This document shows, one piece after another, positions 1 to 64,000 of a DNA stretch of 64,000 nucleotides. A program made the translations under genes and the position numbers. Source of the DNA: Oxynema aestuarii AP17. Its GTDB lineage: Bacteria; Cyanobacteriota; Cyanobacteriia; Cyanobacteriales; Laspinemataceae. The stretch is from contig NZ_CP051167.1 of NCBI RefSeq assembly GCF_012295525.1, positions 5,557,299 through 5,621,298 on the forward strand, written 5' to 3'. Numbering within the stretch: position 1 is the first letter of the stretch; each line of letters begins with the position of its first letter. Under the pieces are notes generated by a model. It saw only the letters and a program-made list of their open reading frames with translations. It searched no databases and was not told the DNA's origin.

Positions 1-142
1 GTGTTATCAGTTAAAAACAAGCCGTAATACCTATACCCTGGTTATTTATTCCCTAAAAAGAGATAACACCGAGATTTGGGAAGGGCCGGCCAGAATTACT
101 CGCTTTCAACTGCGCAAATACGACCCTGAAGATCTCGCTAAC

Positions 143-532
143 TTGACGAAAACCCCGGGTTATGTCGATCCAGACAGTAGTAACTTTGCTGATTGGTCTC
201 CGACTGAAGTGATTAATTACAGTGAAGCTGAAAATGCAGATGTTTTAGTGGATCTCGTCGATTACCATCCCGAAGGCGCCGTACCAGATTGTGGCGATTA
301 CATGCTGTCTACACCAACTTTACCGGATAATAATACAAGCTTTTATGCTTGTGTAAAACCCAGAGAAACTGCTACTAATGCGGGGGAATTTGCAGAAGCG
401 ATCGTTTATTTGCGAGGGAATGCTGCCGAACGAGCTGGAAAGAGGGGAAACCGTAATTCTGTGTACTTGCCAAGTCTGCAACGGCGCGTTCAAGCTCGTA
501 GTGTATTTAATCGGACTCCTCCCGGGTTTTGA
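143..532 (+). CDS. hypothetical protein; ORF has no ATG (TTG at 143) and the frame stays open upstream to nt 29
   Basis: 129-aa ORF from the six-frame track. No recognisable motifs. Start codon uncertain. Confidence 0.25.
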   Translation: MTKTPGYVDPDSSNFADWSPTEVINYSEAENADVLVDLVDYHPEGAVPDCGDYMLSTPTLPDNNTSFYACVKPRETATNAGEFAEAIVYLRGNAAERAGKRGNRNSVYLPSLQRRVQARSVFNRTPPGF

Positions 533-583
533 TTGTTGAATAGTGAGGTAAGAGTCTCAAAATATTTTAGGAGTGGGAAGTTT

Positions 584-1123
584 ATGAAAGCTGGAAGTCA
601 TCTAATCCAACAATTCAGCCGCAATCGGGGACAATCTAAAGCTGAAGGGGGCTTCACACTTCTAGAAGTGGTGTTAGTCGCACTCATGATCGGAATTCTT
701 GCTTCGATTGGCATTCCGAGTTGGTTGTCGATGTTAAATAATACCCGGTTGAAGAAAGGGCAAGCGCCGATTGAAGAAGCGATTCGTAATGCGCAACGCG
801 AAGCGTTACGATCCAAGTCGGGATGGATGGCGAGCTTTCGTCAGCAGGATGAGGCGATCGAATGGACGGTGCATCGGTCGGGAACCGATCCCGCCAATTG
901 GCAGAAGATCGACGAACCAACGGTCACTCTCGATCCGGACAACACCAATCTCGATGAAGAGGAACCGTGGAGTATTGGCTTTAATGAAAGAGGGGAAGTC
1001 AGCAATGCTCCGGTGCAAATTACCATTACACTGACCAGCAATCCCAATAAAAAACGCTGTGCGATCGTCCAGACCTTGTTAGGGTCGATGAGGCTCGCGC
1101 AAGATGAGGACTGTAACTTATAG
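584..1123 (+). CDS. prepilin-type N-terminal cleavage/methylation domain protein (type IV minor pilin / pseudopilin-like)
   Basis: The internal Met (MKAGSHL) precedes a short basic leader, then G|FTLLEVVLVALMIGILASIGIPSW. This is the classical prepilin peptidase site (G-F-T-L-L-E) followed by a hydrophobic helix. The 533 ORF start is probably too far upstream. Confidence 0.7.
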   Translation: MKAGSHLIQQFSRNRGQSKAEGGFTLLEVVLVALMIGILASIGIPSWLSMLNNTRLKKGQAPIEEAIRNAQREALRSKSGWMASFRQQDEAIEWTVHRSGTDPANWQKIDEPTVTLDPDNTNLDEEEPWSIGFNERGEVSNAPVQITITLTSNPNKKRCAIVQTLLGSMRLAQDEDCNL

Positions 1124-1283
1124 CATTCCAGATAGATTGGGGTGAGTGCGATCGCTGATTGACAAGGGGCTAGATATGAATCCGAAAATGTAAAAATGTA
1201 AAAAAAATTAATAAAAAACCTGCTTTGATAGTGAGATAGTTAACCCATATCAGTTCAACTCTTACAAACGAGGGTTTTGTGAT

Positions 1284-1811
1284 ATGGTTACCCAGGAGTG
1301 CAGCACACCACGACTTGTCCGATCGCCTGCCCCCGGCTTTACCCTGTTAGAGACTTTACTGGCCACGCTAATGATAGCAATCTTAGCCGCGATTGCTATT
1401 CCAAGTTGGTTTGGGTTGACGAACCGAAGCCGCCTCAATAAAGCCCAAGATCGGGTATATATGGCGATCCGGGAAGCACAACGACAAGCCAAGCAAAACA
1501 AAACAATTTATCAAGCCAGCTTTAGAAACCACAACAACACCGCTCAATGGGCAATTCATCCCGCTACGCGAACCCCTGAGTCAGGCGAGTGGCAGACAAT
1601 CGACCGAGAAATAAAAATTCAAGAAGATGGAAGCACCTTTTACCAACATCCCGCCACCGAAGCTTGGCGGGTTCAGTTTAACGATAAAGGTCATACAAAT
1701 GGACGCATGGGGCGCGTGATCGTGTCCCTACAAAACGGAGGTGACAACAACCGATGCGTTGTTGTTTCCACCCTACTTGGTGCCCTTCGCAAGCCTGCTG
1801 AGAGTTGTTAA
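1284..1811 (+). CDS. prepilin-type N-terminal cleavage/methylation domain protein (second minor-pilin-like paralog)
   Basis: Leader then GFTLLETLLATLMIAILAAIAIPSWF. Same architecture as the upstream gene. Co-directional with it. Confidence 0.7.
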   Translation: MVTQECSTPRLVRSPAPGFTLLETLLATLMIAILAAIAIPSWFGLTNRSRLNKAQDRVYMAIREAQRQAKQNKTIYQASFRNHNNTAQWAIHPATRTPESGEWQTIDREIKIQEDGSTFYQHPATEAWRVQFNDKGHTNGRMGRVIVSLQNGGDNNRCVVVSTLLGALRKPAESC

Positions 1812-1959
1812 TTGCGACCTCAATTGACCCAAAAGCAGGAAAGGCAACTCTAAAATCCAGTTCGAGAGTTAGCTTTGAGATCCCTCGGTTTCAATAAGTT
1901 TCCTGTAAATACTATAAGGACAGGTCACTCAGAAACCGGGGGATTTATTCAAACTCGAC

Positions 1960-4278
1960 TTACTCTCTCTTCGCCGACGGTAACGACTTGGGGGCGGCTT
2001 CCGTCTTCTCCTTATCCAACTTGAACACCAACACCGCCAACGGGGGCAAGCAGAGATCTAACGAATAGGGACGACCGTGGAACCACCATTCATCGGCCCA
2101 TTTACCGCCGAGATTGCCCATATTGCTGCCGCCATATTTACCGGAATCGCTGTTAAACAACTCCGTATAAAAACCGTGAACGGGAACGCCGACACGATAG
2201 TGACTGTGCGGTTGCGGAGTGAAATTACAGACCACCACGACGAACTCGTCGGATAACTTATCCCGACGCAGGAACGAAACGACACTGTGACGGTTGTCGG
2301 AACAGTCAATCCACTCAAATCCCGGCTCTTCAAAGTCCTGGGTGTATAACGAGGGTTCGCTCTTGTAAAGCTGGTTGAGATCCCCCATGAACTGCTTGAG
2401 CTGGGCGTGGGGTTCGTATTGCAACAAATGCCATTCTAAGTCTGCCCAGACGTTCCACTCGCTCCACTGGGCGAATTCCATGCTCATAAACAAGGTTTTC
2501 TTGCCGGGGTGGGCGAACATGTAGGTAAACAAGCAGCGCACGTTGGCGAACTTCTGCCAGCGATCGCCCGGCATTTTGCCGATGATATTGCTCTTGCCGT
2601 GTACCACTTCATCGTGAGACAGCGCTAGCATGAAATTCTCACTATGGTGATACCACATGCTAAACGTAATATTATTTTGATGGAACTGGCGGAACCACGG
2701 ATCCATGCTGAAATAATCGAGCATGTCGTGCATCCACCCCATATTCCACTTGAGGTTAAAGCCCAAACCCCCCACGTAGGTCGGCCAGGACACCATCGGC
2801 CACGAGGTCGATTCTTCGGCGATCGAAAGCACCCCCGGGAAGTAAGAGAATAACAGGTGATTCACTTGCCGCAGAAAATCTGCCGCTTCGATATTCTCCC
2901 GTCCGCCGTAATCGTTGGTCACCCACTCGCCTTCCTTGCGGCAGTAGTCCAAATACAACATCGAGGCGACCGCATCCACGCGCATCCCGTCGATATGATA
3001 TTTGTCGAACCAAAACAGGGCATTCGCCACTAAGAAATTACGAACTTCGTGGCGGTTGTAGTTAAAGACCAACGTTCCCCATTCTTTATGCTCGCCTTTA
3101 CGGGGGTCGGAATGCTCGTAAAGGTGGGTGCCGTCAAAAAAGGCGAGTCCGTGTCCGTCTTTGGGGAAATGTCCGGGTACCCAGTCCACGATTACGCCGA
3201 TCCCGTTTTGGTGGCACTGGTCTACAAAGTACATGAAGTCTTCCGGGGTGCCGAAACGGGAGGTGGGGGCGTAGTATCCGGTGACTTGATACCCCCAGGA
3301 GCCGTCAAACGGGTGTTCGGCGATCGGCAATAATTCGATATGGGTAAACCCCAAGTCTTTGACGTAGGGAATTAATTTTTCGGCGAGTTCCCGGTAGGTG
3401 AGGAAACGCGCCTCGGATTTGAGTTCGGAAACGACGACGACGGGTTCGGTTTCGCCGTTGGGCAATTGGGCGGGTTCGGAGGCGGCGGCGTGCAGCCAGG
3501 AGCCTAAATGACATTCGTAGACAGAAATCGGCTGGCTGAGAGCTTCGGTGTTGCGTCGCCGTTCCATCCACTCCTCATCGTTCCAGGTGTAATCGTCGAG
3601 GTTGGTGACAATGGAGGCGGTTTTGGGGCGGACTTCGGACTGGAAGCCGTAGGGGTCACTTTTTTCGTAGATGTGGCCGTCTTGGTTTTTAACTTCGTAT
3701 TTGTAGTGTTCGCCGACGTCTAAATCGGGGATAAATAATTCCCAAACGCCATTACCGCGCTTGGCCATTTGGTGTTTGCGACCGTCCCAGTAGTTGAAAT
3801 CGCCGAGGATGGAGACGTTGCGGGCGTTGGGCGCCCAGACGGCGAAGTAGACTCCTTTGACGCCGTTGACCTCCATGAAGTGGGCGCCGAGTTTTTCGTA
3901 GATGCGGTGGTGGTTGCCTTCTGCGAACAGGTGAATGTCAAGGTCTGTTAACTTGGGGGAACGAAAGGCGTAGGGATCGTAAATCACCCGTTCGCGATCG
4001 CCTTCTTCGATCCGAAACTGGTAATTGGCCAGTTCTTTGGTTTCAATAATGCATTCAAAGAAGTTAGGATGATGCACCGACTGCATCGGGATTTCTTTGC
4101 GTTCTTGCGGAACGAGAGCCCAAACCGCTTTGGCAGTCGGTTGGTAGGTTCTGACGACCCATTTAGTGCTATTGCCATTTTCCCCGTCTAGGGGATGTGC
4201 GCCGAGAATTTCAAACGGATCCTGATGCTGGTTGGCAACAATGCGTTCTACTTGCTCTGGGGCGATGCTTGCTGTCAT
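1960..4278 (-). CDS. glgB: 1,4-alpha-glucan branching enzyme
   Basis: 772 aa. N-terminal CBM48-like region. GH13 catalytic core motifs ([44 protein letters not shown]). Length and order are typical of GlgB. Confidence 0.95.
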
Positions 4279-5200
4279 GAAATTACCTACCTAATTTATG
4301 CGGCTGTTGAAGATCTTTAAAAGTACAACTCTCGTTATGTTGTTTTTCTCATCCCCATTGTAGGGCTTGACCCTTCCCGAAAACTGGGGAATCGACAAGT
4401 CTGGGGGGTCTGTGGATCCCGATGTTCATCCCAGGGAATAGAATGCGGGATTTTATAAAAATACACCACAAGTATTAAGTATTGTAAATAGCTCAAAAGG
4501 CGATCGCCCTCTCGATGGATTCGCGGGTGGGGGTTGCCCGATGCTTGGGTAATAGTGGGGAGCGAGTCGAGTCTGGAGGGATTTCAGAAGGGAAAAATCG
4601 ATCGCAGGATCTCGCGCACGGGCAATTGTTCGACAATGGGTTCGGGAGCGATCGCGTCCGGCGGTTCGGCGATGGTCGTTCGGGGGCGCGATCGCCCAAA
4701 TCTGGCCGTTTGCACGGGGTTTTCCACAGTAGCATACTCGCTCGGCGTCAGGGGGCGCCCGTCTACGGGCGATCGCGCTTCGGTGATAATTTCCGTGCGT
4801 AAAATTTCTTCGGGTAAGTCTTCCGGAGGGGGCAAAGCGCTAGCCGGATCGGCGATCGCGGCGATCGAAACAGCCGAAGCGATCGCCGCGATCGCTCCGA
4901 AAACCCCGTTTTTTGACCCGTGGCGCTGTTCCATCCCTTGCCATGCCTCAAACCCGACCGAGGACAATCAACCGCACCTCAACGCTGGTCAGTGCACTTG
5001 CGCCCCTGTTGCCATTGTAACGAATGCACTCGGCTAATCCCTCCAATCAGGGCGATCGACCCCGAAAACCAACCCCCAGAGGGGAAACCTCGGAGGGTTC
5101 CTCTACCGGGGGAAAGTCAAAGAGAACGGACAATTGTGAGAGGGAGAAAGAGATCGAGCTAGACGATCTCCTTACCCTCTCCGATAGGACGGTCTCGCTT

Positions 5201-5536
5201 TTACTGAGCGCCTTCAGCCGGGGGTTCGGCAGCCTCCGGAGTCGTCTCAGCCGGAGTTTCCATCGCTTCAGGAGCCCCCTCAGCCGGAGTTTCCATCGCT
5301 TCAGGAGTCCCTTCAGCCGGAGTTTCCATTGCTTCAGGAGTGGTTTCCGTCGCTGGAGCGTCAGTCGCTCCCGGAGTAGTTTCCGTCGGAGCGTCAGTCG
5401 CTTCAGGAGTGGTTTCCGTCGGAGCGCCAGTCTCTGCCGGAGGAGAGTCCGTACCCGTGTCCGTGGGGGTGCTGCAAGCCGATAACACGGTGGCTAAAGT
5501 TAACACGGCAGCCAAACTCAAGAATTTCTTCGTCAT
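5201..5536 (-). CDS. small repetitive Pro/Glu/Thr/Ala-rich lipoprotein
   Basis: Signal peptide with lipobox (LSAC|S). The mature part is near-perfect repeats TPEATDAPTETTP / EAMETPAEG(T/A)P. These are visible as ~27-30-bp tandem DNA repeats at 5230-5450. Confidence 0.55.
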   Translation of the reverse strand: MTKKFLSLAAVLTLATVLSACSTPTDTGTDSPPAETGAPTETTPEATDAPTETTPGATDAPATETTPEAMETPAEGTPEAMETPAEGAPEAMETPAETTPEAAEPPAEGAQ

Positions 5537-5902
5537 TTTCCCTCGCTTCTACTAAATTAGGTCTAAGTTGTCAACGTGCTGAATGAATAGAATAAAGCAT
5601 TCATCCAAAAATTTCACGCTATCTTAATCCGACTTAGGTTGTATGACAACCCTAACCGGGAAAAATTGACTCAAATAGTTGCTATAAGCCAAACTAGGGA
5701 TTAAAATTCTTTTCCCCAAAAATAAGCGGGATAGGCATTTGGCAGAGTGAAACAACAGGGGGGAACAAAAAAGCCCTCCAGGCGATCGACCGAATGACCT
5801 GCAAACCCTACGAACCCTCAACTCGGGTTGACCTGTTTAAACTCCGTTGGCGCTCCTGTAGGGGGAGCGGACGGGTCGAGTAGATCGGTGTGGCCCAGGG
5901 GC

Positions 5903-5936
5903 GGCGATTCTGCTTTGCAGACGCTTCGCGAACGCC
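5903..5936. repeat. 34-bp element ggcgattctgctttgcagacgcttcgcgaacgcc (copy 1)
   Basis: A perfect reverse-complement copy lies at 8786-8819. A short direct match (g)tagatcgg lies ~20 bp upstream of both copies. Confidence 0.6.
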
Positions 5937-6122
5937 ATTGAAGGCTTTGTCAACAGGCGCAGGGAGCAGGTTCAGTGCCGCGCGGCGGTGGGGCGATCGC
6001 CACGAAACCGCCGAATCGCTGAGGATTGCGACCCCATACCGATATCCCGGTAGCCCGGTGTTAGGATGGAGGCGAGCGCTTTTTACTGACAATTTAGCCA
6101 ATAAAAATCGCTTTATATTTTC

Positions 6123-6659
6123 TTGGGAATTGAGGCGCGATCGCCCCTGGAAATTCCCTATAAGTTGACCTATTTACGATTGGTAAGCATTATGACTGTT
6201 GCGCTGAGATCTCCTCATTCTCCCGAGAAAGTTCGCCCTCGCCAGGATATCCCTCGCCGTGGAAATAAAGTCACCTCTCTGGCGAAGCACCAACGAACGC
6301 CCACCTGGTTGAAAACCCTCTTCCAAGTGCATTCCCTTTGTTCGGTAACCACCTTTGTTTTAGCTTTCGTCGCCTTAACCCTTTACGGAAACACCGTTTA
6401 TTCTCAGCAGCAGTGGGGTCAACAATACCGAGAACTTGAAAAATTAAGACATCAAGAACGGCAACTGATGGCCGCTCGCGAAGCGCTCAAAAATCAAATC
6501 GCGCGACAAGCCGAAGATCCCTCAAGTGGCTTAGTCCCGCCGAGCGCCGAGTTAACCTTAGTACTCGAACCCACCCCGAAACGGGACGCCCTCGCGCCGC
6601 AACCGACCGAAGCGGACGCGCAACGCGAACCGACCTCCTCGAAACCCGTCGGCTACTGA
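6123..6659 (+). CDS. FtsL-like / septum-formation-initiator-like bitopic protein (putative)
   Basis: Single transmembrane helix (CSVTTFVLAFVALTLYG) followed by a coiled-coil (QQYRELEKLRHQERQLMAAREALKNQIARQ). Sits immediately upstream of the ftsI-type PBP gene, as in division/cell-wall (dcw) clusters. A likely alternative start is at 6192. Confidence 0.4.
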   Translation: MGIEARSPLEIPYKLTYLRLVSIMTVALRSPHSPEKVRPRQDIPRRGNKVTSLAKHQRTPTWLKTLFQVHSLCSVTTFVLAFVALTLYGNTVYSQQQWGQQYRELEKLRHQERQLMAAREALKNQIARQAEDPSSGLVPPSAELTLVLEPTPKRDALAPQPTEADAQREPTSSKPVGY

Positions 6660-6739
6660 GACGAGCTTGTTTTATACTTTTGGGGACTGCTGTTGAGTTC
6701 CCGATTTTCCAGTTCAGGCCGTTTCATCTCGATCGCGCA

Positions 6740-8728
6740 ATGGCATCTCGCATTCCCGACCATCCCACTCGCTTCAAACGTGCTTCACGGGAGCGTTCCG
6801 CTCGTACCTCCCGACGACGAGACCCGCGATCGCCGCGACGCCGCCAACGAGTGCAAGTCCGACGGGCGACCGCCTCCAAGCCAGCGAAGCGTAACGGCTT
6901 CAGTCATTTACTTCGCACGGCGATCGCCGCCCTCGCCGTGTCTCCCTCGACCCCCAGCCGAGCTCCCGTCCCATCCTCCCAACGGGGGGGGCGACCGCCC
7001 TTAAGTCGTTCCGCCATCTGGGATCGCCCCAGAGTTCGCTTATCCCTCGTTTGGGGCATGTTGCTCCTGAGCAGTGTCGGACTGCTCGCCAACCTATATC
7101 GCCTCCAAGTTATTTCCGGCGGCAACTTGCGCCAACAAGCTCGACAGCAGCAAAATATTAGCCTCAAACCCTTCGTCCCCCGACGCCCGATCGTCGATCG
7201 CGCCGGGAACGTCCTCGCCATCGATCGCCCGGTCTACAAACTCTACGCCCACCCCAAACTCTTTACCGAATCCGTCGAAACCATCGCCCGATCCCTCTCC
7301 CCGATTCTCGAACGCCCCTTTGCCGAAATTTGGGAACTCCTCGATCGCGGAGAAAGCGGTCTGGTCGTCGCCACCTCAATTAGCGAAGACGCCGCCGACC
7401 GGATCCGCCAACTCTACCTCGACGGACTCGAACTCGAAGAACGACAGCAGCGCTTGTATCCTTACGACCAACTCGCCGCCGATATCGTCGGCTACGTCAA
7501 CGACGAACGCACGGGTCAAGCGGGGATCGAATACAGCCGTCAAGAATCCCTCGTCCCGGCGCCGCCGCTCGTCGAAAGCGATCGCAGCCTCGGCGGCGCC
7601 TTGATCCCCGATCCGGTACCGGGAGACTTTTACCGTTTTGACGACTTGCGCCTCCAATTGACCGTAGACTTGCGATTGCAACGAGCCGCTCACCAGGCGT
7701 TGGCCGCTCAAATCAAGCAGTGGGAAGCCAAACGGGGAACCGTCATCGTCATGGATGCCCGCGACGGCGCCATTCTCGCCCTCGCCAACCAACCGACCTA
7801 CAACCCCAACCAGTTTTACGAATTCGACCTGGAACTGTTTAAAAATTGGGCTCTGACCGACCTTTACGAACCCGGTTCGACCTTCAAACCGATCGCCGTC
7901 GCCATCGCCCTCCAAGCCGGGGCGATCGAACCCGACAGCACCTTTTACGACGAAGGGCGGATCTACGTCGATAGCTGGCCGATTTCTAACTACGATTATT
8001 CCTACGCCGGAGCGCGCGGAACCGTCAACGTGCGCGAAATCTTGCGCCATTCCAGTAATGTCGGCATGGTTCGCGTCGTCGAACAAATGGAATTGCGCGT
8101 CTTCTACAGTTGGCTCCAACGTCTGGGAATTGGCGACGTCACTCATGCGGATTTGCCCTTTGAAGTCGCCAGCCAACTGCGATCGCGTCAGGAATTTGTC
8201 GCCTCCCCGGTTCACGCCGCTACCGCCTCCTTCGGTCAGGGATTTTCCCTGACCCCATTGCAATTGACCCAAATTCACGGGGCGCTAGCCAATGGCGGAC
8301 GCCTGGTGACGCCTCACGTCGTCAAAGGCTTGTATAATGCCGACGGTCGGCTCTATTGGCAACCGCAACGACCCCGCAGCCGCCAGGTCTTTTCCCCGGA
8401 AACGACCCACGCGGTGGTCAGCATGATGGAAGATGTGGTCGCCGAGGGAACGGGGAAAAATGCTCAAATTTCCGGTTATCGCATTGCGGGCAAAACCGGA
8501 ACCTCCCAGAAAGCCACGGCGACGGGAGGTTACTCCGATTACGCCAAAATTGCGAGCTTCGTTGGCATCGTCCCCGCCGACAATCCCCGTTACGTCGTTT
8601 TGGCCGCGATTGACGAACCCAAAGGCGGCAGTGGGGGTATGACTGCCGCTCCCGTGGTCAAGTCCACGATCGAAGCCCTGATTCAGGTGGAAGGTATCCC
8701 GCCGAGTGAGGCGATCGCCCCAGAATAG
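6740..8728 (+). CDS. ftsI: peptidoglycan D,D-transpeptidase (class B penicillin-binding protein, FtsI-like)
   Basis: SXXK (GSTFKP), SXN (HSSNVG) and KTGT (AGKTGTSQ) motifs. N-terminal basic cytoplasmic tail then a transmembrane helix ([14 protein letters not shown]). Start chosen at the ATG at 6740 (MASRIP). The track ORF starts at 6680. Confidence 0.85.
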
Positions 8729-8785
8729 GGATCGCTACCCCCGCGATCGAACTCGTGTAGATCGGATTTATATATTGTATTGTTC

Positions 8786-8819
8786 GGCGTTCGCGAAGCG
8801 TCTGCAAAGCAGAATCGCC
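8786..8819. repeat. 34-bp element, inverted copy 2 of 5903-5936
   Basis: Exact reverse complement of 5903-5936. Located just 3' of ftsI. Confidence 0.6.
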
Positions 8820-9011
8820 GTCACCTCGACCACGATCCCATCGAAGACAAACCGCGCGCCGGGAAAACCTGTGAGTGAAGAGCCGAATTTCCACGCGATC
8901 GCCCCACTCAAGCCCTCAATCCCCTCAGTGATAACCCTTGGGGGGTTAAAATTTGGGTACCCTGATAAACTTCAATCACTACAGGGAAATTGTTTTGAGA
9001 CGTATTTATTT

Positions 9012-10598
9012 ATGGATGCTGCTGCACACTGGCAACGCTATCAGGACTGGCTATATTACCACGAAGGTCTAGAACTTTACCTCGATATCAGTCGCATGGG
9101 CTTTGACGATGCCTTCGTCAGCCAAATGCAACCGAAATTCGAGAAAGCCTTCGCCGACATGGAAGCCCTAGAAAACGGGGCGATCGCCAATCCCGACGAA
9201 AACCGGATGGTCGGTCACTACTGGCTTCGCAACCCCGAGATCGCGCCTCGGGACGAACTCAAGCAAGAAATCCTCGAAAATATAGAGCGGATCGAAAACT
9301 TCGCTCGCAAAATTCACGGCGGGGAAATTCATCCCCCTAAAGCCTCCAAATTTACCGACGTTCTCTCGATTGGCATTGGCGGGTCTGCCCTCGGGCCGCA
9401 ATTCGTCTCGGAAGCCCTCTCGCCGGACTTCCCGCCGATGAACCTGCACTTCATCGACAATACCGATCCGGCGGGGATCGATTCTCTCCTCGCTCGGATT
9501 CGCGACCGCCTCTCGACCACCTTGGTCTTAGTCATTTCCAAATCCGGCGGCACCCCAGATACCCGCAACGGGGCGATCGAAGTTCAAAAAGCATTCGAGG
9601 CAAACGGACTCGACTTTTCCGGTCACGCCGTCGCCATTACGGGTCACGAGAGCGCCTTAGAAAAACAAGCCCTATCGGAAGGCTGGGTCGCCACGTTCCC
9701 GATGCACGATTGGGTCGGCGGACGAACCTCGGAAATGTCTGCCGTCGGCTTAGTTCCCGCCGCCTTACAAGGGATCGACATCCGCGCGTTGCTCGCCGGG
9801 GCGAAAGCCATGGACGAAGCCACCCGTCGGTGGGAGTTAAAAGAGAATCCCGCCGCCTTGTTGGCGCTGTCGTGGTACTACGCCGGAAATGGGCGCGGCG
9901 AGAAAGATATGGTGATTTTGCCGTATAAAGACAGTCTGCTGCTGTTCAGTCGCTACCTCCAGCAATTGGTGATGGAGTCGTTGGGGAAAGAAAAAGACCT
10001 CGACGGCAATACGGTTTATCAAGGGATTGCCGTTTACGGGAATAAGGGATCCACGGACCAACACGCTTACGTGCAGCAATTGCGCGAAGGGGTGCCGAAT
10101 TTCTTCGCAACCTTTATTGAGGTGTTGGAAGAGCGCCGGGGAACGTCCCCGGAAGTCGAGCCGGGAGTAACCACGGGAGATTATTTATTTGGGTTTCTCT
10201 ACGGAACCCGAGAAGCGCTTTACGAGAACCAGCGCGATTCGATTACGGTGACGGTTCCCCAGGTGGACGCTCGGACCGTGGGCGCGTTAATTGCGCTCTA
10301 CGATCGCGCCGTCGGCTTCTATGCCAGTTTGGTGAATATCAACGCCTATCACCAACCGGGGGTAGAAGCGGGTAAAAAGGCGGCGGCGCAAGTGTTGCAG
10401 TTGCAAAAACAAGTGGTGGAGATTCTCCAAAAAAGCGCACAACCCCTGTCTTTAGAGGAGTTGGCGGTGCGTGCGGGGGTCGGCGATCGCGTGGAGATGA
10501 TTTATAAGATCGTGCGCCATCTCGACGCCAACGGACGGGGAGTGAAAATAGAAGGGAATCCGAGAACCCCTTCGAGTTTGCACATTTCCGCCCGTTGA
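9012..10598 (+). CDS. pgi: glucose-6-phosphate isomerase
   Basis: PGI signature-like segments ([11 protein letters not shown]; [16 protein letters not shown]; [15 protein letters not shown]). 528 aa from the ATG at 9012 (MDAAAHW). The track ORF (8706) overlaps the ftsI 3' end, so its N-terminal extension is rejected. Confidence 0.9.
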
Positions 10599-10813
10599 CG
10601 CCTTTTTCCTTGCCCTCGCCAGACCTTCGATTTGGCGGGGGGTCGCTCCCGGGTTTCGGGAGAAGACGGAGCGCAAGATCGCGCGATCGCGTTGGGAAGG
10701 GAGTGTAGTTCGCTAATCTAGAGAGTATAGATGCTACGATCCCGCCTCAACGTTACTCTTCGATCGGAGGGGAGGGGGGATCTGCATTACACTGGGACGC
10801 TCTCCGTGAAATC

Positions 10814-11599
10814 ATGCTCTTGACAATTTTAGTAGTCGATGACGATCCGGGTACTCGCCTGGCGATCGGCGAATATTTGGAAATGTCTGGCTATATGGCG
10901 ATCGCGGCTGCCAACGGTCGGGAAGCGTTGACGATGGTGGAGCGACATCAACCGCATTTGATGGTGACGGATATCGTGATGCCCCAGATGGACGGTTACG
11001 AGTTAGTGCGGCAAATTCGCAAAAAGCCTGCATTTCGCTTGTTACCCGTGATTTTTCTGACGGCGCGGACCAATACCCAAGAGCGGATCTTGGGCTATCA
11101 ACTCGGCTGCGACGTTTATTTGGCCAAACCGTTTGAATTGGAAGAACTCGGGGCGGTGATTCGCAATCTGCTGGAGCGAGCTTCCTCGATCGCCCAAGCC
11201 ACCTGGAGAGCGCAAGAGACCTTGAGTTCTCCCGTGATCGAGGCGGAGTGGCGGTTTGCTTACAAACCCAGCCCCGAGACCGGGGGAGCGGCGGCGTATT
11301 TGTCCCCAGAAGGGGATCCGCCCTCGGACGGGCGGCGATCGCGCGCCTCGGCGCCGAGTTGGAATCAAGCTCAAGATCGAAACCGTGACGGCGAGGGCGA
11401 GGCTGAAATTGTGTTGAGCGATCGCGAACGGCAGGTGTTGAGTTTGCTGACCGAGGGGTTGTCAAACGCTCAAATCGGCGATCGCCTCCACCTCAGTCCG
11501 CGCACGATCGAAAAATACGTCAGCAGCTTGTTGAGAAAAACGGCGACCAAAAATCGCGCGCAGTTGGTGGGGGTGGCGATCGAACGGGCCTTGCTGTGA
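10814..11599 (+). CDS. two-component response regulator, NarL/FixJ (LuxR-type HTH) family
   Basis: Receiver domain (VVDDDPGTRLAIGEYLE...DIVMPQMDGYEL...LTAR...KPF) and C-terminal LuxR HTH (LSDRERQVLSLLTEGLSNAQIGDRLHLSPRTIEKYVSSLLRKT). Unusually long ~70-aa linker. No adjacent histidine kinase. Confidence 0.85.
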   Translation: MLLTILVVDDDPGTRLAIGEYLEMSGYMAIAAANGREALTMVERHQPHLMVTDIVMPQMDGYELVRQIRKKPAFRLLPVIFLTARTNTQERILGYQLGCDVYLAKPFELEELGAVIRNLLERASSIAQATWRAQETLSSPVIEAEWRFAYKPSPETGGAAAYLSPEGDPPSDGRRSRASAPSWNQAQDRNRDGEGEAEIVLSDRERQVLSLLTEGLSNAQIGDRLHLSPRTIEKYVSSLLRKTATKNRAQLVGVAIERALL

Positions 11600-11632
11600 G
11601 CGAAATTCTCCGTTGGTCGTCCCGCCGCCGGA

Positions 11633-12136
11633 CTAGTGCGATCGCGGCGTCGTCGAAGGATCGAGCCGTTCGCTCGCGATTTCTTCTAGCAAACCTTCAC
11701 AGGCGTCGAGCAGCAAGTCGATGACGCGATTGAAGCCCTCGGGACCGCCGTAGTAGGGATCCGGGACTTCTTTGAGGGAGTGATGGCGGCAAAAGTCGCA
11801 CATCATCCGGACTTTATGGTGGTATTCGCCCTTGCGATCTAAGGCGAGGATATCGGCGTAGTTGTCCCGATCCATTGCTAAGATCAGGTCGAATTTTTCA
11901 AAATCGGCGGGATCGAAGCGACGGGCCCGACCGCTAAAGGTCATTCCCCGGGCTTTTGCCGCTTCGACCATGCGACGGTCCGGGGGACTGCCACTGTGGT
12001 AGCTGATGGTTCCGGCGGAGTCGCAGGTAATTTGACCGTCGAGGTTCTGTTGTTGCAGTAAGTAGTTAGTGATATTTTCGGCTGCGGGAGAGCGACAGAT
12101 ATTTCCCAGGCAGACGAACAGGAGTTTGTAGGGCAT
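11633..12136 (-). CDS. low-molecular-weight protein-tyrosine phosphatase
   Basis: P-loop CX5R(S) motif LFVCLGNICRSPAAE at the N-terminus and a DPYYG motif. Start taken at the ATG (MPYKLLFV) at 12136; the track ORF extends to 12202. Confidence 0.8.
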   Translation of the reverse strand: MPYKLLFVCLGNICRSPAAENITNYLLQQQNLDGQITCDSAGTISYHSGSPPDRRMVEAAKARGMTFSGRARRFDPADFEKFDLILAMDRDNYADILALDRKGEYHHKVRMMCDFCRHHSLKEVPDPYYGGPEGFNRVIDLLLDACEGLLEEIASERLDPSTTPRSH

Positions 12137-12295
12137 GGGTACGAGCGGAGTGGTCGCGGGGGAAGCGGGGCGATCGCCGCCAGAGGGCTGCGCGATCGAC
12201 AAAAACGACCCCGGATCGCCGAACCGAGGTTTCGACCTCGAAGGGGTCGAAATCGGTTGGGGGTTCGGGAGCCGTTGGCTTGGAAAGTCGGTAGG

Positions 12296-12640
12296 TTACA
12301 TACCGGGGAGGTTCAAGCCTCCGGTCAGTTCTTCCATGCGTTCGCGCATGGTGGCAGTGGAGTTGTTGTAGGCGTCTTTCATTGCTGCGGTGACCAATTC
12401 GGAAACCACGTCGGCTCCTTCGCCGAGAGCATCCGGGGAAATCTCTACGCGACGCGGTTCTTGGTTGCCACTGAGAATGACTTTGACCAAACCTCCCCCA
12501 GCTTGGCCTTCGATTTCCATTTGGTCTAATTCTTCTTGGAGCTTTTTGGCACCTTCTTGCACCTGCTGAGCTTTTTTGAAAGCTTCAGTCAGTTCTTTCA
12601 TTTTGCCGAGACTGAAGCCAAATCCCTGTCCTTTTGACAT
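12296..12640 (-). CDS. ybaB: YbaB/EbfC family nucleoid-associated DNA-binding protein
   Basis: 114 aa. MSKGQGFG...[25 protein letters not shown]...[20 protein letters not shown], typical of the YbaB family. Confidence 0.9.
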
Positions 12641-12810
12641 AATTGGTTGACTCTATTGTTTTATGGATTAGGTGAACAGCGACGATCGCTTTTCTGATGT
12701 TGAAGTTGTCCCTCAGTGTAGCGCGATCGGTATTTTCGATCCAACTCGATCGCGCCGTTCTCCCCCGGAGCGACCCCGACCCCAGGGGGGGATTGCGGGG
12801 CGGGCGATCG

Positions 12811-13812
12811 TTAGAATTCGCCGAGAATGCGAACTTCCGGTTCTAAATCCAAGGACCAATGTTGGGACACTTGGGCTTGAACGTGACGGATCAGTTCAAA
12901 AATTTGGCTTGCCGTCGCCCCCCCACAGTTGAGAATAAAATTGGCATGGCGTTCGGCGACTTGAGCTTGACCGACTTGATAGCCTTTGAGTCCGCTTTGT
13001 TCGATCAGCCACCCGGCCCCGGGAGACCCTTGGGGATTGCGGAAGACGCTGCCACAACTGGGCAAGTGGTACGGCTGGGTGGATTTGCGAAGTTGGAGTT
13101 GTTCCCCGGTCGTGGCCAGGACTTTTTCCGGATCGGCGCCGGGATTGAGGGCGAAGGTCGCTTCGACCACGAGCAAATCGCTCCCTTGGAGGATCGAGGT
13201 TCGATAAGCATAACCGAGTCGATCCGGGGTCAGCACGCGGACGTTGCCCTGGGGATCCATGACGTGGGCGTTGACGAGGACGTTGGCGCAACAACTGCCG
13301 TGGGCTCCGGCATTCATGACCACGGCGCCGCCGACGGTGCCGGGAATCCCGACCGCCCACTCGAAGCCTTCCCAACCGAGTTGGGCTGCTTGCCATGCCA
13401 AGCGGGCTAGGGATTGGCCTGCGGCGACCCGCACGCGCCCGTTTTCCGGATCGAAGTGAGTTTTTCTTAAATGGCGAGTGGCGATCGTCAGACCGGGCAG
13501 GCCGCGATCGCTGACGAGCAAGTTAGACCCCGCCCCCAAGAGGGTGATGGGTAGCCCCCGCTCCCGCGCCCAAGCAAAACTGGCTTTAATATCGTCGAGG
13601 GATCTGGGAATGACAAACCACTCCGCCGGACCGCCGACGCGAAATGATGTATAGCTCGCCAGAGAAATATTCGGTTTTATCTCACAATTACCACTTTCAA
13701 GTGGGATCGAGTAAGGGGAGCGTTGGGTTTCTCGCTGAAAACTCTCGGGCTTGGGGGAGACGACCGCCTCGGCCCTCGGGACGGCGCTAAGCTGCTCGTG
13801 GGAAAGTGTCAT
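12811..13812 (-). CDS. murB: UDP-N-acetylenolpyruvoylglucosamine reductase
   Basis: FAD-binding MurB fold: SYTSFRVGGPAEWF, GAGSNLL, GIPGTVGGAVVMNAGAHG, and the C-terminal MurB domain. Immediately downstream of murC. Confidence 0.9.
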   Translation of the reverse strand: MTLSHEQLSAVPRAEAVVSPKPESFQRETQRSPYSIPLESGNCEIKPNISLASYTSFRVGGPAEWFVIPRSLDDIKASFAWARERGLPITLLGAGSNLLVSDRGLPGLTIATRHLRKTHFDPENGRVRVAAGQSLARLAWQAAQLGWEGFEWAVGIPGTVGGAVVMNAGAHGSCCANVLVNAHVMDPQGNVRVLTPDRLGYAYRTSILQGSDLLVVEATFALNPGADPEKVLATTGEQLQLRKSTQPYHLPSCGSVFRNPQGSPGAGWLIEQSGLKGYQVGQAQVAERHANFILNCGGATASQIFELIRHVQAQVSQHWSLDLEPEVRILGEF

Positions 13813-13912
13813 GATAGTAATGGTGCTTTTATGCTGGTAAACCTATGCCGAAAATTGGCTCGAACAGGCGTTTTGAACGTTGAAGAACGTCCCTCGTCCG
13901 TTCGCCTCCAAT

Positions 13913-15469
13913 TTAGGCGCGATGGCGCGTGGCTTGCAAACCTTCTCGCTCCGTCTCTTGGTAGAATGCCATGACCTCCGGGACGATCTGGTTGAGATTC
14001 CCCGCTCCCAGAAACAAGACCAAATCCCCAGGAAGTAACATTTCACACAAAAACTGACGAACTGCATCGAGGTTTTCTTGATAATGCACCCGAGGATGAT
14101 GTTCGGCGATCGCCTCGGCAATTCTTACCCCATCGATGCCTTCAATTTTGGCTTCCCCCGCACTGTAAATATCGGTAACCACGACCAAATCGGCATCCTC
14201 AAAGGCACTGGCAAATTCCGATAAGAATTTCTGAGTGCGACTGTAACGATGAGGTTGAAACACGGCAACCGTGCGTTGGCGATCGCCCGAGGACAAACTT
14301 TTAGTCTGTAGTTTAGCCGCATTGAGTGTAGCGCGGATTTCGCTGGGGTGGTGCGCGTAGTCGTCTACGAACTGAATGCCGTTATATTCGCCTTTCAACT
14401 CGAAACGACGAGCGGCCCCGGCAAAAGTCGCGATCGCCGCCGCAATCTGAGAAAACTCCAATCCTAACAAACGTCCGAGCGCTACCGCCGCCAACGCATT
14501 ACTCAAGTTATGGTGTCCCAACAACGGTAAGGAAAGTTGGCCGAGAATTTCACCTCGTTCCCAAACCCGAGCGGTAGTTCCGTCGGCTCGATAAGCGATG
14601 CAATCGACAGTGTAATCCGCGCCCGAATCCAAATTGAGGCTGTAACTCACTGACGGTTGGAGCTGGTCGCGAACCGTCGGACAATCGATACAACCGATCG
14701 AAACTTCACAGCGCCTTTTAAACACTTTAAAAATCTCGACCACTTGATCGAGACTTTGATAGTGGTCGGGATGGTCGAGTTCGATATTGGTGACGATCCC
14801 GAATTTCGCCGACAACTTGGCCAACGAACCGTCCGATTCGTCGGCTTCGGCAACTAAATACGGGCTGTGTCCCAAGCGAGCATTGCCTTCCCAGGTTTTC
14901 ACTTCACCCCCGACCACAATCGTCGGATCGAGTCCGCACTGAAGGAGCAGGTGACCGATGAGCGAACTCGTCGTCGTTTTACCGTGGGTTCCGGCAACGG
15001 CAATGCTGTCGTAATCGTCGATCAAGGCGGCTAACAAGTCGGAGCGATGGAAAATCGGACAGCCTAAGTCTAAGGCAGCTCGATACTCGCTGTTGTTGGC
15101 GTCGATTGCCGTCGAACAGACGACTTGTGGCAGTAAAGAAGCCGAGTTAGACGGGGACTGACCGTTGACGGATTGTGGGGTGGAGCGTTGACGCGCACGG
15201 GTATCCGGAATGCCCCCTCCGTTGACCCGGGCGGGTTCCGGCTGTTCTCCATTTAGTTTCTCGAAGAATAATAAATTGCTTGCATCTTGTCGCCAAAAAA
15301 TATGAGCGCCATTGTCTTGCAAGCGCTGGGTGATATGACTCGATCGCAAATCCGAGCCATATACGGGAACCTGACGCTTCGCTAAAATATAGGCGAGGGC
15401 TGACATTCCTATGCCACCAATTCCAATGAAATGGAAAGGTCTACCGCTAAAATCAACAGAACTCGGCAT
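13913..15469 (-). CDS. murC: UDP-N-acetylmuramate--L-alanine ligase
   Basis: HFIGIGGIGMSALA N-terminus, Mur ligase central motif GTHGKTTTSSL, and the C-terminal domain. Carries a Pro/Ser/Gln-rich insertion (QPEPARVNGGGIPDTRARQRSTPQSVNGQSPSNSASL). Confidence 0.9.
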   Translation of the reverse strand: MPSSVDFSGRPFHFIGIGGIGMSALAYILAKRQVPVYGSDLRSSHITQRLQDNGAHIFWRQDASNLLFFEKLNGEQPEPARVNGGGIPDTRARQRSTPQSVNGQSPSNSASLLPQVVCSTAIDANNSEYRAALDLGCPIFHRSDLLAALIDDYDSIAVAGTHGKTTTSSLIGHLLLQCGLDPTIVVGGEVKTWEGNARLGHSPYLVAEADESDGSLAKLSAKFGIVTNIELDHPDHYQSLDQVVEIFKVFKRRCEVSIGCIDCPTVRDQLQPSVSYSLNLDSGADYTVDCIAYRADGTTARVWERGEILGQLSLPLLGHHNLSNALAAVALGRLLGLEFSQIAAAIATFAGAARRFELKGEYNGIQFVDDYAHHPSEIRATLNAAKLQTKSLSSGDRQRTVAVFQPHRYSRTQKFLSEFASAFEDADLVVVTDIYSAGEAKIEGIDGVRIAEAIAEHHPRVHYQENLDAVRQFLCEMLLPGDLVLFLGAGNLNQIVPEVMAFYQETEREGLQATRHRA

Positions 15470-16327
15470 CTTAGCTCCTTACACACCACACCACGCCAAT
15501 AACACGCGATATCATATCAAGAATTGTTTTTTCACGATACACTCGAAGGCTAAATCCCTTGCGAGCGCTCCAGAGCTTTCTGGAGATTGTAAAGTCAAAT
15601 ACATGGCTGTCACGGTCAATTCCTGACATTTTTTCTATCTGTGGACATTTTTTAACGCGATCGCTACCCAATTGTCCAGTAAGGCAACTTGGACTTGAAT
15701 TTTCAGCTCCAGAGTCGTCCCTTTTGGAAGGCACTCCCTGTTCGGTCGAAATCCCTGGCCAAAAACGAACGGGTCGGCAAGCAAACGATCGGCAAAAATC
15801 GCGGCTACCAACACAAGAGTAACCCCAAAAATCAACTTCTCCCCGACTGTCCGAACGATCGTCCCCAGAGTACTTGAAATTAGGCCGCCCGAGTTGGCTT
15901 TTCAATCGAAAATAATGGGGTACAAGCCCCGTCCTGACTTCGGCCAGCTCAGCCACCATCTAGGACGGCTTTTGGATAGAATGAAGACGATCCGCAACCC
16001 GGCCAGAGTCTCGCGATCGACCGGAGGAAGCTGGCTCGCAATGGGCGGCACACTTGAAATCGCCGAGGGGAAAGTTGTTGGACTCCCGATGAAGCGAGAA
16101 TCCCCATACCTTTAGATGGGGGAGTGTCAAAACACTATACCCGCCACTATACCCGCCGGATCGCAGTTCGATCGCCAACAATAAGCGACGGGTAAGAACG
16201 CCAAATCCCGGAGACAATGGAGGCAGACCATCGAATCGTAGAGGGATGTTTTAAAGTCTCGTACCGCCTTCAATAACGATCGCCAGAAATCGGGAGAATT
16301 TGTTGGGAAATAACTCATGACTCTCCC

Positions 16328-16987
16328 TTGCACGCCAGAGTATCGATGCAAAAAATAGGTATTTTCGGCGGCACCTTCGATCCCGTCCATCGGGGTCACG
16401 AGATCCTTGCCGAGGCAGCATTCAGCCAAGGTCAACTCGATTTAGTCTTGTGGTTACCCGATCGCCGTCCGCCCCATCCGCTCAAAGCCTCACCATCGGC
16501 TTACGAACATCGTTGCAAGATGGTCGAATTGGCGATCGCCGATCGTCGTGAATTTGCCCTATTTTGCGATCCGAATCAGCCGAGTGCTTCCCGCTCTTAT
16601 GCCATTAACACCTTTCTCACCCTCTGCCGAGCCTATCCGGATACCCAGTGGAGTTGGATTCTCGGCGCCGATGCTTTTGCCAAGTTGCCCCAATGGTACC
16701 GCGTCCAGGACCTCGTTGATGCCTGTCGCTGGTTGGTCGCACCGCGCCCCGTCATCGGCGATCGTCCGCAGAACTCCCCCGATCCCACGACCGGTCTCGC
16801 CGAACGGGTGGCCGCCGAATTTAGCCGCCTCGGCCAGACCCTTCACTGGCAAATTTTAGACTTACCCGGAATCCCCCTTTCATCCACTGCAATTCGCCGA
16901 TCGCGGCGCCAAGGGAATTGGCCGTGCGAGGGTCTGGCCGACGCCGTTAGAATCTATATTGAAAGTCACAATCTCTACCGCCATTGA
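16328..16987 (+). CDS. nadD: nicotinate-nucleotide adenylyltransferase
   Basis: IGIFGGTFDPVHRGH (HxGH nucleotidyltransferase motif) and SSTAIR near the C-terminus. The true start is probably the internal Met MQKIGIF (~16346). Confidence 0.85.
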   Translation: MHARVSMQKIGIFGGTFDPVHRGHEILAEAAFSQGQLDLVLWLPDRRPPHPLKASPSAYEHRCKMVELAIADRREFALFCDPNQPSASRSYAINTFLTLCRAYPDTQWSWILGADAFAKLPQWYRVQDLVDACRWLVAPRPVIGDRPQNSPDPTTGLAERVAAEFSRLGQTLHWQILDLPGIPLSSTAIRRSRRQGNWPCEGLADAVRIYIESHNLYRH

Positions 16988-17132
16988 GCGATCGCCGTCG
17001 AACCACCACACTCCGACGGTCAAACCCTGAATATCAGCCAACCCTTGGAAACGAGTATCGAATCGTACAGCCTTTGCGATATGATCGGGTTCAACAATAG
17101 GCATTTTTAAGTAGACAAAGGGGCAAGACGCA

Positions 17133-18149
17133 GTGATTAGAGTAGCGATCAACGGTTTTGGACGCATCGGACGCAACTTCATGCGCTGCTGGCTAACCAG
17201 AACCAACAGTCAACTAGAAATAGTTGGAGTGAACGATACCTCTGACCCCAGAACGAACGCCCATCTTTTGAAATACGATTCGATGCTGGGGAAATTGGAT
17301 GCTGAAATCAGTGCCGATGAAAATTCCATCACCGTAAACGGCAAGACGATTAAATGCGTTTCCGATCGCAATCCATTAAACTTGCCCTGGGCTGACTGGG
17401 GAGTTGATTTGGTGATCGAATCGACTGGCGTTTTTGTGACCGAAGAGGGAGCCTCCAAACACTTAGAGGCAGGCGCCAAAAAAGTTCTGATTACAGCTCC
17501 CGGTAAAGGGGGTAAGATTGGCACCTTTGTCATGGGAGTCAACCACGCCAATTACAAGCACGAAGATTTCAACGTCGTCAGCAATGCAAGCTGTACGACG
17601 AACTGTTTGGCTCCGGTGGTTAAAGTCATTCATGACAACTTTGGCATCATCAAAGGGACGATGACCACCACCCACAGTTACACGGGCGACCAACGCTTGC
17701 TCGATGCCAGCCACCGCGACGTGCGACGCGCTCGTGCTGCCGCGATCAACATCGTTCCGACCTCCACGGGAGCTGCTAAAGCGGTCTCTCTCGTGATTCC
17801 AGATATGGCGGGCAAACTCAATGGGATTGCCATGCGCGTTCCTACCCCCAATGTTTCCGTGGTCGATTTCGTCGCTCAAGTTGAGAAAAAGACCTTTGCC
17901 GAGCAGGTCAACGAAGTCCTGCACGAAGCGGCAAACGGTTCGCTCAACGGAATTTTAGAATACAGCGACGAACCGTTAGTCTCTTCGGACTACCGGGGAC
18001 ACGATGCGTCTTCGATCGTCGATTCCAGCTTGACGATGGTCATGGATGGCGATCTGGTCAAAGTTGTGGCTTGGTACGATAACGAATGGGGTTACAGCCA
18101 ACGGGTGGTTGACTTGGCCGAATTAGTGGCTGCAAAGTGGAGCGCTTAA
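17133..18149 (+). CDS. gap: type I glyceraldehyde-3-phosphate dehydrogenase
   Basis: [13 protein letters not shown] Rossmann N-terminus and active-site [12 protein letters not shown]. 338 aa. Probable GTG start. Confidence 0.95.
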
Positions 18150-18278
18150 AGCTATAATCTTTTTTGCAAAGTGAGTGTTGAACTTTGAGTGATTTGCAAG
18201 AATCTTCAAGGTTCGCCACTCGCTTTTTCGTTGGAATTGTGGCTGTTGCAATTTCGATCGACGTTGCAATTTTCAGAG

Positions 18279-19325
18279 CTAAAAATGTTGGAATCCTTTC
18301 TTGAGGCTCAGTTGTTGTTCGCGACAGCTTCCAGGAGTCCCGGTTAAGTAAACTCCAGGTTCCCGAGTGACTTCACCGACGATTCGCGCTTCGGCATTGA
18401 GACGAGAGAGGAGCGATCGCGCGATCGCCGGGGGCAGACAAAGGACGAGCTCGAAGTCTTCGCCACCGTAAAGCACCCAGTTGAGGGCCTGTTCCGGAGT
18501 CGCCAGTTGGCCGAGACTGTCGGGTTGGGGCAGTTGCGACCGCTCCAACCGGGCGCCCACCCCACTCGCTCGCGCAATTTGCACGATCGCATCGGCTAAC
18601 CCGTCGCTGCTATCCATCGCCGCATAACTTCGGGTCTGGCTGTCGTTCTCGTTTTCGGCGATCGCCCCCCGTAAAGCTTCCCGAACGTCGAGACGCGGTT
18701 TCGGTCGCTGGTGCGCTCGAATCAAATCGGCGCGATCGTCCGCACTCAAAGCCTTTCCCCGGTCGGGATCGAGGAGCAGTTCCAAACCCGCCCGCGAGGC
18801 GCCGTGCCACCCTGTCACTACGATCGCATCCCCGGGACGGGCCGCGTCCCGCCGCCAGATCCGTGCGCCATCGGCCCGACCGAATGCCGTAATCGAGACC
18901 GTATTGACTGAGGAACGACAGACATCCCCTCCGGCGATCGCGGTCCGATAGCGATCGAGACAAGCGACCATCCCCCGATACAGTCCTTCGACCCAGCAGA
19001 GGCGGGTTTCTCCCGTGAGGGCGAGACCGACGGTAATCGCGATCGGAGTGGCCCCCATTGCCGCTAAATCGGATAAGTTGGCGGCGACGGCGCGCCATCC
19101 CGCATCTTCCGGGGAAGTGGTGCGATCGCTGAAATGAACCCCATCGACGAGTACGTCGGTGGTGACCACGAGGGAATCCCCCAAGTCTGGGGTCAGGGCG
19201 ATCGTCGCCGCATCGTCACCGACTAAATCCGCCGGACAAAATTGATACAAACACTGTAAAATTCCCTGTTCGCCGAGATCGCGCACTCGCCGGACGCTGC
19301 GATCGTCATTCGCCATCAAACTCAC
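18279..19325 (-). CDS. thiL: thiamine-monophosphate kinase
   Basis: AIR-synthase-related fold. The GEQGILQCL...DDAATIALTPDLGDSLVVTTDVLVDGVHF N-terminus is typical of ThiL. Confidence 0.8.
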   Translation of the reverse strand: MSLMANDDRSVRRVRDLGEQGILQCLYQFCPADLVGDDAATIALTPDLGDSLVVTTDVLVDGVHFSDRTTSPEDAGWRAVAANLSDLAAMGATPIAITVGLALTGETRLCWVEGLYRGMVACLDRYRTAIAGGDVCRSSVNTVSITAFGRADGARIWRRDAARPGDAIVVTGWHGASRAGLELLLDPDRGKALSADDRADLIRAHQRPKPRLDVREALRGAIAENENDSQTRSYAAMDSSDGLADAIVQIARASGVGARLERSQLPQPDSLGQLATPEQALNWVLYGGEDFELVLCLPPAIARSLLSRLNAEARIVGEVTREPGVYLTGTPGSCREQQLSLKKGFQHF

Positions 19326-19370
19326 CCTTGCTGTTGTTATTTTGAACCTCGATTTCGATGATTTCGATCT

Positions 19371-19679
19371 TTATTCCAACGCCGAATCCGACGGACGCAA
19401 TTTAGGAAAGCGATAGAACGGATCCCCATCGACATCGACTTCTAAGGTGGCTCCAAATGCTTTTGCTTGCCGTTCTAAATAGGGTTTGGCGATGTCGGCA
19501 TCGACTTGAGCGACGACGGACAATTGAATGGTAGAAATTCTGCATTTTTCTCTTTCTAGGAGATGGTAAAATGCTTTTTCCAACCGCCGTTGATTTTCAT
19601 TGGCTCGCAGCAGCGCGCTGACAATGAAAAATAGAATAGATGCGAAAACTAGGAAGAAAAATAATTGAATAATTGCCAT
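19371..19679 (-). CDS. small membrane protein (hypothetical)
   Basis: 102 aa with a strongly hydrophobic N-terminus (IIQLFFFLVFASILFFIVSALL). No recognisable domain. Confidence 0.35.
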   Translation of the reverse strand: MAIIQLFFFLVFASILFFIVSALLRANENQRRLEKAFYHLLEREKCRISTIQLSVVAQVDADIAKPYLERQAKAFGATLEVDVDGDPFYRFPKLRPSDSALE

Positions 19680-19981
19680 GATGTTTTAAGATTATTTTGG
19701 TTTTTGTTTGAACCGATCGCGGAATCTTTAAAACGGGGATCTATTGTTAATTATCTGTGGGGCGATCGCGCTTTGGCGGTTATTTTTAACTTAACTTAAC
19801 TTCAGTGACTCTGGATGGCTGCCGGAGTTCGCCGACAGGTCAGTAAGCCAGCTACACCCGTGGGGGAAGGACTCGAACATCCCGAGCCTACATTTAAACC
19901 CCCGATAACCCCCGATAACCTCCTATATTTCAATACCGTTACTTACCCCAACCCTGTTCTCACCGCGATCGCCGATTCCAT

Positions 19982-20010
19982 ATCTAAAATCTAAAATCTA
20001 AAACCTAAAA
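19982..20010. repeat. heptanucleotide tandem repeat (atctaaa x4)
   Basis: atctaaaatctaaaatctaaaacctaaaa in an intergenic region. A cccccgataacc x2 direct repeat lies at ~19900. Confidence 0.5.
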
Positions 20011-20080
20011 TACCAAAAGGTCTAGACCGAAGACTGGCCTAGACCTTTTAGGGTTCAAATGCAGTTAGAAAGGAATGCAA

Positions 20081-21244
20081 TTAGGGTTCAACCAAGTTTT
20101 CAGATCCTTCGATCGCTTTAGCTGAAATAATTTTATTTCCTTGCTTGAGTTCTTCTAAAATGTCTTCACCTTCGACGACATAACCGAAAACGGAATAACG
20201 ACCGTCCAAGAGGTTGAAGCCGGGAGGGGTGAGTTCGCGATCGAACAACAAGAAGAAGAATTGGGAAGAACCGCCATCGGGATCGATTTCCGGTCGAGCC
20301 ATTGCGACGGCGCCATAAGCGGAGAAAGGTAAGACGGGATCTTCTTGATAGCGACCTGCTTGTTCTAAAGTGATTCCGTAGGTGGGTTTTTCGTCACCTC
20401 GGACTAAAATTTCTAAAGGAATATTGCGATATTCACCGGTTTTGGGATCGATAAAGCCCTCGTCGGGACCGGGGGGATCGCCCGTTTGCAGGACGTAGTT
20501 GCCTTCCGAGCGAATAAATTCGAGACCGTCGTAAAAGCCACGTTGGACGAGATCGATAAAGTTTCCGGCGGTAACGGGGGCGCTGTAGCCGTCAACGACG
20601 ACGGTAACCGGACCTCGATCGGTTTCGATCTCCACGGTGGCGCGACCTTTGAGTTGGGGAAGATTGGCGTATTCTTCGGGAACTTCAAAAGGAAAGCCGG
20701 TGACCATCATCTGTTCGAGTTGACCGACGGTGGCGAGGAGGCGATCGCGCACTTCTTGAGTAGCGGGTCGATCTTTAGCCTCGACAGCCGTTTCGAGGTC
20801 GCCGAGTCCCTGACGGAGTTGTTCGACGAGGGGTTTGGCTTGAGCTTGTCGGTCTTCGGGAATGCTGGCGAGGATATCGGAGGCGCGGGTATCGAGGGCC
20901 ATCGAGATCCGACGGAGATCGGAGGAAATCGGCCCCCAACGTTTGCCGCGCAGTTGATAGGAAATATCTTCGAGGTTTTGTTGGATGTCGCGGATCGTAT
21001 CGTTATCGATGGGTAAAGCGTAGCGCAAGAGCGCTTTTGCATCGGTGATCGCATCTCCTTGAGCGAGGCGGCTGGTGCGTCCGGAATCGCCTCCGGATAA
21101 GTCCCACCATGCCGAACTCAGTCCGAGGGAGAGACTGACCATCAGCAGGAGTACGACTGAGGTTGTCAGCCAAGTCCGTAGTAAATTTTTTATTTTTTTG
21201 CTCCAAAGAAGCATTGATTTATCCCTGACTCCTTGACACGGCAT
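20081..21244 (-). CDS. cyclophilin-type peptidyl-prolyl cis-trans isomerase with long N-terminal domain (TLP40/CYP38-like, putative lumenal)
   Basis: N-terminal transmembrane/signal segment. The C-terminal cyclophilin domain reads GFYDGLEFIRSEGNYVLQTGDPPGPDEGF...YSVFGYVVEGEDILEEL. Confidence 0.85.
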   Translation of the reverse strand: MPCQGVRDKSMLLWSKKIKNLLRTWLTTSVVLLLMVSLSLGLSSAWWDLSGGDSGRTSRLAQGDAITDAKALLRYALPIDNDTIRDIQQNLEDISYQLRGKRWGPISSDLRRISMALDTRASDILASIPEDRQAQAKPLVEQLRQGLGDLETAVEAKDRPATQEVRDRLLATVGQLEQMMVTGFPFEVPEEYANLPQLKGRATVEIETDRGPVTVVVDGYSAPVTAGNFIDLVQRGFYDGLEFIRSEGNYVLQTGDPPGPDEGFIDPKTGEYRNIPLEILVRGDEKPTYGITLEQAGRYQEDPVLPFSAYGAVAMARPEIDPDGGSSQFFFLLFDRELTPPGFNLLDGRYSVFGYVVEGEDILEELKQGNKIISAKAIEGSENLVEP

Positions 21245-21470
21245 GAAATTATCTTGCCATATAGAGGGGTGGGTTTCTTGGACGCGCCGAGGGAGAAACC
21301 GTAGGATCTCGTGGGGTTTTGGGGGAAATTAGAGCAGCGCAAGGGGTTGATGGGAGGGGCGATACGCGCGATCGCGACTCGTCGAATCGGTCGGGATCGA
21401 TTTTGAATGGAAGGAGAAGACCTCCCTCGCGGTACAATTAGATGCCGATTGTTCTGCCCGAGAAAGATAG

Positions 21471-22028
21471 ATGATTTCGAGTAATGACTTTCGCACTGGG
21501 GTCACGATTGAATTAGATGGTGCGGTCTGGCGGGTAGTTGAATTCCTTCACGTCAAACCCGGAAAAGGTTCTGCTTTCGTGCGCACGAAACTCAAAAATG
21601 TGCAAAGCGGGAGCGTTGTCGAGCGCACGTTCCGAGCTGGGGAAACCGTTCCTCAAGCGACGCTAGAAAAGCGCACGATGCAATACACCTATAAAGACGC
21701 GGATCAGTTCGTCTTTATGGATATGGAAACGTTTGAGGAAACGCGCCTGCAAACCGAGCAAATCGGCGATCGCGTGAAGTATCTCAAGGAAGGGATGGAC
21801 GTCAATGTCGTCCGTTGGGAAAGCCAGGTGCTGGAAGTCGAACTTCCGAATTCGGTGGTTTTGGAGGTGACCGAAACCGAACCCGGAGTTAAAGGCGATA
21901 CAGCGACTGGCGGCAACAAACCCGCGATCGTCGAAACAGGCGCCCAGGTGATGGTTCCCCTGTTTATTTCGATTGGAGAACGTATCAAAATCGATACTCG
22001 CAACGACACTTATCTAGGTCGCGAATAA
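21471..22028 (+). CDS. efp: elongation factor P
   Basis: [43 protein letters not shown]. Contains the KPGKG loop with the modified Lys. 185 aa. Confidence 0.95.
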
Positions 22029-22232
22029 ACCGAAGCGCCAGCTCTCTATTTCAACAGCCCCTCATGATGACGGGTCGGGAGTGCATTACTTCCAGACGCG
22101 CTCGACGACGGGGCTTTGAATTTCTCAAGCACTGCGCGATCGTTCTCGGCGCCAACCGAGAAAGATATTTTAAAGCAGCCGAGCGATCTGCTGGGTTTGC
22201 TTTCATGATGATTTAACGGGATCGAAAACACT

Positions 22233-22769
22233 GTGGTATTTGACTTCAGTCAACTGTGCGAACTGCTCGCAACGGTCGATCGGACCGATATTTCCGAACT
22301 GATTTTAAAAAGTGATGATTTTGAGCTGACCGTGCGTAAAGGCCCCCTCGGGGGAACGGTTGCCGCTACGGGGGCGCCTACTCCGGCGGTGGAGGTCTCC
22401 GGATTGGCGACGGGTGAAGGTACGCCGAGCGCTCCCGTAGCGCCCGTCCCCGCGCCTCCCGCCGCGCCTGCGCCCACTCCGTCGCCGACTCCCGCTTCGC
22501 CGCCGCCGACGCCGAACGATCGCCAGTGGGTGGAGATTGCTTCGCCGATGGTGGGTACGTTTTATCGCGCCCCCGCACCGGACGAACCGCCGTTTGTGTC
22601 GGTGGGCGATCGCATCAGTGTCGGTCAAAGCGTCTGTATTATCGAGGCGATGAAACTGATGAACGAACTGGAAGCGGAGGTCTCCGGACAGGTGATGGAA
22701 ATCTTAGTCGAAAATGGAGAATCCGTCGAATACGGTCAAGTGTTGATGCGGGTCAATCCGGAGGGCTAA
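22233..22769 (+). CDS. accB: acetyl-CoA carboxylase biotin carboxyl carrier protein
   Basis: DFSQLCELL...[19 protein letters not shown]-terminus, Ala/Pro-rich linker, and biotinyl domain with [12 protein letters not shown] (EAMKLM biotin attachment). The efp-accB arrangement is conserved. Confidence 0.9.
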
Positions 22770-23015
22770 ACGTGGCGTCGCCCGGGGATGCGGGGGATAA
22801 CCCTTGAGGCTCGGGGGTTTCGTCTGGAGAGGCGATCGCCCCGTGCCAGTTGTCGTTCCCTTCTCGGTACGGTCTCGATTCGGACGAGGGGCGATTCTCC
22901 TCGGTCGCCCCTATGCGATCGCCCCTGCCCGACAAGGTTTTACTTTAATCACTCTATTGTCATAAACCTTTTAACTGTTAAGATAGTTAGATCGGTCATT
23001 TCAGGTTAATTTCCC

Positions 23016-23369
23016 ATGAAAATCGCGCAACCTGTCCCCCAAGAAGTCGTACAGTACGTTGCGGACTACTTTAGTATCTTGAGCGAGCCGATGCGCTTAA
23101 AGCTCTTAAATCTCTTACGTGACGGTGAAAAATGCGTTCAAGAACTCGTCGAAGCGACCGATACCAGTCAGGCGAATGTCTCCAAACACCTCAAAGTGAT
23201 GTTGCAAGCGGGGATCCTCAGCCGTCGGAGTGAAGGCACTTCTGCTTACTACCGCGTCGAGGATCCCCTAATTTTTGACCTGTGTAACTTGGTGTGCGAT
23301 CGCCTCGCCGCCCGCATCGAAGAACAAGCCCGCCAATTCCGGGCCTTAAGTTTCACGAGCAAAAAGTAA
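23016..23369 (+). CDS. ArsR/SmtB-family metalloregulatory transcriptional repressor
   Basis: LSEPMRLKLLNLLRDGEKCVQELVEATDTSQANVSKHLKVMLQAGILSRRSEGTSAYYRV. Winged HTH of the ArsR family. Confidence 0.85.
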   Translation: MKIAQPVPQEVVQYVADYFSILSEPMRLKLLNLLRDGEKCVQELVEATDTSQANVSKHLKVMLQAGILSRRSEGTSAYYRVEDPLIFDLCNLVCDRLAARIEEQARQFRALSFTSKK

Positions 23370-23424
23370 ACCACTCCCCACACCCATGACGTGGGGAGCG
23401 TCGTTAACCCACGTCTGAAGGGGT

Positions 23425-24042
23425 TTACAGCGAAAATTCTCGATCGAAAATCTCCCGGGTAATCGGTTGGGGAACTTCCAACCCTTCACCGCCGAGCAAT
23501 TCTAACGGTTCTCCGCCGACAGAAATCCACACGGGAGCATTGGGATTTAAACTGGTGGCCGTGTAAACAATTTGTCCCAAGCGCCCCATCATCGAACTAC
23601 TGCCGCCCCCACTGGTAAATTCAGCAGACAAATCGACGAAGACTCCGTTTTCTTTAACGCTAACGTCGAGTAACTTCGTTTCCGGCGGGATGGCGCTGAA
23701 CCCTCGAACTTCACCGGATTGAGAAAATAAACGCTCGAAAGCGGCTCTCAACAAGGCGTCGGGTTCGGCAGATGCTTCTACGGAAACTGGGGTCGATTCG
23801 AGCTTGAACTCGGTTCCCGTATCTTCGAGCAAGTAAATTTCTACCTTTTGCGCTTCAGTCGGTAGGGTCGCGGGGGTCTCGGTTTGGGGTGCGACGGTGG
23901 CGGTGGGACTGGGGTCGGGGGTTGCAGAGGGTTGGGATTTGAAAACCCACCAAGCCGTAGCACCCCCTGCCGCGATCGCGACAGTGGCACCGAGGGCGAC
24001 AATCCCGACGGGAACGCGGCGCGTGTTTGGTTGGTTTTGCAT
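23425..24042 (-). CDS. membrane-anchored hypothetical protein (possible GerMN-like domain)
   Basis: N-terminal transmembrane helix (VGIVALGATVAIAAGGATAWWVF), a Thr/Pro-rich spacer, then a ~130-aa globular domain. Family assignment is tentative. Confidence 0.5.
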   Translation of the reverse strand: MQNQPNTRRVPVGIVALGATVAIAAGGATAWWVFKSQPSATPDPSPTATVAPQTETPATLPTEAQKVEIYLLEDTGTEFKLESTPVSVEASAEPDALLRAAFERLFSQSGEVRGFSAIPPETKLLDVSVKENGVFVDLSAEFTSGGGSSSMMGRLGQIVYTATSLNPNAPVWISVGGEPLELLGGEGLEVPQPITREIFDREFSL

Positions 24043-24260
24043 GATATCAATGTGCTCCTTTTGGATTCGAGAATAGTCGATCTAAATCGGGCGATCGCGG
24101 GGCGAAACCCGAACCGGGTAAGGTTGGACGCGCAGTCCTCCTCGGTTGCTCGCACTCGACTCCGTTCGCGACGGTCGGATCTGCGATTCCCTCGAGTGAC
24201 GTTCTCCCGACGCTGACCTATGCGCTTCGCGCAGGCTTCGCCAACGGTACAGCGCGGGCT

Positions 24261-25502
24261 TCACTGGATCGCTCCAGCGACTACCTGCTTCGTTCGGTCT
24301 TGTCTAGGCAATGCCCCCGACAGAACCCGTCCACAGGCGATTTCATCAGCCGTGAGACCCACGACTGAGAGGCCACGATTGCGAATAACTTGAGCGCTGG
24401 CAACATCTCTGGGCTTGATGGAACCGCATTCACCGCAATGGTGAATGCGGTCTTTTAGTTCCTTGCGGACTTGAGCCCCACACTCAGGGCATTCCTGGCT
24501 GGTGCCTCTAGGGTTGACCTTGCTGTAGTAGACACCACGCTTCCAGCACACCCACGGCAGCACAATGTTGACGAACTGACCCAAGCCAGCATCAACCATC
24601 TGTTTGCCAAGGAAGCCCTTAGCGAGTGTCCTGAAGTCCAAGTCTTCAACAAATATTATCCCGGCTCGATCGCAGAGATGATGAGCCAGCTTAAACTGCC
24701 AGTCCAGACGGTAATTCGCAATATTTTCGTGAACTCGACCGATCCGCTCGATTAACTTGAGCCAGTTTTTCGACCCCTTCTGCTTCCCTTTTAGCCTACG
24801 TTGCAGCGATTTCAGCTTGCGGTGCAGCTTATTGAAGAAACGAGGACGAGAAACCTGCTCGCCATCAGAGGTGGATAGAAAATACTCCAGACCCACATCC
24901 AGCCCCAGGGCATGACCTTCTGGCGGGATGTCGGGTACATCAACGTTGGCTTTTAGAATCAGCATGACGTACCAGCCTGAATGCTTCCGCACGACCCGAA
25001 CAGCTTTCAGATCGAAGCCCTCTGGGATGGGGCGATGCAAGTTGATAGGCACCTGCCCGATCTTTGGCAGCTTAATGCTGTTGCCATCAATCGCCTCACC
25101 TTTGATCTGCGGAAACAGAAATGACCGCATCCGACCAAATTTCTTGAACCGAGGAAACCCAGTTCGCTTTTGGTGGAAGGCGACGAAAGCAGCATCAACC
25201 CTCCCCATGACATCCTGAAGCACCTGAGAATGAACCGCTTTGAGTTCAGGATTGGTTTTCTTAGCTTCAGTTAACGCCTTCTTCTGACGGTAGTAATTGT
25301 ACTCCTTCTGGAGAGTGCAAGCATTGACCGAGCACTTCCGACTGTCGATCCAGTCCTTGCGCTCCCCGACCGCATAGTTGTAAACCTGGCGGCAAGTCTC
25401 CAGCCAATTCAGCATCTGGAGTTCTTGTTCGAGATCTGGGTAAATCCGGTATGAGTAGGTCAATACAAGCATGTAACTCTTATAACTTAGGAGAAACAGC
25501 AA
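24261..25502 (-). CDS. tnpB: IS200/IS605-family TnpB (OrfB) RNA-guided endonuclease-like transposon protein
   Basis: 413 aa. OrfB N-terminal region (YSYRIYPDLEQE...CRQVYNYAV), RuvC-like core, and a C-terminal zinc finger CPECGAQV...HHCGECG. No adjacent tnpA (Y1 transposase). Confidence 0.9.
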   Translation of the reverse strand: MLFLLSYKSYMLVLTYSYRIYPDLEQELQMLNWLETCRQVYNYAVGERKDWIDSRKCSVNACTLQKEYNYYRQKKALTEAKKTNPELKAVHSQVLQDVMGRVDAAFVAFHQKRTGFPRFKKFGRMRSFLFPQIKGEAIDGNSIKLPKIGQVPINLHRPIPEGFDLKAVRVVRKHSGWYVMLILKANVDVPDIPPEGHALGLDVGLEYFLSTSDGEQVSRPRFFNKLHRKLKSLQRRLKGKQKGSKNWLKLIERIGRVHENIANYRLDWQFKLAHHLCDRAGIIFVEDLDFRTLAKGFLGKQMVDAGLGQFVNIVLPWVCWKRGVYYSKVNPRGTSQECPECGAQVRKELKDRIHHCGECGSIKPRDVASAQVIRNRGLSVVGLTADEIACGRVLSGALPRQDRTKQVVAGAIQ

Positions 25503-25801
25503 TGCTCCCTAGAAAATCGCGAAAGAGTATGGCGACTCCATTCCACTCCATCGCCTCGGCTTTCATCCCGACACTCACGCTTCGCGTAGAGTGCGGGGCT
25601 TCCCGCCGATTCAGCTAAAAAACAGGAATAAATCTACAAACCTGCCGATCTTGGAGGCCATGACTGCCCCCGAGCCAACCCGAAACGGGACAAAAGCAAG
25701 ATCGATGTTGTCCCGGTGTCTTCGAGGTGATGCCTCGCCATGACAACCCTTTCAAAACTACAACCAATTCCCCCGAATTTCCAGAAAAGCGGCGATCGCC
25801 C

Positions 25802-26617
25802 TCACGGCGAAATGGGCGCACTGGCATCCTGAATTTTGATAAATCCCGCGATTTCGATCGCCTCGTCGGTCATCGAAAATTCTAAAATCCGGGCGAGTAA
25901 GCCCCGGTCTTCATATTGTTGCAAGTTGGCCCGTTCTCTAACCGCTTTGGCAATCAATTCGATCGCCTTCGGGGGTAATTCGCGATCGCCGAGTGAGATC
26001 TTGGGTTCGACCAGTTCGAGGCGATGTCCGGAAATTACGGCTAAACCGGAATTAACCCGAACTTGCAAACTTTCCCCATCGCGACGATCGCGGATTTCGA
26101 CTTGGAAGGCGAGGCGATCGTTGCCGAGGAAGTCCAATCGCGGGTTGACGACTTCATAACGATCGCCCTGGGTTTCGGCGGCAGTTCCTTCGGCGATCTG
26201 TTCGCCGACGACGCCAACTTGTTCGAGAAAGGCGGGGGACTGAATAAACCGATTGAGGTCGGCTTCCGTCAACACCAAACGCACGGCCCCTTGAAGGGGT
26301 TCGCGCAAAAAGAGCGGTAACGATTCGCTTCCTTCTTCGCGCAGGCGATCGAGGTCTACGTTGAGGCGATCGGTTTCCAACTCTAATGTATCGATCCGCA
26401 AGTCGGGCGTGAGATATAATCCGCGCCCGGCCACCCGCAGGCGATCGATCTTGCCCCCAAACCAAAGATAGTTGGGGGAATTGTCCATGCGAACGGTCAA
26501 ATTGTCGGCAGAATGAAGGCCGGAAAGAACGGCTTTCTCGGCGGCGGTATCGAACACGGTGCCGACGGGCGAACCGAGGCCGAGCAGTCCGGCGAGTACG
26601 ATTGTGAGAAATTCCAT
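25802..26617 (-). CDS. exported hypothetical protein (possibly DUF2993/LmeA-like)
   Basis: N-terminal signal-like segment MEFLTIVLAGLLGLGSP. No catalytic motifs. Family assignment is from memory only. Confidence 0.5.
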   Translation of the reverse strand: MEFLTIVLAGLLGLGSPVGTVFDTAAEKAVLSGLHSADNLTVRMDNSPNYLWFGGKIDRLRVAGRGLYLTPDLRIDTLELETDRLNVDLDRLREEGSESLPLFLREPLQGAVRLVLTEADLNRFIQSPAFLEQVGVVGEQIAEGTAAETQGDRYEVVNPRLDFLGNDRLAFQVEIRDRRDGESLQVRVNSGLAVISGHRLELVEPKISLGDRELPPKAIELIAKAVRERANLQQYEDRGLLARILEFSMTDEAIEIAGFIKIQDASAPISP

Positions 26618-26720
26618 AGTTTGGGGAAGTTTTGGGACGCGGGAGCCAAGAGGGGGGAGGGGAGTAGAAAGTCTGGGGTGCGGGCGTCTTGCCTGGTCGA
26701 TCGGAAACAGAGGCTCTATC

Positions 26721-26764
26721 GAAAATCTTAAAATCTACAATCTACAATCTACAATCTACAATCC
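26721..26764. repeat. heptanucleotide tandem repeat (aatctac x5)
   Basis: gaaaatcttaaaatctacaatctacaatctacaatctacaatcc, immediately 3' of the HEAT-repeat gene. Confidence 0.5.
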
Positions 26765-29098
26765 CCACTCTGCTACGATTTTTTCGGCAAACTGGCGAAC
26801 CGCAGGATCGGTATCTTGGGTCTGGCGATCGCGCAAAATTTGTACGGTTTCGGGACGATCGCCATAGCGATCGCACAAACATTCTAAAGCCGTTTGTCGG
26901 GGATTGAGTTTGCCATCTTCCGGCGATTTAAACGGGTCTTGGGTGGCGCGATCGCGCAGAAATTCAAATAATAAACCCTCGTCACTCATGCCTCGGGCGA
27001 GATATTGAACGGCGGCATGACGGACGAACGAATCTTCATCTTTAATGGCCCGTTCTTTGAGAAGGGCGATCGTTTCTGGTAGTTCGATCCAGCCGCGAAA
27101 GAGTTCTTTAATCGCCGCCAATCGAACGGCCCAATTTTCATCAGATCCGGCACAGTTTTTGAGTATTGAAAATGTTTCCGAATCGTCAAACCATCCGGCA
27201 GCCAGTTCTTGCAACGCCACGATCCGCACGTCCCAATCGGGATCGGACTCGACCCGCTCTTGCAGTAAGGTCAGCGTTTCCGGGCGACCGTAATATCCGG
27301 TGGCGAGTTCGCTGAGGGCAGCCATTTTAACATCGGAGCTGGAGTCTTCGACGGCCAAGGTTTCGAGGGTTTCGATCGTATCGGTTTCGCCTTTCCAACC
27401 TTTGACGAGTTCGTGAAGGGCGGCTTCGCGCACTTGCCAAGCGCGATCGCCCGTGGTGGTACGTTGCAGGAGACTGAGGGTTTCCGGGCGATCGAACCAT
27501 CCGGTGACCAGTTGCTCGACGGCGGCGATGCGCACCTGCCAATCGGCATCAGTTTGGGTGCGATCGCCCAGCCAGGGGGCGGTGTCGGGGCGATCGCACC
27601 CTTGGGCGGCCACGGCTTGCACGGCGCTGACGCGCACTTGCCAGGTTTCCTTGGGCGTCGCGCACTGTTTGAGCCAGTCGAGGCGATCGCCGGGGGTGAT
27701 TCTCATGCTGGCGATCGCCTCGATCGCCCGTCGGCGCACGTGCCAATCGGCATCGGTAGTGGCGATTTCGCGCAGTAATTTTTCGACCCTTGCTTCGATT
27801 TCCGGTCGATTGAGCCATTCGGCGGCCAGTTCGCGGACGATGCTGCGACGCACGCGCCAATCGGCATCTTCCCGGGCGAGGGTTTGCAGGACCGAGAAGG
27901 TTTCGGGGCGATCGGGGTAGGTGTGGGCGAGTTCGCGGGCGGCTGTTTCGCGCACGTCCGGTTCGCGATCGCCCGTAGCGAGGGTTTGCAGGAGGGAGAA
28001 GGTTTCGAGATCGTCTCGATAATGTTGGGCCAGGGCTTCGACGGCGGCTTCGCGTACCAACCAGTCGCGATCGTCTTTAATCAGGGTTTTGAGTAAGGGT
28101 TCGGTGGCGGAATTTTTGGGGGCGTAGGTGGCCAGTCCGCGCAGGGCACTGGCCCGGGTAATGTCGGAACCGGGGGTTTTGGCGAGGGTTTCGAGCCACT
28201 GGAGGGTCTCGGGATCGCGGTTCCAGCCTCGGGCGATTTCGTCTACGGCGCTCATGCGGATCGAGTCGTAGGCGTCGGACTGGGCGAGGGTTTTCAGCCA
28301 GTGGAGGGTCTCGGGATCTCCGGGAGAGAGGTTGGCGATCGCGCTGACGGCTTTGAGGGCGATCGGGAAGCGACGGTCGGCGACGCCGCGATCGCGTAGG
28401 AACGCCGAAGGGGTATCGCACAACTGCCGGAGGCGATCGCGCACGGTGGCGGTGAGGGGAGCCATTTCGGCGCGATCGCCGCGACTGGCGAGGCAGGTGG
28501 CGGCGAGGAACAGGTTGAGGAAATTGGCGTTTTCGCCGTCGAGGTGGAGTAAATAGTCGATCAGTTCGCCAGCCAGTTCGCGATCGGCGATCGCCACAAT
28601 TTCTACGAGAATTTCGTGCCAGGTTTCGTCAAACCAGCGTTCGCCAAAAATCCGAGTTTTGAGGGTTTCGCGGGTTAAACTGTCCTCTACATTCGGACTT
28701 TCGAGGCGCTGGCAGACCGATTGGGCGTAGGCGAGCGCTTTCACTTTTTGCAAGTAAGCACGAGCGAGATCGGACCAACTCCACAGATCCGGCAACGGCG
28801 GTAAGTGCAGGTCCGCCCAAGATCTGGGAAAAACTTCGAGTTCCAGGGTCGGGCTTTGGGGGGTGAAGGCCGAGAGTAAGGTGGTTTTGACCGACGGGCG
28901 ATCGAGAAATTTTTGGAATGGTTCGCGATATTGGGCGATCGCCTCCGCCTCCAGCCCCGCATCCTCTAACTCCAACTGCACTAAGTGCAGAAAAATCGTG
29001 AAAGCCGCTTTGAGATTTTCCGGCTCCTCTGCCCCCACTATCGGCGGGTCGAGGAGAGGTTGAAACGTCAAACTAACAGCGTTGGCTACTCCCTGCAT
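26756..29098 (-). CDS. HEAT-repeat (PBS-lyase/E-Z type) domain protein, 780 aa
   Basis: At least 12 tandem ~31-aa units of the form D(W/P)xVRxxA(V/I)xxL(A/V)xxW (e.g. DWQVRIAAVEQLVTGW, AWQVREAALHELVKGW, DWDVRIVALQELAAGW). N-terminal non-repeat region. Confidence 0.85.
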   Translation of the reverse strand: MQGVANAVSLTFQPLLDPPIVGAEEPENLKAAFTIFLHLVQLELEDAGLEAEAIAQYREPFQKFLDRPSVKTTLLSAFTPQSPTLELEVFPRSWADLHLPPLPDLWSWSDLARAYLQKVKALAYAQSVCQRLESPNVEDSLTRETLKTRIFGERWFDETWHEILVEIVAIADRELAGELIDYLLHLDGENANFLNLFLAATCLASRGDRAEMAPLTATVRDRLRQLCDTPSAFLRDRGVADRRFPIALKAVSAIANLSPGDPETLHWLKTLAQSDAYDSIRMSAVDEIARGWNRDPETLQWLETLAKTPGSDITRASALRGLATYAPKNSATEPLLKTLIKDDRDWLVREAAVEALAQHYRDDLETFSLLQTLATGDREPDVRETAARELAHTYPDRPETFSVLQTLAREDADWRVRRSIVRELAAEWLNRPEIEARVEKLLREIATTDADWHVRRRAIEAIASMRITPGDRLDWLKQCATPKETWQVRVSAVQAVAAQGCDRPDTAPWLGDRTQTDADWQVRIAAVEQLVTGWFDRPETLSLLQRTTTGDRAWQVREAALHELVKGWKGETDTIETLETLAVEDSSSDVKMAALSELATGYYGRPETLTLLQERVESDPDWDVRIVALQELAAGWFDDSETFSILKNCAGSDENWAVRLAAIKELFRGWIELPETIALLKERAIKDEDSFVRHAAVQYLARGMSDEGLLFEFLRDRATQDPFKSPEDGKLNPRQTALECLCDRYGDRPETVQILRDRQTQDTDPAVRQFAEKIVAEWGL

Positions 29099-29584
29099 CG
29101 GTGCTTACTCCGCGATCGTCCTCTGCTCATCCGAGTATAGCCCTTCGTCCCGTTCGTGTCGCTATTCGAGCCAGCCCGAACCCCGGACTCCGGACATCCT
29201 ACTCACCTCCCCCACCCGCCAGAAATTCAGTCACCGGGCGATCGCGATTCCACCGCTTCTTACCTTGCCGACAATAACCGCTTTAAAATATAGCTATCCT
29301 CTCTAAGTTGTTTCATCCAGCGATCGTCAGGCATCCCTGTAGGGAAACAGAATTGCCGTATCCCTAAAAATCATGAATTTTACAACAACATTCGTGATAG
29401 CCATCTAAGAGACTTTTTATCAAGAAAATCTCAAAGAATCTAGGGGTTTGCTTACCAAACTCCTACAGGATCCTCAAACATGACTCTTAATGTTTATTTT
29501 ATAAACAATCTCCAAAAGAAATACAGCATTTTCCTCTGCTCTGCAAGACATTTAGATCCCCCTAAATCCCCCTTGAAAAGGGCG

Positions 29585-29660
29585 ACTTTCCTCGTTCCCC
29601 CCTTACTAAGGGGGGTTAGGGGGGATAAAAACTATCCCTCATCAGACGCCCGCGTGCTGT
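29585..29660. repeat. left ~75-bp inverted repeat bracketing the Uma2 gene pair
   Basis: The reverse complement of 29585-29660 matches 30904-30980 with only a few mismatches (acagcac[g/t]cggg[c/t]gtctgatgagggatagtttttatcccccctaacccccttag...). Contains an internal G/C hairpin ccccccttactaagggggg. Confidence 0.7.
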
Positions 29661-29685
29661 AACTTAAAATCACCTCAAAACAAAA

Positions 29686-30264
29686 ATGAATACAATTACA
29701 ATTGATTTAAATTCAATTACCCCAATTGATGACGAACAATTTTATCAACTTTGTCGCGCCAATCCCGAACTCAAATTTGAACGCAACGCCAATGGAGAAA
29801 TCCTCATCATGTCGCCGACCGGAGGAGAAACAGGGAATTGCAATATTGAGATTGCCGCCGATTTTGTCTTTTGGAACCGCCAAACCAAATTAGGGAAATT
29901 ATTCGATTCTTCCACCTGTTTTAAATTGCCAAATGGCGCCAACCGTTCTCCCGATTTGGCTTGGGTGAAGGTGGAGAGATGGGAGGGACTGACGGCGACA
30001 GAAAAAGAGAAATTTCCACCCCTTGCACCGGATTTTGTCTTGGAGTTGAAGTCACCCACAGACCGCCTCAGCACTTTACAGGCTAAACTCGAAGAATATA
30101 TCGAAAATGGGGTGAAATTAGCTTGGTTAATTGACCGAGAAACAGATCGCGTCGAGGTCTATCGAACGGGACGGGATAAGCAGGTTTTCGAGAAACCAGC
30201 CACTTTATCTGGAGAAGAAATTTTACCCGGTTTTGTTTTATCTTTTGAGGAAATTTGGAAATAG
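29686..30264 (+). CDS. Uma2-family (DUF820) putative restriction-endonuclease-like protein, copy 1
   Basis: 192 aa. ELKFERNANGEILIMSP, PDLAWVKVERW, PDFVLELKSPTD, KLEEYIENGVKLAWLIDRETDRVEVYR. These match the Uma2 PD-(D/E)XK-like signature blocks. Confidence 0.85.
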   Translation: MNTITIDLNSITPIDDEQFYQLCRANPELKFERNANGEILIMSPTGGETGNCNIEIAADFVFWNRQTKLGKLFDSSTCFKLPNGANRSPDLAWVKVERWEGLTATEKEKFPPLAPDFVLELKSPTDRLSTLQAKLEEYIENGVKLAWLIDRETDRVEVYRTGRDKQVFEKPATLSGEEILPGFVLSFEEIWK

Positions 30265-30313
30265 ACTTTTGATTTAAAAGCGAATTTAACTTTTATTTTA
30301 ATAAATCCAAAAA

Positions 30314-30892
30314 ATGAATATAATTACTCTTGACTTAAAACCGCTTTGTGCGATCGATGACGAACAATTTTATCAACTTTGTCGCGCCAATCCCGAACTC
30401 AAATTTGAACGCAACGCCAATGGAGAAATCCTCATCATGTCGCCGACGGGAGGAGAAACAGGAAACTGCAATGCAGAATTATTAATCGAATTTGGCATTT
30501 GGAACCGCCAAACCAAATTAGGGAAATTATTCGATTCTTCCACCTGTTTTAAATTGCCAAATGGCGCCAACCGTTCTCCCGATTTGGCTTGGGTGAAGGT
30601 GGAGAGATGGGACGGACTGACGGCGACAGAAAAAGAGAAATTTCCACCCCTTGCACCGGATTTTGTCTTGGAGTTGAAGTCACCCACAGACCACCTCAGC
30701 ACTTTGCAGGCTAAACTCGAAGAATATATCGAAAATGGGGTGAAATTAGCTTGGTTAATTGACCGAGAAACAAATCGCGTCGAGGTCTATCGACCGGGAC
30801 GGGATAAGCAAGTTTTTGAGAAACCAGCCACTTTATCTGGAGAAGAAATTTTACCCGGTTTTGTTTTATCTTTTGAGGAAATTTGGAAATAG
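30314..30892 (+). CDS. Uma2-family (DUF820) putative endonuclease, copy 2 (tandem paralog)
   Basis: 192 aa, ~90% identical to copy 1 at DNA and protein level. Differences are concentrated in residues ~3-15 and ~52-66 (NIEIAADFVFW vs NAELLIEFGIW). Confidence 0.85.
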   Translation: MNIITLDLKPLCAIDDEQFYQLCRANPELKFERNANGEILIMSPTGGETGNCNAELLIEFGIWNRQTKLGKLFDSSTCFKLPNGANRSPDLAWVKVERWDGLTATEKEKFPPLAPDFVLELKSPTDHLSTLQAKLEEYIENGVKLAWLIDRETNRVEVYRPGRDKQVFEKPATLSGEEILPGFVLSFEEIWK

Positions 30893-30903
30893 TTATTAAA
30901 TAT

Positions 30904-30980
30904 ACAGCACTCGGGTGTCTGATGAGGGATAGTTTTTATCCCCCCTAACCCCCTTAGAAAGGGGGGGACGAGGGAGAAAA
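30904..30980. repeat. right inverted repeat partner of 29585-29660
   Basis: See the left repeat. Near-identical in reverse orientation. Confidence 0.7.
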
Positions 30981-31202
30981 ATACTGTAGTTATCCTATGC
31001 GAGTCGTGACCTTGATTTCCAACTATTTTAGGATGGCTCTATAGACCTCTAAAAAAGTTGCTGCAAGCTGCTATTTTTCAAGAGATTTGGGGTGATTTTG
31101 TTTCATGATGCAAGAGCGATAAGCAAAAAACCCGGTGTCTTCAGATTGTAATTGCAAGTAACTAAACTACCGTAAATAGTCGTCATCACAATTTCAAAAG
31201 AA

Positions 31203-33548
31203 TCATTCCTCTAACAAACGTTGTAACTCCTGTTCCGTAAATGGGTTTTTATCGTTACGGAGGGAATAAATCCATTCTTTTCGCCAAAACTGTGCTGAGT
31301 TGTTATTAATTGAATCGAGAAATGCTTGGAAATCTTCTATTGCCCCTTCAATGTTTCCCGTCAGCGCTCTTGCCAAACCGCGACTATCTTGATAGACTGC
31401 ATTTTCTGCTTCTAAACTGACTGCTGTTTCACAAGCAAACAGCACTGCAGCCGCGCGACCTTGGAGCGCACCAAAACGACACAGGGTATTCCAAGAACTA
31501 GCCTTTTTTACATTCGGATCGAGATTTTGAGCTTCTTTAAACAAGGCAATTGCTTCATCTATTTCTCCCTTTTTTGCTGATGATTCGCCTTTCTTGAATT
31601 TTTCAATGGCAGCCAAGTAGCGAACAGCCATTTCGGGCTGTTTATATTGTTCATCACTGTTGTCGGAAATTAGATCGATATCCGGATTGAGGTTCTGTGC
31701 TTCTTTAAATTTGGCAATCGCTTTATCGAGTTGCCCCTCTTTCACTAATTTAGTTCCTTCTTCATGTTTTTTATCAGCCGCGAATTGCTTGGCAACAGTT
31801 GCTGCGTCTGTCTCTACTTCTGCAGTGCTCAGATTGAGATCGAGATTAGGGTCGAGAGTTTGCGCTTCTTCAAATCTAGCAATGGCTTCATCGAGGTTTC
31901 CCTCCCTCGCTAACGTGGTTGCTTCTCCACGTTTTTTCACAGCAGTAAATTGATTAGCAACTATTTCTGCATCTGTCTCTACTTCTTTAGTATCAGGATT
32001 GAGATCGAGATTAGGGTCGAGAGTTTGTGCTTCTTTCAATTTGTAAATTGCTTCATCGCGTTTTCCTTCGAGAACCAAATTTTCGGCTTGTTTGACTAAG
32101 GCGGGGACTGCTTTTCGCTGAGAATCGAAAGTTAATTTTAGATTCCACTGTTTTGCTCGCTCGAATTTGTGAATTGCTTCCTCGAACTTTCCTGTTTTAA
32201 CTAGTTGTTCGCCTTGGGCAACTAGAGAAAGTGCAGATGCTTGCAATCGTTGAGGGTTCTGGCAAGATTCTAATTGACTGAATCGATCTGGTCGGCTAAT
32301 ATTATATTCCTCAAGCCAGGTGCAACCACGGTTTATCAGGTCGGGTAAATTCAGATTCCATAATTTCACGGTACTATCTTCACTGCCAGATACCAAGGTT
32401 TTTCCATCCGGGCTAAATGCTAATGCATAAATTGGACCGTTATGAGATAAAAAAGTATGAATTAAAGTACTGTCGGGCTGCCACAATTTCACCGTATTAT
32501 CGGAACTGCCTGATGCGATAGTTTTGCCATCGGGACTGAAGGCGATTGCATTCACTTCACTAGCATGGCTTTCGAGGGTAGCGATTAAACTGCCATCAAG
32601 ATTCCACAGTTTGACCATTTTATCCTTACTGCCTGATGCAATGGTTTTGCCATCGGGACTGAAGGCGATTGTATTAATCTCACTAGCATGACCTTCGAGA
32701 GTAGCAATTAAACTGCCATCAAGATTCCACAGTTTGACCATTGCGTCTGCACCCCCTGATGCGACGGTCTTGGCATCAGGACTGAAGGAGATCGCATTAA
32801 TCTTGCTACTATGGCCTTCGAGAGGAAATGAGGTAATAGACTGGCCATCCTTATGCCACACATGTACTTTTTTGTCGGAAGTAGCTGATAACACTTTTCG
32901 ATCGTCGTCACTAAAAGCTACTGCCAAAATTGAACTCGTATGTTCTGGAAAATTTCTAATTAAGCTACCATCAAGGTTCCAGAGTGCGATCGTTTTATCC
33001 GAACTGCCTGATAGGAGAGTTTTTCCATCCGAACTGAATGTTAGTGTGTTAATGTAGTTTTTATGACCTTGTAGAGTCGTGATTAGAGTACCGTCACGCA
33101 GCGATAATTTCACTGTGTTATCCCTACCGCCCGATGCAATGATTTCTCCATTTGGGCTGAATGCCACTGACCAAACAGAATCTCCATGAGTTGTAAGGTT
33201 AGGAATTGAAGGGGTATTTTTCCGCCAAAACTTCACCGTATTGTTATCACTACCAGAAATAATAGTCTTTCCATCGGGACTAAATCCTACGGTTCTAACT
33301 TTATGAGTATGACCTTCGAGGGTTTTAATTAATTTGCCATCAAGTTTCCACAATTTAACTGTTTTATCATCACTACCGGAGACTAAAGTTTTACCATCTG
33401 GGCTGAATGCGACTTCTCTAATCGCCAATGTATGAGCTTTGATAGTGTTGATTGAAGTGCCGTCGCGCCGCCACAAATTTATGGTGCCATCCCAACTTCC
33501 CGATGCTAATAATTCGCCATTTGGGCTGAATGCGACTATCAACTCCAT
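31203..33548 (-). CDS. WD40-repeat (14-15 blades) plus C-terminal TPR-like repeat region; C-terminal portion of a frameshifted NTPase-WD40-TPR gene
   Basis: Repeated GH...(A/V)FSPDG(K/E)(T/I)(I/L)(A/V)SGS.D.T(V/I)KLW units. The C-terminus has four EAIxKFEEAQTLDPNLDLN TPR-like units. The N-terminus overlaps the upstream ORF in another frame. Confidence 0.8.
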   Translation of the reverse strand: MELIVAFSPNGELLASGSWDGTINLWRRDGTSINTIKAHTLAIREVAFSPDGKTLVSGSDDKTVKLWKLDGKLIKTLEGHTHKVRTVGFSPDGKTIISGSDNNTVKFWRKNTPSIPNLTTHGDSVWSVAFSPNGEIIASGGRDNTVKLSLRDGTLITTLQGHKNYINTLTFSSDGKTLLSGSSDKTIALWNLDGSLIRNFPEHTSSILAVAFSDDDRKVLSATSDKKVHVWHKDGQSITSFPLEGHSSKINAISFSPDAKTVASGGADAMVKLWNLDGSLIATLEGHASEINTIAFSPDGKTIASGSKDKMVKLWNLDGSLIATLESHASEVNAIAFSPDGKTIASGSSDNTVKLWQPDSTLIHTFLSHNGPIYALAFSPDGKTLVSGSEDSTVKLWNLNLPDLINRGCTWLEEYNISRPDRFSQLESCQNPQRLQASALSLVAQGEQLVKTGKFEEAIHKFERAKQWNLKLTFDSQRKAVPALVKQAENLVLEGKRDEAIYKLKEAQTLDPNLDLNPDTKEVETDAEIVANQFTAVKKRGEATTLAREGNLDEAIARFEEAQTLDPNLDLNLSTAEVETDAATVAKQFAADKKHEEGTKLVKEGQLDKAIAKFKEAQNLNPDIDLISDNSDEQYKQPEMAVRYLAAIEKFKKGESSAKKGEIDEAIALFKEAQNLDPNVKKASSWNTLCRFGALQGRAAAVLFACETAVSLEAENAVYQDSRGLARALTGNIEGAIEDFQAFLDSINNNSAQFWRKEWIYSLRNDKNPFTEQELQRLLEE

Positions 33549-35541
33549 CTATATGACCCTTGAGGGTTGTAATTAAGGTGCCGTCAGGTCGCCACAATTT
33601 CACGGTTTTGTCCGAACTACCTGATGCAATGATTGCCCCATCTGGACTGAATGCTACTGCATAAACTACATCCTTATGACCTTCGAGGGTTGTAATTAAG
33701 GTGCCGTCAGGTCGCCACAATTTCACGGTTTTGTCCGAACTACCTGATGCAATGATTGCCCCATCTGGACTGAATGCTACTGCATAAACTACATCCTTAT
33801 GACCTTCGAGGGTTGTAATTAAGGTGCCGTCAGGTCGCCACAATTTCACTTTCTTGTCCCAACTGCCAGAAGCCAAAATTTCCCCATTCGGGCTGAATGC
33901 TACTGCCCTAACTTGATCTGTGTGACCTTCGAGGGTGTTAATTAAGGTGCCATTGGTCTGCCACAACTTCACTGTTTTATCCCGACTGCCTGATGCAATG
34001 ATTTTTCCATCTGGGCTGAATGCTGTTGCCCAAACCCAATGGGTATGACCTTCAAGACGGTTGAACTCCTCAATGTCATAAACTACTTGTTGCAATGCCA
34101 TGATGGGATGCATTTGCGTTGCGACAGTATGACCTTGGGCTTCTAAGTCTTGCAATTTTTGGGCAGTTTTTAAAGCTTCGACTAAGGCTTCAATTTTCTG
34201 GTTGGAATTAAAAAATTCTCGGCTTTTGAGACTCATGGCTAGGATTTCCGCATTGATTTCCCGGCGTTTGGCGTCTCTCGCGAGAAAAATTGCTGTCGCA
34301 GTCGCGGCAGAGAGAGCGAAAATAAAGGTTAAAGCTCCTGCCAAACTGCGTTGCAACAGTTTCACTCGCGCCCGTTCCGCCTGTTGTTTCCCGGCTTCGG
34401 CTTCGGCGAGGCGTCGTTCGAGGTCGTAGTGATACCGTTGCCGGATGGGTTCGACGAGGTAATCGTGGACGAGTTGGTAGCAGTCTGCGGCGGCGTCGAT
34501 CCAGTGTACGACTAAGCCGGAACCGACGAGGACGGTTAAAATCGCGTCTTGCAAGTGAGGGGCTTGAGGTCTGGTCGCCGCGTCTAACTCTAAGGCGGCT
34601 TGGAGGTCGGCATAAGTGCGGCTGGGACGGGTGCCTTTGTCGTCGGTTAAGGCGGCGAGGACTTTCCAGGCGGCTTCGATGTTGGGCGGGCCGCAGTCAG
34701 CTACTGCGGTTTCCAGCCATCGTTGTACGAGGGTGGTTTTGGGTTCGTCGCCGAGGTGGCGGTAGCGGTCGAGGTCGGTGATGTTCTCGGCTTGCAGTTG
34801 GGCGCCGACGATTTGCAGTTCGATGGGGCGGACGGCATCGACTTCGCTGGCGAGGTCGGCGACGACGGCATCGATTAACTCGGGTTGTAAGGACAAATGC
34901 GCTCGTTGGCTCAATTCGAGGATGACTTTACGGGCGCTGTCGGCGTCGAAGTTGCCGAGATAGTAACGATATTTGGGGTTTAACAGGTCGCCCCGGATGT
35001 CGGCGACTTGGGTAAAGCGCTCGAATTCTAGGAGTTCGTGTAAGTAATCTTGCCTTAAGGAAAGGATGATTTTGACGAGGGGAATGGTTTTGGCGTCGAG
35101 GCAGCGTTCGAGAAATTCGTAGAACTGGCGGCGTTGTTTCGGTTGGGGACAAGCTAAGAAAAATTCCTCAAATTGGTCGAAAATTAGCACGGTTAGCCAG
35201 TGGTTCGCCCCGTTGCGCCGTAATTGTCCTTCGATCGCCTCCAAACTGTCCCAATGGGCGTCCGGTTGCCCCATGATTTCCGCCAATGCCGCCCCTAATT
35301 CTTCTGTCCAGGTTTGGCGATCTCGTTCCCGGTCGGACTGAGGCTGGAATAGCGCACCCATTCCGTCTCGCAGTTCCTTGACCTTATGCCATAAATACGG
35401 GTCAGCCTGATCGGGACGTAAGCAAGCTACCCCATTCGGGATGGCTTTAGATGGGGCGCATCCACTGTTACCCCCACACACCGGACAGGGGTTTTGTTTA
35501 TTGAAACTCCGAAGACTTACCGGGGAGGTCATAGCCCGCAC
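33418..35541 (-). CDS. STAND/NACHT-like NTPase remnant (Walker B and winged-helix region, no P-loop) fused to 5 WD40 repeats; N-terminal portion of the same disrupted gene
   Basis: LTVLIFDQFEEF (Walker-B-like) and LVKIILSLRQDYLHELLEF (NACHT-like) motifs, but no GxxxxGK(S/T). An N-terminal Cys cluster (CPVCGGNSGC). Then WD40 units (HTHWVWATAFSPDGKIIASGSRDKTVKLW...). Confidence 0.7.
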   Translation of the reverse strand: MRAMTSPVSLRSFNKQNPCPVCGGNSGCAPSKAIPNGVACLRPDQADPYLWHKVKELRDGMGALFQPQSDRERDRQTWTEELGAALAEIMGQPDAHWDSLEAIEGQLRRNGANHWLTVLIFDQFEEFFLACPQPKQRRQFYEFLERCLDAKTIPLVKIILSLRQDYLHELLEFERFTQVADIRGDLLNPKYRYYLGNFDADSARKVILELSQRAHLSLQPELIDAVVADLASEVDAVRPIELQIVGAQLQAENITDLDRYRHLGDEPKTTLVQRWLETAVADCGPPNIEAAWKVLAALTDDKGTRPSRTYADLQAALELDAATRPQAPHLQDAILTVLVGSGLVVHWIDAAADCYQLVHDYLVEPIRQRYHYDLERRLAEAEAGKQQAERARVKLLQRSLAGALTFIFALSAATATAIFLARDAKRREINAEILAMSLKSREFFNSNQKIEALVEALKTAQKLQDLEAQGHTVATQMHPIMALQQVVYDIEEFNRLEGHTHWVWATAFSPDGKIIASGSRDKTVKLWQTNGTLINTLEGHTDQVRAVAFSPNGEILASGSWDKKVKLWRPDGTLITTLEGHKDVVYAVAFSPDGAIIASGSSDKTVKLWRPDGTLITTLEGHKDVVYAVAFSPDGAIIASGSSDKTVKLWRPDGTLITTLKGHIDGVDSRIQPKWRIISIGKLGWHHKFVAARRHFNQHYQSSYIGD
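33565..33850. repeat. perfect 126-bp tandem duplication (x2.3) encoding one 42-aa WD40 blade
   Basis: gttgtaattaaggtgccgtcaggtcgccacaatttcacggttttgtccgaactacctgatgcaatgattgccccatctggactgaatgctactgcataaactacatccttatgaccttcgagg occurs twice identically, with a third partial copy. Confidence 0.8.
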
Positions 35542-35813
35542 CCTCCGAAGTCGAGTTCAAGTTGCTGGGTTTTCGGTGCTGTTTTGGTTTGGGCGCAACC
35601 CTTTAGATCTTCAAATTCAAGCCGCCCCACCTTCCGCCACCAGCGATCGCACCGCAAGCAGTGAAGCGAAGCCGGATAATTGCCCTGGGGGTGGAGTTCC
35701 AGGCGAGTCTCGCGGCATCCGCAAGATGCACACCCGTGAATATGGGGAGGTAATTTTTTTAATCCCCGGTATCCCGGTCGGGATTCCAAAGAAGGTGATA
35801 TTATGTTTTTCAT
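35529..35813 (-). CDS. small zinc-ribbon-like ORF, possibly an out-of-frame N-terminal piece of the NTPase-WD40 gene
   Basis: HGCASCGC...HCLRCDRWW (CxxC...CxxC). Ends 13 nt inside the next ORF in a different frame. Confidence 0.3.
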   Translation of the reverse strand: MKNIISPSLESRPGYRGLKKLPPHIHGCASCGCRETRLELHPQGNYPASLHCLRCDRWWRKVGRLEFEDLKGCAQTKTAPKTQQLELDFGGCGL

Positions 35814-36217
35814 GAGGGTCCTTCGTGGTGGGAGCGACCCTCGCGCTTCAAAAAACCTTAGAAAAAATCTCTTTATTATCCTAGTGGTGCTAAGATAAAT
35901 CCAGTATTAAATTGATTGATTTTTTCTTTGGGGGTCTCGTGTGGTTGTCGCCAAACAACCAGGAAGCGCGGGGCCTTCTTCCGTTTGTACAGATTGAATT
36001 GTACCCCAGAAATCGGGGACTTGGTAATACCTTTTTGTAAATTGTTTCCCGGTTGGGGAAATTTTCACCCTTCATCGCACCAGGGTGAATTTCCCCTTTA
36101 ACCTTGCCACACCTTATCGGTAGTCTGATTGAGAATTAGTTGCTGTTAGCGAAATATTTGGGGTTTGCACTAATAAAAATCTCAGATTATGCCGTGCGAA
36201 CCCGGTAAACCAGGGAA

Positions 36218-36574
36218 TCATTGGAGATTTTCTTGAGCTTTTTCTAAGGCAATAGTTAACCCATCGGCTAACCTGACGACCTCGGACTGCACCCCATTAC
36301 CTGAAAAATCCCCATCACGGAATAGGGCCAACAGGTACCGATCGCGCTCAGTTTCGGAGAATTTCGCCGAGAGGGGGTCCCGGTTCGCGGCTGTATTCGC
36401 ATAAATGCAGCAAGAAGGAGCGAGTCTGACGATCGCCCCTGGGGATTCTCTATGGAAAATTTTAGTCCAGAGGAGAGCGAGTTGGATCGCCGCGATCGCC
36501 CTGTCAGGACTGGCGGCGACTCGTTGGAGTTGACCCGTCGGATGGTGGTGATCGCGTGGTGCAGACCAGACCAT
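36218..36574 (-). CDS. hypothetical protein
   Basis: 118-aa ORF overlapping a second ORF in another frame. The C-terminal part is plausibly protein-like. Weak call. Confidence 0.2.
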   Translation of the reverse strand: MVWSAPRDHHHPTGQLQRVAASPDRAIAAIQLALLWTKIFHRESPGAIVRLAPSCCIYANTAANRDPLSAKFSETERDRYLLALFRDGDFSGNGVQSEVVRLADGLTIALEKAQENLQ

Positions 36575-36699
36575 CGAAGGGGTTTAGAAGGGTGGGACAT
36601 CCTCGCCGGGTGTAAGTTGTCAGAATCATTCGGGGGGTCCTTTTTAAATAATCAGTATAAATAAAAGGGCGATCGCAGTTGAGAGGCGATCGCCCCTGG

Positions 36700-36927
36700 T
36701 TAGTCGTTAGCAGTTTTGATAAGGTCCCCCGGTTCGCACTGCAACAGTTCGCAGAGTCGGGTCAGTTTTTCGTGATCTAGTCCTGGCGGGACAATATCCG
36801 AATTTTTATATCTACTTGCCGTGGTGCGGCTAACCTCCAAGATTTCCGCGAGTTCCCCTACGCTTACCCTCTTAAGCGCCATCAACGCTCGCAGGTTCCA
36901 GTAAATCTCCATAACGGTTGCCATCAT
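36700..36927 (-). CDS. XRE-family (Cro/CI-type) helix-turn-helix transcriptional regulator
   Basis: LKRVSVGELAEILEVSRTTASRYKNSDIVP...LTRLCELLQCEPGDLI. HTH_XRE pattern, including the C-terminal Lxx LxCxxxDL segment. Confidence 0.7.
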   Translation of the reverse strand: MMATVMEIYWNLRALMALKRVSVGELAEILEVSRTTASRYKNSDIVPPGLDHEKLTRLCELLQCEPGDLIKTAND

Positions 36928-37353
36928 ATATCATTCCTCTCTGCTATTGTTCCACGGGGCGGGTTATTTGATGTGTTCAGCGAGTCAGCCCGCTCCTTTC
37001 ATTGTAACCCCTTTGGGTCCTGCTATAATCCACTATATAGGACAAATAACCTTTATAAATTGACAAATATCCCATGCTACGCTACATTAAAATATTGGAA
37101 CCGACAAGACCCCCAGAGACTCCCGGAGTAACCCGGTAAACCAAATCTTGTCCCTGCGATCGACTCGGAATCCTGCAAAAAAAACGAGACCCCATAGCCC
37201 GAAAGCTACAGGGTCCCACCTTACGGGAGATTTCTCCCCCATGAACCGAACATTGACAACCGAATAATCATTTTCATGACCGTATCGGTCTAGTCCTAGG
37301 CGCGCCAACGCTTTGGACCGTATTTCAGTTCAAGTAGTTTTTCAACTAACACT

Positions 37354-37761
37354 ATGACTACTCTATCAATTTCAAGCCCCAAGTGCATGGGATTTTACTC
37401 CCAGGGACTCCAAGATAAGCTCTATCCCTTTGTTGAGAACGGCCAGAGGCTAACACTTGACGATGCCATCCGCCTGATCCACCTATCCAGCGAAGGTGCT
37501 TGGTGGGCGATGCAAAAAGGAATGGACCAGGCGATCGGCCAAATCATGAGTGACCTCGAAGCCGACTCTATGGATTGCGTTCCCTTTGACGGCTTTGATT
37601 CCGACGCTGATGAGTTCCGGGCCCTCAAACTCGAACTCACCGAATGGTTAGCCCTAGCCCGGTGGAGTTCGGAACTGGCTGAACTGCGGCTCAATGATTA
37701 CACCCGAGCCAAAGTCAGCGAGATGGCTGCACAGTCGCCTCCAATCTGGGAGGTACTCTGA
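37354..37761 (+). CDS. hypothetical protein (first of three translationally coupled small ORFs)
   Basis: 135 aa. Its stop overlaps the next start (TGATG). No known motifs. Confidence 0.4.
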   Translation: MTTLSISSPKCMGFYSQGLQDKLYPFVENGQRLTLDDAIRLIHLSSEGAWWAMQKGMDQAIGQIMSDLEADSMDCVPFDGFDSDADEFRALKLELTEWLALARWSSELAELRLNDYTRAKVSEMAAQSPPIWEVL

Positions 37762-38054
37762 TGCAACTACCCAACAAGCTGGCCCCCTTTATTCAGCTAG
37801 ATAACCTCTGCTACGAAGACAAGCTCGACCTCCTAATCGTTGCCACCCAAGCTCTAAAGCAGTGCCACTCTAATAGCCATTACGAAATCGACCTGCTTAA
37901 CGCCCTCGAAAATTCAGACTGTACGCAGGACGCCTTTGAGGGCATCACCGAAAGTCACGAATTTCTCGAAGTGACCCTCACCGAGGTGGAATGGATCCAG
38001 TTCTCCCAGGCTGTTTTAACAGCACTCAAGTTGGTGTTTGAGGTCGCGAAATGA
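37761..38054 (+). CDS. hypothetical protein
   Basis: 97 aa. Start overlaps the previous stop; its stop overlaps the next start (ATGA). Confidence 0.4.
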   Translation: MQLPNKLAPFIQLDNLCYEDKLDLLIVATQALKQCHSNSHYEIDLLNALENSDCTQDAFEGITESHEFLEVTLTEVEWIQFSQAVLTALKLVFEVAK

Positions 38055-38233
38055 ACAACGTTGAGGAGCGAACCATTCATTGGGAGTCGGTCCTGATGGC
38101 TACCCCACTCCCCGGCGAATTAGTGACCTATGTCGCCACCATCCTCGTTCAAGATGAAAACTGGGGTTTTGATGCCCGGACCCGTCAGCAGCAGGCTATC
38201 ATGGCCCGCGCTGCTCAGTCGGTGAGCCTTTAG
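38051..38233 (+). CDS. hypothetical small protein
   Basis: 60 aa. Coupled to the upstream ORF. Confidence 0.35.
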   Translation: MNNVEERTIHWESVLMATPLPGELVTYVATILVQDENWGFDARTRQQQAIMARAAQSVSL

Positions 38234-38579
38234 GAGGTACGCCGATGAGCATTTTCCTTGACATTGGCCTGACCCTCTCCCTCGGTTACCTCTGGTTTCT
38301 GGCATCAGTTGCCCGTGCTCCGGACTGCCGAACCGATAGGTGCGATCGCCTGGATCCGAGTGAAAAAAGACCCCTAATTTATCGATCATAACTTGAGGGA
38401 CATCTTTCACTCCCTAAGTATCTCATCAGCCCTCACAAGACCTGCCTAGGTACTTAGGCCAAAAACTACCTCAAATAACCTCAGATAGCGGGATAGAGAT
38501 AATTCTGTCCCGCTATTCTATTGGTTCCTTCTTAGACCTATCAAGACCTATACAGACCCATAAGGAGTTATACAGTCCT

Positions 38580-39590
38580 ATGCAACCTTACGCGCTTGAT
38601 TTAGGCAACGGATACACGAAATTCTCACGCGGCTCAACCCCTCAGATGATGCCCTCCTACATCTGTGAAGCCCTAGATCCATCAGAGTTGTGTGACGACA
38701 TTGGCTTCGGTGCAATTATCAAATACACCGTCGGAGAGCGCACTGACCTAGCCGGACGAATTTGGGCAGTAGGGGAAGCGGCTAAAACCTCATTCCCAGG
38801 CGCTTTCAGTCGAGTCGTTGATAGCGAGAATTCAACCGGGAAAGTTGATTTTGCACTTCATTTTGCACTCGCTGGACTCCCCCCAGTGAGTCACGGCCAA
38901 TACTTCCAAATTCCGATGATGTATGCCAGTCTGCCTGACCCGGCACTACTGGGAAGCGCCTTCAAACGAGCCATCATCGGCACTCACCGATACATTCATA
39001 ACGGAGTGGAGGCGAGCGCCACAATCGACGATGTGACCGTACTCCATGAAGGTCAGGGAGCTTTCGTTTATGCCTTATCCCAGGGGGTTTTTCCCAGTGG
39101 AACAGCTAACGCGATTATCGACTGTGGGAATGGCACGACAATCGCTCAAGCCTTCAGTCCCAACGGGCATTTAATCCCTAAAAGTCGCACAGTTTCTCAG
39201 GTTGGGGTGTTTCATTTGCTCAAGTCAATCGCCTCGGATATCCGGTTCAAAAAAACCCTCGGGAAAGAAGGGAATATTCACCTGATTCAGCAGGCAATCG
39301 AGGATGGCTCACTCAGCTACGGCTCCCGGAATATTGACATCAGCAACATCTACCGTGAACACCGCAACCGCTGGGCATCACAAGCCCTCAAGAAAGCCCT
39401 CGAAAAGTTTAGCACGATGAAGGATGAAATCGACACCATTTTATTGATTGGCGGTGGCGCAAACATCGTCAAAATCTTAGCCGAAAAGAAAGACTCGATT
39501 GAGTTATGCCCGGAGCCTCAGTTAGCCAATGTCTTAGGTTTAGCAAAGTTGGCAGACAAGCGAATCCGTAACCTTCGGAGTGTGGCGTAA
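38580..39590 (+). CDS. actin-like ATPase of the ParM/StbA plasmid-segregation family
   Basis: Phosphate-1 motif LDLGNGYTK at the N-terminus, phosphate-2 IDCGNGTTIAQ, adenosine motif LLIGGGANIV. 336 aa. Confidence 0.75.
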   Translation: MQPYALDLGNGYTKFSRGSTPQMMPSYICEALDPSELCDDIGFGAIIKYTVGERTDLAGRIWAVGEAAKTSFPGAFSRVVDSENSTGKVDFALHFALAGLPPVSHGQYFQIPMMYASLPDPALLGSAFKRAIIGTHRYIHNGVEASATIDDVTVLHEGQGAFVYALSQGVFPSGTANAIIDCGNGTTIAQAFSPNGHLIPKSRTVSQVGVFHLLKSIASDIRFKKTLGKEGNIHLIQQAIEDGSLSYGSRNIDISNIYREHRNRWASQALKKALEKFSTMKDEIDTILLIGGGANIVKILAEKKDSIELCPEPQLANVLGLAKLADKRIRNLRSVA

Positions 39591-39805
39591 TGGGCAAAAA
39601 ATTAACCCTCCGGACTGAGCTTATCCCCTTGGTTGAATCCTTCGCCAGTGCTAAAGGGGACGACTCCCTTGGAGCGGCGATGAATCGGCTGATTTATCTG
39701 GGATTGAAAGCTGAAGGATTTATCCCTCATGCCACCCATACAAAAGGTGGCAATACTTCCCCCAACAATGACGACTTAGAAATACTCGGAGTCATTGACT
39801 TATGA
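39590..39805 (+). CDS. small putative ribbon-helix-helix DNA-binding protein (ParR-like adaptor candidate)
   Basis: 71 aa. KKLTLRTELIPLVESFASAKGDDSLGAAMNRLIYLGL fits a beta-strand, helix, turn, helix pattern. Overlaps the parM-like stop (TAATG). Position matches the parMR order. Confidence 0.35.
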   Translation: MGKKLTLRTELIPLVESFASAKGDDSLGAAMNRLIYLGLKAEGFIPHATHTKGGNTSPNNDDLEILGVIDL

Positions 39806-40089
39806 ACTACAAAATTACCACCCTTATTACCTGCATAGTCGGTTCAATGCTCACCATGATCCTCGTCCTCGGTGCGCTTGAACCCCAGGTCGATTCAGCC
39901 CGGATGATGACCATTGCCATCTTATGCGGCATAGGGTCAGCTATTGCAAACATAGTGTTTCAACGGCGGCGCTGTCCCCCAGCTTCCGACTCCCTCCAGA
40001 GCCTTCTGCGCGGAGGGCGACTTTCACCGGCGCAGCAATTCACCATCCTGGATGCGATCGCCATCTTGGACGAGCGAGAAAAGGCGTAA
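39802..40089 (+). CDS. small integral membrane protein
   Basis: Two hydrophobic helices (ITTLITCIVGSMLTMILVLGAL; MTIAILCGIGSAIANIVF). Overlapping start and stop. Confidence 0.4.
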   Translation: MNYKITTLITCIVGSMLTMILVLGALEPQVDSARMMTIAILCGIGSAIANIVFQRRRCPPASDSLQSLLRGGRLSPAQQFTILDAIAILDEREKA

Positions 40090-40197
40090 CAACCGGGAAA
40101 CCAACCACTGTAACCATTGAGATTCCGTGGGTTGGGTTTCAGATGTAACCAACAGATTTAACCAACCCCACCCCCTGAAAAATAGGAGATTAAGCCC

Positions 40198-41295
40198 ATG
40201 ATGACGCCATTCGGTGGGAGTTATCTGGAGATAGAGGAAGACTTGCCAGACCTCCAAGACTCCCCCGATGAAACATCTAATTTGCCAGATTTGCTCAATC
40301 CTCCTCCCCTGGAGGCAGACCCCGCACCCACCGTAAAACCCTCAGTCAATCATGCCCGGTTATGGCTGATTATCGGAACGATAGGGGTGGGGTTAGCCGT
40401 TTCAGCCATCGCCCAAAATCAACCCCAATTTAGCCAAATTTCTCTCCCCCAACTCAACCCGCAGACAGGCCAACAAACCCACCAAAAACCTATCTGCCGC
40501 GAGGGGGAACAATCGATGGCGGGTTGTATCCCCTTGCCAGCCCTTGACCCGGCTGAGATGAGGCGGAATGAGTTGCTGGCAAAAACCCTGATAGAAACCT
40601 CCATGCAGCAGACGGCAATCGACCGGGCAAGGCGGGATAACCTGTTGGCTCTATTCGCACCCAACCATAAAGAGGGAGATTACACTCCCCTGGATATTAA
40701 GTTAGTGCGAGAGATGGCTCGACAATCCCAAAACTTGAGGGAATTGGGCCAATTTGAATATTCCGGTGAAGCCTCAATTATTGATATCCCTCGGGTCTAC
40801 AATTCCGACGCCCGTGCGGTTGTTCTAGCAGCCCTGACCCGGATTGGTGAGCAGAGTTTAGTCCAGTCATTCTTAGCCCAACAACTCCAGACTCTCACCA
40901 ACGAACTGAACGAGATTTTAGCCCCGACGATGGGGGAAGTAACCGACAGCAACCGCGCCACATTTGAGCGCCTATCCAGCGAGATTGATGCGGTAAACGA
41001 CGCAATCCGGGCCAGCGCCGGAGGAAATACCCCGGAACCCATCAACCTCGCCTACCTGGCTTCGTTGATGGAGCAACTCACCCTGGAATCAGCCAACCAG
41101 TTGAGCCGTGAAGACTATATGCGCCTGCGGATGGAGGCGCGGCAACAGGCCATCACCGAGGAGATGGAACGCCAAAAACAACTCCAGGAGATTGAGCGCA
41201 TCCGCCAACAAAGCGGGATTGCCCTCCCCAGCAGATCGCGTAGCGTCTCGGAACGAGAATCGCCCACAGGAGGCCCACCTGATGAGCCGAACTAA
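40198..41295 (+). CDS. membrane-anchored protein with acidic N-terminus and long coiled-coil/Gln-rich ectodomain
   Basis: One transmembrane helix (LWLIIGTIGVGLAVSAIA). Predicted helical C-terminal 250 aa. Its stop overlaps the next gene's start by 14 nt. Confidence 0.5.
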   Translation: MMTPFGGSYLEIEEDLPDLQDSPDETSNLPDLLNPPPLEADPAPTVKPSVNHARLWLIIGTIGVGLAVSAIAQNQPQFSQISLPQLNPQTGQQTHQKPICREGEQSMAGCIPLPALDPAEMRRNELLAKTLIETSMQQTAIDRARRDNLLALFAPNHKEGDYTPLDIKLVREMARQSQNLRELGQFEYSGEASIIDIPRVYNSDARAVVLAALTRIGEQSLVQSFLAQQLQTLTNELNEILAPTMGEVTDSNRATFERLSSEIDAVNDAIRASAGGNTPEPINLAYLASLMEQLTLESANQLSREDYMRLRMEARQQAITEEMERQKQLQEIERIRQQSGIALPSRSRSVSERESPTGGPPDEPN

Positions 41296-42727
41296 ACCTG
41301 ACCCGCTGACAACCCGCCAGCTAGGTTTACTCCTAGCGGCCACTTTATTTAGTGGGTCCATCGCTGCCTGGATTGCCTCCCTCACTCCCCAAACCACTTC
41401 GGCAGTGCGCCAAACTCAAGGGGCCATTGATGTACTCACCGAACGGACCCCGAACGACAACTGGGGATTTTTTCTGGGGACCTCCATCGCCTGCCTCGCG
41501 GGAGGAAGTTTGATTCTCAGCCGCAAGGAATTTTTTGACCCCTCCACCCTCCGGGATGACGCCATCAGCACCATCCTTGCCTTGACTTCCCACTCGAATT
41601 ACCTACTCGCGGGAGGTCTCCAAGCTACTGCCAAAATTGCCCTGACCTCACCCCCAGCGAAAAAAGGGAAAGAGGTGGTCTTGCGTGTCATCCCTCCGCA
41701 GTTGAAAAGCGCGGCTGAGAAGTTGAGTGGCGATCGCAAATGGTTCGTGGAGTGGGCTGGATTCCGGAAGGGGTTAGGCGGTCAATCCTGGCAGTGCAAC
41801 TTCGTTGTGGGCTTGCCTGGGAGCGGCAAAACCACCGTGGTCAACGAGATTATCGTCGGGTTCATCCGCTTTAGTGAAGGCACTGGGCAGCTTCGGATAT
41901 TCGACATCAACTACGGCAAACCCGATGACTCGGGGCGAGTAAATACCTGGATGGGTTTACCCCTGAATCAAATAGTAGAGGCCCAATTTGACCGCATCCA
42001 TGCGGGGATTAATGCGGTCTGGGATGAGTTGGAAAAGCGCCGTCAGCAAGCAATTAAAGTCGCGAGTGATGGGGGCAAGCAAACCCTCAACTTCACCCCC
42101 CTGCTCTGTGTTATCGACGAGTTGCCCGCACTCATGAACACCGCCAAGCAGCATGAGGTGGATGAGGAGATTAAGGAGAAGATAGCCGACATCCTGACAA
42201 TGGGGCGCGGTTACCGGGTCAAGCTCCTCCTCATCTCCCAGATGCTCGCCGTTGGCTCGGTCGCCCTGACTAAGGCTCAACAGCAACAAGTTAACAAGTT
42301 AATCCTGGGGACATCCGCCCTTGACGCCGACATCATCAACCGCATCCCCGGGACTGCCCAAGATTTGAGAGGGGAAATCGAGCCTTTACTAAAACAGAAA
42401 AAGCGGGCTTGTGTGGTGCAGTTTGGCGCATCACTCCCCGAGGTTAGAGTCATCCCAGAAATCGACATCAAAGCTCACCGGGTAAGGGTTTGCGCTACTG
42501 ACCCGGACGAGGTTTGGTGGCGTGAAACCTGGACGGGAGAGACCCGAAAGCGGGTAGAAGAACTCGCCCGAAGTTACGCCAATGGCGAGATTAAATCGCC
42601 TCTAAAGGGGGAAGTTATCTCGCTGTTCAATATCACCAACATGAGTAGAGACGAGCGTTACAAGCGCTTTGTTAGCCCCGTCTGGAACGAGTTAGTTAAT
42701 CAACATAAAACGGAGCAAAAACCATGA
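41282..42727 (+). CDS. membrane-anchored P-loop NTPase, FtsK/SpoIIIE- or TraD/VirD4-like (putative DNA translocase/coupling protein)
   Basis: Two N-terminal transmembrane helices. Walker A VVGLPGSGKTTVVNE, Walker B LLCVIDELPALM. Start at the ATG at 41282 (MSRTKPD); the track ORF begins at 41108 inside the upstream gene. Confidence 0.75.
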   Translation: MSRTKPDPLTTRQLGLLLAATLFSGSIAAWIASLTPQTTSAVRQTQGAIDVLTERTPNDNWGFFLGTSIACLAGGSLILSRKEFFDPSTLRDDAISTILALTSHSNYLLAGGLQATAKIALTSPPAKKGKEVVLRVIPPQLKSAAEKLSGDRKWFVEWAGFRKGLGGQSWQCNFVVGLPGSGKTTVVNEIIVGFIRFSEGTGQLRIFDINYGKPDDSGRVNTWMGLPLNQIVEAQFDRIHAGINAVWDELEKRRQQAIKVASDGGKQTLNFTPLLCVIDELPALMNTAKQHEVDEEIKEKIADILTMGRGYRVKLLLISQMLAVGSVALTKAQQQQVNKLILGTSALDADIINRIPGTAQDLRGEIEPLLKQKKRACVVQFGASLPEVRVIPEIDIKAHRVRVCATDPDEVWWRETWTGETRKRVEELARSYANGEIKSPLKGEVISLFNITNMSRDERYKRFVSPVWNELVNQHKTEQKP

Positions 42728-43347
42728 TTAAAAATGTAGGCACGGCCATCATTGGCGCGGGTGCAATTTGGGTTCTTTGGAGTCCGCTCATTGCCCCAAT
42801 CGGGCGGGGGATGTTTACCCAGCGAATCAATCCCTCTCGCAATGCTTCCCCTGATAGTGTGGTGCAGTTTTTTAGTGCGGGGACTGCGAACATGATTGGT
42901 AAGGGTTTTGAGAACTATGATACCGAAAACCTCGGACGACGGTTTGACGAACCCAACCCTCAGATTCGCTTACCGGGTGATGATTTATGGCTCACAGACC
43001 CACGCCGTTATATCCCCTTTTTGCGCCCCAACCCCCAGCAACCGCAACAACAGCAGCGGAATTTATCGCCCCATAACCAGGTAGTCACCCCGAACGAAAA
43101 CTGCCCACCGGACCAGCAATGGATTGATGCCACGGAACCCGACAAAAACCCAGATCAACCGAACCGACTCCAGGCGATCGCCACCGAACCCAACAAAACC
43201 CCAACTCAACCGCACCTCCGTTGTCCCCTACGTTATCTGGACCGACTCCAGGCGATCGCCAACTTCCTCAACAAAACCCCCTATCAACCGGACCTGAGTT
43301 GTCCCCGGCGTCAGCCTCACCCACTCAATCCAAACCGGACATCTTGA
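42724..43347 (+). CDS. membrane protein with Pro/Gln-rich repetitive C-terminus
   Basis: N-terminal transmembrane helix (VGTAIIGAGAIWVLWSPLIAPI). Internal repeat PDQPNRLQAIATEPNKTPTQP / LDRLQAIANFLNKTPYQP. Confidence 0.4.
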   Translation: MIKNVGTAIIGAGAIWVLWSPLIAPIGRGMFTQRINPSRNASPDSVVQFFSAGTANMIGKGFENYDTENLGRRFDEPNPQIRLPGDDLWLTDPRRYIPFLRPNPQQPQQQQRNLSPHNQVVTPNENCPPDQQWIDATEPDKNPDQPNRLQAIATEPNKTPTQPHLRCPLRYLDRLQAIANFLNKTPYQPDLSCPRRQPHPLNPNRTS

Positions 43348-44129
43348 ATGAGGAGGAATATCATCAATGGTCCCGCCAGGTTGCGCCCGTCCTCAATACT
43401 TACCTCCAGCACCGAGGGATTCCAGTTATCGAAGGCAACCGCTTCCGGACTTATAAGCGCGGTCAATACCTCGTTTTGGAATATCGGGATGACTCCAGAA
43501 CACTGATGATTGCCCATAACAGTGACTCGGGTTCCTGGGAGATTCCGAACTGTTTCGCGGTTAAGCGGACCACTGCGGAGCACATTTTGTCACAGTTACT
43601 CCCGGCCATGCAGCGCACTATGAGGCTCAGTCATCCGAGTATCTCAGGCAAGTCTCCAACAGATCCGCCCACACCTCAACCCTCTCAGTCTCAAATCGCA
43701 ACACCGTCACCAACGCCCTCATCAACCCCAACCTCAACGCCAACACCATCACCCACCCCGTCCCCACCCTCTGTCCTGAATGAGCAGGAATATCAACAGT
43801 GGGTGAATACCGTGGCTCCATTCCTCAATACTTACCTGAAGCACCGGGGTGTGCGGATGTTCTCCGGCGATCGCTTCCGGACTTACAAGCGGGGTCAGTA
43901 CCTCGTTTTGGAATATCGGGATGGTTCGGGCACTCTGATTATTGGCCGACCCACTGGCAACGGGTCTTGGGAGACTCCCAAACAGTTTCCGGTCAAGGTC
44001 AAACGCGAGGACGCCAACTATATTGTGGAACGGTCTATCCCGCTGATGCAGGAAGATATCAGGCAACGTCAACAACGTTATAGGCCATCGAAACGCTCTC
44101 GTTCTAACCAACTGGATATCTCGGATTGA
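43221..44129 (+). CDS. protein with two tandem copies of a ~90-aa domain separated by a Pro/Ser/Thr linker
   Basis: EEEYHQWSRQVAPVLNTYLQHRGIPVIEGNRFRTYKRGQYLVLEYRDDSRTL... is repeated as EQEYQQWVNTVAPFLNTYLKHRGVRMFSGDRFRTYKRGQYLVLEYRDGSGTL.... The 5' end overlaps the upstream ORF by 127 nt, so the true start is uncertain. Confidence 0.5.
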   Translation: MSPTLSGPTPGDRQLPQQNPLSTGPELSPASASPTQSKPDILNEEEYHQWSRQVAPVLNTYLQHRGIPVIEGNRFRTYKRGQYLVLEYRDDSRTLMIAHNSDSGSWEIPNCFAVKRTTAEHILSQLLPAMQRTMRLSHPSISGKSPTDPPTPQPSQSQIATPSPTPSSTPTSTPTPSPTPSPPSVLNEQEYQQWVNTVAPFLNTYLKHRGVRMFSGDRFRTYKRGQYLVLEYRDGSGTLIIGRPTGNGSWETPKQFPVKVKREDANYIVERSIPLMQEDIRQRQQRYRPSKRSRSNQLDISD

Positions 44130-44224
44130 GGCGATCGCGGCATGGTGTTTTCGTACCCTTGAAGTCTCCTTGAGGCGATCGCACCCGGGTCATCCAAACC
44201 CAGCCACCGGCTTACTGAGTACCT

Positions 44225-44700
44225 GGTCTAGTTTTAGTCTACACTGCTGTCTACTATCATGCCCGGTAATTGTAAGCGCCCACCTCAAACCCCTAGGATA
44301 ATCCGGGTCCATCCCCTGTCTACAATTTTGTCTATTATAGGGAGCAAACCCGAGTGTAGTCCCCGTCTATAACCTTGTCTACTTCAGGGCTGTTCCCCGC
44401 CAAATTTTCCGCCTATAACCTTGCTAAGGGAGTCAATCCAAGTCTAGCCTCTGTCTATCCCCTGCCTAGACTACTATGGGTCACCGGGGTCAACACGGGT
44501 CTAACTGCTGTCTACAATCCCGTCTATCTCAGGGGGCCAACAAGGGTCTAGTTTTCGTCTACAATCCTGTCTATCCTAGCGGTCGAGATTGGTCTACCTC
44601 TTGTCTATCCTAGTGGGTGATATCGGTCTAGTTCTTGTCTACAACCCTGTCTAGTTTAGGGAGCCAACAACAGTCTAGTTTTCGTCTATATCTTTGTCTA
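44225..44700. repeat. iteron array A: ~10 units of 38-47 bp, each with three GTCTA(C/T/G) hexamers at ~11-12-bp spacing
   Basis: Example unit: gGTCTAgttttcGTCTACaatccTGTCTAtcctag. The units are unambiguous direct repeats. Immediately 3' of the RHH gene. Confidence 0.75.
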
Positions 44701-44708
44701 CAAATGCC

Positions 44709-45569
44709 CTAACCCTTTGGCTCAACGGGATAGTAGCGCTCTTTTTGATAGCTCCAGGCGATCTCTTCCGGGTCCTGTTGGCTGGTCCATTTGGCAAAGG
44801 CGTTCGTGCCTTTTTTCTTGCGGTTGGTGGTAATGCTCGACGGGCTGACTGACAACCGTTTTGCCAACTCCCGGCCACTGAGTCCTTGAGTGCGGAAATC
44901 TCCCGCCGCGTCTACTCCCTGCTTAGATTCCTGGGAACGGCTGAGATCGCCCCCGGTTGCTTCCTCCAAGCCCAATTCTCCAGAAGTCGCCTGAACCTCA
45001 CCCTCAACCGCATCATCACCCGAGTCTCCCGCCGCCTCTACAAAGCGCTCAGATTCTGGGGAAGCGTGGCGATCTCGAACGGTTACTTCCTCCAACTCCA
45101 ACTCTGCCGAAGTTGCCTGAATCTCTCCTTCAACTGGCGCATCACCCGAGTCTACCAGCGAGTCTACCTGCCCGTCTACATCAACCCGGGCCACCTCATC
45201 TACTGGTGCATCACCCGAGTCTCCCGGCGCGTCTAGCCCGTCTACCGGCGCGTCTACATTCTCATCTACATCAGAAGCAGACAGCCGTATTTCCAATGCT
45301 TTCAGGCGTTCCTCAAGGGTGCGAGTTACCCCCAGAATCGCCTGCTCAACCGCAGCGTCTACAAGGGATTGAACAGTCGCCGTCGTCTGAGGGGATGGCG
45401 GTTCTATTCCCAGGTACGCCTCAATCGCTTGGACAATAAATTCGCTGCGACTCGTATCCTGCCGTGCCTGATCAATCTGGGCCAACAGTTGGGGAGTGGT
45501 CCGGACATTCACCTGGGCGCGTCCCGATTTGGATGACTTCGCCTCGGCTTTTTTTGAGGGTCGGCTCAT
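44709..45569 (-). CDS. ribbon-helix-helix DNA-binding protein with acidic repeat region and basic C-terminal tail (candidate iteron-binding Rep/Par-type protein)
   Basis: N-terminal RAQVNVRTTPQLLAQIDQARQDTSRSEFIVQAIEAYL matches the CopG/ParG/omega RHH pattern. Central acidic repeats SGDAPVEGEIQATSAELELEEVT / SGDDAVEGEVQATSGELGLEEAT. C-terminus RKKKGTNAFAKWTSQQDPEEIAW. Confidence 0.6.
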   Translation of the reverse strand: MSRPSKKAEAKSSKSGRAQVNVRTTPQLLAQIDQARQDTSRSEFIVQAIEAYLGIEPPSPQTTATVQSLVDAAVEQAILGVTRTLEERLKALEIRLSASDVDENVDAPVDGLDAPGDSGDAPVDEVARVDVDGQVDSLVDSGDAPVEGEIQATSAELELEEVTVRDRHASPESERFVEAAGDSGDDAVEGEVQATSGELGLEEATGGDLSRSQESKQGVDAAGDFRTQGLSGRELAKRLSVSPSSITTNRKKKGTNAFAKWTSQQDPEEIAWSYQKERYYPVEPKG

Positions 45570-45590
45570 GTTTTTTCCTCTATTTTGAAT

Positions 45591-45835
45591 AGTCTACACT
45601 GAATCTACTATGAGTCTACGCTGAATCTATCATCAGTCTACAGTGAATCTACCCTCAGTCTACAATAAATCTATCATCAGTCTACAGTGAATCTACCCTC
45701 AGTCTACAATAAATCTATCATCAGTCTACAGTGAATCTACCCTCAGTCTACAGTGAATCTACCCTCAGTCTACAATAAATCTATCCTCAGTCTACACTGA
45801 ATCTACCCTCAGTCTACACTGAATCTACACCTAAT
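45591..45835. repeat. iteron array B: 11 contiguous 22-bp direct repeats (cAGTCTACagtGAATCTACcct) in the promoter region of the RHH gene
   Basis: Two alternating unit variants (cagtctacagtgaatctaccct / cagtctacaataaatctatcat). The GTCTAC core is shared with array A. Three inverted GTAGAC hexamers follow at 45925-45960. Confidence 0.8.
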
Positions 45836-46158
45836 CCGACATTGCTCCCCTAGAATTTTTCACTCCACTCTACTCCTCCGGCTGCAACCCCTAGTTTGGC
45901 TGTGGGGGGAAGCGGCACATCCCCTTCAAGTGTAGACAAACAAGTAGACTACTATTCAATCCTGTAGACGTTCGTTTTCTTCTTCCAACTCGGTGAGCCG
46001 TAACCGGAGTTCAGCCAGCGCCATCCCGATTTTCTCCTCCAATTCGTTGATGCGGTTGTTGAGCCGGTTCGACTCCCTTGCATCCAAATCCTCATCGCAA
46101 AGGGGCAAACGGGGTTTGAATAGCAACCATGCAGAAACTTACGCTAAGGCTAAAAGCC

Positions 46159-49100
46159 TTACATACAAGGGGTTTCACCCCATGTTTCTGGGAAATCATT
46201 GAGGTCACGTAAGGGACGCATCCCTCCATCAAGCAACTCCGAAGGCAAATTAAAGTGATAGCGACCCAGCATATTGATATGAGAATAGGCCAGAGGAGAT
46301 AGCCGAGCAATATCTTCTGCCTTGACCAGTGTTCCTTGAAGGCGTAGATGATTCAAGGCGGTATTCATGTAATAGGTATTCCATAAAACCAGCACATTAA
46401 CCACCAAACCTAAAGCTGATAGCTGCTCTTCCTGACCTTCTCGATAGCGTTGGCGTACCTCTCCTCGACGACCATAAAATATCGCTCTAGATAAACTATG
46501 ACGACCTTCTCCCCGATTTAATTGAGTAAGGATGCGACGGCGATAAGCCTCATCATCGACATAGTTCAACAAATACAAAGTCTTGGCAACTCGTCCTAAT
46601 TCCCCAATTGCCTTGGCTAAAGTAGAAGGCTTTTTTCCTAATTGCAAAGCTCGCATAATTTCTTGAGCGCTGACAGTTCCCAACTTCAATGAACCAGCTA
46701 CCCGGAGCAAATCATCCCAGTTCTGCTCAATTAAGTGTGTCTTGACCCACTGTCGTGCTAGTTTATCGAGAACTCCGTAATCAGCATTTGTATCAAGTCG
46801 CCAAAATCGAGCCTCCCCTACGTCTGCTAGACGAGGACTAAACTGATAACCTAACAACCAAAACAACCCAAACACCACATCGCTGTAACCAGAAGTATCT
46901 GTCATCAGTTCTTTAGGTTGTAGGCTAGTTTGTTGCTCTAATAATCCCACCAAAACAACCAGAGAATCCCGCAGCGTTCCTGGCACAACCAGACCATGAA
47001 AGCCCGTAAACTGATCGGAGGTAAAGTTATAGTAAGTAATGCCTCGTCCCTGACCAAAGTATTTACTGTTTGGCCCAGCGTTCAAAGTTCGTACAGGCAC
47101 CACAAAGCGCAAACCATCGGCTGAAGCCACTTCGCCACCTCCCCAATTTTGAGCGAGAGGAATTTGGGCCTGGGTATCAACCAGCCGCGCATTAGCTCGG
47201 ACAAGAGTTTCGGGGCGAATATAGTTTTGCTCTACCCAAGTGAGCCGAGAACGTGTTAAAGCCGGGAGATCTGGACGTACCAAGGGAGTCAATCCAATAT
47301 TGCAAGCTGAAGCAATTAACACAGCACAAATACTGGTGGATAAGTCTCTCACCCTGGCGAAACTTTCATTGATGTGGATGAACTCATCCATAAACCCAGT
47401 TTTGACTTGGATTTCCAGCAAGACTTCTGGTAAATCGACATGGGGAAGCAACGATTCAACTTGCTGTTTGAGGAGAAGGTAACTATCGGGTTCTTCCAAC
47501 TTATCCAGATTGCTGATAGTTAGAGTTTCACGCCCTTTGGTAACTTCAATTCTGACGGCAGCATTATTAGGTAAATTGTTGGCAGTCCGAGAGTAAGCTT
47601 CATCCAATTGTTGTCTAAGGACATTCAGTTCCTCGACAGGAGTTGGGTTAAGATTTAAAGCTCGACAGACGTGAGACCGAGCTGATTCCCAAGCACGACC
47701 CTGTAACAATTTAGCTTGAGGATTACTCCAACGCTCAGAAGGACTTACGAATAAGTCTCGACGACGAAGCCCTTCAACTAATTGCTCTAAGACACAAAAA
47801 GTATAGGCGCGACGGTCAATTCTACCATCAGAAAGAACGACCCACCGTCCCCAACTTTTGCTCACGACTTGAAGCGGTGCAGCCTTCATATCTGGCTTGG
47901 TTTGTCCCTCAATCGATTGGAGAAAACGCCAAGCGGCTAAGATAGGCTGACCCGCTTTGTTAGCCAAAAATTCAATCGTCAAGAGTAGGGTAGGAAGAAA
48001 ACACCGAGCCTGTCGCCAACGTCCCAACAATTCCTGATAATAATTATGGTCGGGAGGTCTTGCCAACTCTTCAACTTGAGTTACTGCCTTGGTCAATTGG
48101 TCTTTGGTTAGGAGCCTCCATACTTTTTCTCGCACCTTCTCATCATCGCAGTTAGGGTCAAGTAAAACTCGACCCACTTGGGAAAGTTGTAGAGCCGCTG
48201 CATCTAAATCTTTGAGCGTCCGGAGGCGTTCTTTCTTTCCCTCACGCGCTGAGCAGGAGAGTAAATCTTTGACGAGTAACTCTAACACATCAAGTGCATC
48301 ATCCGTAGCGATCGCTTCCATGACATAAGCGAAAGCAACCAGAGTGGCAAGGCGTCTTGAAGAGGGCATTCGTGCGATTGCCTGCGCTCTTACCGTTAAG
48401 GCAGTTCTGGATAAAGCTTTCAATTGAGTGGGTGGAATTTTAGCGACGGGAAGCTGCCTGATTCCTAGAGAACGAATGGTTACTAAGCGATTCAAAGCAT
48501 TTACTAGAGCTGAAGAACTGGTCCGGGTTGGCGAGCGCCGTAACTGCTCCAGAAGAGTGGGTCTCATTTTTTCATTGACGAAAAGTAAAGCTTCTAGTTG
48601 ATTGGTTTGCTCGGCATTAGGTAGTTTTGACAACAAAAGCCACAGACGCTTGGCGACCCGCTCACGCACACTGGAAATCAGCCGAACTAATACACTCACT
48701 CCCGGCAGAAGAATTTTGTTTTCAACCAATCGAGCTGTGGTTAGATCGAATAAAATACTTGGACTTTCGTCACTGACCCAAGCTCGTTCGTAAAGCCAAC
48801 GAACTAATCGCCAGTGAAAGGGTTGCTCGCTGAAATCTCGATAGGCGTAGTGCAGTTTAATGGCTTGTGCGTGTTCCCAATGAGTTGTGGGTCGTTCCAA
48901 ATAGCGGGGTAAACAGTTCTTATTGGTGATATCCAACTGGGCTGCCAGATCGGCAATGACAACTTGAGGGACATCAATAGGGTTGGTCAGGAACGTTCCT
49001 AGAAAGCGAACTGTACAAAGCTGTATCGCGAAGCCCAAGCGGTTATGGTCTCCACGGCGTTTGTTCACTAACTGTCGGGCTGTATCGTCTAAATGGAAAT

Positions 49101-49185
49101 AGCGAGCGAGCTGAACTGGCGTTGGGTCTCCCACATACCGTCCATAACTTTGTTGCTGTTCCTCCGTCAGAAATCGTATCGACAT
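46159..49185 (-). CDS. tnpA: Tn3-family DDE transposase
   Basis: 1008 aa. N-terminal DUF4158-type region (MSIRFLTEEQQQSYGRYVGDPTPVQLARYFHLDD). The C-terminal DDE core is typical of Tn3 TnpA. Confidence 0.95.
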   Translation of the reverse strand: MSIRFLTEEQQQSYGRYVGDPTPVQLARYFHLDDTARQLVNKRRGDHNRLGFAIQLCTVRFLGTFLTNPIDVPQVVIADLAAQLDITNKNCLPRYLERPTTHWEHAQAIKLHYAYRDFSEQPFHWRLVRWLYERAWVSDESPSILFDLTTARLVENKILLPGVSVLVRLISSVRERVAKRLWLLLSKLPNAEQTNQLEALLFVNEKMRPTLLEQLRRSPTRTSSSALVNALNRLVTIRSLGIRQLPVAKIPPTQLKALSRTALTVRAQAIARMPSSRRLATLVAFAYVMEAIATDDALDVLELLVKDLLSCSAREGKKERLRTLKDLDAAALQLSQVGRVLLDPNCDDEKVREKVWRLLTKDQLTKAVTQVEELARPPDHNYYQELLGRWRQARCFLPTLLLTIEFLANKAGQPILAAWRFLQSIEGQTKPDMKAAPLQVVSKSWGRWVVLSDGRIDRRAYTFCVLEQLVEGLRRRDLFVSPSERWSNPQAKLLQGRAWESARSHVCRALNLNPTPVEELNVLRQQLDEAYSRTANNLPNNAAVRIEVTKGRETLTISNLDKLEEPDSYLLLKQQVESLLPHVDLPEVLLEIQVKTGFMDEFIHINESFARVRDLSTSICAVLIASACNIGLTPLVRPDLPALTRSRLTWVEQNYIRPETLVRANARLVDTQAQIPLAQNWGGGEVASADGLRFVVPVRTLNAGPNSKYFGQGRGITYYNFTSDQFTGFHGLVVPGTLRDSLVVLVGLLEQQTSLQPKELMTDTSGYSDVVFGLFWLLGYQFSPRLADVGEARFWRLDTNADYGVLDKLARQWVKTHLIEQNWDDLLRVAGSLKLGTVSAQEIMRALQLGKKPSTLAKAIGELGRVAKTLYLLNYVDDEAYRRRILTQLNRGEGRHSLSRAIFYGRRGEVRQRYREGQEEQLSALGLVVNVLVLWNTYYMNTALNHLRLQGTLVKAEDIARLSPLAYSHINMLGRYHFNLPSELLDGGMRPLRDLNDFPETWGETPCM

Positions 49186-49287
49186 TCTGTGACTGGCTGT
49201 TTGTACCCGTAAGACTATAATCTATTTGGTACACTGAAAGGGAACGATAGCATTAGGGTTTTCACTCTTGTTTCACAGAGGGATTAA
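49186..49287. promoter_or_regulatory. putative res (resolution) site / divergent tnpA-tnpR promoter region
   Basis: 102-bp interval between divergent tnpA and tnpR. Contains the inverted motif tgtaccc...ggtaca (tgtacccgtaagactataatctatttggtaca). The position is canonical for Tn3-family res sites. Confidence 0.45.
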
Positions 49288-49935
49288 TTGGTACAAAAAG
49301 TTGCTATCTACTGTCGGGTTTCGACTTCTGACCAGTCCTGTTCTCGCCAAGAACGTGACTTGGTTGCTTATGCTGAATTAGCTGGCTATCAAGTGGTTGG
49401 GATTTGGAAAGAAACGGCTTCTGGGAGTAAGCATCGCCTATTACAAAGAGACCAGATCCTGAAGTTAGCTCAAGCTCGTGCCATTGATGCGGTGCTGGTC
49501 ACTGAACTGACTCGCTGGGGTCGCAGCACTTTAGATTTGATTCATACATTGCAGGATTTAGCTCATTGGCGAGTCTCGTTGATTGCTCAAACTGGAATTG
49601 AGTTTAGTTTAGACACGCCTCAAGGTAAACTGATTGCCAATGTTATGGCTACTCTGGCTGAGTTTGAGCGCGATTTAGTTCGAGAGCGGGTGCGTTCAGG
49701 TTTGGCTGCGGCTAAGGCACGTGGAGTTAAGTTGGGTAGACAGCCTGGGCAACGGGTGAAAGCTGACCGTTTAGAGAACAAGGTTTTGCTTCTGGTTGAG
49801 CAAGGTCACTCCTATCGGGCGATCGCCAGACAGCTTCATCTGAGTAAGACTACAGTTAATGACATTGTGAAGCGACATAGGCAAAAAACCGCTCCATCTT
49901 TGACTGGCATAAGCACAGAAGATTCTGAAAGCTAG
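49288..49935 (+). CDS. tnpR: serine recombinase (Tn3-family resolvase)
   Basis: VAIYCRVSTSDQS catalytic Ser motif and C-terminal HTH (GHSYRAIARQLHLSKTTVNDIV). 215 aa. Probable TTG start. Confidence 0.9.
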   Translation: MVQKVAIYCRVSTSDQSCSRQERDLVAYAELAGYQVVGIWKETASGSKHRLLQRDQILKLAQARAIDAVLVTELTRWGRSTLDLIHTLQDLAHWRVSLIAQTGIEFSLDTPQGKLIANVMATLAEFERDLVRERVRSGLAAAKARGVKLGRQPGQRVKADRLENKVLLLVEQGHSYRAIARQLHLSKTTVNDIVKRHRQKTAPSLTGISTEDSES

Positions 49936-50264
49936 AAGTATTACCCAGTAAGGATTTCAGCCTTAGCGTAAGTTTCTGTACGATTGCTACTCAAACGCCC
50001 AAACCCTGAGCAAGGCACTGGCGAATAAAGATGGAAATCTGCTCCGTGGCAGTGGTCCCCTCATCCTGGCAAAGGGCCACAAAAGATTGCCACTCCTCCG
50101 GATCCATTCGGAGTGAAATCGGTTTTCGGGTCATAACTTTTCGTTTCCCACGTCAATCCAGTATTGCCAATACAAGCGTATTACAAAAAAAGGGAATTGC
50201 CGATACAGGGCCTTGGGGGACTGGGGGCCTTTGAGGTGGGTTCTACTAGATTTAAGGTAAACTG

Positions 50265-50291
50265 GTGTAAATAAGGGACCCTTATTTACAC
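50265..50291. promoter_or_regulatory. perfect 13-bp inverted repeat with 1-nt spacer (gtgtaaataaggg a cccttatttacac) 22 bp upstream of the truncated serine recombinase gene
   Basis: Perfect palindrome, followed by the RBS-like aggaaaggtagg and the ATG at 50313. Candidate recombinase binding or crossover site, or an operator. Confidence 0.45.
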
Positions 50292-50312
50292 ACAAGAGGA
50301 AAGGTAGGGGCC

Positions 50313-51032
50313 ATGACGAAAGGTTTTGATAACAGTACAGTAATCTATATTCGGGTATCCACCGATGAGCAAGCGAAAGAAGGGGTCTCTATCCCGGCCC
50401 AGGTAGAAAAACTGACGGCCTACTGTAAACAAGCGGGTCTCAGGGTAGTCTCCACGATTATTGACGATGGAGTCAGTGCGGGGAAGTTTCTGAGCACTCG
50501 TCCTGGGGGTAGCCAGTTGGTTGAGTTGGTCCGGTCGCGCCAAGTCAAAAATATTGTGGCGGTCAAGCTCGACCGTCTGTTTCGGAGTGCCGCCGATGCC
50601 CTCACCAGCGTTGACAATTGGGATAAGCTGGGGGCATCGCTCCACCTCTTAGACTTCAATGGGATGAGCTTGGATACGTCCAGCCCGATGGGGAGGATGA
50701 TGTTGACGATGATCGCGGGCTTCGCGGAACTCGAAAGAAATCTCTGTAAACAACGGACTAAAGACGCTATCCAACATAAGAAAGCGAGTAAGCAGAAGTA
50801 TTGCCGGAGTGTTTACGGGTATCAAACTTTAGAAGATGGAACAATGGTTCCAGACGCATCTGAGCAAGAGGCGATCTGCATAATCAAGATGATGCGATCA
50901 TCGGGTGCAAGTCTTCGAGCTATCTGTTCTAAGCTCACCGAACTCGGTTACAAAACCAAGCGTGGCGGGGTTCAATGGTATGCCGCTACTATTAAGGGAA
51001 TCCTAGAAAATGATATCCACCAACTAGCTTAA
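50313..51032 (+). pseudogene. large serine recombinase, truncated after ~239 aa
   Basis: Resolvase catalytic domain (VIYIRVSTDEQ). The start of the recombinase domain ends at ...GVQWYAATIKGILEN and then terminates (DIHQLA*). Zinc-ribbon and coiled-coil domains are missing. Confidence 0.65.
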
Positions 51033-51298
51033 AACATGAGCAATTTAGAAAAGGACATCATAGAAGCCTTAAGGGGTAAGGACGGCATCTTCCCTACTAG
51101 AATACGCGATTACATACGCACTAAGCATTTCTTAAACTTCGGAGATGGGCCAAACGTCGCACTCTTAATGTCAAAAAAGCTCAGGGTCTATATTGGCGAG
51201 CAATCAGCAATAGAAACTGGGTATTTGCGACCAAAGGGGAGCAGCCAAAAAAGCTAGTTTTACACACAGAGTTTGCGACCAGTAGTAACAAACATCTG

Positions 51299-51604
51299 TT
51301 GGTAAAAGGCGATAGAAGCCCCTATGAGGGCGACTTAGTTTATTGGAGTAGAAGGTTAGGCAGACATCCTGAATTACCTAACAGACAAGCGATACTTTTA
51401 AAACAACAACAAGGTAAGTGCGCTTGGTGGGGACTACACTTTCTTTCAGGAAATGTAATGGAGGTTGACCATAAAATCCCACTTTCTCAAGGAGAAAAAG
51501 ACGAGTGGGTTAATCGTCAGCTATTACATCGACATTGCCACGATGAAAAGACTGCTGCTGACGGCAGTCAGAAGTCCGTTATTGACAAAGGGATTGCACA
51601 TTGA
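51299..51604 (+). pseudogene. group II intron-encoded protein fragment (DNA-binding/HNH endonuclease domain only)
   Basis: KCAWWGLHFLSGNVMEVDHKIPLSQGEKDEWVNRQLLHRHCHDEKT is the characteristic En-domain motif (C..C...EVDHI.P...G...N...LH..CH). A degenerate domain-V-like sequence follows (agccgtgtgcggtgaaaatcgc...ccggtttc). The reverse-transcriptase domains are absent, so this is a 5'-truncated copy. Confidence 0.6.
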
Positions 51605-51822
51605 GTAGCCGTGTGCGGTGAAAATCGCTCTTCCCGGTTTCGGAAGAAAGGGGTGGAATGGTAACATTCCCCTCGACTCTATCTCTCGGCTTTACCCCTC
51701 TATCTCTCGGCTTTACCCCGGATTCAGCCGGTGTTGGTGAATGGGTGATTTCACGCTAACTCAAAATCCAGCCAAACGTAGACTCATTTAATCCACCAAT
51801 TTTCTAGTATTCACTAACATAA

Positions 51823-52245
51823 AATCTTACTATAGATGATAATCAAGTTCAAGGAACAATCACGGGAATTACATTTACCAATCCCGAGGATGGCTACACA
51901 ATTGCCCAACTCACCTCGCCTGAGCATGGCACAATCACGGTCATCTTTAATCTAACTGTCAAGAAAGGGCAAAAGCTGATTGTAACGGGATTATGGAAGA
52001 ATCATCCTCGCTATGGCAAACAATTTCAAGCTCAAACTTGGAAGGAAGAAAAGCCCACCACTTTGCTTGGAATTGAGCGCTACTTAGGCGATGGACAAAT
52101 TCCCGGGATTGGTCCAGGGTTGGCTAAAAAGATTGTTGCTTATTTTGAAGAGCAAACGCTTTCAGTGATTGAGAACCAGGTCGAGCGGTTGATTGAAGTG
52201 CCGGGTATTGGCAAGAAGAAAGCCGATCAAATTCAGGCTGTTTGA
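51823..52245 (+). pseudogene. RecD2-type SF1 helicase, N-terminal ~140 aa only
   Basis: GTITGITFTNPEDGYTIAQL...LIVTGLWKNHPRYGKQFQAQTW...GIERYLGDGQIPGIGPGLAKKIVAYFEEQTLSVIENQVERLIEVPGIGKKKADQI. This is the N-terminal OB and helix-hairpin-helix region of RecD2. There is no ATG, and it stops after the HhH motifs with no helicase domains. Confidence 0.65.
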
Positions 52246-52363
52246 TCTGCAAAAGCAAAGTTAGGAGCATTTTTTCGACGTGGGTTCAAGTTGAGTGCTT
52301 ATCTTATCAGGATGGCTCGTCGTTCGGCCACCTGTTTGGTGGATCCCACTCCTCATCAATTTG

Positions 52364-52762
52364 TTAACTTTCCAGATTCTCTCTGTTCTGAGTAAAACAT
52401 TTGGAAAGTAAGTCTGCTACCCACGATCCCACATTTGTTGTACCATTCCAGTCAGGAACCTTTTCGTCGTCGAGTTCAACTTTGAGGCTATCTTCTAGGA
52501 AAAGAACAATTTCAAGAAGGTCCCAGTCACAAGGCTGAAGGCGAGATAACTCCCCAAATTTATCATTTGGATATATTTTTTCAGGGGGAACTTGAAACAT
52601 ATCTCCTAACTTTGAGCGATAGTCTTTGACAACTTTTTTCAATTTAGTGCCTGAAAAGCCAAGTTCAGACAAAAAGTCTTCATCGGTCATTCGCGGACGC
52701 TGTAAAAATTCCTCTAACTTTTTTTTAGAGTTGAACCAGAAAAGCATAAACTCTCTTTTCAC
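52364..52762 (-). CDS. putative immunity protein for the orphan Rhs C-terminal toxin
   Basis: 132-aa acidic cytoplasmic protein. AT-rich. Immediately 3' of the orphan Rhs C-terminal cassette. Assignment by position only. Confidence 0.4.
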   Translation of the reverse strand: MKREFMLFWFNSKKKLEEFLQRPRMTDEDFLSELGFSGTKLKKVVKDYRSKLGDMFQVPPEKIYPNDKFGELSRLQPCDWDLLEIVLFLEDSLKVELDDEKVPDWNGTTNVGSWVADLLSKCFTQNRENLES

Positions 52763-52775
52763 CTGCTCATTGTTT

Positions 52776-55532
52776 TTAGTTGTTTGTCAAGCCATACTGG
52801 TGGTCGTAGGTTTTTCTTATTCTCGCTCCTGACGCATAACCAATAGTGAATCCAAAAAGAAAACCTAATGCGATAAAAGTAGTTGATTGACCGTATTTCA
52901 ACAAAACTTTCGCTTGCGTTGCGAAGCCTTGACCAACAACTCTAGCTATTTCATGTCTTCTCCATATCGCTCCACGTATCAGCGCATCATCCACAATGGT
53001 AATGGCAGTGGTGAGGGCAGTACCTAATGTAACTTCATAGTCGGGTTCTAAAAGCCCTCCAGTAAAGCCAAGTGCAAAGCCTCCGATTAGTGCTGCCGCA
53101 GTTGTAGAATGTCTTGTGAGTGCCTTTCTCCATAATTCCTGAAAACCCCGAGTCAGAATTGGTCCTAGACCTGCTGGAGTTAGATAGAAGGCTCCGCCAA
53201 GCATAGCTCCGGCAGCGGCTCCTCCTACGGCTCCTACCAGTGCAAACTTTAAAGTCTCTTTGCTAAAGACTTCACCTGACTTATAGGCCCCGTAATAACC
53301 GCCTCCTACTGCACCAGCGAGACTGCCAATTATCGTACTGCCTGCTAACACCTCTGTCAAAGCAAAGAAACCACTAGGATCAACATAATTAACCGGATTC
53401 GCATTCCCATACAAATACTTATGCAGAGTAATCGGCTCATTAAGACGTCCCTCATAAGTATCCCGGCGAGTAAACCGGCCAATCCCCGCATCATAATAGC
53501 GTTGTCGCAGATAATATTGCTCTAAACTCTCATCATACTGCTCCCCTGCAAACAAAAACTCATTTTCAATACTACCAGAAGATGCCACCAGATTCCCAAA
53601 CGCATCGTAACTGTAAGCATTTGTAACCTCCCCACCTTCATCCGTTAGCAACCTCGTACTACCCAGTCCATCCACTAAGTAGAACGACTCACTCCCATCC
53701 CTTTCCTGAGAAATCAAATCCAGGCCATGCAGATAGCTGACAGCAAGCGTATCATCCACATACTCTGACAACACCTCAGCATAGGGACGATTCTTATCCA
53801 CGAGGTACTCCGTTGTCACCCCATTCACCGTCGAACTGACCCGAATATTGTCAGTATCGTAGGAGTAACTGATGACATCCCCGGTTGATGTTGTCGCCCC
53901 AACCAAACGATTCTCCTTATCCCAGGAGTAAGTCGCATTCCCGATGACATTATTACTTCCATCCTTCTCAATACGTTCTATCGTATTGCCATTGTCGTCA
54001 TAACGATACTCGTAGACACGAACTACATTCCCATCTAGAGTCAACTCTTTCCGAACCAGGCGATCGCTCTCATCGTAAACATAAGTCGTCGTCCCCTCAA
54101 CCGAATCAATCCGACTCAAGCGATTTCCCACCGCATCATAGGTGTACTCTATCGTGCGGTTCCCATTTACGGGGTCAGCGATCGCCTCTTTAGTTAGACG
54201 ATACAAATCATCATATTCATACTCTACTTTCCGGCCATCACGTTCTTCAACAACGCGGCGATGTCCTACTGGGTCAAGAGTATAATCGTAACTAGCGATG
54301 AGCGTTCCATCCTTGACATAACTCACCGATTCCAACCGACTCAATTCATCGTAAGTCCGAGTTTCCACCACTCCATTCGGTAACTCAGTCCGGATTAAAT
54401 TGCCAACTTCATCATAGGAATAACTCGTGACTCCAGCATCATCCGTCACCGTTTTCAGACGATTTTGCTCCTCAAAAGCGTATTCTATCGTTCCCGTCGG
54501 TGTCGTTACAGAAGTCCGATTTCCAGCAGAATCGTATCCATATTCAATCGAAGCACCACTGGTTAAATAAGGCCCATCCGGGTCAGTCCGAGAAAGCAAA
54601 CGACCGAGTTCATCGTAGGAGTAACTCGTCACCCCGCGACTATCTGTTATGGTTTCTAGTTGTCCGGTTGGGGTATAGGTGAAACTGGCAATTGGCGTTT
54701 CTCCCACCCGTTTTTCAATGAGACGATTTTGAGCGTCATAGTTATAAGTAATGGTGTCCCCATTGAAGTCGGTAACGCTAAAAGTGTTGCCTACTGCGTC
54801 ATATTCTGTTGTAGAACGTTGAGTGTCAGGTAACTCGACGGCAGTGCGACGACCCAGGTTATCATACTCGTAATTAGTCCGATGGTTGTTGGCATCCTCC
54901 TGCCAAATTAATCGACCCGATTCATCGTAACCATACTCAGTCCGGATTTCTTCGCCGTTGAGGAACTGCACCACATCCGTCAAGCGACCAAGTGCATCGT
55001 ATTCATACTCGGTTTTATTCTCTGCTTGGTCGATCGCAGCAACCCGACGACCGAGTGCATCGTAAATTGTTTCTGCCTTAGTTCCATCAGCAAAATGCGT
55101 TGCAACTAAGCGTCCCAGATTATCGTAAACGAACCGAGTCGCATGACCTTGAGCATCAATTTCTTTGACTCGCTGTCCTGCATTATTATACTCAGACTTG
55201 CTACGCGGATTATCTGATAAATCGTCTGGTGTATCATCCGGATAAATCGTCTCTATCAAACGACCTGCATCATCGTAACGATACTCAGTCCGATTACCGC
55301 GTTGGTCTATATTCGCCTTAACTTGGCCGTTTTTATTGTACTCCGTAACCGAACGAGGATTGTCAGTTAAATAGGTAGGTAAGTCATCCGGATAAACAAC
55401 TAGACTCCAATCAATCGTTGCCGCAGTTTTTCCAGGTGCAACCGCGTCGATAAACTGTTGTAAAGTATCGGTTTTATCAAGATAAATTGTCTCGGTTAAC
55501 TGTCCCGCCGCATCGTATTTATAATGAATCAC
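52776..55532 (-). CDS. Rhs/YD-repeat protein, N-terminally truncated orphan copy with distinct glycine-zipper-rich C-terminal tip
   Basis: Starts inside the YD repeats (MIHYKYDAAGQL). Many YDxxGR(L/V) repeats. Conserved core end RYYDAGIGRFTRRDTY...PVNYVDPSG. A ~200-aa C-terminal tip rich in GxxxG/AxxxA and hydrophobic segments (SLAGAVGGGYYGAY, GAVGGAAAGAMLGGAF). Confidence 0.85.
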   Translation of the reverse strand: MIHYKYDAAGQLTETIYLDKTDTLQQFIDAVAPGKTAATIDWSLVVYPDDLPTYLTDNPRSVTEYNKNGQVKANIDQRGNRTEYRYDDAGRLIETIYPDDTPDDLSDNPRSKSEYNNAGQRVKEIDAQGHATRFVYDNLGRLVATHFADGTKAETIYDALGRRVAAIDQAENKTEYEYDALGRLTDVVQFLNGEEIRTEYGYDESGRLIWQEDANNHRTNYEYDNLGRRTAVELPDTQRSTTEYDAVGNTFSVTDFNGDTITYNYDAQNRLIEKRVGETPIASFTYTPTGQLETITDSRGVTSYSYDELGRLLSRTDPDGPYLTSGASIEYGYDSAGNRTSVTTPTGTIEYAFEEQNRLKTVTDDAGVTSYSYDEVGNLIRTELPNGVVETRTYDELSRLESVSYVKDGTLIASYDYTLDPVGHRRVVEERDGRKVEYEYDDLYRLTKEAIADPVNGNRTIEYTYDAVGNRLSRIDSVEGTTTYVYDESDRLVRKELTLDGNVVRVYEYRYDDNGNTIERIEKDGSNNVIGNATYSWDKENRLVGATTSTGDVISYSYDTDNIRVSSTVNGVTTEYLVDKNRPYAEVLSEYVDDTLAVSYLHGLDLISQERDGSESFYLVDGLGSTRLLTDEGGEVTNAYSYDAFGNLVASSGSIENEFLFAGEQYDESLEQYYLRQRYYDAGIGRFTRRDTYEGRLNEPITLHKYLYGNANPVNYVDPSGFFALTEVLAGSTIIGSLAGAVGGGYYGAYKSGEVFSKETLKFALVGAVGGAAAGAMLGGAFYLTPAGLGPILTRGFQELWRKALTRHSTTAAALIGGFALGFTGGLLEPDYEVTLGTALTTAITIVDDALIRGAIWRRHEIARVVGQGFATQAKVLLKYGQSTTFIALGFLFGFTIGYASGARIRKTYDHQYGLTNN

Positions 55533-55690
55533 CCGTCCCGCTTCATCAATAGTCGCTCGTTGGCGTCCTCCCTTATCGTAAACATTGATAGTCCGGGGGT
55601 TATCGTTAGGATTTTCTGGAGTGTTGTCGGGATAAATCGTTTCGACTTTCGTGTGGCTCTGCCCACCCTACCATCTATTTATAACTTTTT

Positions 55691-56830
55691 TTAAAATGGA
55701 ATCCTTGCCTCAAGTTCTGGAAACTTTAAAATCAGTTTTGTTAATGCTTTAGCTGCTGCATCTTTTACCTCAATATCGCTATCGCTTAAAGCTTCAATCA
55801 GAGGTTCTACTGCTCTTGAATCTTTGATTTCACCTAATGCCCATGCTGCCTTCTTCCTAATCTCTTTTAAAGCCCACGCTTTTATATGTTTAATTTCGAT
55901 GTCAGTCGCTCTATGACTTGTGGTGGTAAGTTCAGCTATTCGCTCGTTTTTTAACCGACAAAAATCACTTTCTGGATTTAAAATTTTAATTAGATCGGGG
56001 AGAGCTTGTGGATCGCCTAACTCGCCCAAAATTTCAATTGCCCTTGTTATAAACATCATAATTATTGATAGATCGTTGTTTTGTTGGCTTGATTGCTGTA
56101 TGGCGTTGCTTAAAATTTTTACGGTTTCTAAACTTTTGAATTCTACAAATTCGTCTGAAAATAATTCTAATATCTCCCAAGTTATTGGCTGAAATTTTTT
56201 AAGATTTTTAACGGCTAATTCTCCTAACTTGGAATTATAGTTTCGCCAGATTTGACGGACTCGTTCGGGATAAGAAGCAATATAAGAACGCTCGTAGGCT
56301 TCAGCATCGTGATAGTAAGCGCCTGTTTCATAGCACTCTGCCATTGTTAGCATCATACTTGTTAAACTAGCATATTTTTTTATTGTTTCAGGCCATACTT
56401 CAAAATCTAAAAAAATTACAGGATAATGAAACTCCTTGTTTATGCGACTCATTGTAATTACACCTTGTTGTGGACCTTGAGGAGGGTAAAAAATAGAAAA
56501 ATAGTTTAATTTGTAACCACTTTCAGCTTTTGAGTTTGCAAGACAGCCATAGTATAAAATTTGACCGATTTGTAATACTTCTTGCAAAGGCTTAAAAGTC
56601 CAGTTTTCAAAAATCCAAGCTGTTTCTTTACACAAGTCTCCTTTTACTGCACCATTTCTCCATTGGTAGAGTTCATAGAGTTCCGGAGGTACTTTAACGG
56701 GTAAATTTTTAACTAGCTCGTCTATTTCATTTTTTGACAATCCGGGCTGTAAATAATCCACCAACCAGGGTTTATATTGTTCTATCCAGCTTAATATTCG
56801 GTTTAAGGCATCGGTCAGTTCTGTACTCAT
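55691..56830 (-). CDS. SMI1/KNR4 (SUKH-1) family immunity protein with C-terminal HEAT-like repeats
   Basis: The N-terminus (LPVKVPPELYELYQWRNGAV) is the SUKH hallmark. The C-terminus has HEAT/PBS-lyase-like repeats (EPLIEALSDSDIEVKDAAAKALTKL). Very AT-rich gene directly 3' of the main Rhs toxin gene. Confidence 0.7.
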   Translation of the reverse strand: MSTELTDALNRILSWIEQYKPWLVDYLQPGLSKNEIDELVKNLPVKVPPELYELYQWRNGAVKGDLCKETAWIFENWTFKPLQEVLQIGQILYYGCLANSKAESGYKLNYFSIFYPPQGPQQGVITMSRINKEFHYPVIFLDFEVWPETIKKYASLTSMMLTMAECYETGAYYHDAEAYERSYIASYPERVRQIWRNYNSKLGELAVKNLKKFQPITWEILELFSDEFVEFKSLETVKILSNAIQQSSQQNNDLSIIMMFITRAIEILGELGDPQALPDLIKILNPESDFCRLKNERIAELTTTSHRATDIEIKHIKAWALKEIRKKAAWALGEIKDSRAVEPLIEALSDSDIEVKDAAAKALTKLILKFPELEARIPF

Positions 56831-56844
56831 AACTCATAACCTTT

Positions 56845-58395
56845 TTAAAATGGATACCATAAATTATTATTGTTTATATTTAGCTTTTGACCCTCTCGAT
56901 CTATCCAATGCGTCTGATCGTCATTAACTTGAACCCCAAACCAACTTTCTTTGGGATGGTTAGAGTTAACAGGAGCGGACTTGTAAAAGTTTAAAAGGAA
57001 ATCACCTTGGCTTTGATTTTGGGTTTCATTTACAAGTCTTAAACTAACCTTGCCTGCATCATAATTCAAAGGGCCTCCTTGCAAAGTTGAATTGTATGGG
57101 TACTCATCACACTGCCGATTTTGGAATTGTGGTTGCCATACGCCTTTAATCCACTGACAATTTCCTTCTACTGCATTATACCATTCCCGTGGTCCACCAC
57201 TTCCTACTGGGCTTGCAGGGCCCCTCCATTTAGTCCACCCTGGAAGAATACGAGCTAAGAAAGACTGCCCAGTTTGGACAATAGCCTCCTGCGTATGTTG
57301 CCTTATTTCCGGTACCTCGTCTCCCCAAACAATAACTGGGAATCCCTCAAAATCACAGTTACCAGCCCCCACCGTTGTGTTGCACTCTTCAACCTTTTTT
57401 CTAAGAACCTGATAATTATTTTCAGTTATGGGCAAACCCAGGAACGTATTAACTCCACTATGCTTAATATTTTTCAAATAGCCAGGAACTACAACATCAT
57501 CTCCATCGAATCTTCTCAAGTTTCCAATAGGGGCACTTGGAGAAACAAGCTGCATTGCGGCTAGAACAGTAGCTATTTTCATGGTTATGGATGTGTCCCC
57601 ATAGGTAAAAAGACCAGTGGGATCCGTTAAATTCACAGGGTTGCCATGAACGTAGGGATACTTCGCCAAAGACAGTGGCTCCACTAACATCCCCTCAAAG
57701 GGGTCTGTGGCACTAAAACGTCCAGTTTCCGAGTCGTAATACCTCGCTCTTAAATAATACTGCTCCAAATTTGGATCGTACTGTTCCCCAGCAAATAGGT
57801 AGTGATTGACCGTATTGCCTGTAGACCCCAGTAAATCGCCATAAGCCTCGTACTGGTAAGTATCTGTGACCAAACCAGCAGCATTAGTCAAAGCCCTCGT
57901 ACTACCCAATCCATCAACATGATAGAAAAAGCGATCGCTGCCTCGCTTTTGGGAAACCAGGTCGAGTCCGTAGGTATAAGACGCCGTTACCATACCATCT
58001 GGAGTGTACTCCTCCAATACCTGAGCGTGAGGCCGATTGGTATCGAGCAAATACCGCGTCTCCTGACCATCCACAATTGACGCCACCCGCATCCCGTCAG
58101 CATCGTAGCGATATTCAATCTGTTGGGTTTCTCCCCCATCAGTAACAGAAGCCGTCAGCAAGCGATTTTCCTCATCCCAGGTGTAGCTAGCTTTGTCGGT
58201 ATCGCTTTTAAACCGGGAGAGGAGATTGCCGTTATTGTCATAAGTGTAGGTGGTTAGCTGACCATTAAGAGCTTCACTCAACAACTTGCCATTGTCATCG
58301 TAAATATAGGTAGTCAGTCCCTCTGACGAATCATTACGACTAACTCGGTTCCCCACACCGTCGTAGGTGTAATTAATCGTGCGATCGCCTGCCAC
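56845..58395 (-). CDS. C-terminal part of the main Rhs protein (YD repeats, core end, C-terminal toxin domain); in frame with 58423-62355 across a TGA
   Basis: Homologous to the orphan copy up to DPTGLF, then a different ~250-aa tip containing NRQCDEYPYNSTLQGGP, which resembles the DEYPF..GG motif of NucA/NucB-type DNases. Begins at a GTG. Confidence 0.85.
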   Translation of the reverse strand: MAGDRTINYTYDGVGNRVSRNDSSEGLTTYIYDDNGKLLSEALNGQLTTYTYDNNGNLLSRFKSDTDKASYTWDEENRLLTASVTDGGETQQIEYRYDADGMRVASIVDGQETRYLLDTNRPHAQVLEEYTPDGMVTASYTYGLDLVSQKRGSDRFFYHVDGLGSTRALTNAAGLVTDTYQYEAYGDLLGSTGNTVNHYLFAGEQYDPNLEQYYLRARYYDSETGRFSATDPFEGMLVEPLSLAKYPYVHGNPVNLTDPTGLFTYGDTSITMKIATVLAAMQLVSPSAPIGNLRRFDGDDVVVPGYLKNIKHSGVNTFLGLPITENNYQVLRKKVEECNTTVGAGNCDFEGFPVIVWGDEVPEIRQHTQEAIVQTGQSFLARILPGWTKWRGPASPVGSGGPREWYNAVEGNCQWIKGVWQPQFQNRQCDEYPYNSTLQGGPLNYDAGKVSLRLVNETQNQSQGDFLLNFYKSAPVNSNHPKESWFGVQVNDDQTHWIDREGQKLNINNNNLWYPF

Positions 58396-58422
58396 GGGGT
58401 CAGTAATCTTTTCTTCTATAAG

Positions 58423-61400
58423 TCAGTACAAGTCGTCATAGGTGTACTCAATTACTCGACCGTTATTTTCCTCCACCTTTGTCCGCTGTCCTGCTGCGTT
58501 TAAGGTATATCGGTAACTAAAAAGTGTCACTTCTTGACCCGTACTGGGTTCGACCTTTAAATTTTTCAAGAAGACTAGACGATTTAATTCGTCGTACTCG
58601 CGAAGTTCAATCGTGCCATTAGGGAATTCCGTTCGGGTGAGGTTGCCAGCTTTGTCATAAGCGTATTGCGTCACCCCTAAGTCAGGAGTGGTAACGGTTT
58701 CAAGTTGATTGTACCTGTCGTAAGTATAATATGTCGTACCAGAGGAAGTTGTTACTGAGGTAATATTGCCAGCCCCATCATAAGTGTACTCTATCTTACG
58801 CCCATCCGATTCAGTGCGCTCGATAAGTCGATCGCGCTCGTCGTACTTATAAGTGGTTGTCCGAGTCATTCCTGCCTCGATTTCCGTTACTGTGTGGCGC
58901 AATCCAGTAGGTGTGTAGGTGTATTCAAGGGACCTGCCATCGGGGAAACGTTCAGCAGTTAGATGGTTAAGCGAATCGTATTCGTAGGAAACGCTATCTT
59001 GGTTGAAATCCTTTGCACTCAGAAGGTTTCCTACAGCATCGTAGGTAGTTTGAGAGTATTGGAATTCGGGCAACACTGTTCCCACTCGACGTCCCAATTC
59101 ATCGTATTCGTAAGTGGTAACATCGCCGTTAGCATTTTTGATGCTGGTTAAGTTGCCACTGAAATCGTAGCCGTACTCAGTTCGTTGTTTCAGAGCATCT
59201 ACCACAGCTACGAGTCGTCCTTGAGGATCGTATTCAAACTCTGTTTTCTTGCCAACCTGGTCAGTTATCGAGGTGACGCGCCCTAAGTTGTCGTAAGTTG
59301 TTGTGGTGTAGGTATTATCGGGAAAGTGTGTTTCGCTCAAGCGACCCAACTCGTCATAGACAAAGCGAGTCGTATTTCCCATTTGGTCAGTCTCGCTAAT
59401 TTGATTGCCAAACTCATCGTAAGTTATTGTTTTGCGACGGCAACCGCAACTGCTGCGAGATTCAATTACGCGACCTAACGTATCGTATTCGTACTCATTT
59501 CGATTACCTCGTTCGTCAATCTCAGCTACGACCCAACCGAGTTCGTTGTATTCAGTTTTGGTTCTGGGGTTATCTGCTAAGTCATCTGGGGTATTGTCTG
59601 GATGGATGACTTCCACTAAGCGATCGAGCAAGTCATAAACAAAATAGGTAGTACGACCTGCTTGGTCTGTGAAAGAATGTTTGCGTCCCACCGCATCATA
59701 AGTAGTGACAGTGCGACTGCCATCGGCATAGTGAGTTTCAATTGGACGACCGACGCGATCGTAAACAAACTTGGTCGTGTGGTTCCGAGCGTTTGTTTCG
59801 CTTAACCGATTTCCCACTGAATCGTAGGTGTATTTAGTTTCATTGTTGAGAGCATCGCGCATAAGAGTCCGACGACCTGTTTTATCGTCCTCGTACTCGG
59901 TACGATACCCCCGCTCGTCAATTTTAGCTTTAATTTGACCAGCTTGGCTGTATTCTGTTTTAGTTCTAGGGTTGTCGGAAAGATTGTTAGGTGTATCATC
60001 TGGGTAAATAGTTTCTATTAGTCGATTTAGAGCGTCGTAGACGAAATGCGTCATTTGTCCTTGTTGGTCAAGGACAGCCACTTTTCGGCCTGCCTTATCG
60101 TAAACAAACCGCTCTAATGTTCCGTCAGGATATAAGGTTTCTTCAAGATGGCCTTTCTCGTTATAACGGTATTCGGTACGACGATTTTTTGTACCTTCTT
60201 CAACCAGAGCGGTTAGGTTGCCCAATTGGTCATATTCGTGGCGGATGACATGACCCGATGAGTCAGTTTTTGTCAAGACATTCCCTTTGCTATCGTATGT
60301 CCATTTGGTGACCAGTGTCTTTTTACCTTCAGGGGTGGTAACAGTAACGGTTTCAGTAAGTTGGTTGCCATTGTTGTCATAAGTGTAAGTCGTTTCATTC
60401 CCCAAAACATCAATTTGACGAGTGACATTGCCAAAAGAATCGTATTCAAATTGGGTGGTATTACCGTCGGCATCGGTGAGAGAAGTGACATTACCAAACT
60501 CATCGGTAGTTTGCTTGATAACTTTCCCTTGTGCGTTCGTGGTGCTGAGGAGGTTTCTTCTACTGTCGTAGGTGTAGGTAATGGTGTTCCCTAGAGGGTC
60601 AGTTTTAGTTAAGACTTGCCCCAAACTATTGTAAGTGTATCGGGCTACGTTACCAAGAGGATCGGTTATGGCGAGCAAGTTGCCATTACTGTCATAGTCA
60701 TATTTGATAGTATTGCCCTCTGGGTCAGTTTCACTTAGCAAGTTATTGTCTTTATCATAAGACTGCTTGCTAATTCCTCCTACTGCATTCACTTTTTGAA
60801 CTATATTCCCCCGCTCATCATACACATAAGTCGTCGGGTTCCCAAACACATCCAACACCGTTTGAGTCGAATTATCCGGGTCATAAACCAACTCAACCGC
60901 TTCGCCATTCACATCCAGCATCCGCTTCAATCGACCCGACTCATCATACTCGGTCCGTACCCCAGTTCGTCCCAACGGGTCAATGATTTCTTCTAAGTAA
61001 TGTTCTCGTTCCTCATGATACTCAAACCTTGTGGTATTCTCCTCGCGATCCGTAACCCCAACTAAATCCCCATTCTCATCATATTCATACTGAATCTTAT
61101 TCCCCTCCGGGTCAACTGCCGCCACAATCCGACCCGACGCATTGCGCTCAAACGTCACCGACTTCCCAGTAGAACTGAAAATCCCCTCATCCGAATAAGT
61201 CAGCGTATTGCCATTCGTATCCGTCACCGTCAATAAATCGCCAGTTGTCCCATCAATCACATACTCAATACCCTCCTTCGTTCTCAGCGTATAACTCCCG
61301 CCAAAGAACGAATTTGCTGGATTGTAAGGCGACCCACTCGGATGATAGTATTGACCCGTCTCCTGATTGTAAAGCAACTGAGTTTTTTGAGCACTCAACG

Positions 61401-62355
61401 TCACCTGTTCCCCATCATCCGTCTCAAACGCTGGATTGTAGAAAATCATGCTTTGGGGTAAAGGTGCTCCCATCCGCAACGCCTTGACAATCTCCGGATC
61501 CATCACAGGTTTGAACGTAAACCCAGTCCGCTTCCCACCGGGTAACGTCACGTAAACCCGCGTACCTTCCTCAAATCCAACTGAAGGAATCCCCGTCTGT
61601 TCGTACAGTTCATCCCGTCCCACAGAAGTCCGTAAATCTGTATCCCGGAACTCCAAGCGCCATCCATATCCAAAATCATCGGATTGGTTCGTGGTTAGCG
61701 TATCGTAAGTCCGCGTCAGGTTAATCGGAATCCCCGCTACTGGAACCTCCAAATCCGTAAACGATAAGCGGAAATTGCCTAATTTTAACTCCCCAGCAAC
61801 ATCCACCATTTGTTCTGTCGAAGCACTATTCCCACTTTCATCCGTCGCCGTCAACCGCAGAATGTAAGTATCATTTTGCAGCAGGGTCGGGTCAAACTCT
61901 GCCAATTTCCCATTGGTTATCTGAGAATTTCCCGATGCAATTTCGACAAACTCTCCACCGGATGCAGGTGCAATAGATAGGACGTAATTCGTCAAGTTGT
62001 CATCCGTTACCGTCCCAATAATATCGGTAAAATCGGTCAGCGGTTTCTCTCCAAGGGTGGGAGATAGTTCTACAATAGGAGGATTCAGGTCATTGGGGTC
62101 GTAAACCCGAATGTCAATGCTACTTTCACCCAAATTTCCCGCCGCATCTACCGCAACTGCTTTAGCGGTTAACGTTCCCAATTCTGAAGGGGTGTAACTT
62201 GCTGTTCCATTGGCAGTTAAGGTAACGGGAACTTCATCCACAAACAATTGGACACCTTCTACGCCAATATTATCGGTGGCATTAGTAAAGAAAGTGATGG
62301 GAGTGCCTAACGGGACTTCAAAATCGCCATCTACGATAAATACGCCTGAAGGCAA
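58423..62355 (-). CDS. N-terminal 1310 aa of the main Rhs/YD-repeat protein (Ig-like N-terminal domains plus YD repeats), ending at an in-frame TGA
   Basis: N-terminal beta-rich Ig/cadherin-like region, then tens of YD repeats. Ends ...YTYDDLY* exactly where the orphan copy reads YDDLYRLTKEAIADPV. The downstream ORF continues in the same frame (LIEEKITDPVAGDRTINYTYDG). Confidence 0.85.
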   Translation of the reverse strand: MPSGVFIVDGDFEVPLGTPITFFTNATDNIGVEGVQLFVDEVPVTLTANGTASYTPSELGTLTAKAVAVDAAGNLGESSIDIRVYDPNDLNPPIVELSPTLGEKPLTDFTDIIGTVTDDNLTNYVLSIAPASGGEFVEIASGNSQITNGKLAEFDPTLLQNDTYILRLTATDESGNSASTEQMVDVAGELKLGNFRLSFTDLEVPVAGIPINLTRTYDTLTTNQSDDFGYGWRLEFRDTDLRTSVGRDELYEQTGIPSVGFEEGTRVYVTLPGGKRTGFTFKPVMDPEIVKALRMGAPLPQSMIFYNPAFETDDGEQVTLSAQKTQLLYNQETGQYYHPSGSPYNPANSFFGGSYTLRTKEGIEYVIDGTTGDLLTVTDTNGNTLTYSDEGIFSSTGKSVTFERNASGRIVAAVDPEGNKIQYEYDENGDLVGVTDREENTTRFEYHEEREHYLEEIIDPLGRTGVRTEYDESGRLKRMLDVNGEAVELVYDPDNSTQTVLDVFGNPTTYVYDERGNIVQKVNAVGGISKQSYDKDNNLLSETDPEGNTIKYDYDSNGNLLAITDPLGNVARYTYNSLGQVLTKTDPLGNTITYTYDSRRNLLSTTNAQGKVIKQTTDEFGNVTSLTDADGNTTQFEYDSFGNVTRQIDVLGNETTYTYDNNGNQLTETVTVTTPEGKKTLVTKWTYDSKGNVLTKTDSSGHVIRHEYDQLGNLTALVEEGTKNRRTEYRYNEKGHLEETLYPDGTLERFVYDKAGRKVAVLDQQGQMTHFVYDALNRLIETIYPDDTPNNLSDNPRTKTEYSQAGQIKAKIDERGYRTEYEDDKTGRRTLMRDALNNETKYTYDSVGNRLSETNARNHTTKFVYDRVGRPIETHYADGSRTVTTYDAVGRKHSFTDQAGRTTYFVYDLLDRLVEVIHPDNTPDDLADNPRTKTEYNELGWVVAEIDERGNRNEYEYDTLGRVIESRSSCGCRRKTITYDEFGNQISETDQMGNTTRFVYDELGRLSETHFPDNTYTTTTYDNLGRVTSITDQVGKKTEFEYDPQGRLVAVVDALKQRTEYGYDFSGNLTSIKNANGDVTTYEYDELGRRVGTVLPEFQYSQTTYDAVGNLLSAKDFNQDSVSYEYDSLNHLTAERFPDGRSLEYTYTPTGLRHTVTEIEAGMTRTTTYKYDERDRLIERTESDGRKIEYTYDGAGNITSVTTSSGTTYYTYDRYNQLETVTTPDLGVTQYAYDKAGNLTRTEFPNGTIELREYDELNRLVFLKNLKVEPSTGQEVTLFSYRYTLNAAGQRTKVEENNGRVIEYTYDDLY

Positions 62356-62498
62356 TACTTGTACTAAGGGAGATATGGTATCGGAGGAAACTTCGAGTAT
62401 GAGGTTTCCGCATAGAGTTGGGGAATAAAGGGAGTCTAATGAAAGATCTGTTGACTCATGTTGTTTGATACAAATGGTGTTAAAATTAAGGCAGGAAC

Positions 62499-62975
62499 TT
62501 GGATTTAGGGAGATTAATGATGGATGGGGAAGAACTGCTCAGACGCTACGATGCGGGAGAGAGAGATTTTCGAGCAATTATTTTGCAGCATACTGACTTA
62601 AGCAATGTTAAGTTAGATTCGGTCAATCTAAGCGGTGCTTGCTTTTACCATGTCAACCTTCAGAGTGCTAACTTAAAAAATGTTAACTTAAGCAGTACCG
62701 AATGGTCGGACTGTAATTTATCGGTTATGCAATTCTGGTTATGTAATCTGAAAGATGCTACGATCGAGCAGTGTGATTTGGAGAGTGCCAGATTTTTTGA
62801 CTGCGATCTCAGAGGTATAAGAATTAGTCTTTCAAATGTAAGCCGTGCTGCTTTTATTAGAGTAAATTTTCAAGATGCTAAGTTGGGTGGTTCTGGCGAA
62901 GATCCTTGTGAATTCTGGGATGTTATTCGACCGGACGGAGTTTTTATATCCGGTTTTACTTACCATATAACTTGA
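62499..62975 (+). CDS. pentapeptide-repeat protein
   Basis: Consecutive A(D/N)LSx units: DLSNVKLDSVNLSGACFYHVNLQSANLKNVNLSSTEWSDCNLS... Confidence 0.85.
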   Translation: MDLGRLMMDGEELLRRYDAGERDFRAIILQHTDLSNVKLDSVNLSGACFYHVNLQSANLKNVNLSSTEWSDCNLSVMQFWLCNLKDATIEQCDLESARFFDCDLRGIRISLSNVSRAAFIRVNFQDAKLGGSGEDPCEFWDVIRPDGVFISGFTYHIT

Positions 62976-63130
62976 CCATACGCAACCTGAATAGTAAAGA
63001 CATTAAGTTAAAATAAATATGCTGGATAAATCGTTAAAAATTCATAACAAAAACCCCTTATAGAAGTCAAGTCAAAAAATTACAAAATAAGAATTGCTGA
63101 ACCAATATGCCCCCAAAATATAAAATGTAA

Positions 63131-63170
63131 AAATAGCGGTTCTCGTCTTCGTGAGGCCGCTATTTTTTTT
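63131..63170. terminator. bidirectional rho-independent terminator between convergent genes
   Basis: aaatagcgg-ttctcgtcttcgtgagg-ccgctattt stem-loop, followed by a T8 run and preceded by an A-run. Confidence 0.55.
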
Positions 63171-63178
63171 AGAAAAAC

Positions 63179-64000
63179 TTAGCTATTCAAAGTCTGCTGA
63201 ATAGTTTCTGGTAGATTTGACAGGAAATCAAAATTAAAGTCATAATCGCGAACTCGGTTACGCTCATTCAGAATGTGGGTCAGTTCTGGAATAGTGACTC
63301 GCCAGGTATCTGGGTTTCTCCAATCCGTTGGATTAGTGATGTTCCCGCGATTGTTGTTCAAAAACTGGGAAAATACATTCAGTGGATTGGCAATCCCTTC
63401 TGAGGATACATTATTCCAATCTGGTTCCGCTCTATTGGGGGTTATATATGCGAAACCTTCTATGTTTGACGAAGTAATATCGGCTCCTGGCTGTTCTAAG
63501 GCGATGATACTTTTCCACGTCCATTTAGGAATGTGAATTTCTTGGCTGACTAAATTGTCAGGGTTTGTATTTCCCCTATTTACATTCAGGTTAAGTAATT
63601 CGGGTACATTTGTTCTTGGTTGAGAATTATCATTATTGCCAAAAGCTCCAGCAAAAATATAAAGCTCTTCCCCCTGAGCAGCCCGTGGAAACACCACTTT
63701 ATCTTCTATATTGAACCAAGCAGAAGCATCTCTGGGATTGTCACTTCCCGACACAAAAAATCGATTATTATCCATTGATTGGGCAATCAAATTAGTTGTG
63801 AGGTAGGTTGATAACTGGTCTTTGGGGTGTCTTCGTTTATCGCGATCGGGAGCCAAATGTCCTCGATCCATTCCCAATCCTGTAAAAATATTTGCATCAT
63901 AGCTGGACAGGCCACTCGCTAATAAATCAGGGTCAGCTATAAATTCAGGTCTTCTTAGTAATCCTGTTGGGAATTCTCCCGGTTCGGGTTGTGGTTGTGT
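63179..64000 (-). CDS. DNA/RNA non-specific endonuclease (NucA/Serratia-nuclease family), 5' end beyond window
   Basis: DRGHLAP active-site motif (DRGH) and Asn-rich C-terminus. The reading frame stays open upstream to nt 64000; the track start at 63877 is a TTG. Confidence 0.7.
   Translation of the reverse strand, partial: TQPQPEPGEFPTGLLRRPEFIADPDLLASGLSSYDANIFTGLGMDRGHLAPDRDKRRHPKDQLSTYLTTNLIAQSMDNNRFFVSGSDNPRDASAWFNIEDKVVFPRAAQGEELYIFAGAFGNNDNSQPRTNVPELLNLNVNRGNTNPDNLVSQEIHIPKWTWKSIIALEQPGADITSSNIEGFAYITPNRAEPDWNNVSSEGIANPLNVFSQFLNNNRGNITNPTDWRNPDTWRVTIPELTHILNERNRVRDYDFNFDFLSNLPETIQQTLNS

What the first reader, a model, noticed from the sequence alone, without database searches (positions are those of the whole stretch)
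52364..62355. Rhs polymorphic-toxin locus with main gene, SUKH immunity, and a displaced orphan C-terminal/immunity cassette
The architecture matches Rhs toxin systems. A full-length Rhs with Ig-like N-terminal domains and a variable tip is followed by its SUKH/SMI1-KNR4 immunity gene. Then comes a promoter-less Rhs fragment starting mid-repeat that shares the core end (…DPxGxF) but carries a different tip, followed by its own small immunity gene. Both immunity genes are AT-rich relative to the rhs cores, typical of horizontally swapped tip-immunity modules. Rhs systems are little studied in cyanobacteria, and the delivery route here is unknown.
Basis: partly seen in the sequence, partly recalled or inferred. 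Interest (0 to 1): 0.6.

Follow-up and report, generated by a model that had tools for sequence, protein, structure and literature searches.

The report
Decaying Rhs toxin array in cyanobacterium
This is a genuine Rhs toxin-and-antidote gene array in the cyanobacterium Oxynema aestuarii, but its main toxin gene is beheaded and carries a stop codon, and close relatives show step by step how toxin tips are swapped and old ones pushed downstream.

Summary
On the minus strand, 52364-62397 carries two Rhs core ends, each followed by a different C-terminal tip and a small AT-rich gene.

- **Tip A** is a NucA/NucB-type DNase, followed by a SUKH-1 + HEAT immunity gene.
- **Tip B** is an unclassified glycine-zipper, multi-helix domain, followed by a soluble 132-aa protein.

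The interpretation needs two corrections.

1. The "main" gene is not full length. Its homology to relatives stops abruptly at 62397, whereas one relative has an uninterrupted 5,687-aa gene. It is also split by an in-frame TGA at 58423-58425, where two relatives have CGA.
2. The orphan is not a recent copy of the main core. The two share 46% amino-acid and at most 70% nucleotide identity.

A Laspinema contig carries one continuous gene that joins the window's 5' part directly to the orphan. This shows that a 5.1-kb cassette (core A, DNase tip, immunity) was inserted and displaced the older 3' end.

A 1,878-bp tract covering tip B and its immunity gene is 100% identical to Laspinema, while its flanks differ by 5-15%. 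Core-B ends carry at least six different tips in related genomes.

Verdict: this is a known kind of system with a new member. In this strain the weapon is probably dead but both immunity genes are intact. Interest is moderate.

The parts
58426..62397 (-). 5'-truncated main rhs gene, upstream part. It holds sub-threshold Ig-like modules, DUF6531 (61645-61782) and RHS/YD repeats. The first possible start is the TTG at 62355. The frame stays open to at least 62508 with no start codon.
   Evidence: Homology to L001 and L003 ends sharply at 62397. L001 reads through as one frame of at least 3,327 aa, called as 5,687 aa.
60798..60808 (.). Junction A, the left crossover. Upstream of it the window is about 93% identical to the Laspinema gene. 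Downstream begins the unrelated core A.
58423..58425 (-). In-frame TGA that splits the main gene. Both relatives (L001, L002) have CGA (Arg) here, and the orphan also has Arg at the equivalent position.
57607..58422 (-). End of core A, including the Rhs-associated core domain (57610-57852) that ends in DPTGLF.
56845..57606 (-). Tip A, 253 aa plus stop. It is a NucA/NucB-type DNase domain (Pfam match at 56965-57123) with an adjacent Asp-Glu pair in CDEYPY.
   Evidence: NucB active-site residues from PMC5758888
55691..56830 (-). immA, a 379-aa protein with SUKH-1 (SMI1_KNR4, 56408-56743) and C-terminal HEAT_PBS repeats (55733-55867). It is the predicted immunity protein for tip A. GC 35.7%.
   Evidence: Identical protein in L001 and L002. 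= QIZ73022.1.
55651..55690 (-). 3' tail of the inserted cassette A. Junction B lies at about 55650, at the start of a repeated ETIYPD(D/N)TP..DNPR motif.
53364..55650 (-). Orphan core B. It is the 3' two-thirds of an older rhs core, an intact frame with no ATG start, and ends with an Rhs-associated core domain (53370-53609) and DPSGFF.
   Evidence: Collinear with L003 6254-8540. dN/dS 0.14.
52776..53363 (-). Tip B, about 195 aa plus stop. It is rich in Gly and Ala, has 5-6 hydrophobic helices with glycine-zipper spacing, and matches no known family.
52364..52762 (-). immB, a 132-aa soluble acidic helical protein. It is the predicted cognate partner of tip B. GC 38.6%.
   Evidence: A homologue follows a tip-B homologue in L013 and L014. 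= QIZ73021.1.
51649..53526 (.). 1,878-bp tract with zero differences from Laspinema sp. D1 contig JAMXFE010000057. It covers the last 160 bp of core B, tip B, immB and a helix-hairpin-helix gene fragment, and is flanked by 5-15% divergence.

Best explanation
The locus is an rhs (YD-repeat) polymorphic-toxin array in the chromosome of Oxynema aestuarii AP17. It sits in a plasmid-like, mobile-element-rich island.

**How the intact form works (inferred from family knowledge).** In the intact relative, a giant surface protein (5,687 aa as called) consists of Ig-like repeats, a DUF6531 plug, an Rhs shell and a tip. The shell would encapsulate a C-terminal NucA/NucB-type DNase. The DNase would be released by self-cleavage at the DPxGxF boundary and delivered into neighbouring cells. 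The SUKH-HEAT protein encoded next door would bind and neutralise it in sibling cells.

**How the array arose (shown by comparison).** An older gene, with the N-terminal part joined to core B and a tip, received a 5.1-kb incoming cassette of core A, DNase tip and SUKH-HEAT gene. The left crossover lay in shared rhs sequence at about 60803. The right end was an illegitimate join at about 55650. This displaced the old 3' end (core B, tip B, immB) downstream as an orphan without a start codon.

**How tips are exchanged (shown).** Tip-plus-immunity modules move between strains and genera by recombination that begins in the conserved core end.

**State in AP17 (shown and inferred).** The weapon is probably disabled. 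The main gene has lost its 5' end, at least 2,360 codons by comparison with L001 (5,687 codons called there against the 3,327 that overlap this locus), and carries a CGA-to-TGA nonsense codon. Both immunity genes and the orphan frame remain intact. The locus therefore most likely acts as an immunity store and a reservoir of tips.

**Tip B (inferred).** Tip B is predicted to be a membrane-inserting, depolarising glycine-zipper toxin. immB is predicted to be a soluble cytoplasmic protein that sequesters it.
For: **Family assignment**
-.

**Truncation and nonsense codon**
-.
- Within the 5.5 kb of cassette A the window differs from L001 at only two positions. One of them is 58425, T in the window and C in both relatives.

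**Displacement**
- L003 has one continuous 2,524-aa gene.
- Its bases 3989-5643 match window 62397-60743 at 93%. Its bases 6254-9124 match the orphan at 94%.
- Core B is continuous upstream of the orphan start in another genome as well (P0180).

**Tip exchange**
- The 1,878-bp tract has no differences.
- Identity among the three genomes is mosaic.
- At least six tips sit on core-B ends, each switching right after DPxG.

**Independence from assembly**
-.

**Tip B and immB pairing**
- Tip-B homologues in two unrelated contigs are each followed by an immB homologue.
- Tip B has 5-6 hydrophobic 19-aa windows and 30% Gly+Ala, while immB has none.

**Precedents**
- An Rhs pore-forming tip, Tse5 (PMC9637101, PMC10684867).
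- A soluble cytoplasmic immunity protein that sequesters a glycine zipper, EsxX with ExiAB (PMC12744356).

**Selection**
- Purifying selection acts on the orphan core, dN/dS 0.14.
Against: - No toxicity, immunity, cleavage or secretion was tested.
- The N-terminus of the intact 5,687-aa relative could not be retrieved, so the export route is unknown.
- I could not search the rest of the AP17 genome. A separate full-length rhs gene that could use these tips is not excluded.
- The TGA could in principle be a consensus error, although substitutions are not the typical PacBio error.
- The Pfam DNase match covers only profile positions 46-92 of 100. phmmer found no solved NucB structure.
- The tip-B model has low confidence (pLDDT 48) and the immB model is mediocre (pLDDT 62). 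The ACP-like fold hits are not significant (E about 0.4).
- One immB homologue, in Trichocoleus, stands alone with no tip B nearby.
Confidence: 0.75

Rival explanations
1. The main gene is a working weapon in AP17. On this view the TGA is a sequencing error or is read through, and the shorter gene starting near 62355 is a functional, naturally short Rhs.
For: - The frame is otherwise intact over 5.6 kb.
- NCBI annotates the 516-aa C-terminal part as a protein, QIZ73023.1.
- Cassette A is nearly identical to that of a strain with an intact gene.
Against: - The breakpoint at 62397 is sharp and falls inside an Ig-like module, when compared with two relatives.
- There is no ATG, only a TTG 14 codons into the homologous region.
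- No signal or trafficking domain remains.
- The T at 58425 is one of only two differences in 5.5 kb, and a substitution is not the typical PacBio error.
- The 1310-aa part is absent from the protein collection, which is consistent with annotation as a pseudogene.
Confidence: 0.08
2. The orphan, or the apparent truncation, is an assembly artefact. On this view repeats collapsed or were mis-joined, and the orphan is really the 3' end of another complete gene elsewhere.
For: Rhs and Ig-like repeats are hard to assemble. The orphan really is the 3' part of a longer gene in another genome (L003).
Against: - The SUKH-orphan junction is identical in a JGI 6.3-Mb contig and in an independent Logan assembly.
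- AP17 is a closed PacBio assembly made from a 20-kb library.
- The main core and the orphan core are at most 70% identical at the nucleotide level, so they cannot collapse onto each other.
Confidence: 0.03
3. The start-less orphan and the 516-aa fragment are expressed internally. They would act with their immunity genes as intracellular toxin-antitoxin modules, as reported for Salmonella Rhs elements, rather than as reservoirs or relics.
For: - PMC7043789 reports TA-like behaviour of a Salmonella main and orphan Rhs.
- The orphan frame is intact over 958 codons, with dN/dS of 0.14.
- In-frame GTG and ATT starts have been annotated.
Against: - No promoter-like site lies on the minus strand between the SUKH stop and the orphan's first candidate starts.
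- Most of the purifying-selection signal may date from when core B was part of a complete gene.
- In L001 and L002 the same orphan carries a frameshift and a truncated tip. This argues that it is dispensable.
Confidence: 0.1
4. Tip B and the 132-aa ORF are not a toxin and immunity pair. For example, tip B could be a membrane anchor or a degenerate tail, and the small ORF an unrelated ACP-like protein.
For: - Neither matches a known toxin or immunity family.
- A solitary immB homologue exists.
- Distant immB relatives hit PP-binding.
Against: - Tip B occupies the canonical toxin position directly after the Rhs-associated core.
- The pairing recurs in three unrelated contexts.
- The module moves as a unit.
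- Solitary immunity genes are normal for these systems.
Confidence: 0.12

Closest known systems
Enterobacterial rhs loci with orphan rhs-CT/rhsI modules (E. coli, Salmonella, Dickeya; C-terminal displacement model; PMC3150448, PMC7043789)
   Same: - The main rhs gene is followed by its immunity gene.
- Then comes a start-less core fragment in the same orientation, with a different tip and its own immunity gene.
- Tips switch exactly at the DPxGxx boundary.
- Immunity genes are AT-rich.
- New tips arrive by recombination and push old ones downstream.
   Different: - The orphan keeps about 760 aa of core and is only 46% aa and at most 70% nt identical to the adjacent main core. Simple homologous re-fusion with this main gene is therefore unlikely.
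- The intact relative is a 5,687-aa protein with Ig-like repeats and no PAAR/VgrG or T6SS context visible in the window. The relative's N-terminus was not retrieved.
- The array lies in a plasmid-like island of a filamentous cyanobacterium.
Tse5 (RhsP1) of Pseudomonas aeruginosa, an Rhs protein with a pore-forming C-terminal toxin (PMC9637101, PMC10684867)
   Same: An Rhs shell carries a hydrophobic, membrane-targeting C-terminal tip.
   Different: There is no detectable sequence homology. Tse5 is T6SS-delivered. I recall its immunity protein as being membrane-associated, whereas immB is predicted to be soluble.
EsxX with ExiAB and ExiCD of Staphylococcus aureus (PMC12744356)
   Same: A glycine-zipper, membrane-depolarising polymorphic-toxin tip is neutralised in the producer's cytoplasm by a soluble protein that sequesters the zipper. 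This is a precedent for a soluble immB.
   Different: It is an LXG/T7SS toxin, not an Rhs. There is no homology to tip B or immB, and no membrane immunity gene is seen here.
Bacillus NucA/NucB DNases (PF14040; NucB structure, PMC5758888)
   Same: The Pfam match is above threshold. The adjacent Asp-Glu pair (CDEYPY) that is essential in NucB is present.
   Different: - Here the domain is the tip of an Rhs protein and is about twice as long as mature NucB.
- Only the central part of the profile aligns.
- The position of the metal-binding Asn is not settled.
SUKH (SMI1/KNR4) immunity proteins of nuclease toxins (PMC3482391)
   Same: A SUKH-1 domain protein is encoded directly downstream of a nuclease tip. 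SUKH and HEAT proteins are both listed as immunity families, including in cyanobacteria.
   Different: Here SUKH-1 and HEAT repeats are fused in one 379-aa protein. The same pairing of SUKH-HEAT with a NucA/B-like tip recurs in Oscillatoria sp. SIO1A7.

Membership tests
Rhs / YD-repeat polymorphic toxin | Many RHS/YD repeats that form the shell | tested here: met
   PF05593 gives 22 stretches (E=2e-142) in the main gene and 11 stretches (E=3e-75) in the orphan.
Rhs / YD-repeat polymorphic toxin | Rhs-associated core domain ending in DPxGxx, immediately before a variable tip | tested here: met
   TIGR03696 scores 69.1 and 68.1 bits against a cut-off of 32.5, ending at DPTGLF and DPSGFF.
Rhs / YD-repeat polymorphic toxin | Unrelated tips on near-identical cores in related genomes | tested here: met
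   Core-B ends carry at least six different tips.
Rhs / YD-repeat polymorphic toxin | Complete gene with a start codon and an N-terminal trafficking region | tested here: not met
   Homology ends at 62397, there is no ATG, and an in-frame TGA lies at 58423-58425. This feature is met only in relative L001.
Rhs / YD-repeat polymorphic toxin | Self-cleavage that releases the tip, and delivery into target cells | not testable with these tools
   Only the sequence motifs (RxRYYDxxxGRF ... DPxG) are present.
Orphan rhs-CT/immunity module | Start-less 5'-truncated core fragment with its own tip and immunity gene, downstream of the main immunity gene on the same strand | tested here: met
Orphan rhs-CT/immunity module | Enough nucleotide identity with the adjacent main core to recombine with it | tested here: not met
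   The best blastn segment is 70% over 146 nt, and identity is 46% aa over 832 columns.
DNase_NucA_NucB (PF14040) | Profile match above the curated cut-off | tested here: met
   37.7 bits against 23.8, covering profile positions 46-92 of 100.
DNase_NucA_NucB (PF14040) | Catalytic Asp-Glu pair and metal-binding Asn, as defined for NucB | tested here: inconclusive
   The D-E pair is present in CDEYPY. Asn candidates lie 25 and 29 residues downstream, compared with 23 in NucB. This was aligned by eye only.
SUKH-1 (SMI1_KNR4) immunity protein | SUKH domain protein encoded directly after a nuclease tip | tested here: met
   PF09346 scores 33.3 bits against 25.4. The gene starts 15 nt after the tip-A stop codon.
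Glycine-zipper membrane-depolarising toxins (Tse5-CT, EsxX-CT, ionophoric CdiA-CT) | Several hydrophobic helices with small-xxx-small zipper spacing | tested here: met
   Tip B has 5-6 windows with Kyte-Doolittle score of at least 1.2, 19 overlapping small-xxx-small-xxx-small motifs and 30% Gly+Ala. The model is all-helical but of low confidence.
Glycine-zipper membrane-depolarising toxins (Tse5-CT, EsxX-CT, ionophoric CdiA-CT) | Sequence homology to a described family | tested here: not met
   There is no Pfam or NCBIfam hit. The Gly-zipper models score E=0.54 and 0.028, below threshold. Only two homologues shorter than 1000 aa were found among 5.8 billion proteins.
Acyl carrier protein fold (PF00550), considered for immB | PP-binding profile match and a phosphopantetheine-accepting Ser | tested here: not met
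   - The window protein gives no PF00550 hit.
- Of the immB relatives scanned, only P0151 passes the cut-off (31.5 bits against 20.8); P0157 falls just below it (18.7 bits).
- The position expected for the Ser is an invariant Trp (D79-W80).
- Foldseek top hits are ACPs but at E about 0.4.

The most novel reading that the evidence does not exclude
Tip B and immB may be a previously undescribed toxin-immunity family. Tip B would be a multi-helix glycine-zipper membrane toxin. immB would be a soluble, ACP-fold-derived protein that has lost the carrier serine and neutralises tip B in the cytoplasm. The pair would travel as a cassette of about 1.9 kb that has very recently crossed between Oxynema and Laspinema. 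It would be deployed by giant (over 5,000 aa) Ig-repeat Rhs proteins of filamentous cyanobacteria through a T6SS-independent route.
Probability: 0.4. Interest if true: 0.55.

Novelty: new member of a known kind. Interest (0 to 1): 0.38.

Why it matters
Rhs main-plus-orphan arrays are textbook in enterobacteria. The steps that create them are usually inferred rather than seen. Here three closely related assemblies preserve three states:
- the state before insertion (Laspinema);
- the state after insertion with an intact weapon (the JGI strain);
- a decayed weapon with immunity retained (AP17).

A tract of perfect identity also pins down a recent inter-genus transfer of one tip-immunity module. 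Together these give a clean natural example of C-terminal displacement and of weapon loss with immunity retention in a phylum where Rhs biology is almost unstudied.

The work also flags an uncharacterised toxin-immunity pair, and giant cyanobacterial Rhs proteins whose export route is unknown.

The system type itself is not new.

Tried and rejected
- **Source genome by GTDB scan.** A genome-contig scan with the SUKH-HEAT protein found nothing. The source was identified through exact-protein look-ups instead.
- **5' end of the intact 5,687-aa gene.** The metagenome scan returned only a 45%-identical gene, L004, of at least 6,554 aa with repeats that look like Calx-beta by eye. The protein search returned no hit of 1,000 aa or longer. 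The N-terminus and export signal therefore remain unknown.
- **Exact look-ups of the pentapeptide protein.** Three alternative start codons all failed.
- **Inversion or shufflon switching by the nearby Pin-like recombinase.** Rejected. All rhs pieces are co-oriented, and no inverted repeats link them.
- **Tn3-mediated adjacent deletion as the cause of the orphan truncation in L001.** Rejected. The deletion endpoint at 50278 lies 278 bp outside the Tn3 inverted repeat at 49999.
- **A paralogous second copy of the orphan in AP17 (QIZ73890.1).** It is the same gene annotated with an ATT start.
- **Structure-based classification.**
  - The tip-B model is too poor to search.
  - The immB fold search was not significant.
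- **21-bp repeat as an att site.** The repeat at 51677-51718 has no second copy at the far end of the array.
- **Promoter and terminator scan.** It gave nothing decisive.

Full report
**What is in the sequence**

All relevant genes lie on the minus strand. In reading order they are:
- an open frame from at least 62508, whose first possible start is the TTG at 62355, running to a TGA at 58423-58425;
- a continuation in the same frame from 58422 to the stop at 56845;
- a 379-aa gene at 56830-55691;
- a frame that opens at about 55652, without an ATG, and runs to 52776;
- a 132-aa gene at 52762-52364.

The stop at 58423 is a single in-frame codon, reading YDDLY-TGA-LIEEKITDPV. The orphan has Arg at the equivalent position.

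Family matches are as follows.
- Pfam finds 22 RHS_repeat stretches in the upstream part and 11 in the orphan.
- Pfam finds DNase_NucA_NucB in the first tip.
- The 379-aa protein has SMI1_KNR4 plus HEAT_PBS repeats.
- The second tip and the 132-aa protein match nothing.
- NCBIfam TIGR03696 (Rhs-associated core) matches both core ends at 68-69 bits. Each match stops at DPTGLF or DPSGFF.
- DUF6531 passes its threshold near the 5' end, but Ig-like models do not.

GC content is 35.7% and 38.6% for the two small genes, 41.8% for tip A, 45.7-47.8% for the cores and 50.4% for the window. The genome as a whole is 51.5% (PMC7595944). No further Rhs core end exists in the window.

**Source**

Exact-sequence look-ups assign the five proteins to Oxynema aestuarii AP17:

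| Protein | Accession |
|---|---|
| Recombinase | QIZ73019 |
| Helix-hairpin-helix fragment | QIZ73020 |
| immB | QIZ73021 |
| SUKH-HEAT | QIZ73022 |
| 516-aa Rhs C-terminal part | QIZ73023 |

The orphan is annotated separately with an ATT or a GTG start, as QIZ73890.1 and WP_246259702.1. The 1310-aa part is not in the protein collection. AP17 is a closed 6,357,750-bp PacBio assembly, CP051167.

**The main gene is not intact here**

Two other assemblies carry the identical SUKH-HEAT protein:
- a 6.3-Mb JGI contig, L001;
- a Logan contig, L002.

L001 bases 4434-13467 align to window 62397-53365 at 98.1%. In L001 the rhs gene is called as 5,687 aa, and I verified an uninterrupted frame of 3,327 aa across the part I hold. 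That frame includes He_PIG and Big_9 Ig-like repeats upstream of the point where the window's homology stops.

The stop in homology is abrupt, at 62397/62398, inside an Ig-like module. It is followed by unrelated sequence and a divergent pentapeptide-repeat gene. At 58425 the window has T where both L001 and L002 have C, so CGA (Arg) has become TGA.

**The orphan is a displaced 3' end**

A Laspinema sp. D1 contig, L003 (JAMXFE010000057), carries the identical immB protein directly after one continuous 2,524-aa rhs gene.
- Its bases 3989-5643 match window 62397-60743 at 93%.
- Its bases 6254-11923 match window 55646-50001 at 94%.

Relative to this gene, the window and L001 contain 5.1 kb of foreign sequence: core A, the DNase tip, the SUKH-HEAT gene and 40 nt of tail.
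- It enters at about 60803, where identity collapses after ...GAGCGGGGGAAT.
- It ends at about 55650, just before GTCGAAACGATTTATCCC.
- It replaces 611 bp of the older core.

Core B continues upstream of the orphan start in another genome too (P0180). The continuous form is therefore ancestral.

The orphan and core A are only 46% identical in protein and at most 70% in DNA. The orphan is thus not a duplicate of this main gene and cannot easily recombine with it. The right junction coincides with a motif, ETIYPD(D/N)TP..DNPR, that is repeated five times across both cores.

**Tip modules move**

Between the window and L003, 1,878 bp (53526-51649) show no difference at all, while both flanks differ by 5-15% per 200 bp. 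The tract starts 160 bp before the tip boundary. It covers tip B, immB and a helix-hairpin-helix gene fragment.

Between the window and L001, only two differences occur from about 61000 to about 55500, against roughly 5% in the flanks. The three genomes are mosaic with respect to each other.

In L001 and L002 the orphan core is followed, exactly after DPSG(Y/F)F, by a different Gly-rich tip fragment joined to window position 50278. Both also carry a +1 frameshift at 55035.

Core-B-type ends in four further cyanobacterial assemblies carry four further tips:
- Laspinema olomoucense D3b;
- Oscillatoria sp. HE19RPO;
- an uncultured cyanobacterium MAG;
- Oscillatoria sp. SIO1A7.

One of these four tips is NucA/B-like. 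It is followed by a SUKH-type gene and then another orphan that begins at the same core position.

The orphan core shows dN/dS of 0.14 against L003.

**Tips and immunity proteins**

Tip A has the adjacent Asp-Glu pair (CDEYPY) that is essential in Bacillus NucB (PMC5758888). The position of the metal-binding Asn is not settled. SUKH and HEAT proteins are established immunity families for nuclease tips (PMC3482391).

Tip B is about 195 aa, with 30% Gly+Ala and 5-6 hydrophobic segments in glycine-zipper spacing.
- It has no family match.
- It has only two homologues among the indexed proteins, P0121 and P0122.
- Both homologues begin at an Rhs-type DPSG/DSSG boundary, and each is followed by a homologue of immB.

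immB is soluble and acidic and belongs to a small family of 33 representatives in 1.84 billion proteins.
- Of the relatives scanned, only P0151 passes the PP-binding cut-off; P0157 falls just below it.
- The Foldseek top hits are acyl carrier proteins but are not significant.
- The position of the carrier serine is an invariant Trp.

AlphaFold models are of low (48) and mediocre (62) confidence.

Two systems are functional analogues, not relatives:
- Tse5, a pore-forming Rhs tip (PMC9637101, PMC10684867);
- EsxX with ExiAB, in which a soluble cytoplasmic protein sequesters a glycine zipper (PMC12744356).

**Context**

The array lies in a mobile-element-rich island. The island contains:
- a Tn3-family transposon at 46111-49999 with 52-bp inverted repeats;
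- a Pin-like recombinase;
- an HNH remnant;
- a ParM-like gene;
- TnpB;
- STAND NTPases.

Window 50001-51698 is 93% identical to plasmid pOSCIL6304.02 of Oscillatoria acuminata. There the recombinase-HNH block is followed directly by pentapeptide-repeat genes convergent with large proteins that end in an Endonuclease_NS domain. The same gene pair flanks the far side of the Rhs array in the window. The array therefore looks like a 10.7-kb insertion into an integrated plasmid-like backbone.

**Conclusion**

The best-supported reading is an rhs toxin array built by C-terminal displacement. Its tip-immunity modules are exchanged horizontally. In AP17 the delivery gene has been inactivated, while both immunity genes and the orphan frame persist.

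This is a new member of a known kind. Its added value is an unusually explicit set of evolutionary intermediates and one uncharacterised candidate toxin-immunity pair.

Toxic activities, immunity, self-cleavage and export are all inferred, not shown.

Noticed in passing
window 62499-62975 (+) and 63179-64000 (-): A gene running off the window end finishes in an Endonuclease_NS domain with the DRGH motif, and is convergent with a pentapeptide-repeat gene. Plasmid pOSCIL6304.02 (L016) shows the same convergent pairing twice, next to the same recombinase-HNH backbone. One of its partners is a giant DUF4114 protein whose C-terminus is 39% identical to the window domain. The pentapeptide proteins (DNA mimics, from my own knowledge of the family) might be immunity proteins for nuclease tips of another polymorphic toxin.
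   Followed up: partly
window 51677-51718: A perfect 21-bp tandem duplication (CTCTATCTCTCGGCTTTACCC, two copies) sits exactly where homology to pOSCIL6304.02 ends. That plasmid has one copy, and the Laspinema contig also has two. No further copy exists in the window, so it marks the backbone/insert boundary but is not a flanking att pair.
   Followed up: partly
window 46111-49999: A Tn3-family transposon (1008-aa transposase, 215-aa resolvase, 52-bp inverted repeats starting GGGG) is inserted precisely between 46108 and 50001, relative to both the Laspinema contig and pOSCIL6304.02. It is present in L001 and L002.
   Followed up: yes
window 45591-45828: A 22-bp unit (AGTCTACACTGAATCTACCCTC) is repeated 10.8 times in tandem next to the plasmid-like backbone. 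It may be iteron-like. Other short tandem repeats lie at 43163-43306 and 44486-44641.
   Followed up: no
window 51299-51604 and 52063-52245: These are isolated gene fragments: a 101-aa HNH-domain ORF, which by my own recollection resembles the C-terminal HNH domain of a group II intron maturase, and a 60-aa helix-hairpin-helix piece of a RecD2-like helicase. The latter lies inside the tract that is 100% identical to Laspinema.
   Followed up: no
L008 (Oscillatoria sp. SIO1A7, JAAHFN010000013) 1353-14084: This is an array of at least three Rhs core fragments with two SUKH-HEAT-like genes. The orphan after the NucA/B-like tip starts at the same core position as the orphan in the window, which suggests a recurrent breakpoint or inheritance of the whole array.
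   Followed up: partly
L003 1-1550 versus L001 1-1951: The 2,524-aa Laspinema gene is itself 5'-truncated relative to the 5,687-aa gene. Homology begins at L003 1506, next to an AbiEi_4 gene. Large 3' rhs fragments therefore seem to travel on relaxase-bearing elements.
   Followed up: partly
window 24261-25502, 26756-29098, 31203-35541, 38580-39590: The island also holds TnpB (IS605 OrfB), a NACHT-N/HEAT protein, a STAND NTPase-WD40 gene split into two overlapping ORFs, and a ParM-like actin. This gene content is typical of a defence and mobile-element island.
   Followed up: no
L015 (Trichocoleus sp. FACHB-6) 6001-6357: An immB homologue (64% identical) stands alone with no tip-B remnant upstream. 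It is a possible orphan immunity gene.
   Followed up: yes

What the first reader, a model, noticed from the sequence alone, without database searches (positions are those of the whole stretch)
58423..58425. Single in-frame TGA splits the main Rhs gene exactly where the paralog has Arg
The 1310-aa ORF ends …YTYDDLY-TGA and the next ORF continues in the same frame (LIEEKITDPVAGDRTINYTYDG). The orphan copy reads YDDLYRLTKEAIADPV at this point. CGA to TGA is one transition. The options are a recent nonsense mutation (pseudogenisation, leaving a toxin-less N-terminal 1310 aa and a separately initiated C-terminal tip from the GTG at 58395), a sequencing error, or stop-codon read-through.
Basis: seen in the sequence. 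Interest (0 to 1): 0.55.

Follow-up and report, generated by a model that had tools for sequence, protein, structure and literature searches.

The report
Nonsense mutation in truncated Rhs toxin gene
The in-frame TGA is real in this sequence, but it is a single strain-specific C-to-T change (a sister strain and a second assembly read CGA, arginine) in a cyanobacterial Rhs toxin gene that has also lost its front two-thirds, so it is ordinary gene decay, not stop-codon recoding.

Summary
On the minus strand a single TGA (window 58425..58423) separates a 1310-codon ORF and a 525-codon continuation in the same frame of one Rhs/YD-repeat toxin gene. Its tip is a NucA/NucB DNase, followed by a SUKH/HEAT immunity gene.

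Two independent assemblies of the same locus read CGA at that codon with identical flanks. One comes from a genome that is 99.98% identical to the window in core genes. Among 120 homologues, 118 have Arg and 2 have Gln. TGA is therefore a derived CGA>TGA transition. It is one of only two base differences in a 5.7 kb near-identical tract.

In the sister strain the gene is an uninterrupted 5687-codon ORF. In the window, homology stops at 62397, inside an Ig-like domain, next to an unrelated nuclease/pentapeptide gene pair. About 3,840 N-terminal codons, the start codon and the promoter are missing there.

Nothing supports recoding:
- TGA ends 9 other long ORFs in the window.
- The sequence downstream of the TGA has no SECIS-like fold.
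- No Rfam family matches near the site.

Best reading: a recent nonsense mutation in a Rhs remnant disabled by loss of its 5' end, with the immunity gene kept intact. A base-call error cannot be excluded without reads. Interest is low.

The parts
58423..58425 (-). In-frame TGA (codon 1311 counted from the TTG at 62355). It is derived from CGA (Arg) by one C>T transition.
   Evidence: Searches show the sequence. L001 and L002 read CGA with 30 nt of identical flank on each side; 118 of 120 homologues have R and 2 have Q.
58426..62397 (-). Upstream part of the Rhs remnant: Ig-like domains followed by the YD-repeat shell. Homology to the intact 5687-codon gene of the sister strain begins at 62397. 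The first possible start codon is a TTG at 62355.
   Evidence: PF05593 RHS_repeat, E = 6e-143, 21 stretches; alignment to L001 and the junction; stop codons and unrelated sequence lie upstream.
62397..62398 (.). Breakpoint. In the sister strain the Rhs reading frame continues upstream (...TQTFNLEVSSDTISP...). In the window, unrelated sequence follows, about 100 nt from a divergently oriented pentapeptide-repeat gene.
56845..58422 (-). Same-frame continuation of 525 codons plus the TAA stop: the last part of the YD shell, the RHS-associated core and the toxin tip.
   Evidence: RHS_repeat E = 4e-11; TEN_YD-shell; matches to solved Rhs structures 8h8a, 7q97, 8cp6 and 8qja.
57610..57639 (-). Core motif PVNLTDPTGL (PxxxxDPxGL) that marks the end of the Rhs core. 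It lies 262 codons downstream of the TGA.
56848..57609 (-). C-terminal toxin tip with a NucA/NucB-type DNase domain. The Pfam match covers residues 434-486 of the 525-residue piece, about window 57123..56965.
   Evidence: PF14040, E = 3.1e-9, 37.7 bits against a cut-off of 23.8.
55691..56830 (-). Putative cognate immunity gene (SUKH-1/SMI1_KNR4 plus HEAT repeats, 379 aa). It is intact and its protein is identical in L001 and L002.
   Evidence: no DNA differences between 56845 and about 55500.
58187..58187 (-). The only other base difference from L001/L002 in the 5.7 kb near-identical tract: ACC>AGC, Thr>Ser.
52776..55532 (-). Orphan Rhs fragment (918 codons) that lacks a 5' end and carries a different, hydrophobic tip. 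It has Arg (CGT, 54200..54198) at the equivalent position. Homology to L001/L002 ends at 53371, at its core motif PVNYVDPSGF (53396..53367).
52364..52762 (-). 132-codon ORF directly downstream of the orphan tip. It is a candidate immunity gene by position only; it has no family match.

Best explanation
The TGA is a recent, strain-specific nonsense substitution (CGA Arg > TGA) in a Rhs/YD-repeat polymorphic-toxin gene. In this strain the gene is only a remnant lacking its 5' end.

The sister strain encodes one 5687-residue protein: N-terminal Ig-like and VWA-type domains, the YD shell, the PxxxxDPxGL core and a NucA/NucB DNase tip. The window keeps only the last ~1850 codons of it, next to an unrelated nuclease/pentapeptide gene pair.

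Without a promoter, a start codon or an N-terminal delivery region, the fragment is not expected to make an exportable toxin, so a stop codon in it costs nothing. The stop removes the last 262 shell/core residues and the toxin from whatever is translated from upstream. The immunity gene downstream stays intact, as is usual for decaying toxin/immunity loci.

Shown: the TGA, its derived state, the 5' truncation and the intact immunity gene. Inferred: that the base is a real mutation rather than a base-call error, that the remnant is not expressed, and the order of the two lesions.
For: - Derived state. L001 (JGI 3300059096, a 6.3 Mb contig) and L002 (Logan SRR35642146) carry the same locus and read CGA with identical flanks. 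118 of 120 homologues have Arg at this column.
- L001's genome is the same species and is syntenic with the window. Its MurC protein is identical, and 5557 nt of core DNA are 99.98% identical. That is about 1 difference per 5.6 kb. The 2 differences in the 5.7 kb near-identical Rhs tract (61108..55400) fit this ordinary divergence between strains.
- 5' truncation. L001's gene call is 5687 residues, and the frame is open across the junction. Window homology starts at 62397 within '...NLEVSSDTISP', and the window has stop codons and unrelated DNA upstream. Full-length homologues of 2000-3200 aa align to the window's N-terminus only from their residue ~150-1350 onwards.
- The upstream neighbours are a stand-alone ~430-aa Endonuclease_NS gene and a pentapeptide gene. 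The same pair is conserved elsewhere, so they are not part of the Rhs gene.
- Standard genetic code: TGA terminates 9 other long ORFs.
- The immunity gene is intact and identical.
- Precedent: about 23.5% of T6SS auxiliary toxin/immunity clusters in Ralstonia carry loss-of-function mutations, including premature stops (PMC11481896).
Against: - No reads or second assembly of this exact strain could be found. A consensus error at this base therefore cannot be excluded.
- With only two substitutions, no test of relaxed selection is possible.
- The window ends 1.6 kb beyond the breakpoint. The 5' part of the gene might still exist further upstream, which would mean an insertion into the gene rather than a deletion.
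- The toxin tip and the immunity gene show no further decay, so either the lesions are very young or the tip is still under some selection.
Confidence: 0.76

Rival explanations
1. Base-call or consensus error in the window assembly. The true codon would be CGA and there would be no stop. The gene would still be a fragment lacking its 5' end.
For: - Two closely related assemblies read CGA in an otherwise identical 60-nt context.
- The window's own genome is absent from every collection searched, so the base has no independent support.
- Another gene in the window, the STAND-WD40 gene, appears frameshifted near 33540, which might hint at assembly errors.
Against: - The window has no indels against L001 over 5553 nt of Rhs.
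- At about 55035, both other assemblies share a frameshifting extra A and the window keeps the open frame. This argues against poor base quality here.
- The codon is not in a homopolymer.
- Real divergence between the strains (about 1.8e-4 per base) is, from general knowledge of polished assemblies, well above typical substitution-error rates. A true SNP is therefore more likely a priori.
Confidence: 0.17
2. The stop is real, but the locus still has a function. Two routes are possible. Either the toxin tip plus immunity gene is expressed from internal transcription and translation starts (for example the GTG at 58395 or a start further downstream) as a toxin-antitoxin-like module. Or low-level read-through of the weak UGA-C context yields some fused product.
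For: - In Salmonella, main and orphan Rhs tips are expressed from internal promoters and start codons and act as type II TA modules (PMC7043789).
- The toxin tip and the immunity gene are undamaged, and the immunity protein is identical to that of relatives.
- From general knowledge (E. coli studies, not tested here), UGA followed by C is the weakest termination context.
Against: - There is no Shine-Dalgarno-like sequence before the GTG at 58395.
- The promoter-like matches are generic, and none stands out.
- The downstream C is simply the inherited CTT codon, also present in the CGA-bearing relatives.
- A product starting at 58395 would carry 237 residues of incomplete shell ahead of the core motif and would have no delivery domain.
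- No expression data are available.
Confidence: 0.05
3. Programmed recoding: selenocysteine insertion, a dedicated read-through signal, or a genetic code in which TGA is a sense codon.
For: Only the bare fact that a single TGA lies in frame, with coding sequence continuing beyond it.
Against: - The TGA is absent from both closest relatives and from all 120 homologues.
- The 111-nt stretch spanning the TGA (15 nt upstream, 93 nt downstream) folds no better than shuffled sequence (z = -0.34), and at least the 30 nt on either side of the codon are identical in the CGA-bearing copies.
- There is no Rfam match near the site and no tRNA gene in the window.
- TGA ends 9 other long ORFs in the window.
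- The position is a conserved Arg of the YD-repeat motif (YDxxxRL), not a catalytic Cys/Sec site.
Confidence: 0.01

Closest known systems
Rhs/YD-repeat polymorphic toxin loci with orphan modules, diversified by C-terminal displacement (Jackson et al. 2009, PMC2935791; Poole et al. 2011, PMC3150448)
   Same: - A YD-repeat shell, a PxxxxDPxGL core motif, a variable C-terminal nuclease tip and an immunity gene directly downstream.
- A further fragment lacking a 5' end, with a different tip and a small downstream ORF.
- Between strains, the homology of that orphan ends exactly at its core motif, so the tips differ.
   Different: - This is a cyanobacterial giant form (5687 aa in the sister strain) with He_PIG/Ig-like and VWA-type N-terminal domains, not the PAAR/VgrG-linked enterobacterial type.
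- The two copies are too diverged (47% amino-acid identity, no DNA identity) for the homologous recombination that redeploys orphans in Salmonella.
Decayed toxin/immunity clusters with retained 'orphan' immunity genes (for example the Ralstonia T6SS aux clusters, PMC11481896)
   Same: The toxin gene is inactivated by truncation and a premature stop, while the immunity gene stays intact. The locus sits among mobile elements: a Tn3-family element, resolvases and an IS605-family TnpB.
   Different: The organism is different and the export route is unknown. No T6SS genes are seen in the window.
Internally expressed Rhs-CT/immunity pairs acting as type II toxin-antitoxin modules in Salmonella Typhimurium (PMC7043789)
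   Same: A toxin tip and an immunity gene that remain intact downstream of a non-functional or non-transcribed delivery part.
   Different: No internal promoter or start site has been shown here, and the enterobacterial P2 promoter sequence is not expected in a cyanobacterium. This is only a possibility.
Bacterial selenocysteine (UGA plus SECIS) or programmed UGA read-through
   Same: An in-frame UGA within a coding sequence.
   Different: The UGA is not conserved, there is no SECIS-like hairpin, close relatives have an ordinary Arg codon, and the residue is structural.

Membership tests
Rhs / YD-repeat polymorphic toxin | Many RHS/YD repeats forming the shell | tested here: met
   PF05593, E = 6.4e-143 with 21 stretches upstream of the TGA and E = 4.2e-11 downstream. 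Sequence matches to solved Rhs shells 8h8a, 7q97, 8cp6 and 8qja.
Rhs / YD-repeat polymorphic toxin | RHS-associated core ending in PxxxxDPxGL, followed by a variable toxin tip | tested here: met
   PVNLTDPTGL at 57639..57610. The tip has PF14040 DNase_NucA_NucB, E = 3.1e-9.
Rhs / YD-repeat polymorphic toxin | Cognate immunity gene immediately downstream | tested here: met
   A 379-aa SUKH-1 (PF09346) plus HEAT protein starts 14 nt after the Rhs stop. Its immunity function is inferred from family and position and was not assayed.
Rhs / YD-repeat polymorphic toxin | Complete, uninterrupted gene with its own start and N-terminal delivery region | tested here: not met
   In-frame TGA at 58425..58423. 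Homology to the 5687-codon orthologue begins only at 62397, with unrelated DNA and stop codons upstream.
Orphan rhs module (product of C-terminal displacement) | Fragment lacking a 5' end, with core, tip and immunity gene, lying downstream of a full-length rhs gene in the same orientation | tested here: inconclusive
   The missing 5' end, the core, the tip and the immunity gene are all present. The genes immediately upstream are a stand-alone nuclease and a pentapeptide gene, not an rhs gene. The window ends at 64000, so anything further upstream is unseen.
Programmed UGA recoding (selenocysteine or read-through) | UGA conserved at the site among orthologues | tested here: not met
   CGA in L001 and L002. 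R in 118 and Q in 2 of 120 homologues.
Programmed UGA recoding (selenocysteine or read-through) | SECIS-type stem-loop directly 3' of the UGA | tested here: not met
   Minimum free energy -23.3 kcal/mol against a shuffle mean of -22.3; z = -0.34. No Rfam match in 50000-64000 apart from a weak group II intron hit elsewhere.
Programmed UGA recoding (selenocysteine or read-through) | Sec machinery (selA, selB, selC, selD) in the genome | not testable with these tools
   Only 64 kb of the genome is available, and the window holds no tRNA gene.
Alternative genetic code with TGA as a sense codon (tables 4 and 25) | TGA not used as a terminator; in-frame TGAs in many genes | tested here: not met
   TGA ends 10 of 30 long ORFs, including housekeeping-type genes. 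No other single-stop split of a coding region exists in the window.

The most novel reading that the evidence does not exclude
The nonsense codon does not silence the locus. The undamaged DNase tip and its immunity gene would persist as an internally expressed, addiction-like toxin-antitoxin pair, as shown for Salmonella Rhs tips, or would be reached by leaky read-through of the weak UGA-C context. The 'dead' Rhs remnant would then still shape the cell's physiology and be retained by selection.
Probability: 0.05. Interest if true: 0.35.

Novelty: already known. Interest (0 to 1): 0.12.

Why it matters
This mostly closes a lead. The in-frame TGA is not evidence for stop-codon recoding, selenocysteine or an unusual code in a cyanobacterium. 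An annotator should mark the gene as a pseudogene or remnant lacking its 5' end, not as two genes and not as one 1836-aa protein.

The locus gives a clean small example of how polymorphic-toxin loci turn over between near-identical strains. The changes seen are truncation, point inactivation, imported mosaic segments and a swap of toxin tips at the core motif, while immunity genes are kept.

Tried and rejected
Searches that found nothing:
- Exact-protein look-ups for the two Rhs ORFs, the pentapeptide ORF (two start choices), the 239-aa recombinase and the 918-aa orphan all returned nothing. The window's own genome is not in the collection, so there is no independent check of the base.
- A 33-nt pattern across the codon, with N at its first base, found nothing in genome contigs or metagenome contigs. 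A 36-nt pattern from just upstream of the breakpoint found nothing in metagenome contigs.
- The resolvase look-up only re-found L002.
- The first protein search did not return the near-identical orthologues (best hit 66% identity overall). They were reached only through the immunity protein.

Ideas rejected:
- Selenocysteine or SECIS: no fold, no Rfam hit, no tRNA in the window.
- Repair or redeployment by recombination with the orphan: only one 165-nt stretch of 67% DNA identity exists between the two copies.
- A Tn3 end at the breakpoint: the GGGG-starting sequence at 62420 has no partner, and the real Tn3-family inverted repeats lie at 46111-46162 and 49948-49999.
- The upstream Endonuclease_NS ORF as the tip of a displacing Rhs gene: its homologues are stand-alone proteins of about 410-440 aa, and it is paired with a pentapeptide gene elsewhere too.
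- A second in-frame TGA at 530-532: this is simply the end of one gene before a pilin-like gene.

Uninformative:
- The promoter/terminator scan.
- dN/dS on the window lineage, with only 2 polarised changes.

Full report
OBSERVATION. The feature lies on the minus strand. Read 5'>3' on that strand, the sequence is ...GAG TAC ACC TAT GAC GAC TTG TAC TGA CTT ATA GAA GAA AAG ATT ACT GAC CCC GTG GCA..., that is ...EYTYDDLY*LIEEKITDPVAGDRTINYTYDG. The ORF list gives 62355..58423 (1310 codons, TTG start) and 58395..56845 (516 codons, GTG start) in the same frame. Joined, they make 1836 codons with one internal stop. Both halves are Rhs/YD-repeat sequence: PF05593 scores E = 6e-143 upstream of the stop and 4e-11 downstream. 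The downstream half ends in a NucA/NucB-type DNase domain (PF14040, E = 3e-9). A SUKH-1/HEAT protein, a typical immunity-protein family, starts 14 nt later. The core motif PVNLTDPTGL lies at 57639..57610, 262 codons after the stop. The stop therefore cuts inside the shell, before the core and the toxin. The orphan copy (55532..52776) does read YDDLYRLTKEAIADPV.

IS THE TGA ANCESTRAL OR DERIVED? Among the 120 best homologues from a 5.8-billion-protein collection, every one reads through the position: 118 have Arg and 2 have Gln. The residue is the R of the recurrent YDxxxRL repeat motif.

The decisive evidence came from looking up the exact immunity protein. It is encoded on two other assemblies, L001 (JGI 3300059096, a 6.3 Mb contig) and L002 (Logan assembly of SRR35642146). 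These align to the window at 98.2% and 98.6% identity over window 62397..53371 and 60334..53371 respectively. At the codon in question both read CGA, with 30 identical bases on each side.

L001's genome is the same species as the window and is syntenic with it. The window's MurC protein is found unchanged about 38 kb from the locus on the same contig, and 5557 nt of core DNA differ at a single base, 99.98% identity. So TGA is a derived CGA>TGA transition private to the window sequence.

HOW RECENT IS IT? Differences between the window and L001 across the Rhs gene are strikingly mosaic:
- 62397-61108: 70 differences, 5.4%, mostly synonymous.
- 61108 down to about 55400 (rest of the gene, the immunity gene and the start of the orphan): only two differences, both private to the window. 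These are the C>T at 58425 and a C>G at 58187, Thr>Ser.
Two differences in 5.7 kb match the background divergence of the two strains, about 1 per 5.6 kb. The stop is therefore one of a handful of very recent point changes. The diverged blocks look like imported segments.

THE GENE IS ALSO TRUNCATED. In L001 the gene upstream of the immunity gene is called as a 5687-residue product. Its frame is open through all 3328 codons held in the locus and runs straight across the point where the window's homology begins...THAITIEVMDELGTTATQTFNLEVSSDTISPVVQVLPSG.... In the window, homology starts at 62397, within LEVSSDTISP. The sequence upstream is unrelated and full of stops. The first possible start is a TTG at 62355, with no recognisable N-terminus.

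Homologues of full length (2000-3200 aa) align to the window's first 400 residues only from their own residue ~150 to ~1350 onward. The ~1800-aa homologues start mid-domain, on short contigs or at contig edges.

Upstream of the breakpoint lie a pentapeptide-repeat gene on the other strand (62499-62975) and an Endonuclease_NS gene that runs off the window end. The nuclease's homologues are stand-alone proteins of about 410-440 aa. The nuclease/pentapeptide pairing recurs in an unrelated contig. These genes are therefore not a displaced part of the Rhs gene.

Hence the window keeps only the last third of the gene, without promoter, start codon or N-terminal domains. The window ends 1.6 kb beyond the breakpoint, so I cannot say whether the missing 11.5 kb was deleted or pushed further upstream by an insertion. 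Either way the gene is broken at 62397.

RECODING TESTS. All came out negative:
- TGA terminates 10 of 30 long ORFs in the window, including this one, and CGA is a common Arg codon.
- The window contains no tRNA gene.
- The 111-nt stretch spanning the TGA (15 nt upstream, 93 nt downstream) folds no better than shuffles: -23.3 against -22.3 kcal/mol, z = -0.34. At least the 30 nt on either side of the codon are unchanged in the CGA-bearing relatives.
- Rfam finds nothing near the site.
- This is the only stop in the window that splits a demonstrable single coding region. The one superficially similar case, at 530-532, is a normal gene end before a pilin-like gene.
Selenocysteine, programmed read-through and a variant code are therefore not supported.

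REAL MUTATION OR ERROR? The window's own genome is not in any collection I could query, so the base has no independent witness.

Three points favour a real change:
- The window shows no indel against L001 over 5553 nt of Rhs.
- Where the other two assemblies share a frameshifting extra A in the orphan, the window keeps the open frame.
- The site is not a homopolymer.
- The measured divergence between the strains is, by general experience with polished assemblies, well above substitution-error rates.

One point favours caution: a STAND-NTPase/WD40 gene elsewhere in the window is frameshifted near 33540. That could be real decay or an assembly flaw. I put a real mutation at about 0.76 and an error at about 0.17.

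MECHANISM AND CONSEQUENCE. Shown:
- The nonsense codon is derived and lies inside the shell.
- The N-terminal two-thirds of the gene are missing.
- The toxin tip and the immunity gene are undamaged.
Inferred: the remnant cannot produce an exportable toxin, so the stop is a neutral hit on an already dead gene. The order of the two lesions is unknown. The immunity gene is retained because it still protects against kin that carry the intact toxin, as L001's strain does.

Such decay is common. About 23.5% of T6SS auxiliary toxin/immunity clusters in Ralstonia carry loss-of-function mutations, including premature stops, and orphan immunity genes are frequent (PMC11481896).

The main alternative with some biological content is that the tip and the immunity gene are still expressed from internal starts as a TA-like pair, as in Salmonella (PMC7043789). 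Nothing here supports it beyond their intactness. The GTG at 58395 has no Shine-Dalgarno-like sequence ahead of it, and the promoter scan is uninformative.

COMPARISON WITH KNOWN SYSTEMS. The locus is a textbook Rhs array in layout: shell, core motif, variable nuclease tip, immunity gene, then an orphan fragment with a different tip (PMC2935791, PMC3150448). The between-strain homology of the orphan ends exactly at its core motif, PVNYVDPSGF at 53396..53367, with the homology end at 53371. It differs from the enterobacterial paradigm in belonging to the giant cyanobacterial class with Ig-like N-terminal domains.

The organism is a filamentous cyanobacterium. HIP1 (GCGATCGC) occurs 86 times in 64 kb. 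The best MurC match among GTDB species representatives is only 71-72%, to Laspinema, Phormidium and Oscillatoria.

VERDICT. Novelty: already known. Interest: 0.12.

Noticed in passing
about window 59624 (L002:712) and about window 55035 (L001/L002 orphan): The only two 1-nt indels among the three assemblies over the 9 kb shared Rhs region are both +1 insertions at the centre of a CGATCG (the HIP1 core). One is CGATCG>CGATTCG, which frameshifts the main Rhs in L002. The other is GCGATCG>GCGAATCG, which frameshifts the orphan in L001 and L002. Only 8 CGATCG sites occur in 9027 nt, so a uniform chance of both landing there is about 1e-5 to 4e-5. This may be a mutational hotspot at HIP1/GATC sites.
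   Followed up: partly
window 62397-53371 compared with L001 and L002: Divergence between near-identical strains (99.98% in core DNA) is mosaic. It is about 5.4% over 62397-61108, 2 bases over 61108-55400, about 5.6% over 55400-54200, and about 0 over 54200-53500. Homology ends exactly at the orphan's core motif (53371). Beyond that point the window has about 3.1 kb where L001 has about 0.3 kb, with a different toxin tip and downstream ORFs. This is recombination import plus a tip swap.
   Followed up: partly
window 62499-62975 (+) and 63179-64000 (-); L085:10001-11876: A NucA-like Endonuclease_NS gene with a DRGH motif, which runs off the window end, is paired convergently with a ~155-aa pentapeptide-repeat gene. 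The same pairing occurs in an unrelated metagenome contig inside a toxin-rich island. The pentapeptide protein, which has a DNA-mimic fold, might be the nuclease's inhibitor or immunity protein. This is speculation.
   Followed up: partly
window 31203-35541 (-): A STAND NTPase (nSTAND1) plus WD40 gene is split into two overlapping ORFs (707 and 781 codons) by a frameshift near 33540. The WD40 repeat continues in another frame...KGHIDGV / LIVAFSPNGELLASGS. This is either a second disrupted gene or an assembly error.
   Followed up: partly
window 46111-49999: A compact Tn3-family element: a 1008-aa DDE_Tnp_Tn3 transposase and a 215-aa resolvase, flanked by 52-nt inverted repeats that are 87% complementary and start with GGGG. 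It is also present in L001 and L002.
   Followed up: no
window 50313-51682 (+): A serine-recombinase N-terminal fragment (Resolvase plus Recombinase, 239 aa), a small HNH-endonuclease ORF, and a weak group II intron match (RF00029, 26 bits against a gathering score of 40) directly after it. This may be a degraded group II intron or a mobile-element graveyard, and it lies in the window-specific 3.1 kb.
   Followed up: no
window 62250-61150 compared with P0001 (Oscillatoria sp. HE19RPO): The first ~366 residues of the Rhs remnant are 95.9% identical to a partial Rhs protein of Oscillatoria sp. HE19RPO. The MurC proteins of the two organisms are only about 71% identical. This suggests lateral exchange of Rhs gene segments between genera.
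   Followed up: no
window 45547-45876 and 29686-30892: A tandem array of 11/22-nt units (19 overlapping copies of a 110-nt register) lies next to the Tn3 element and varies against L001. There are also two tandem Uma2-family (PF05685) genes of 192 aa each.
   Followed up: no
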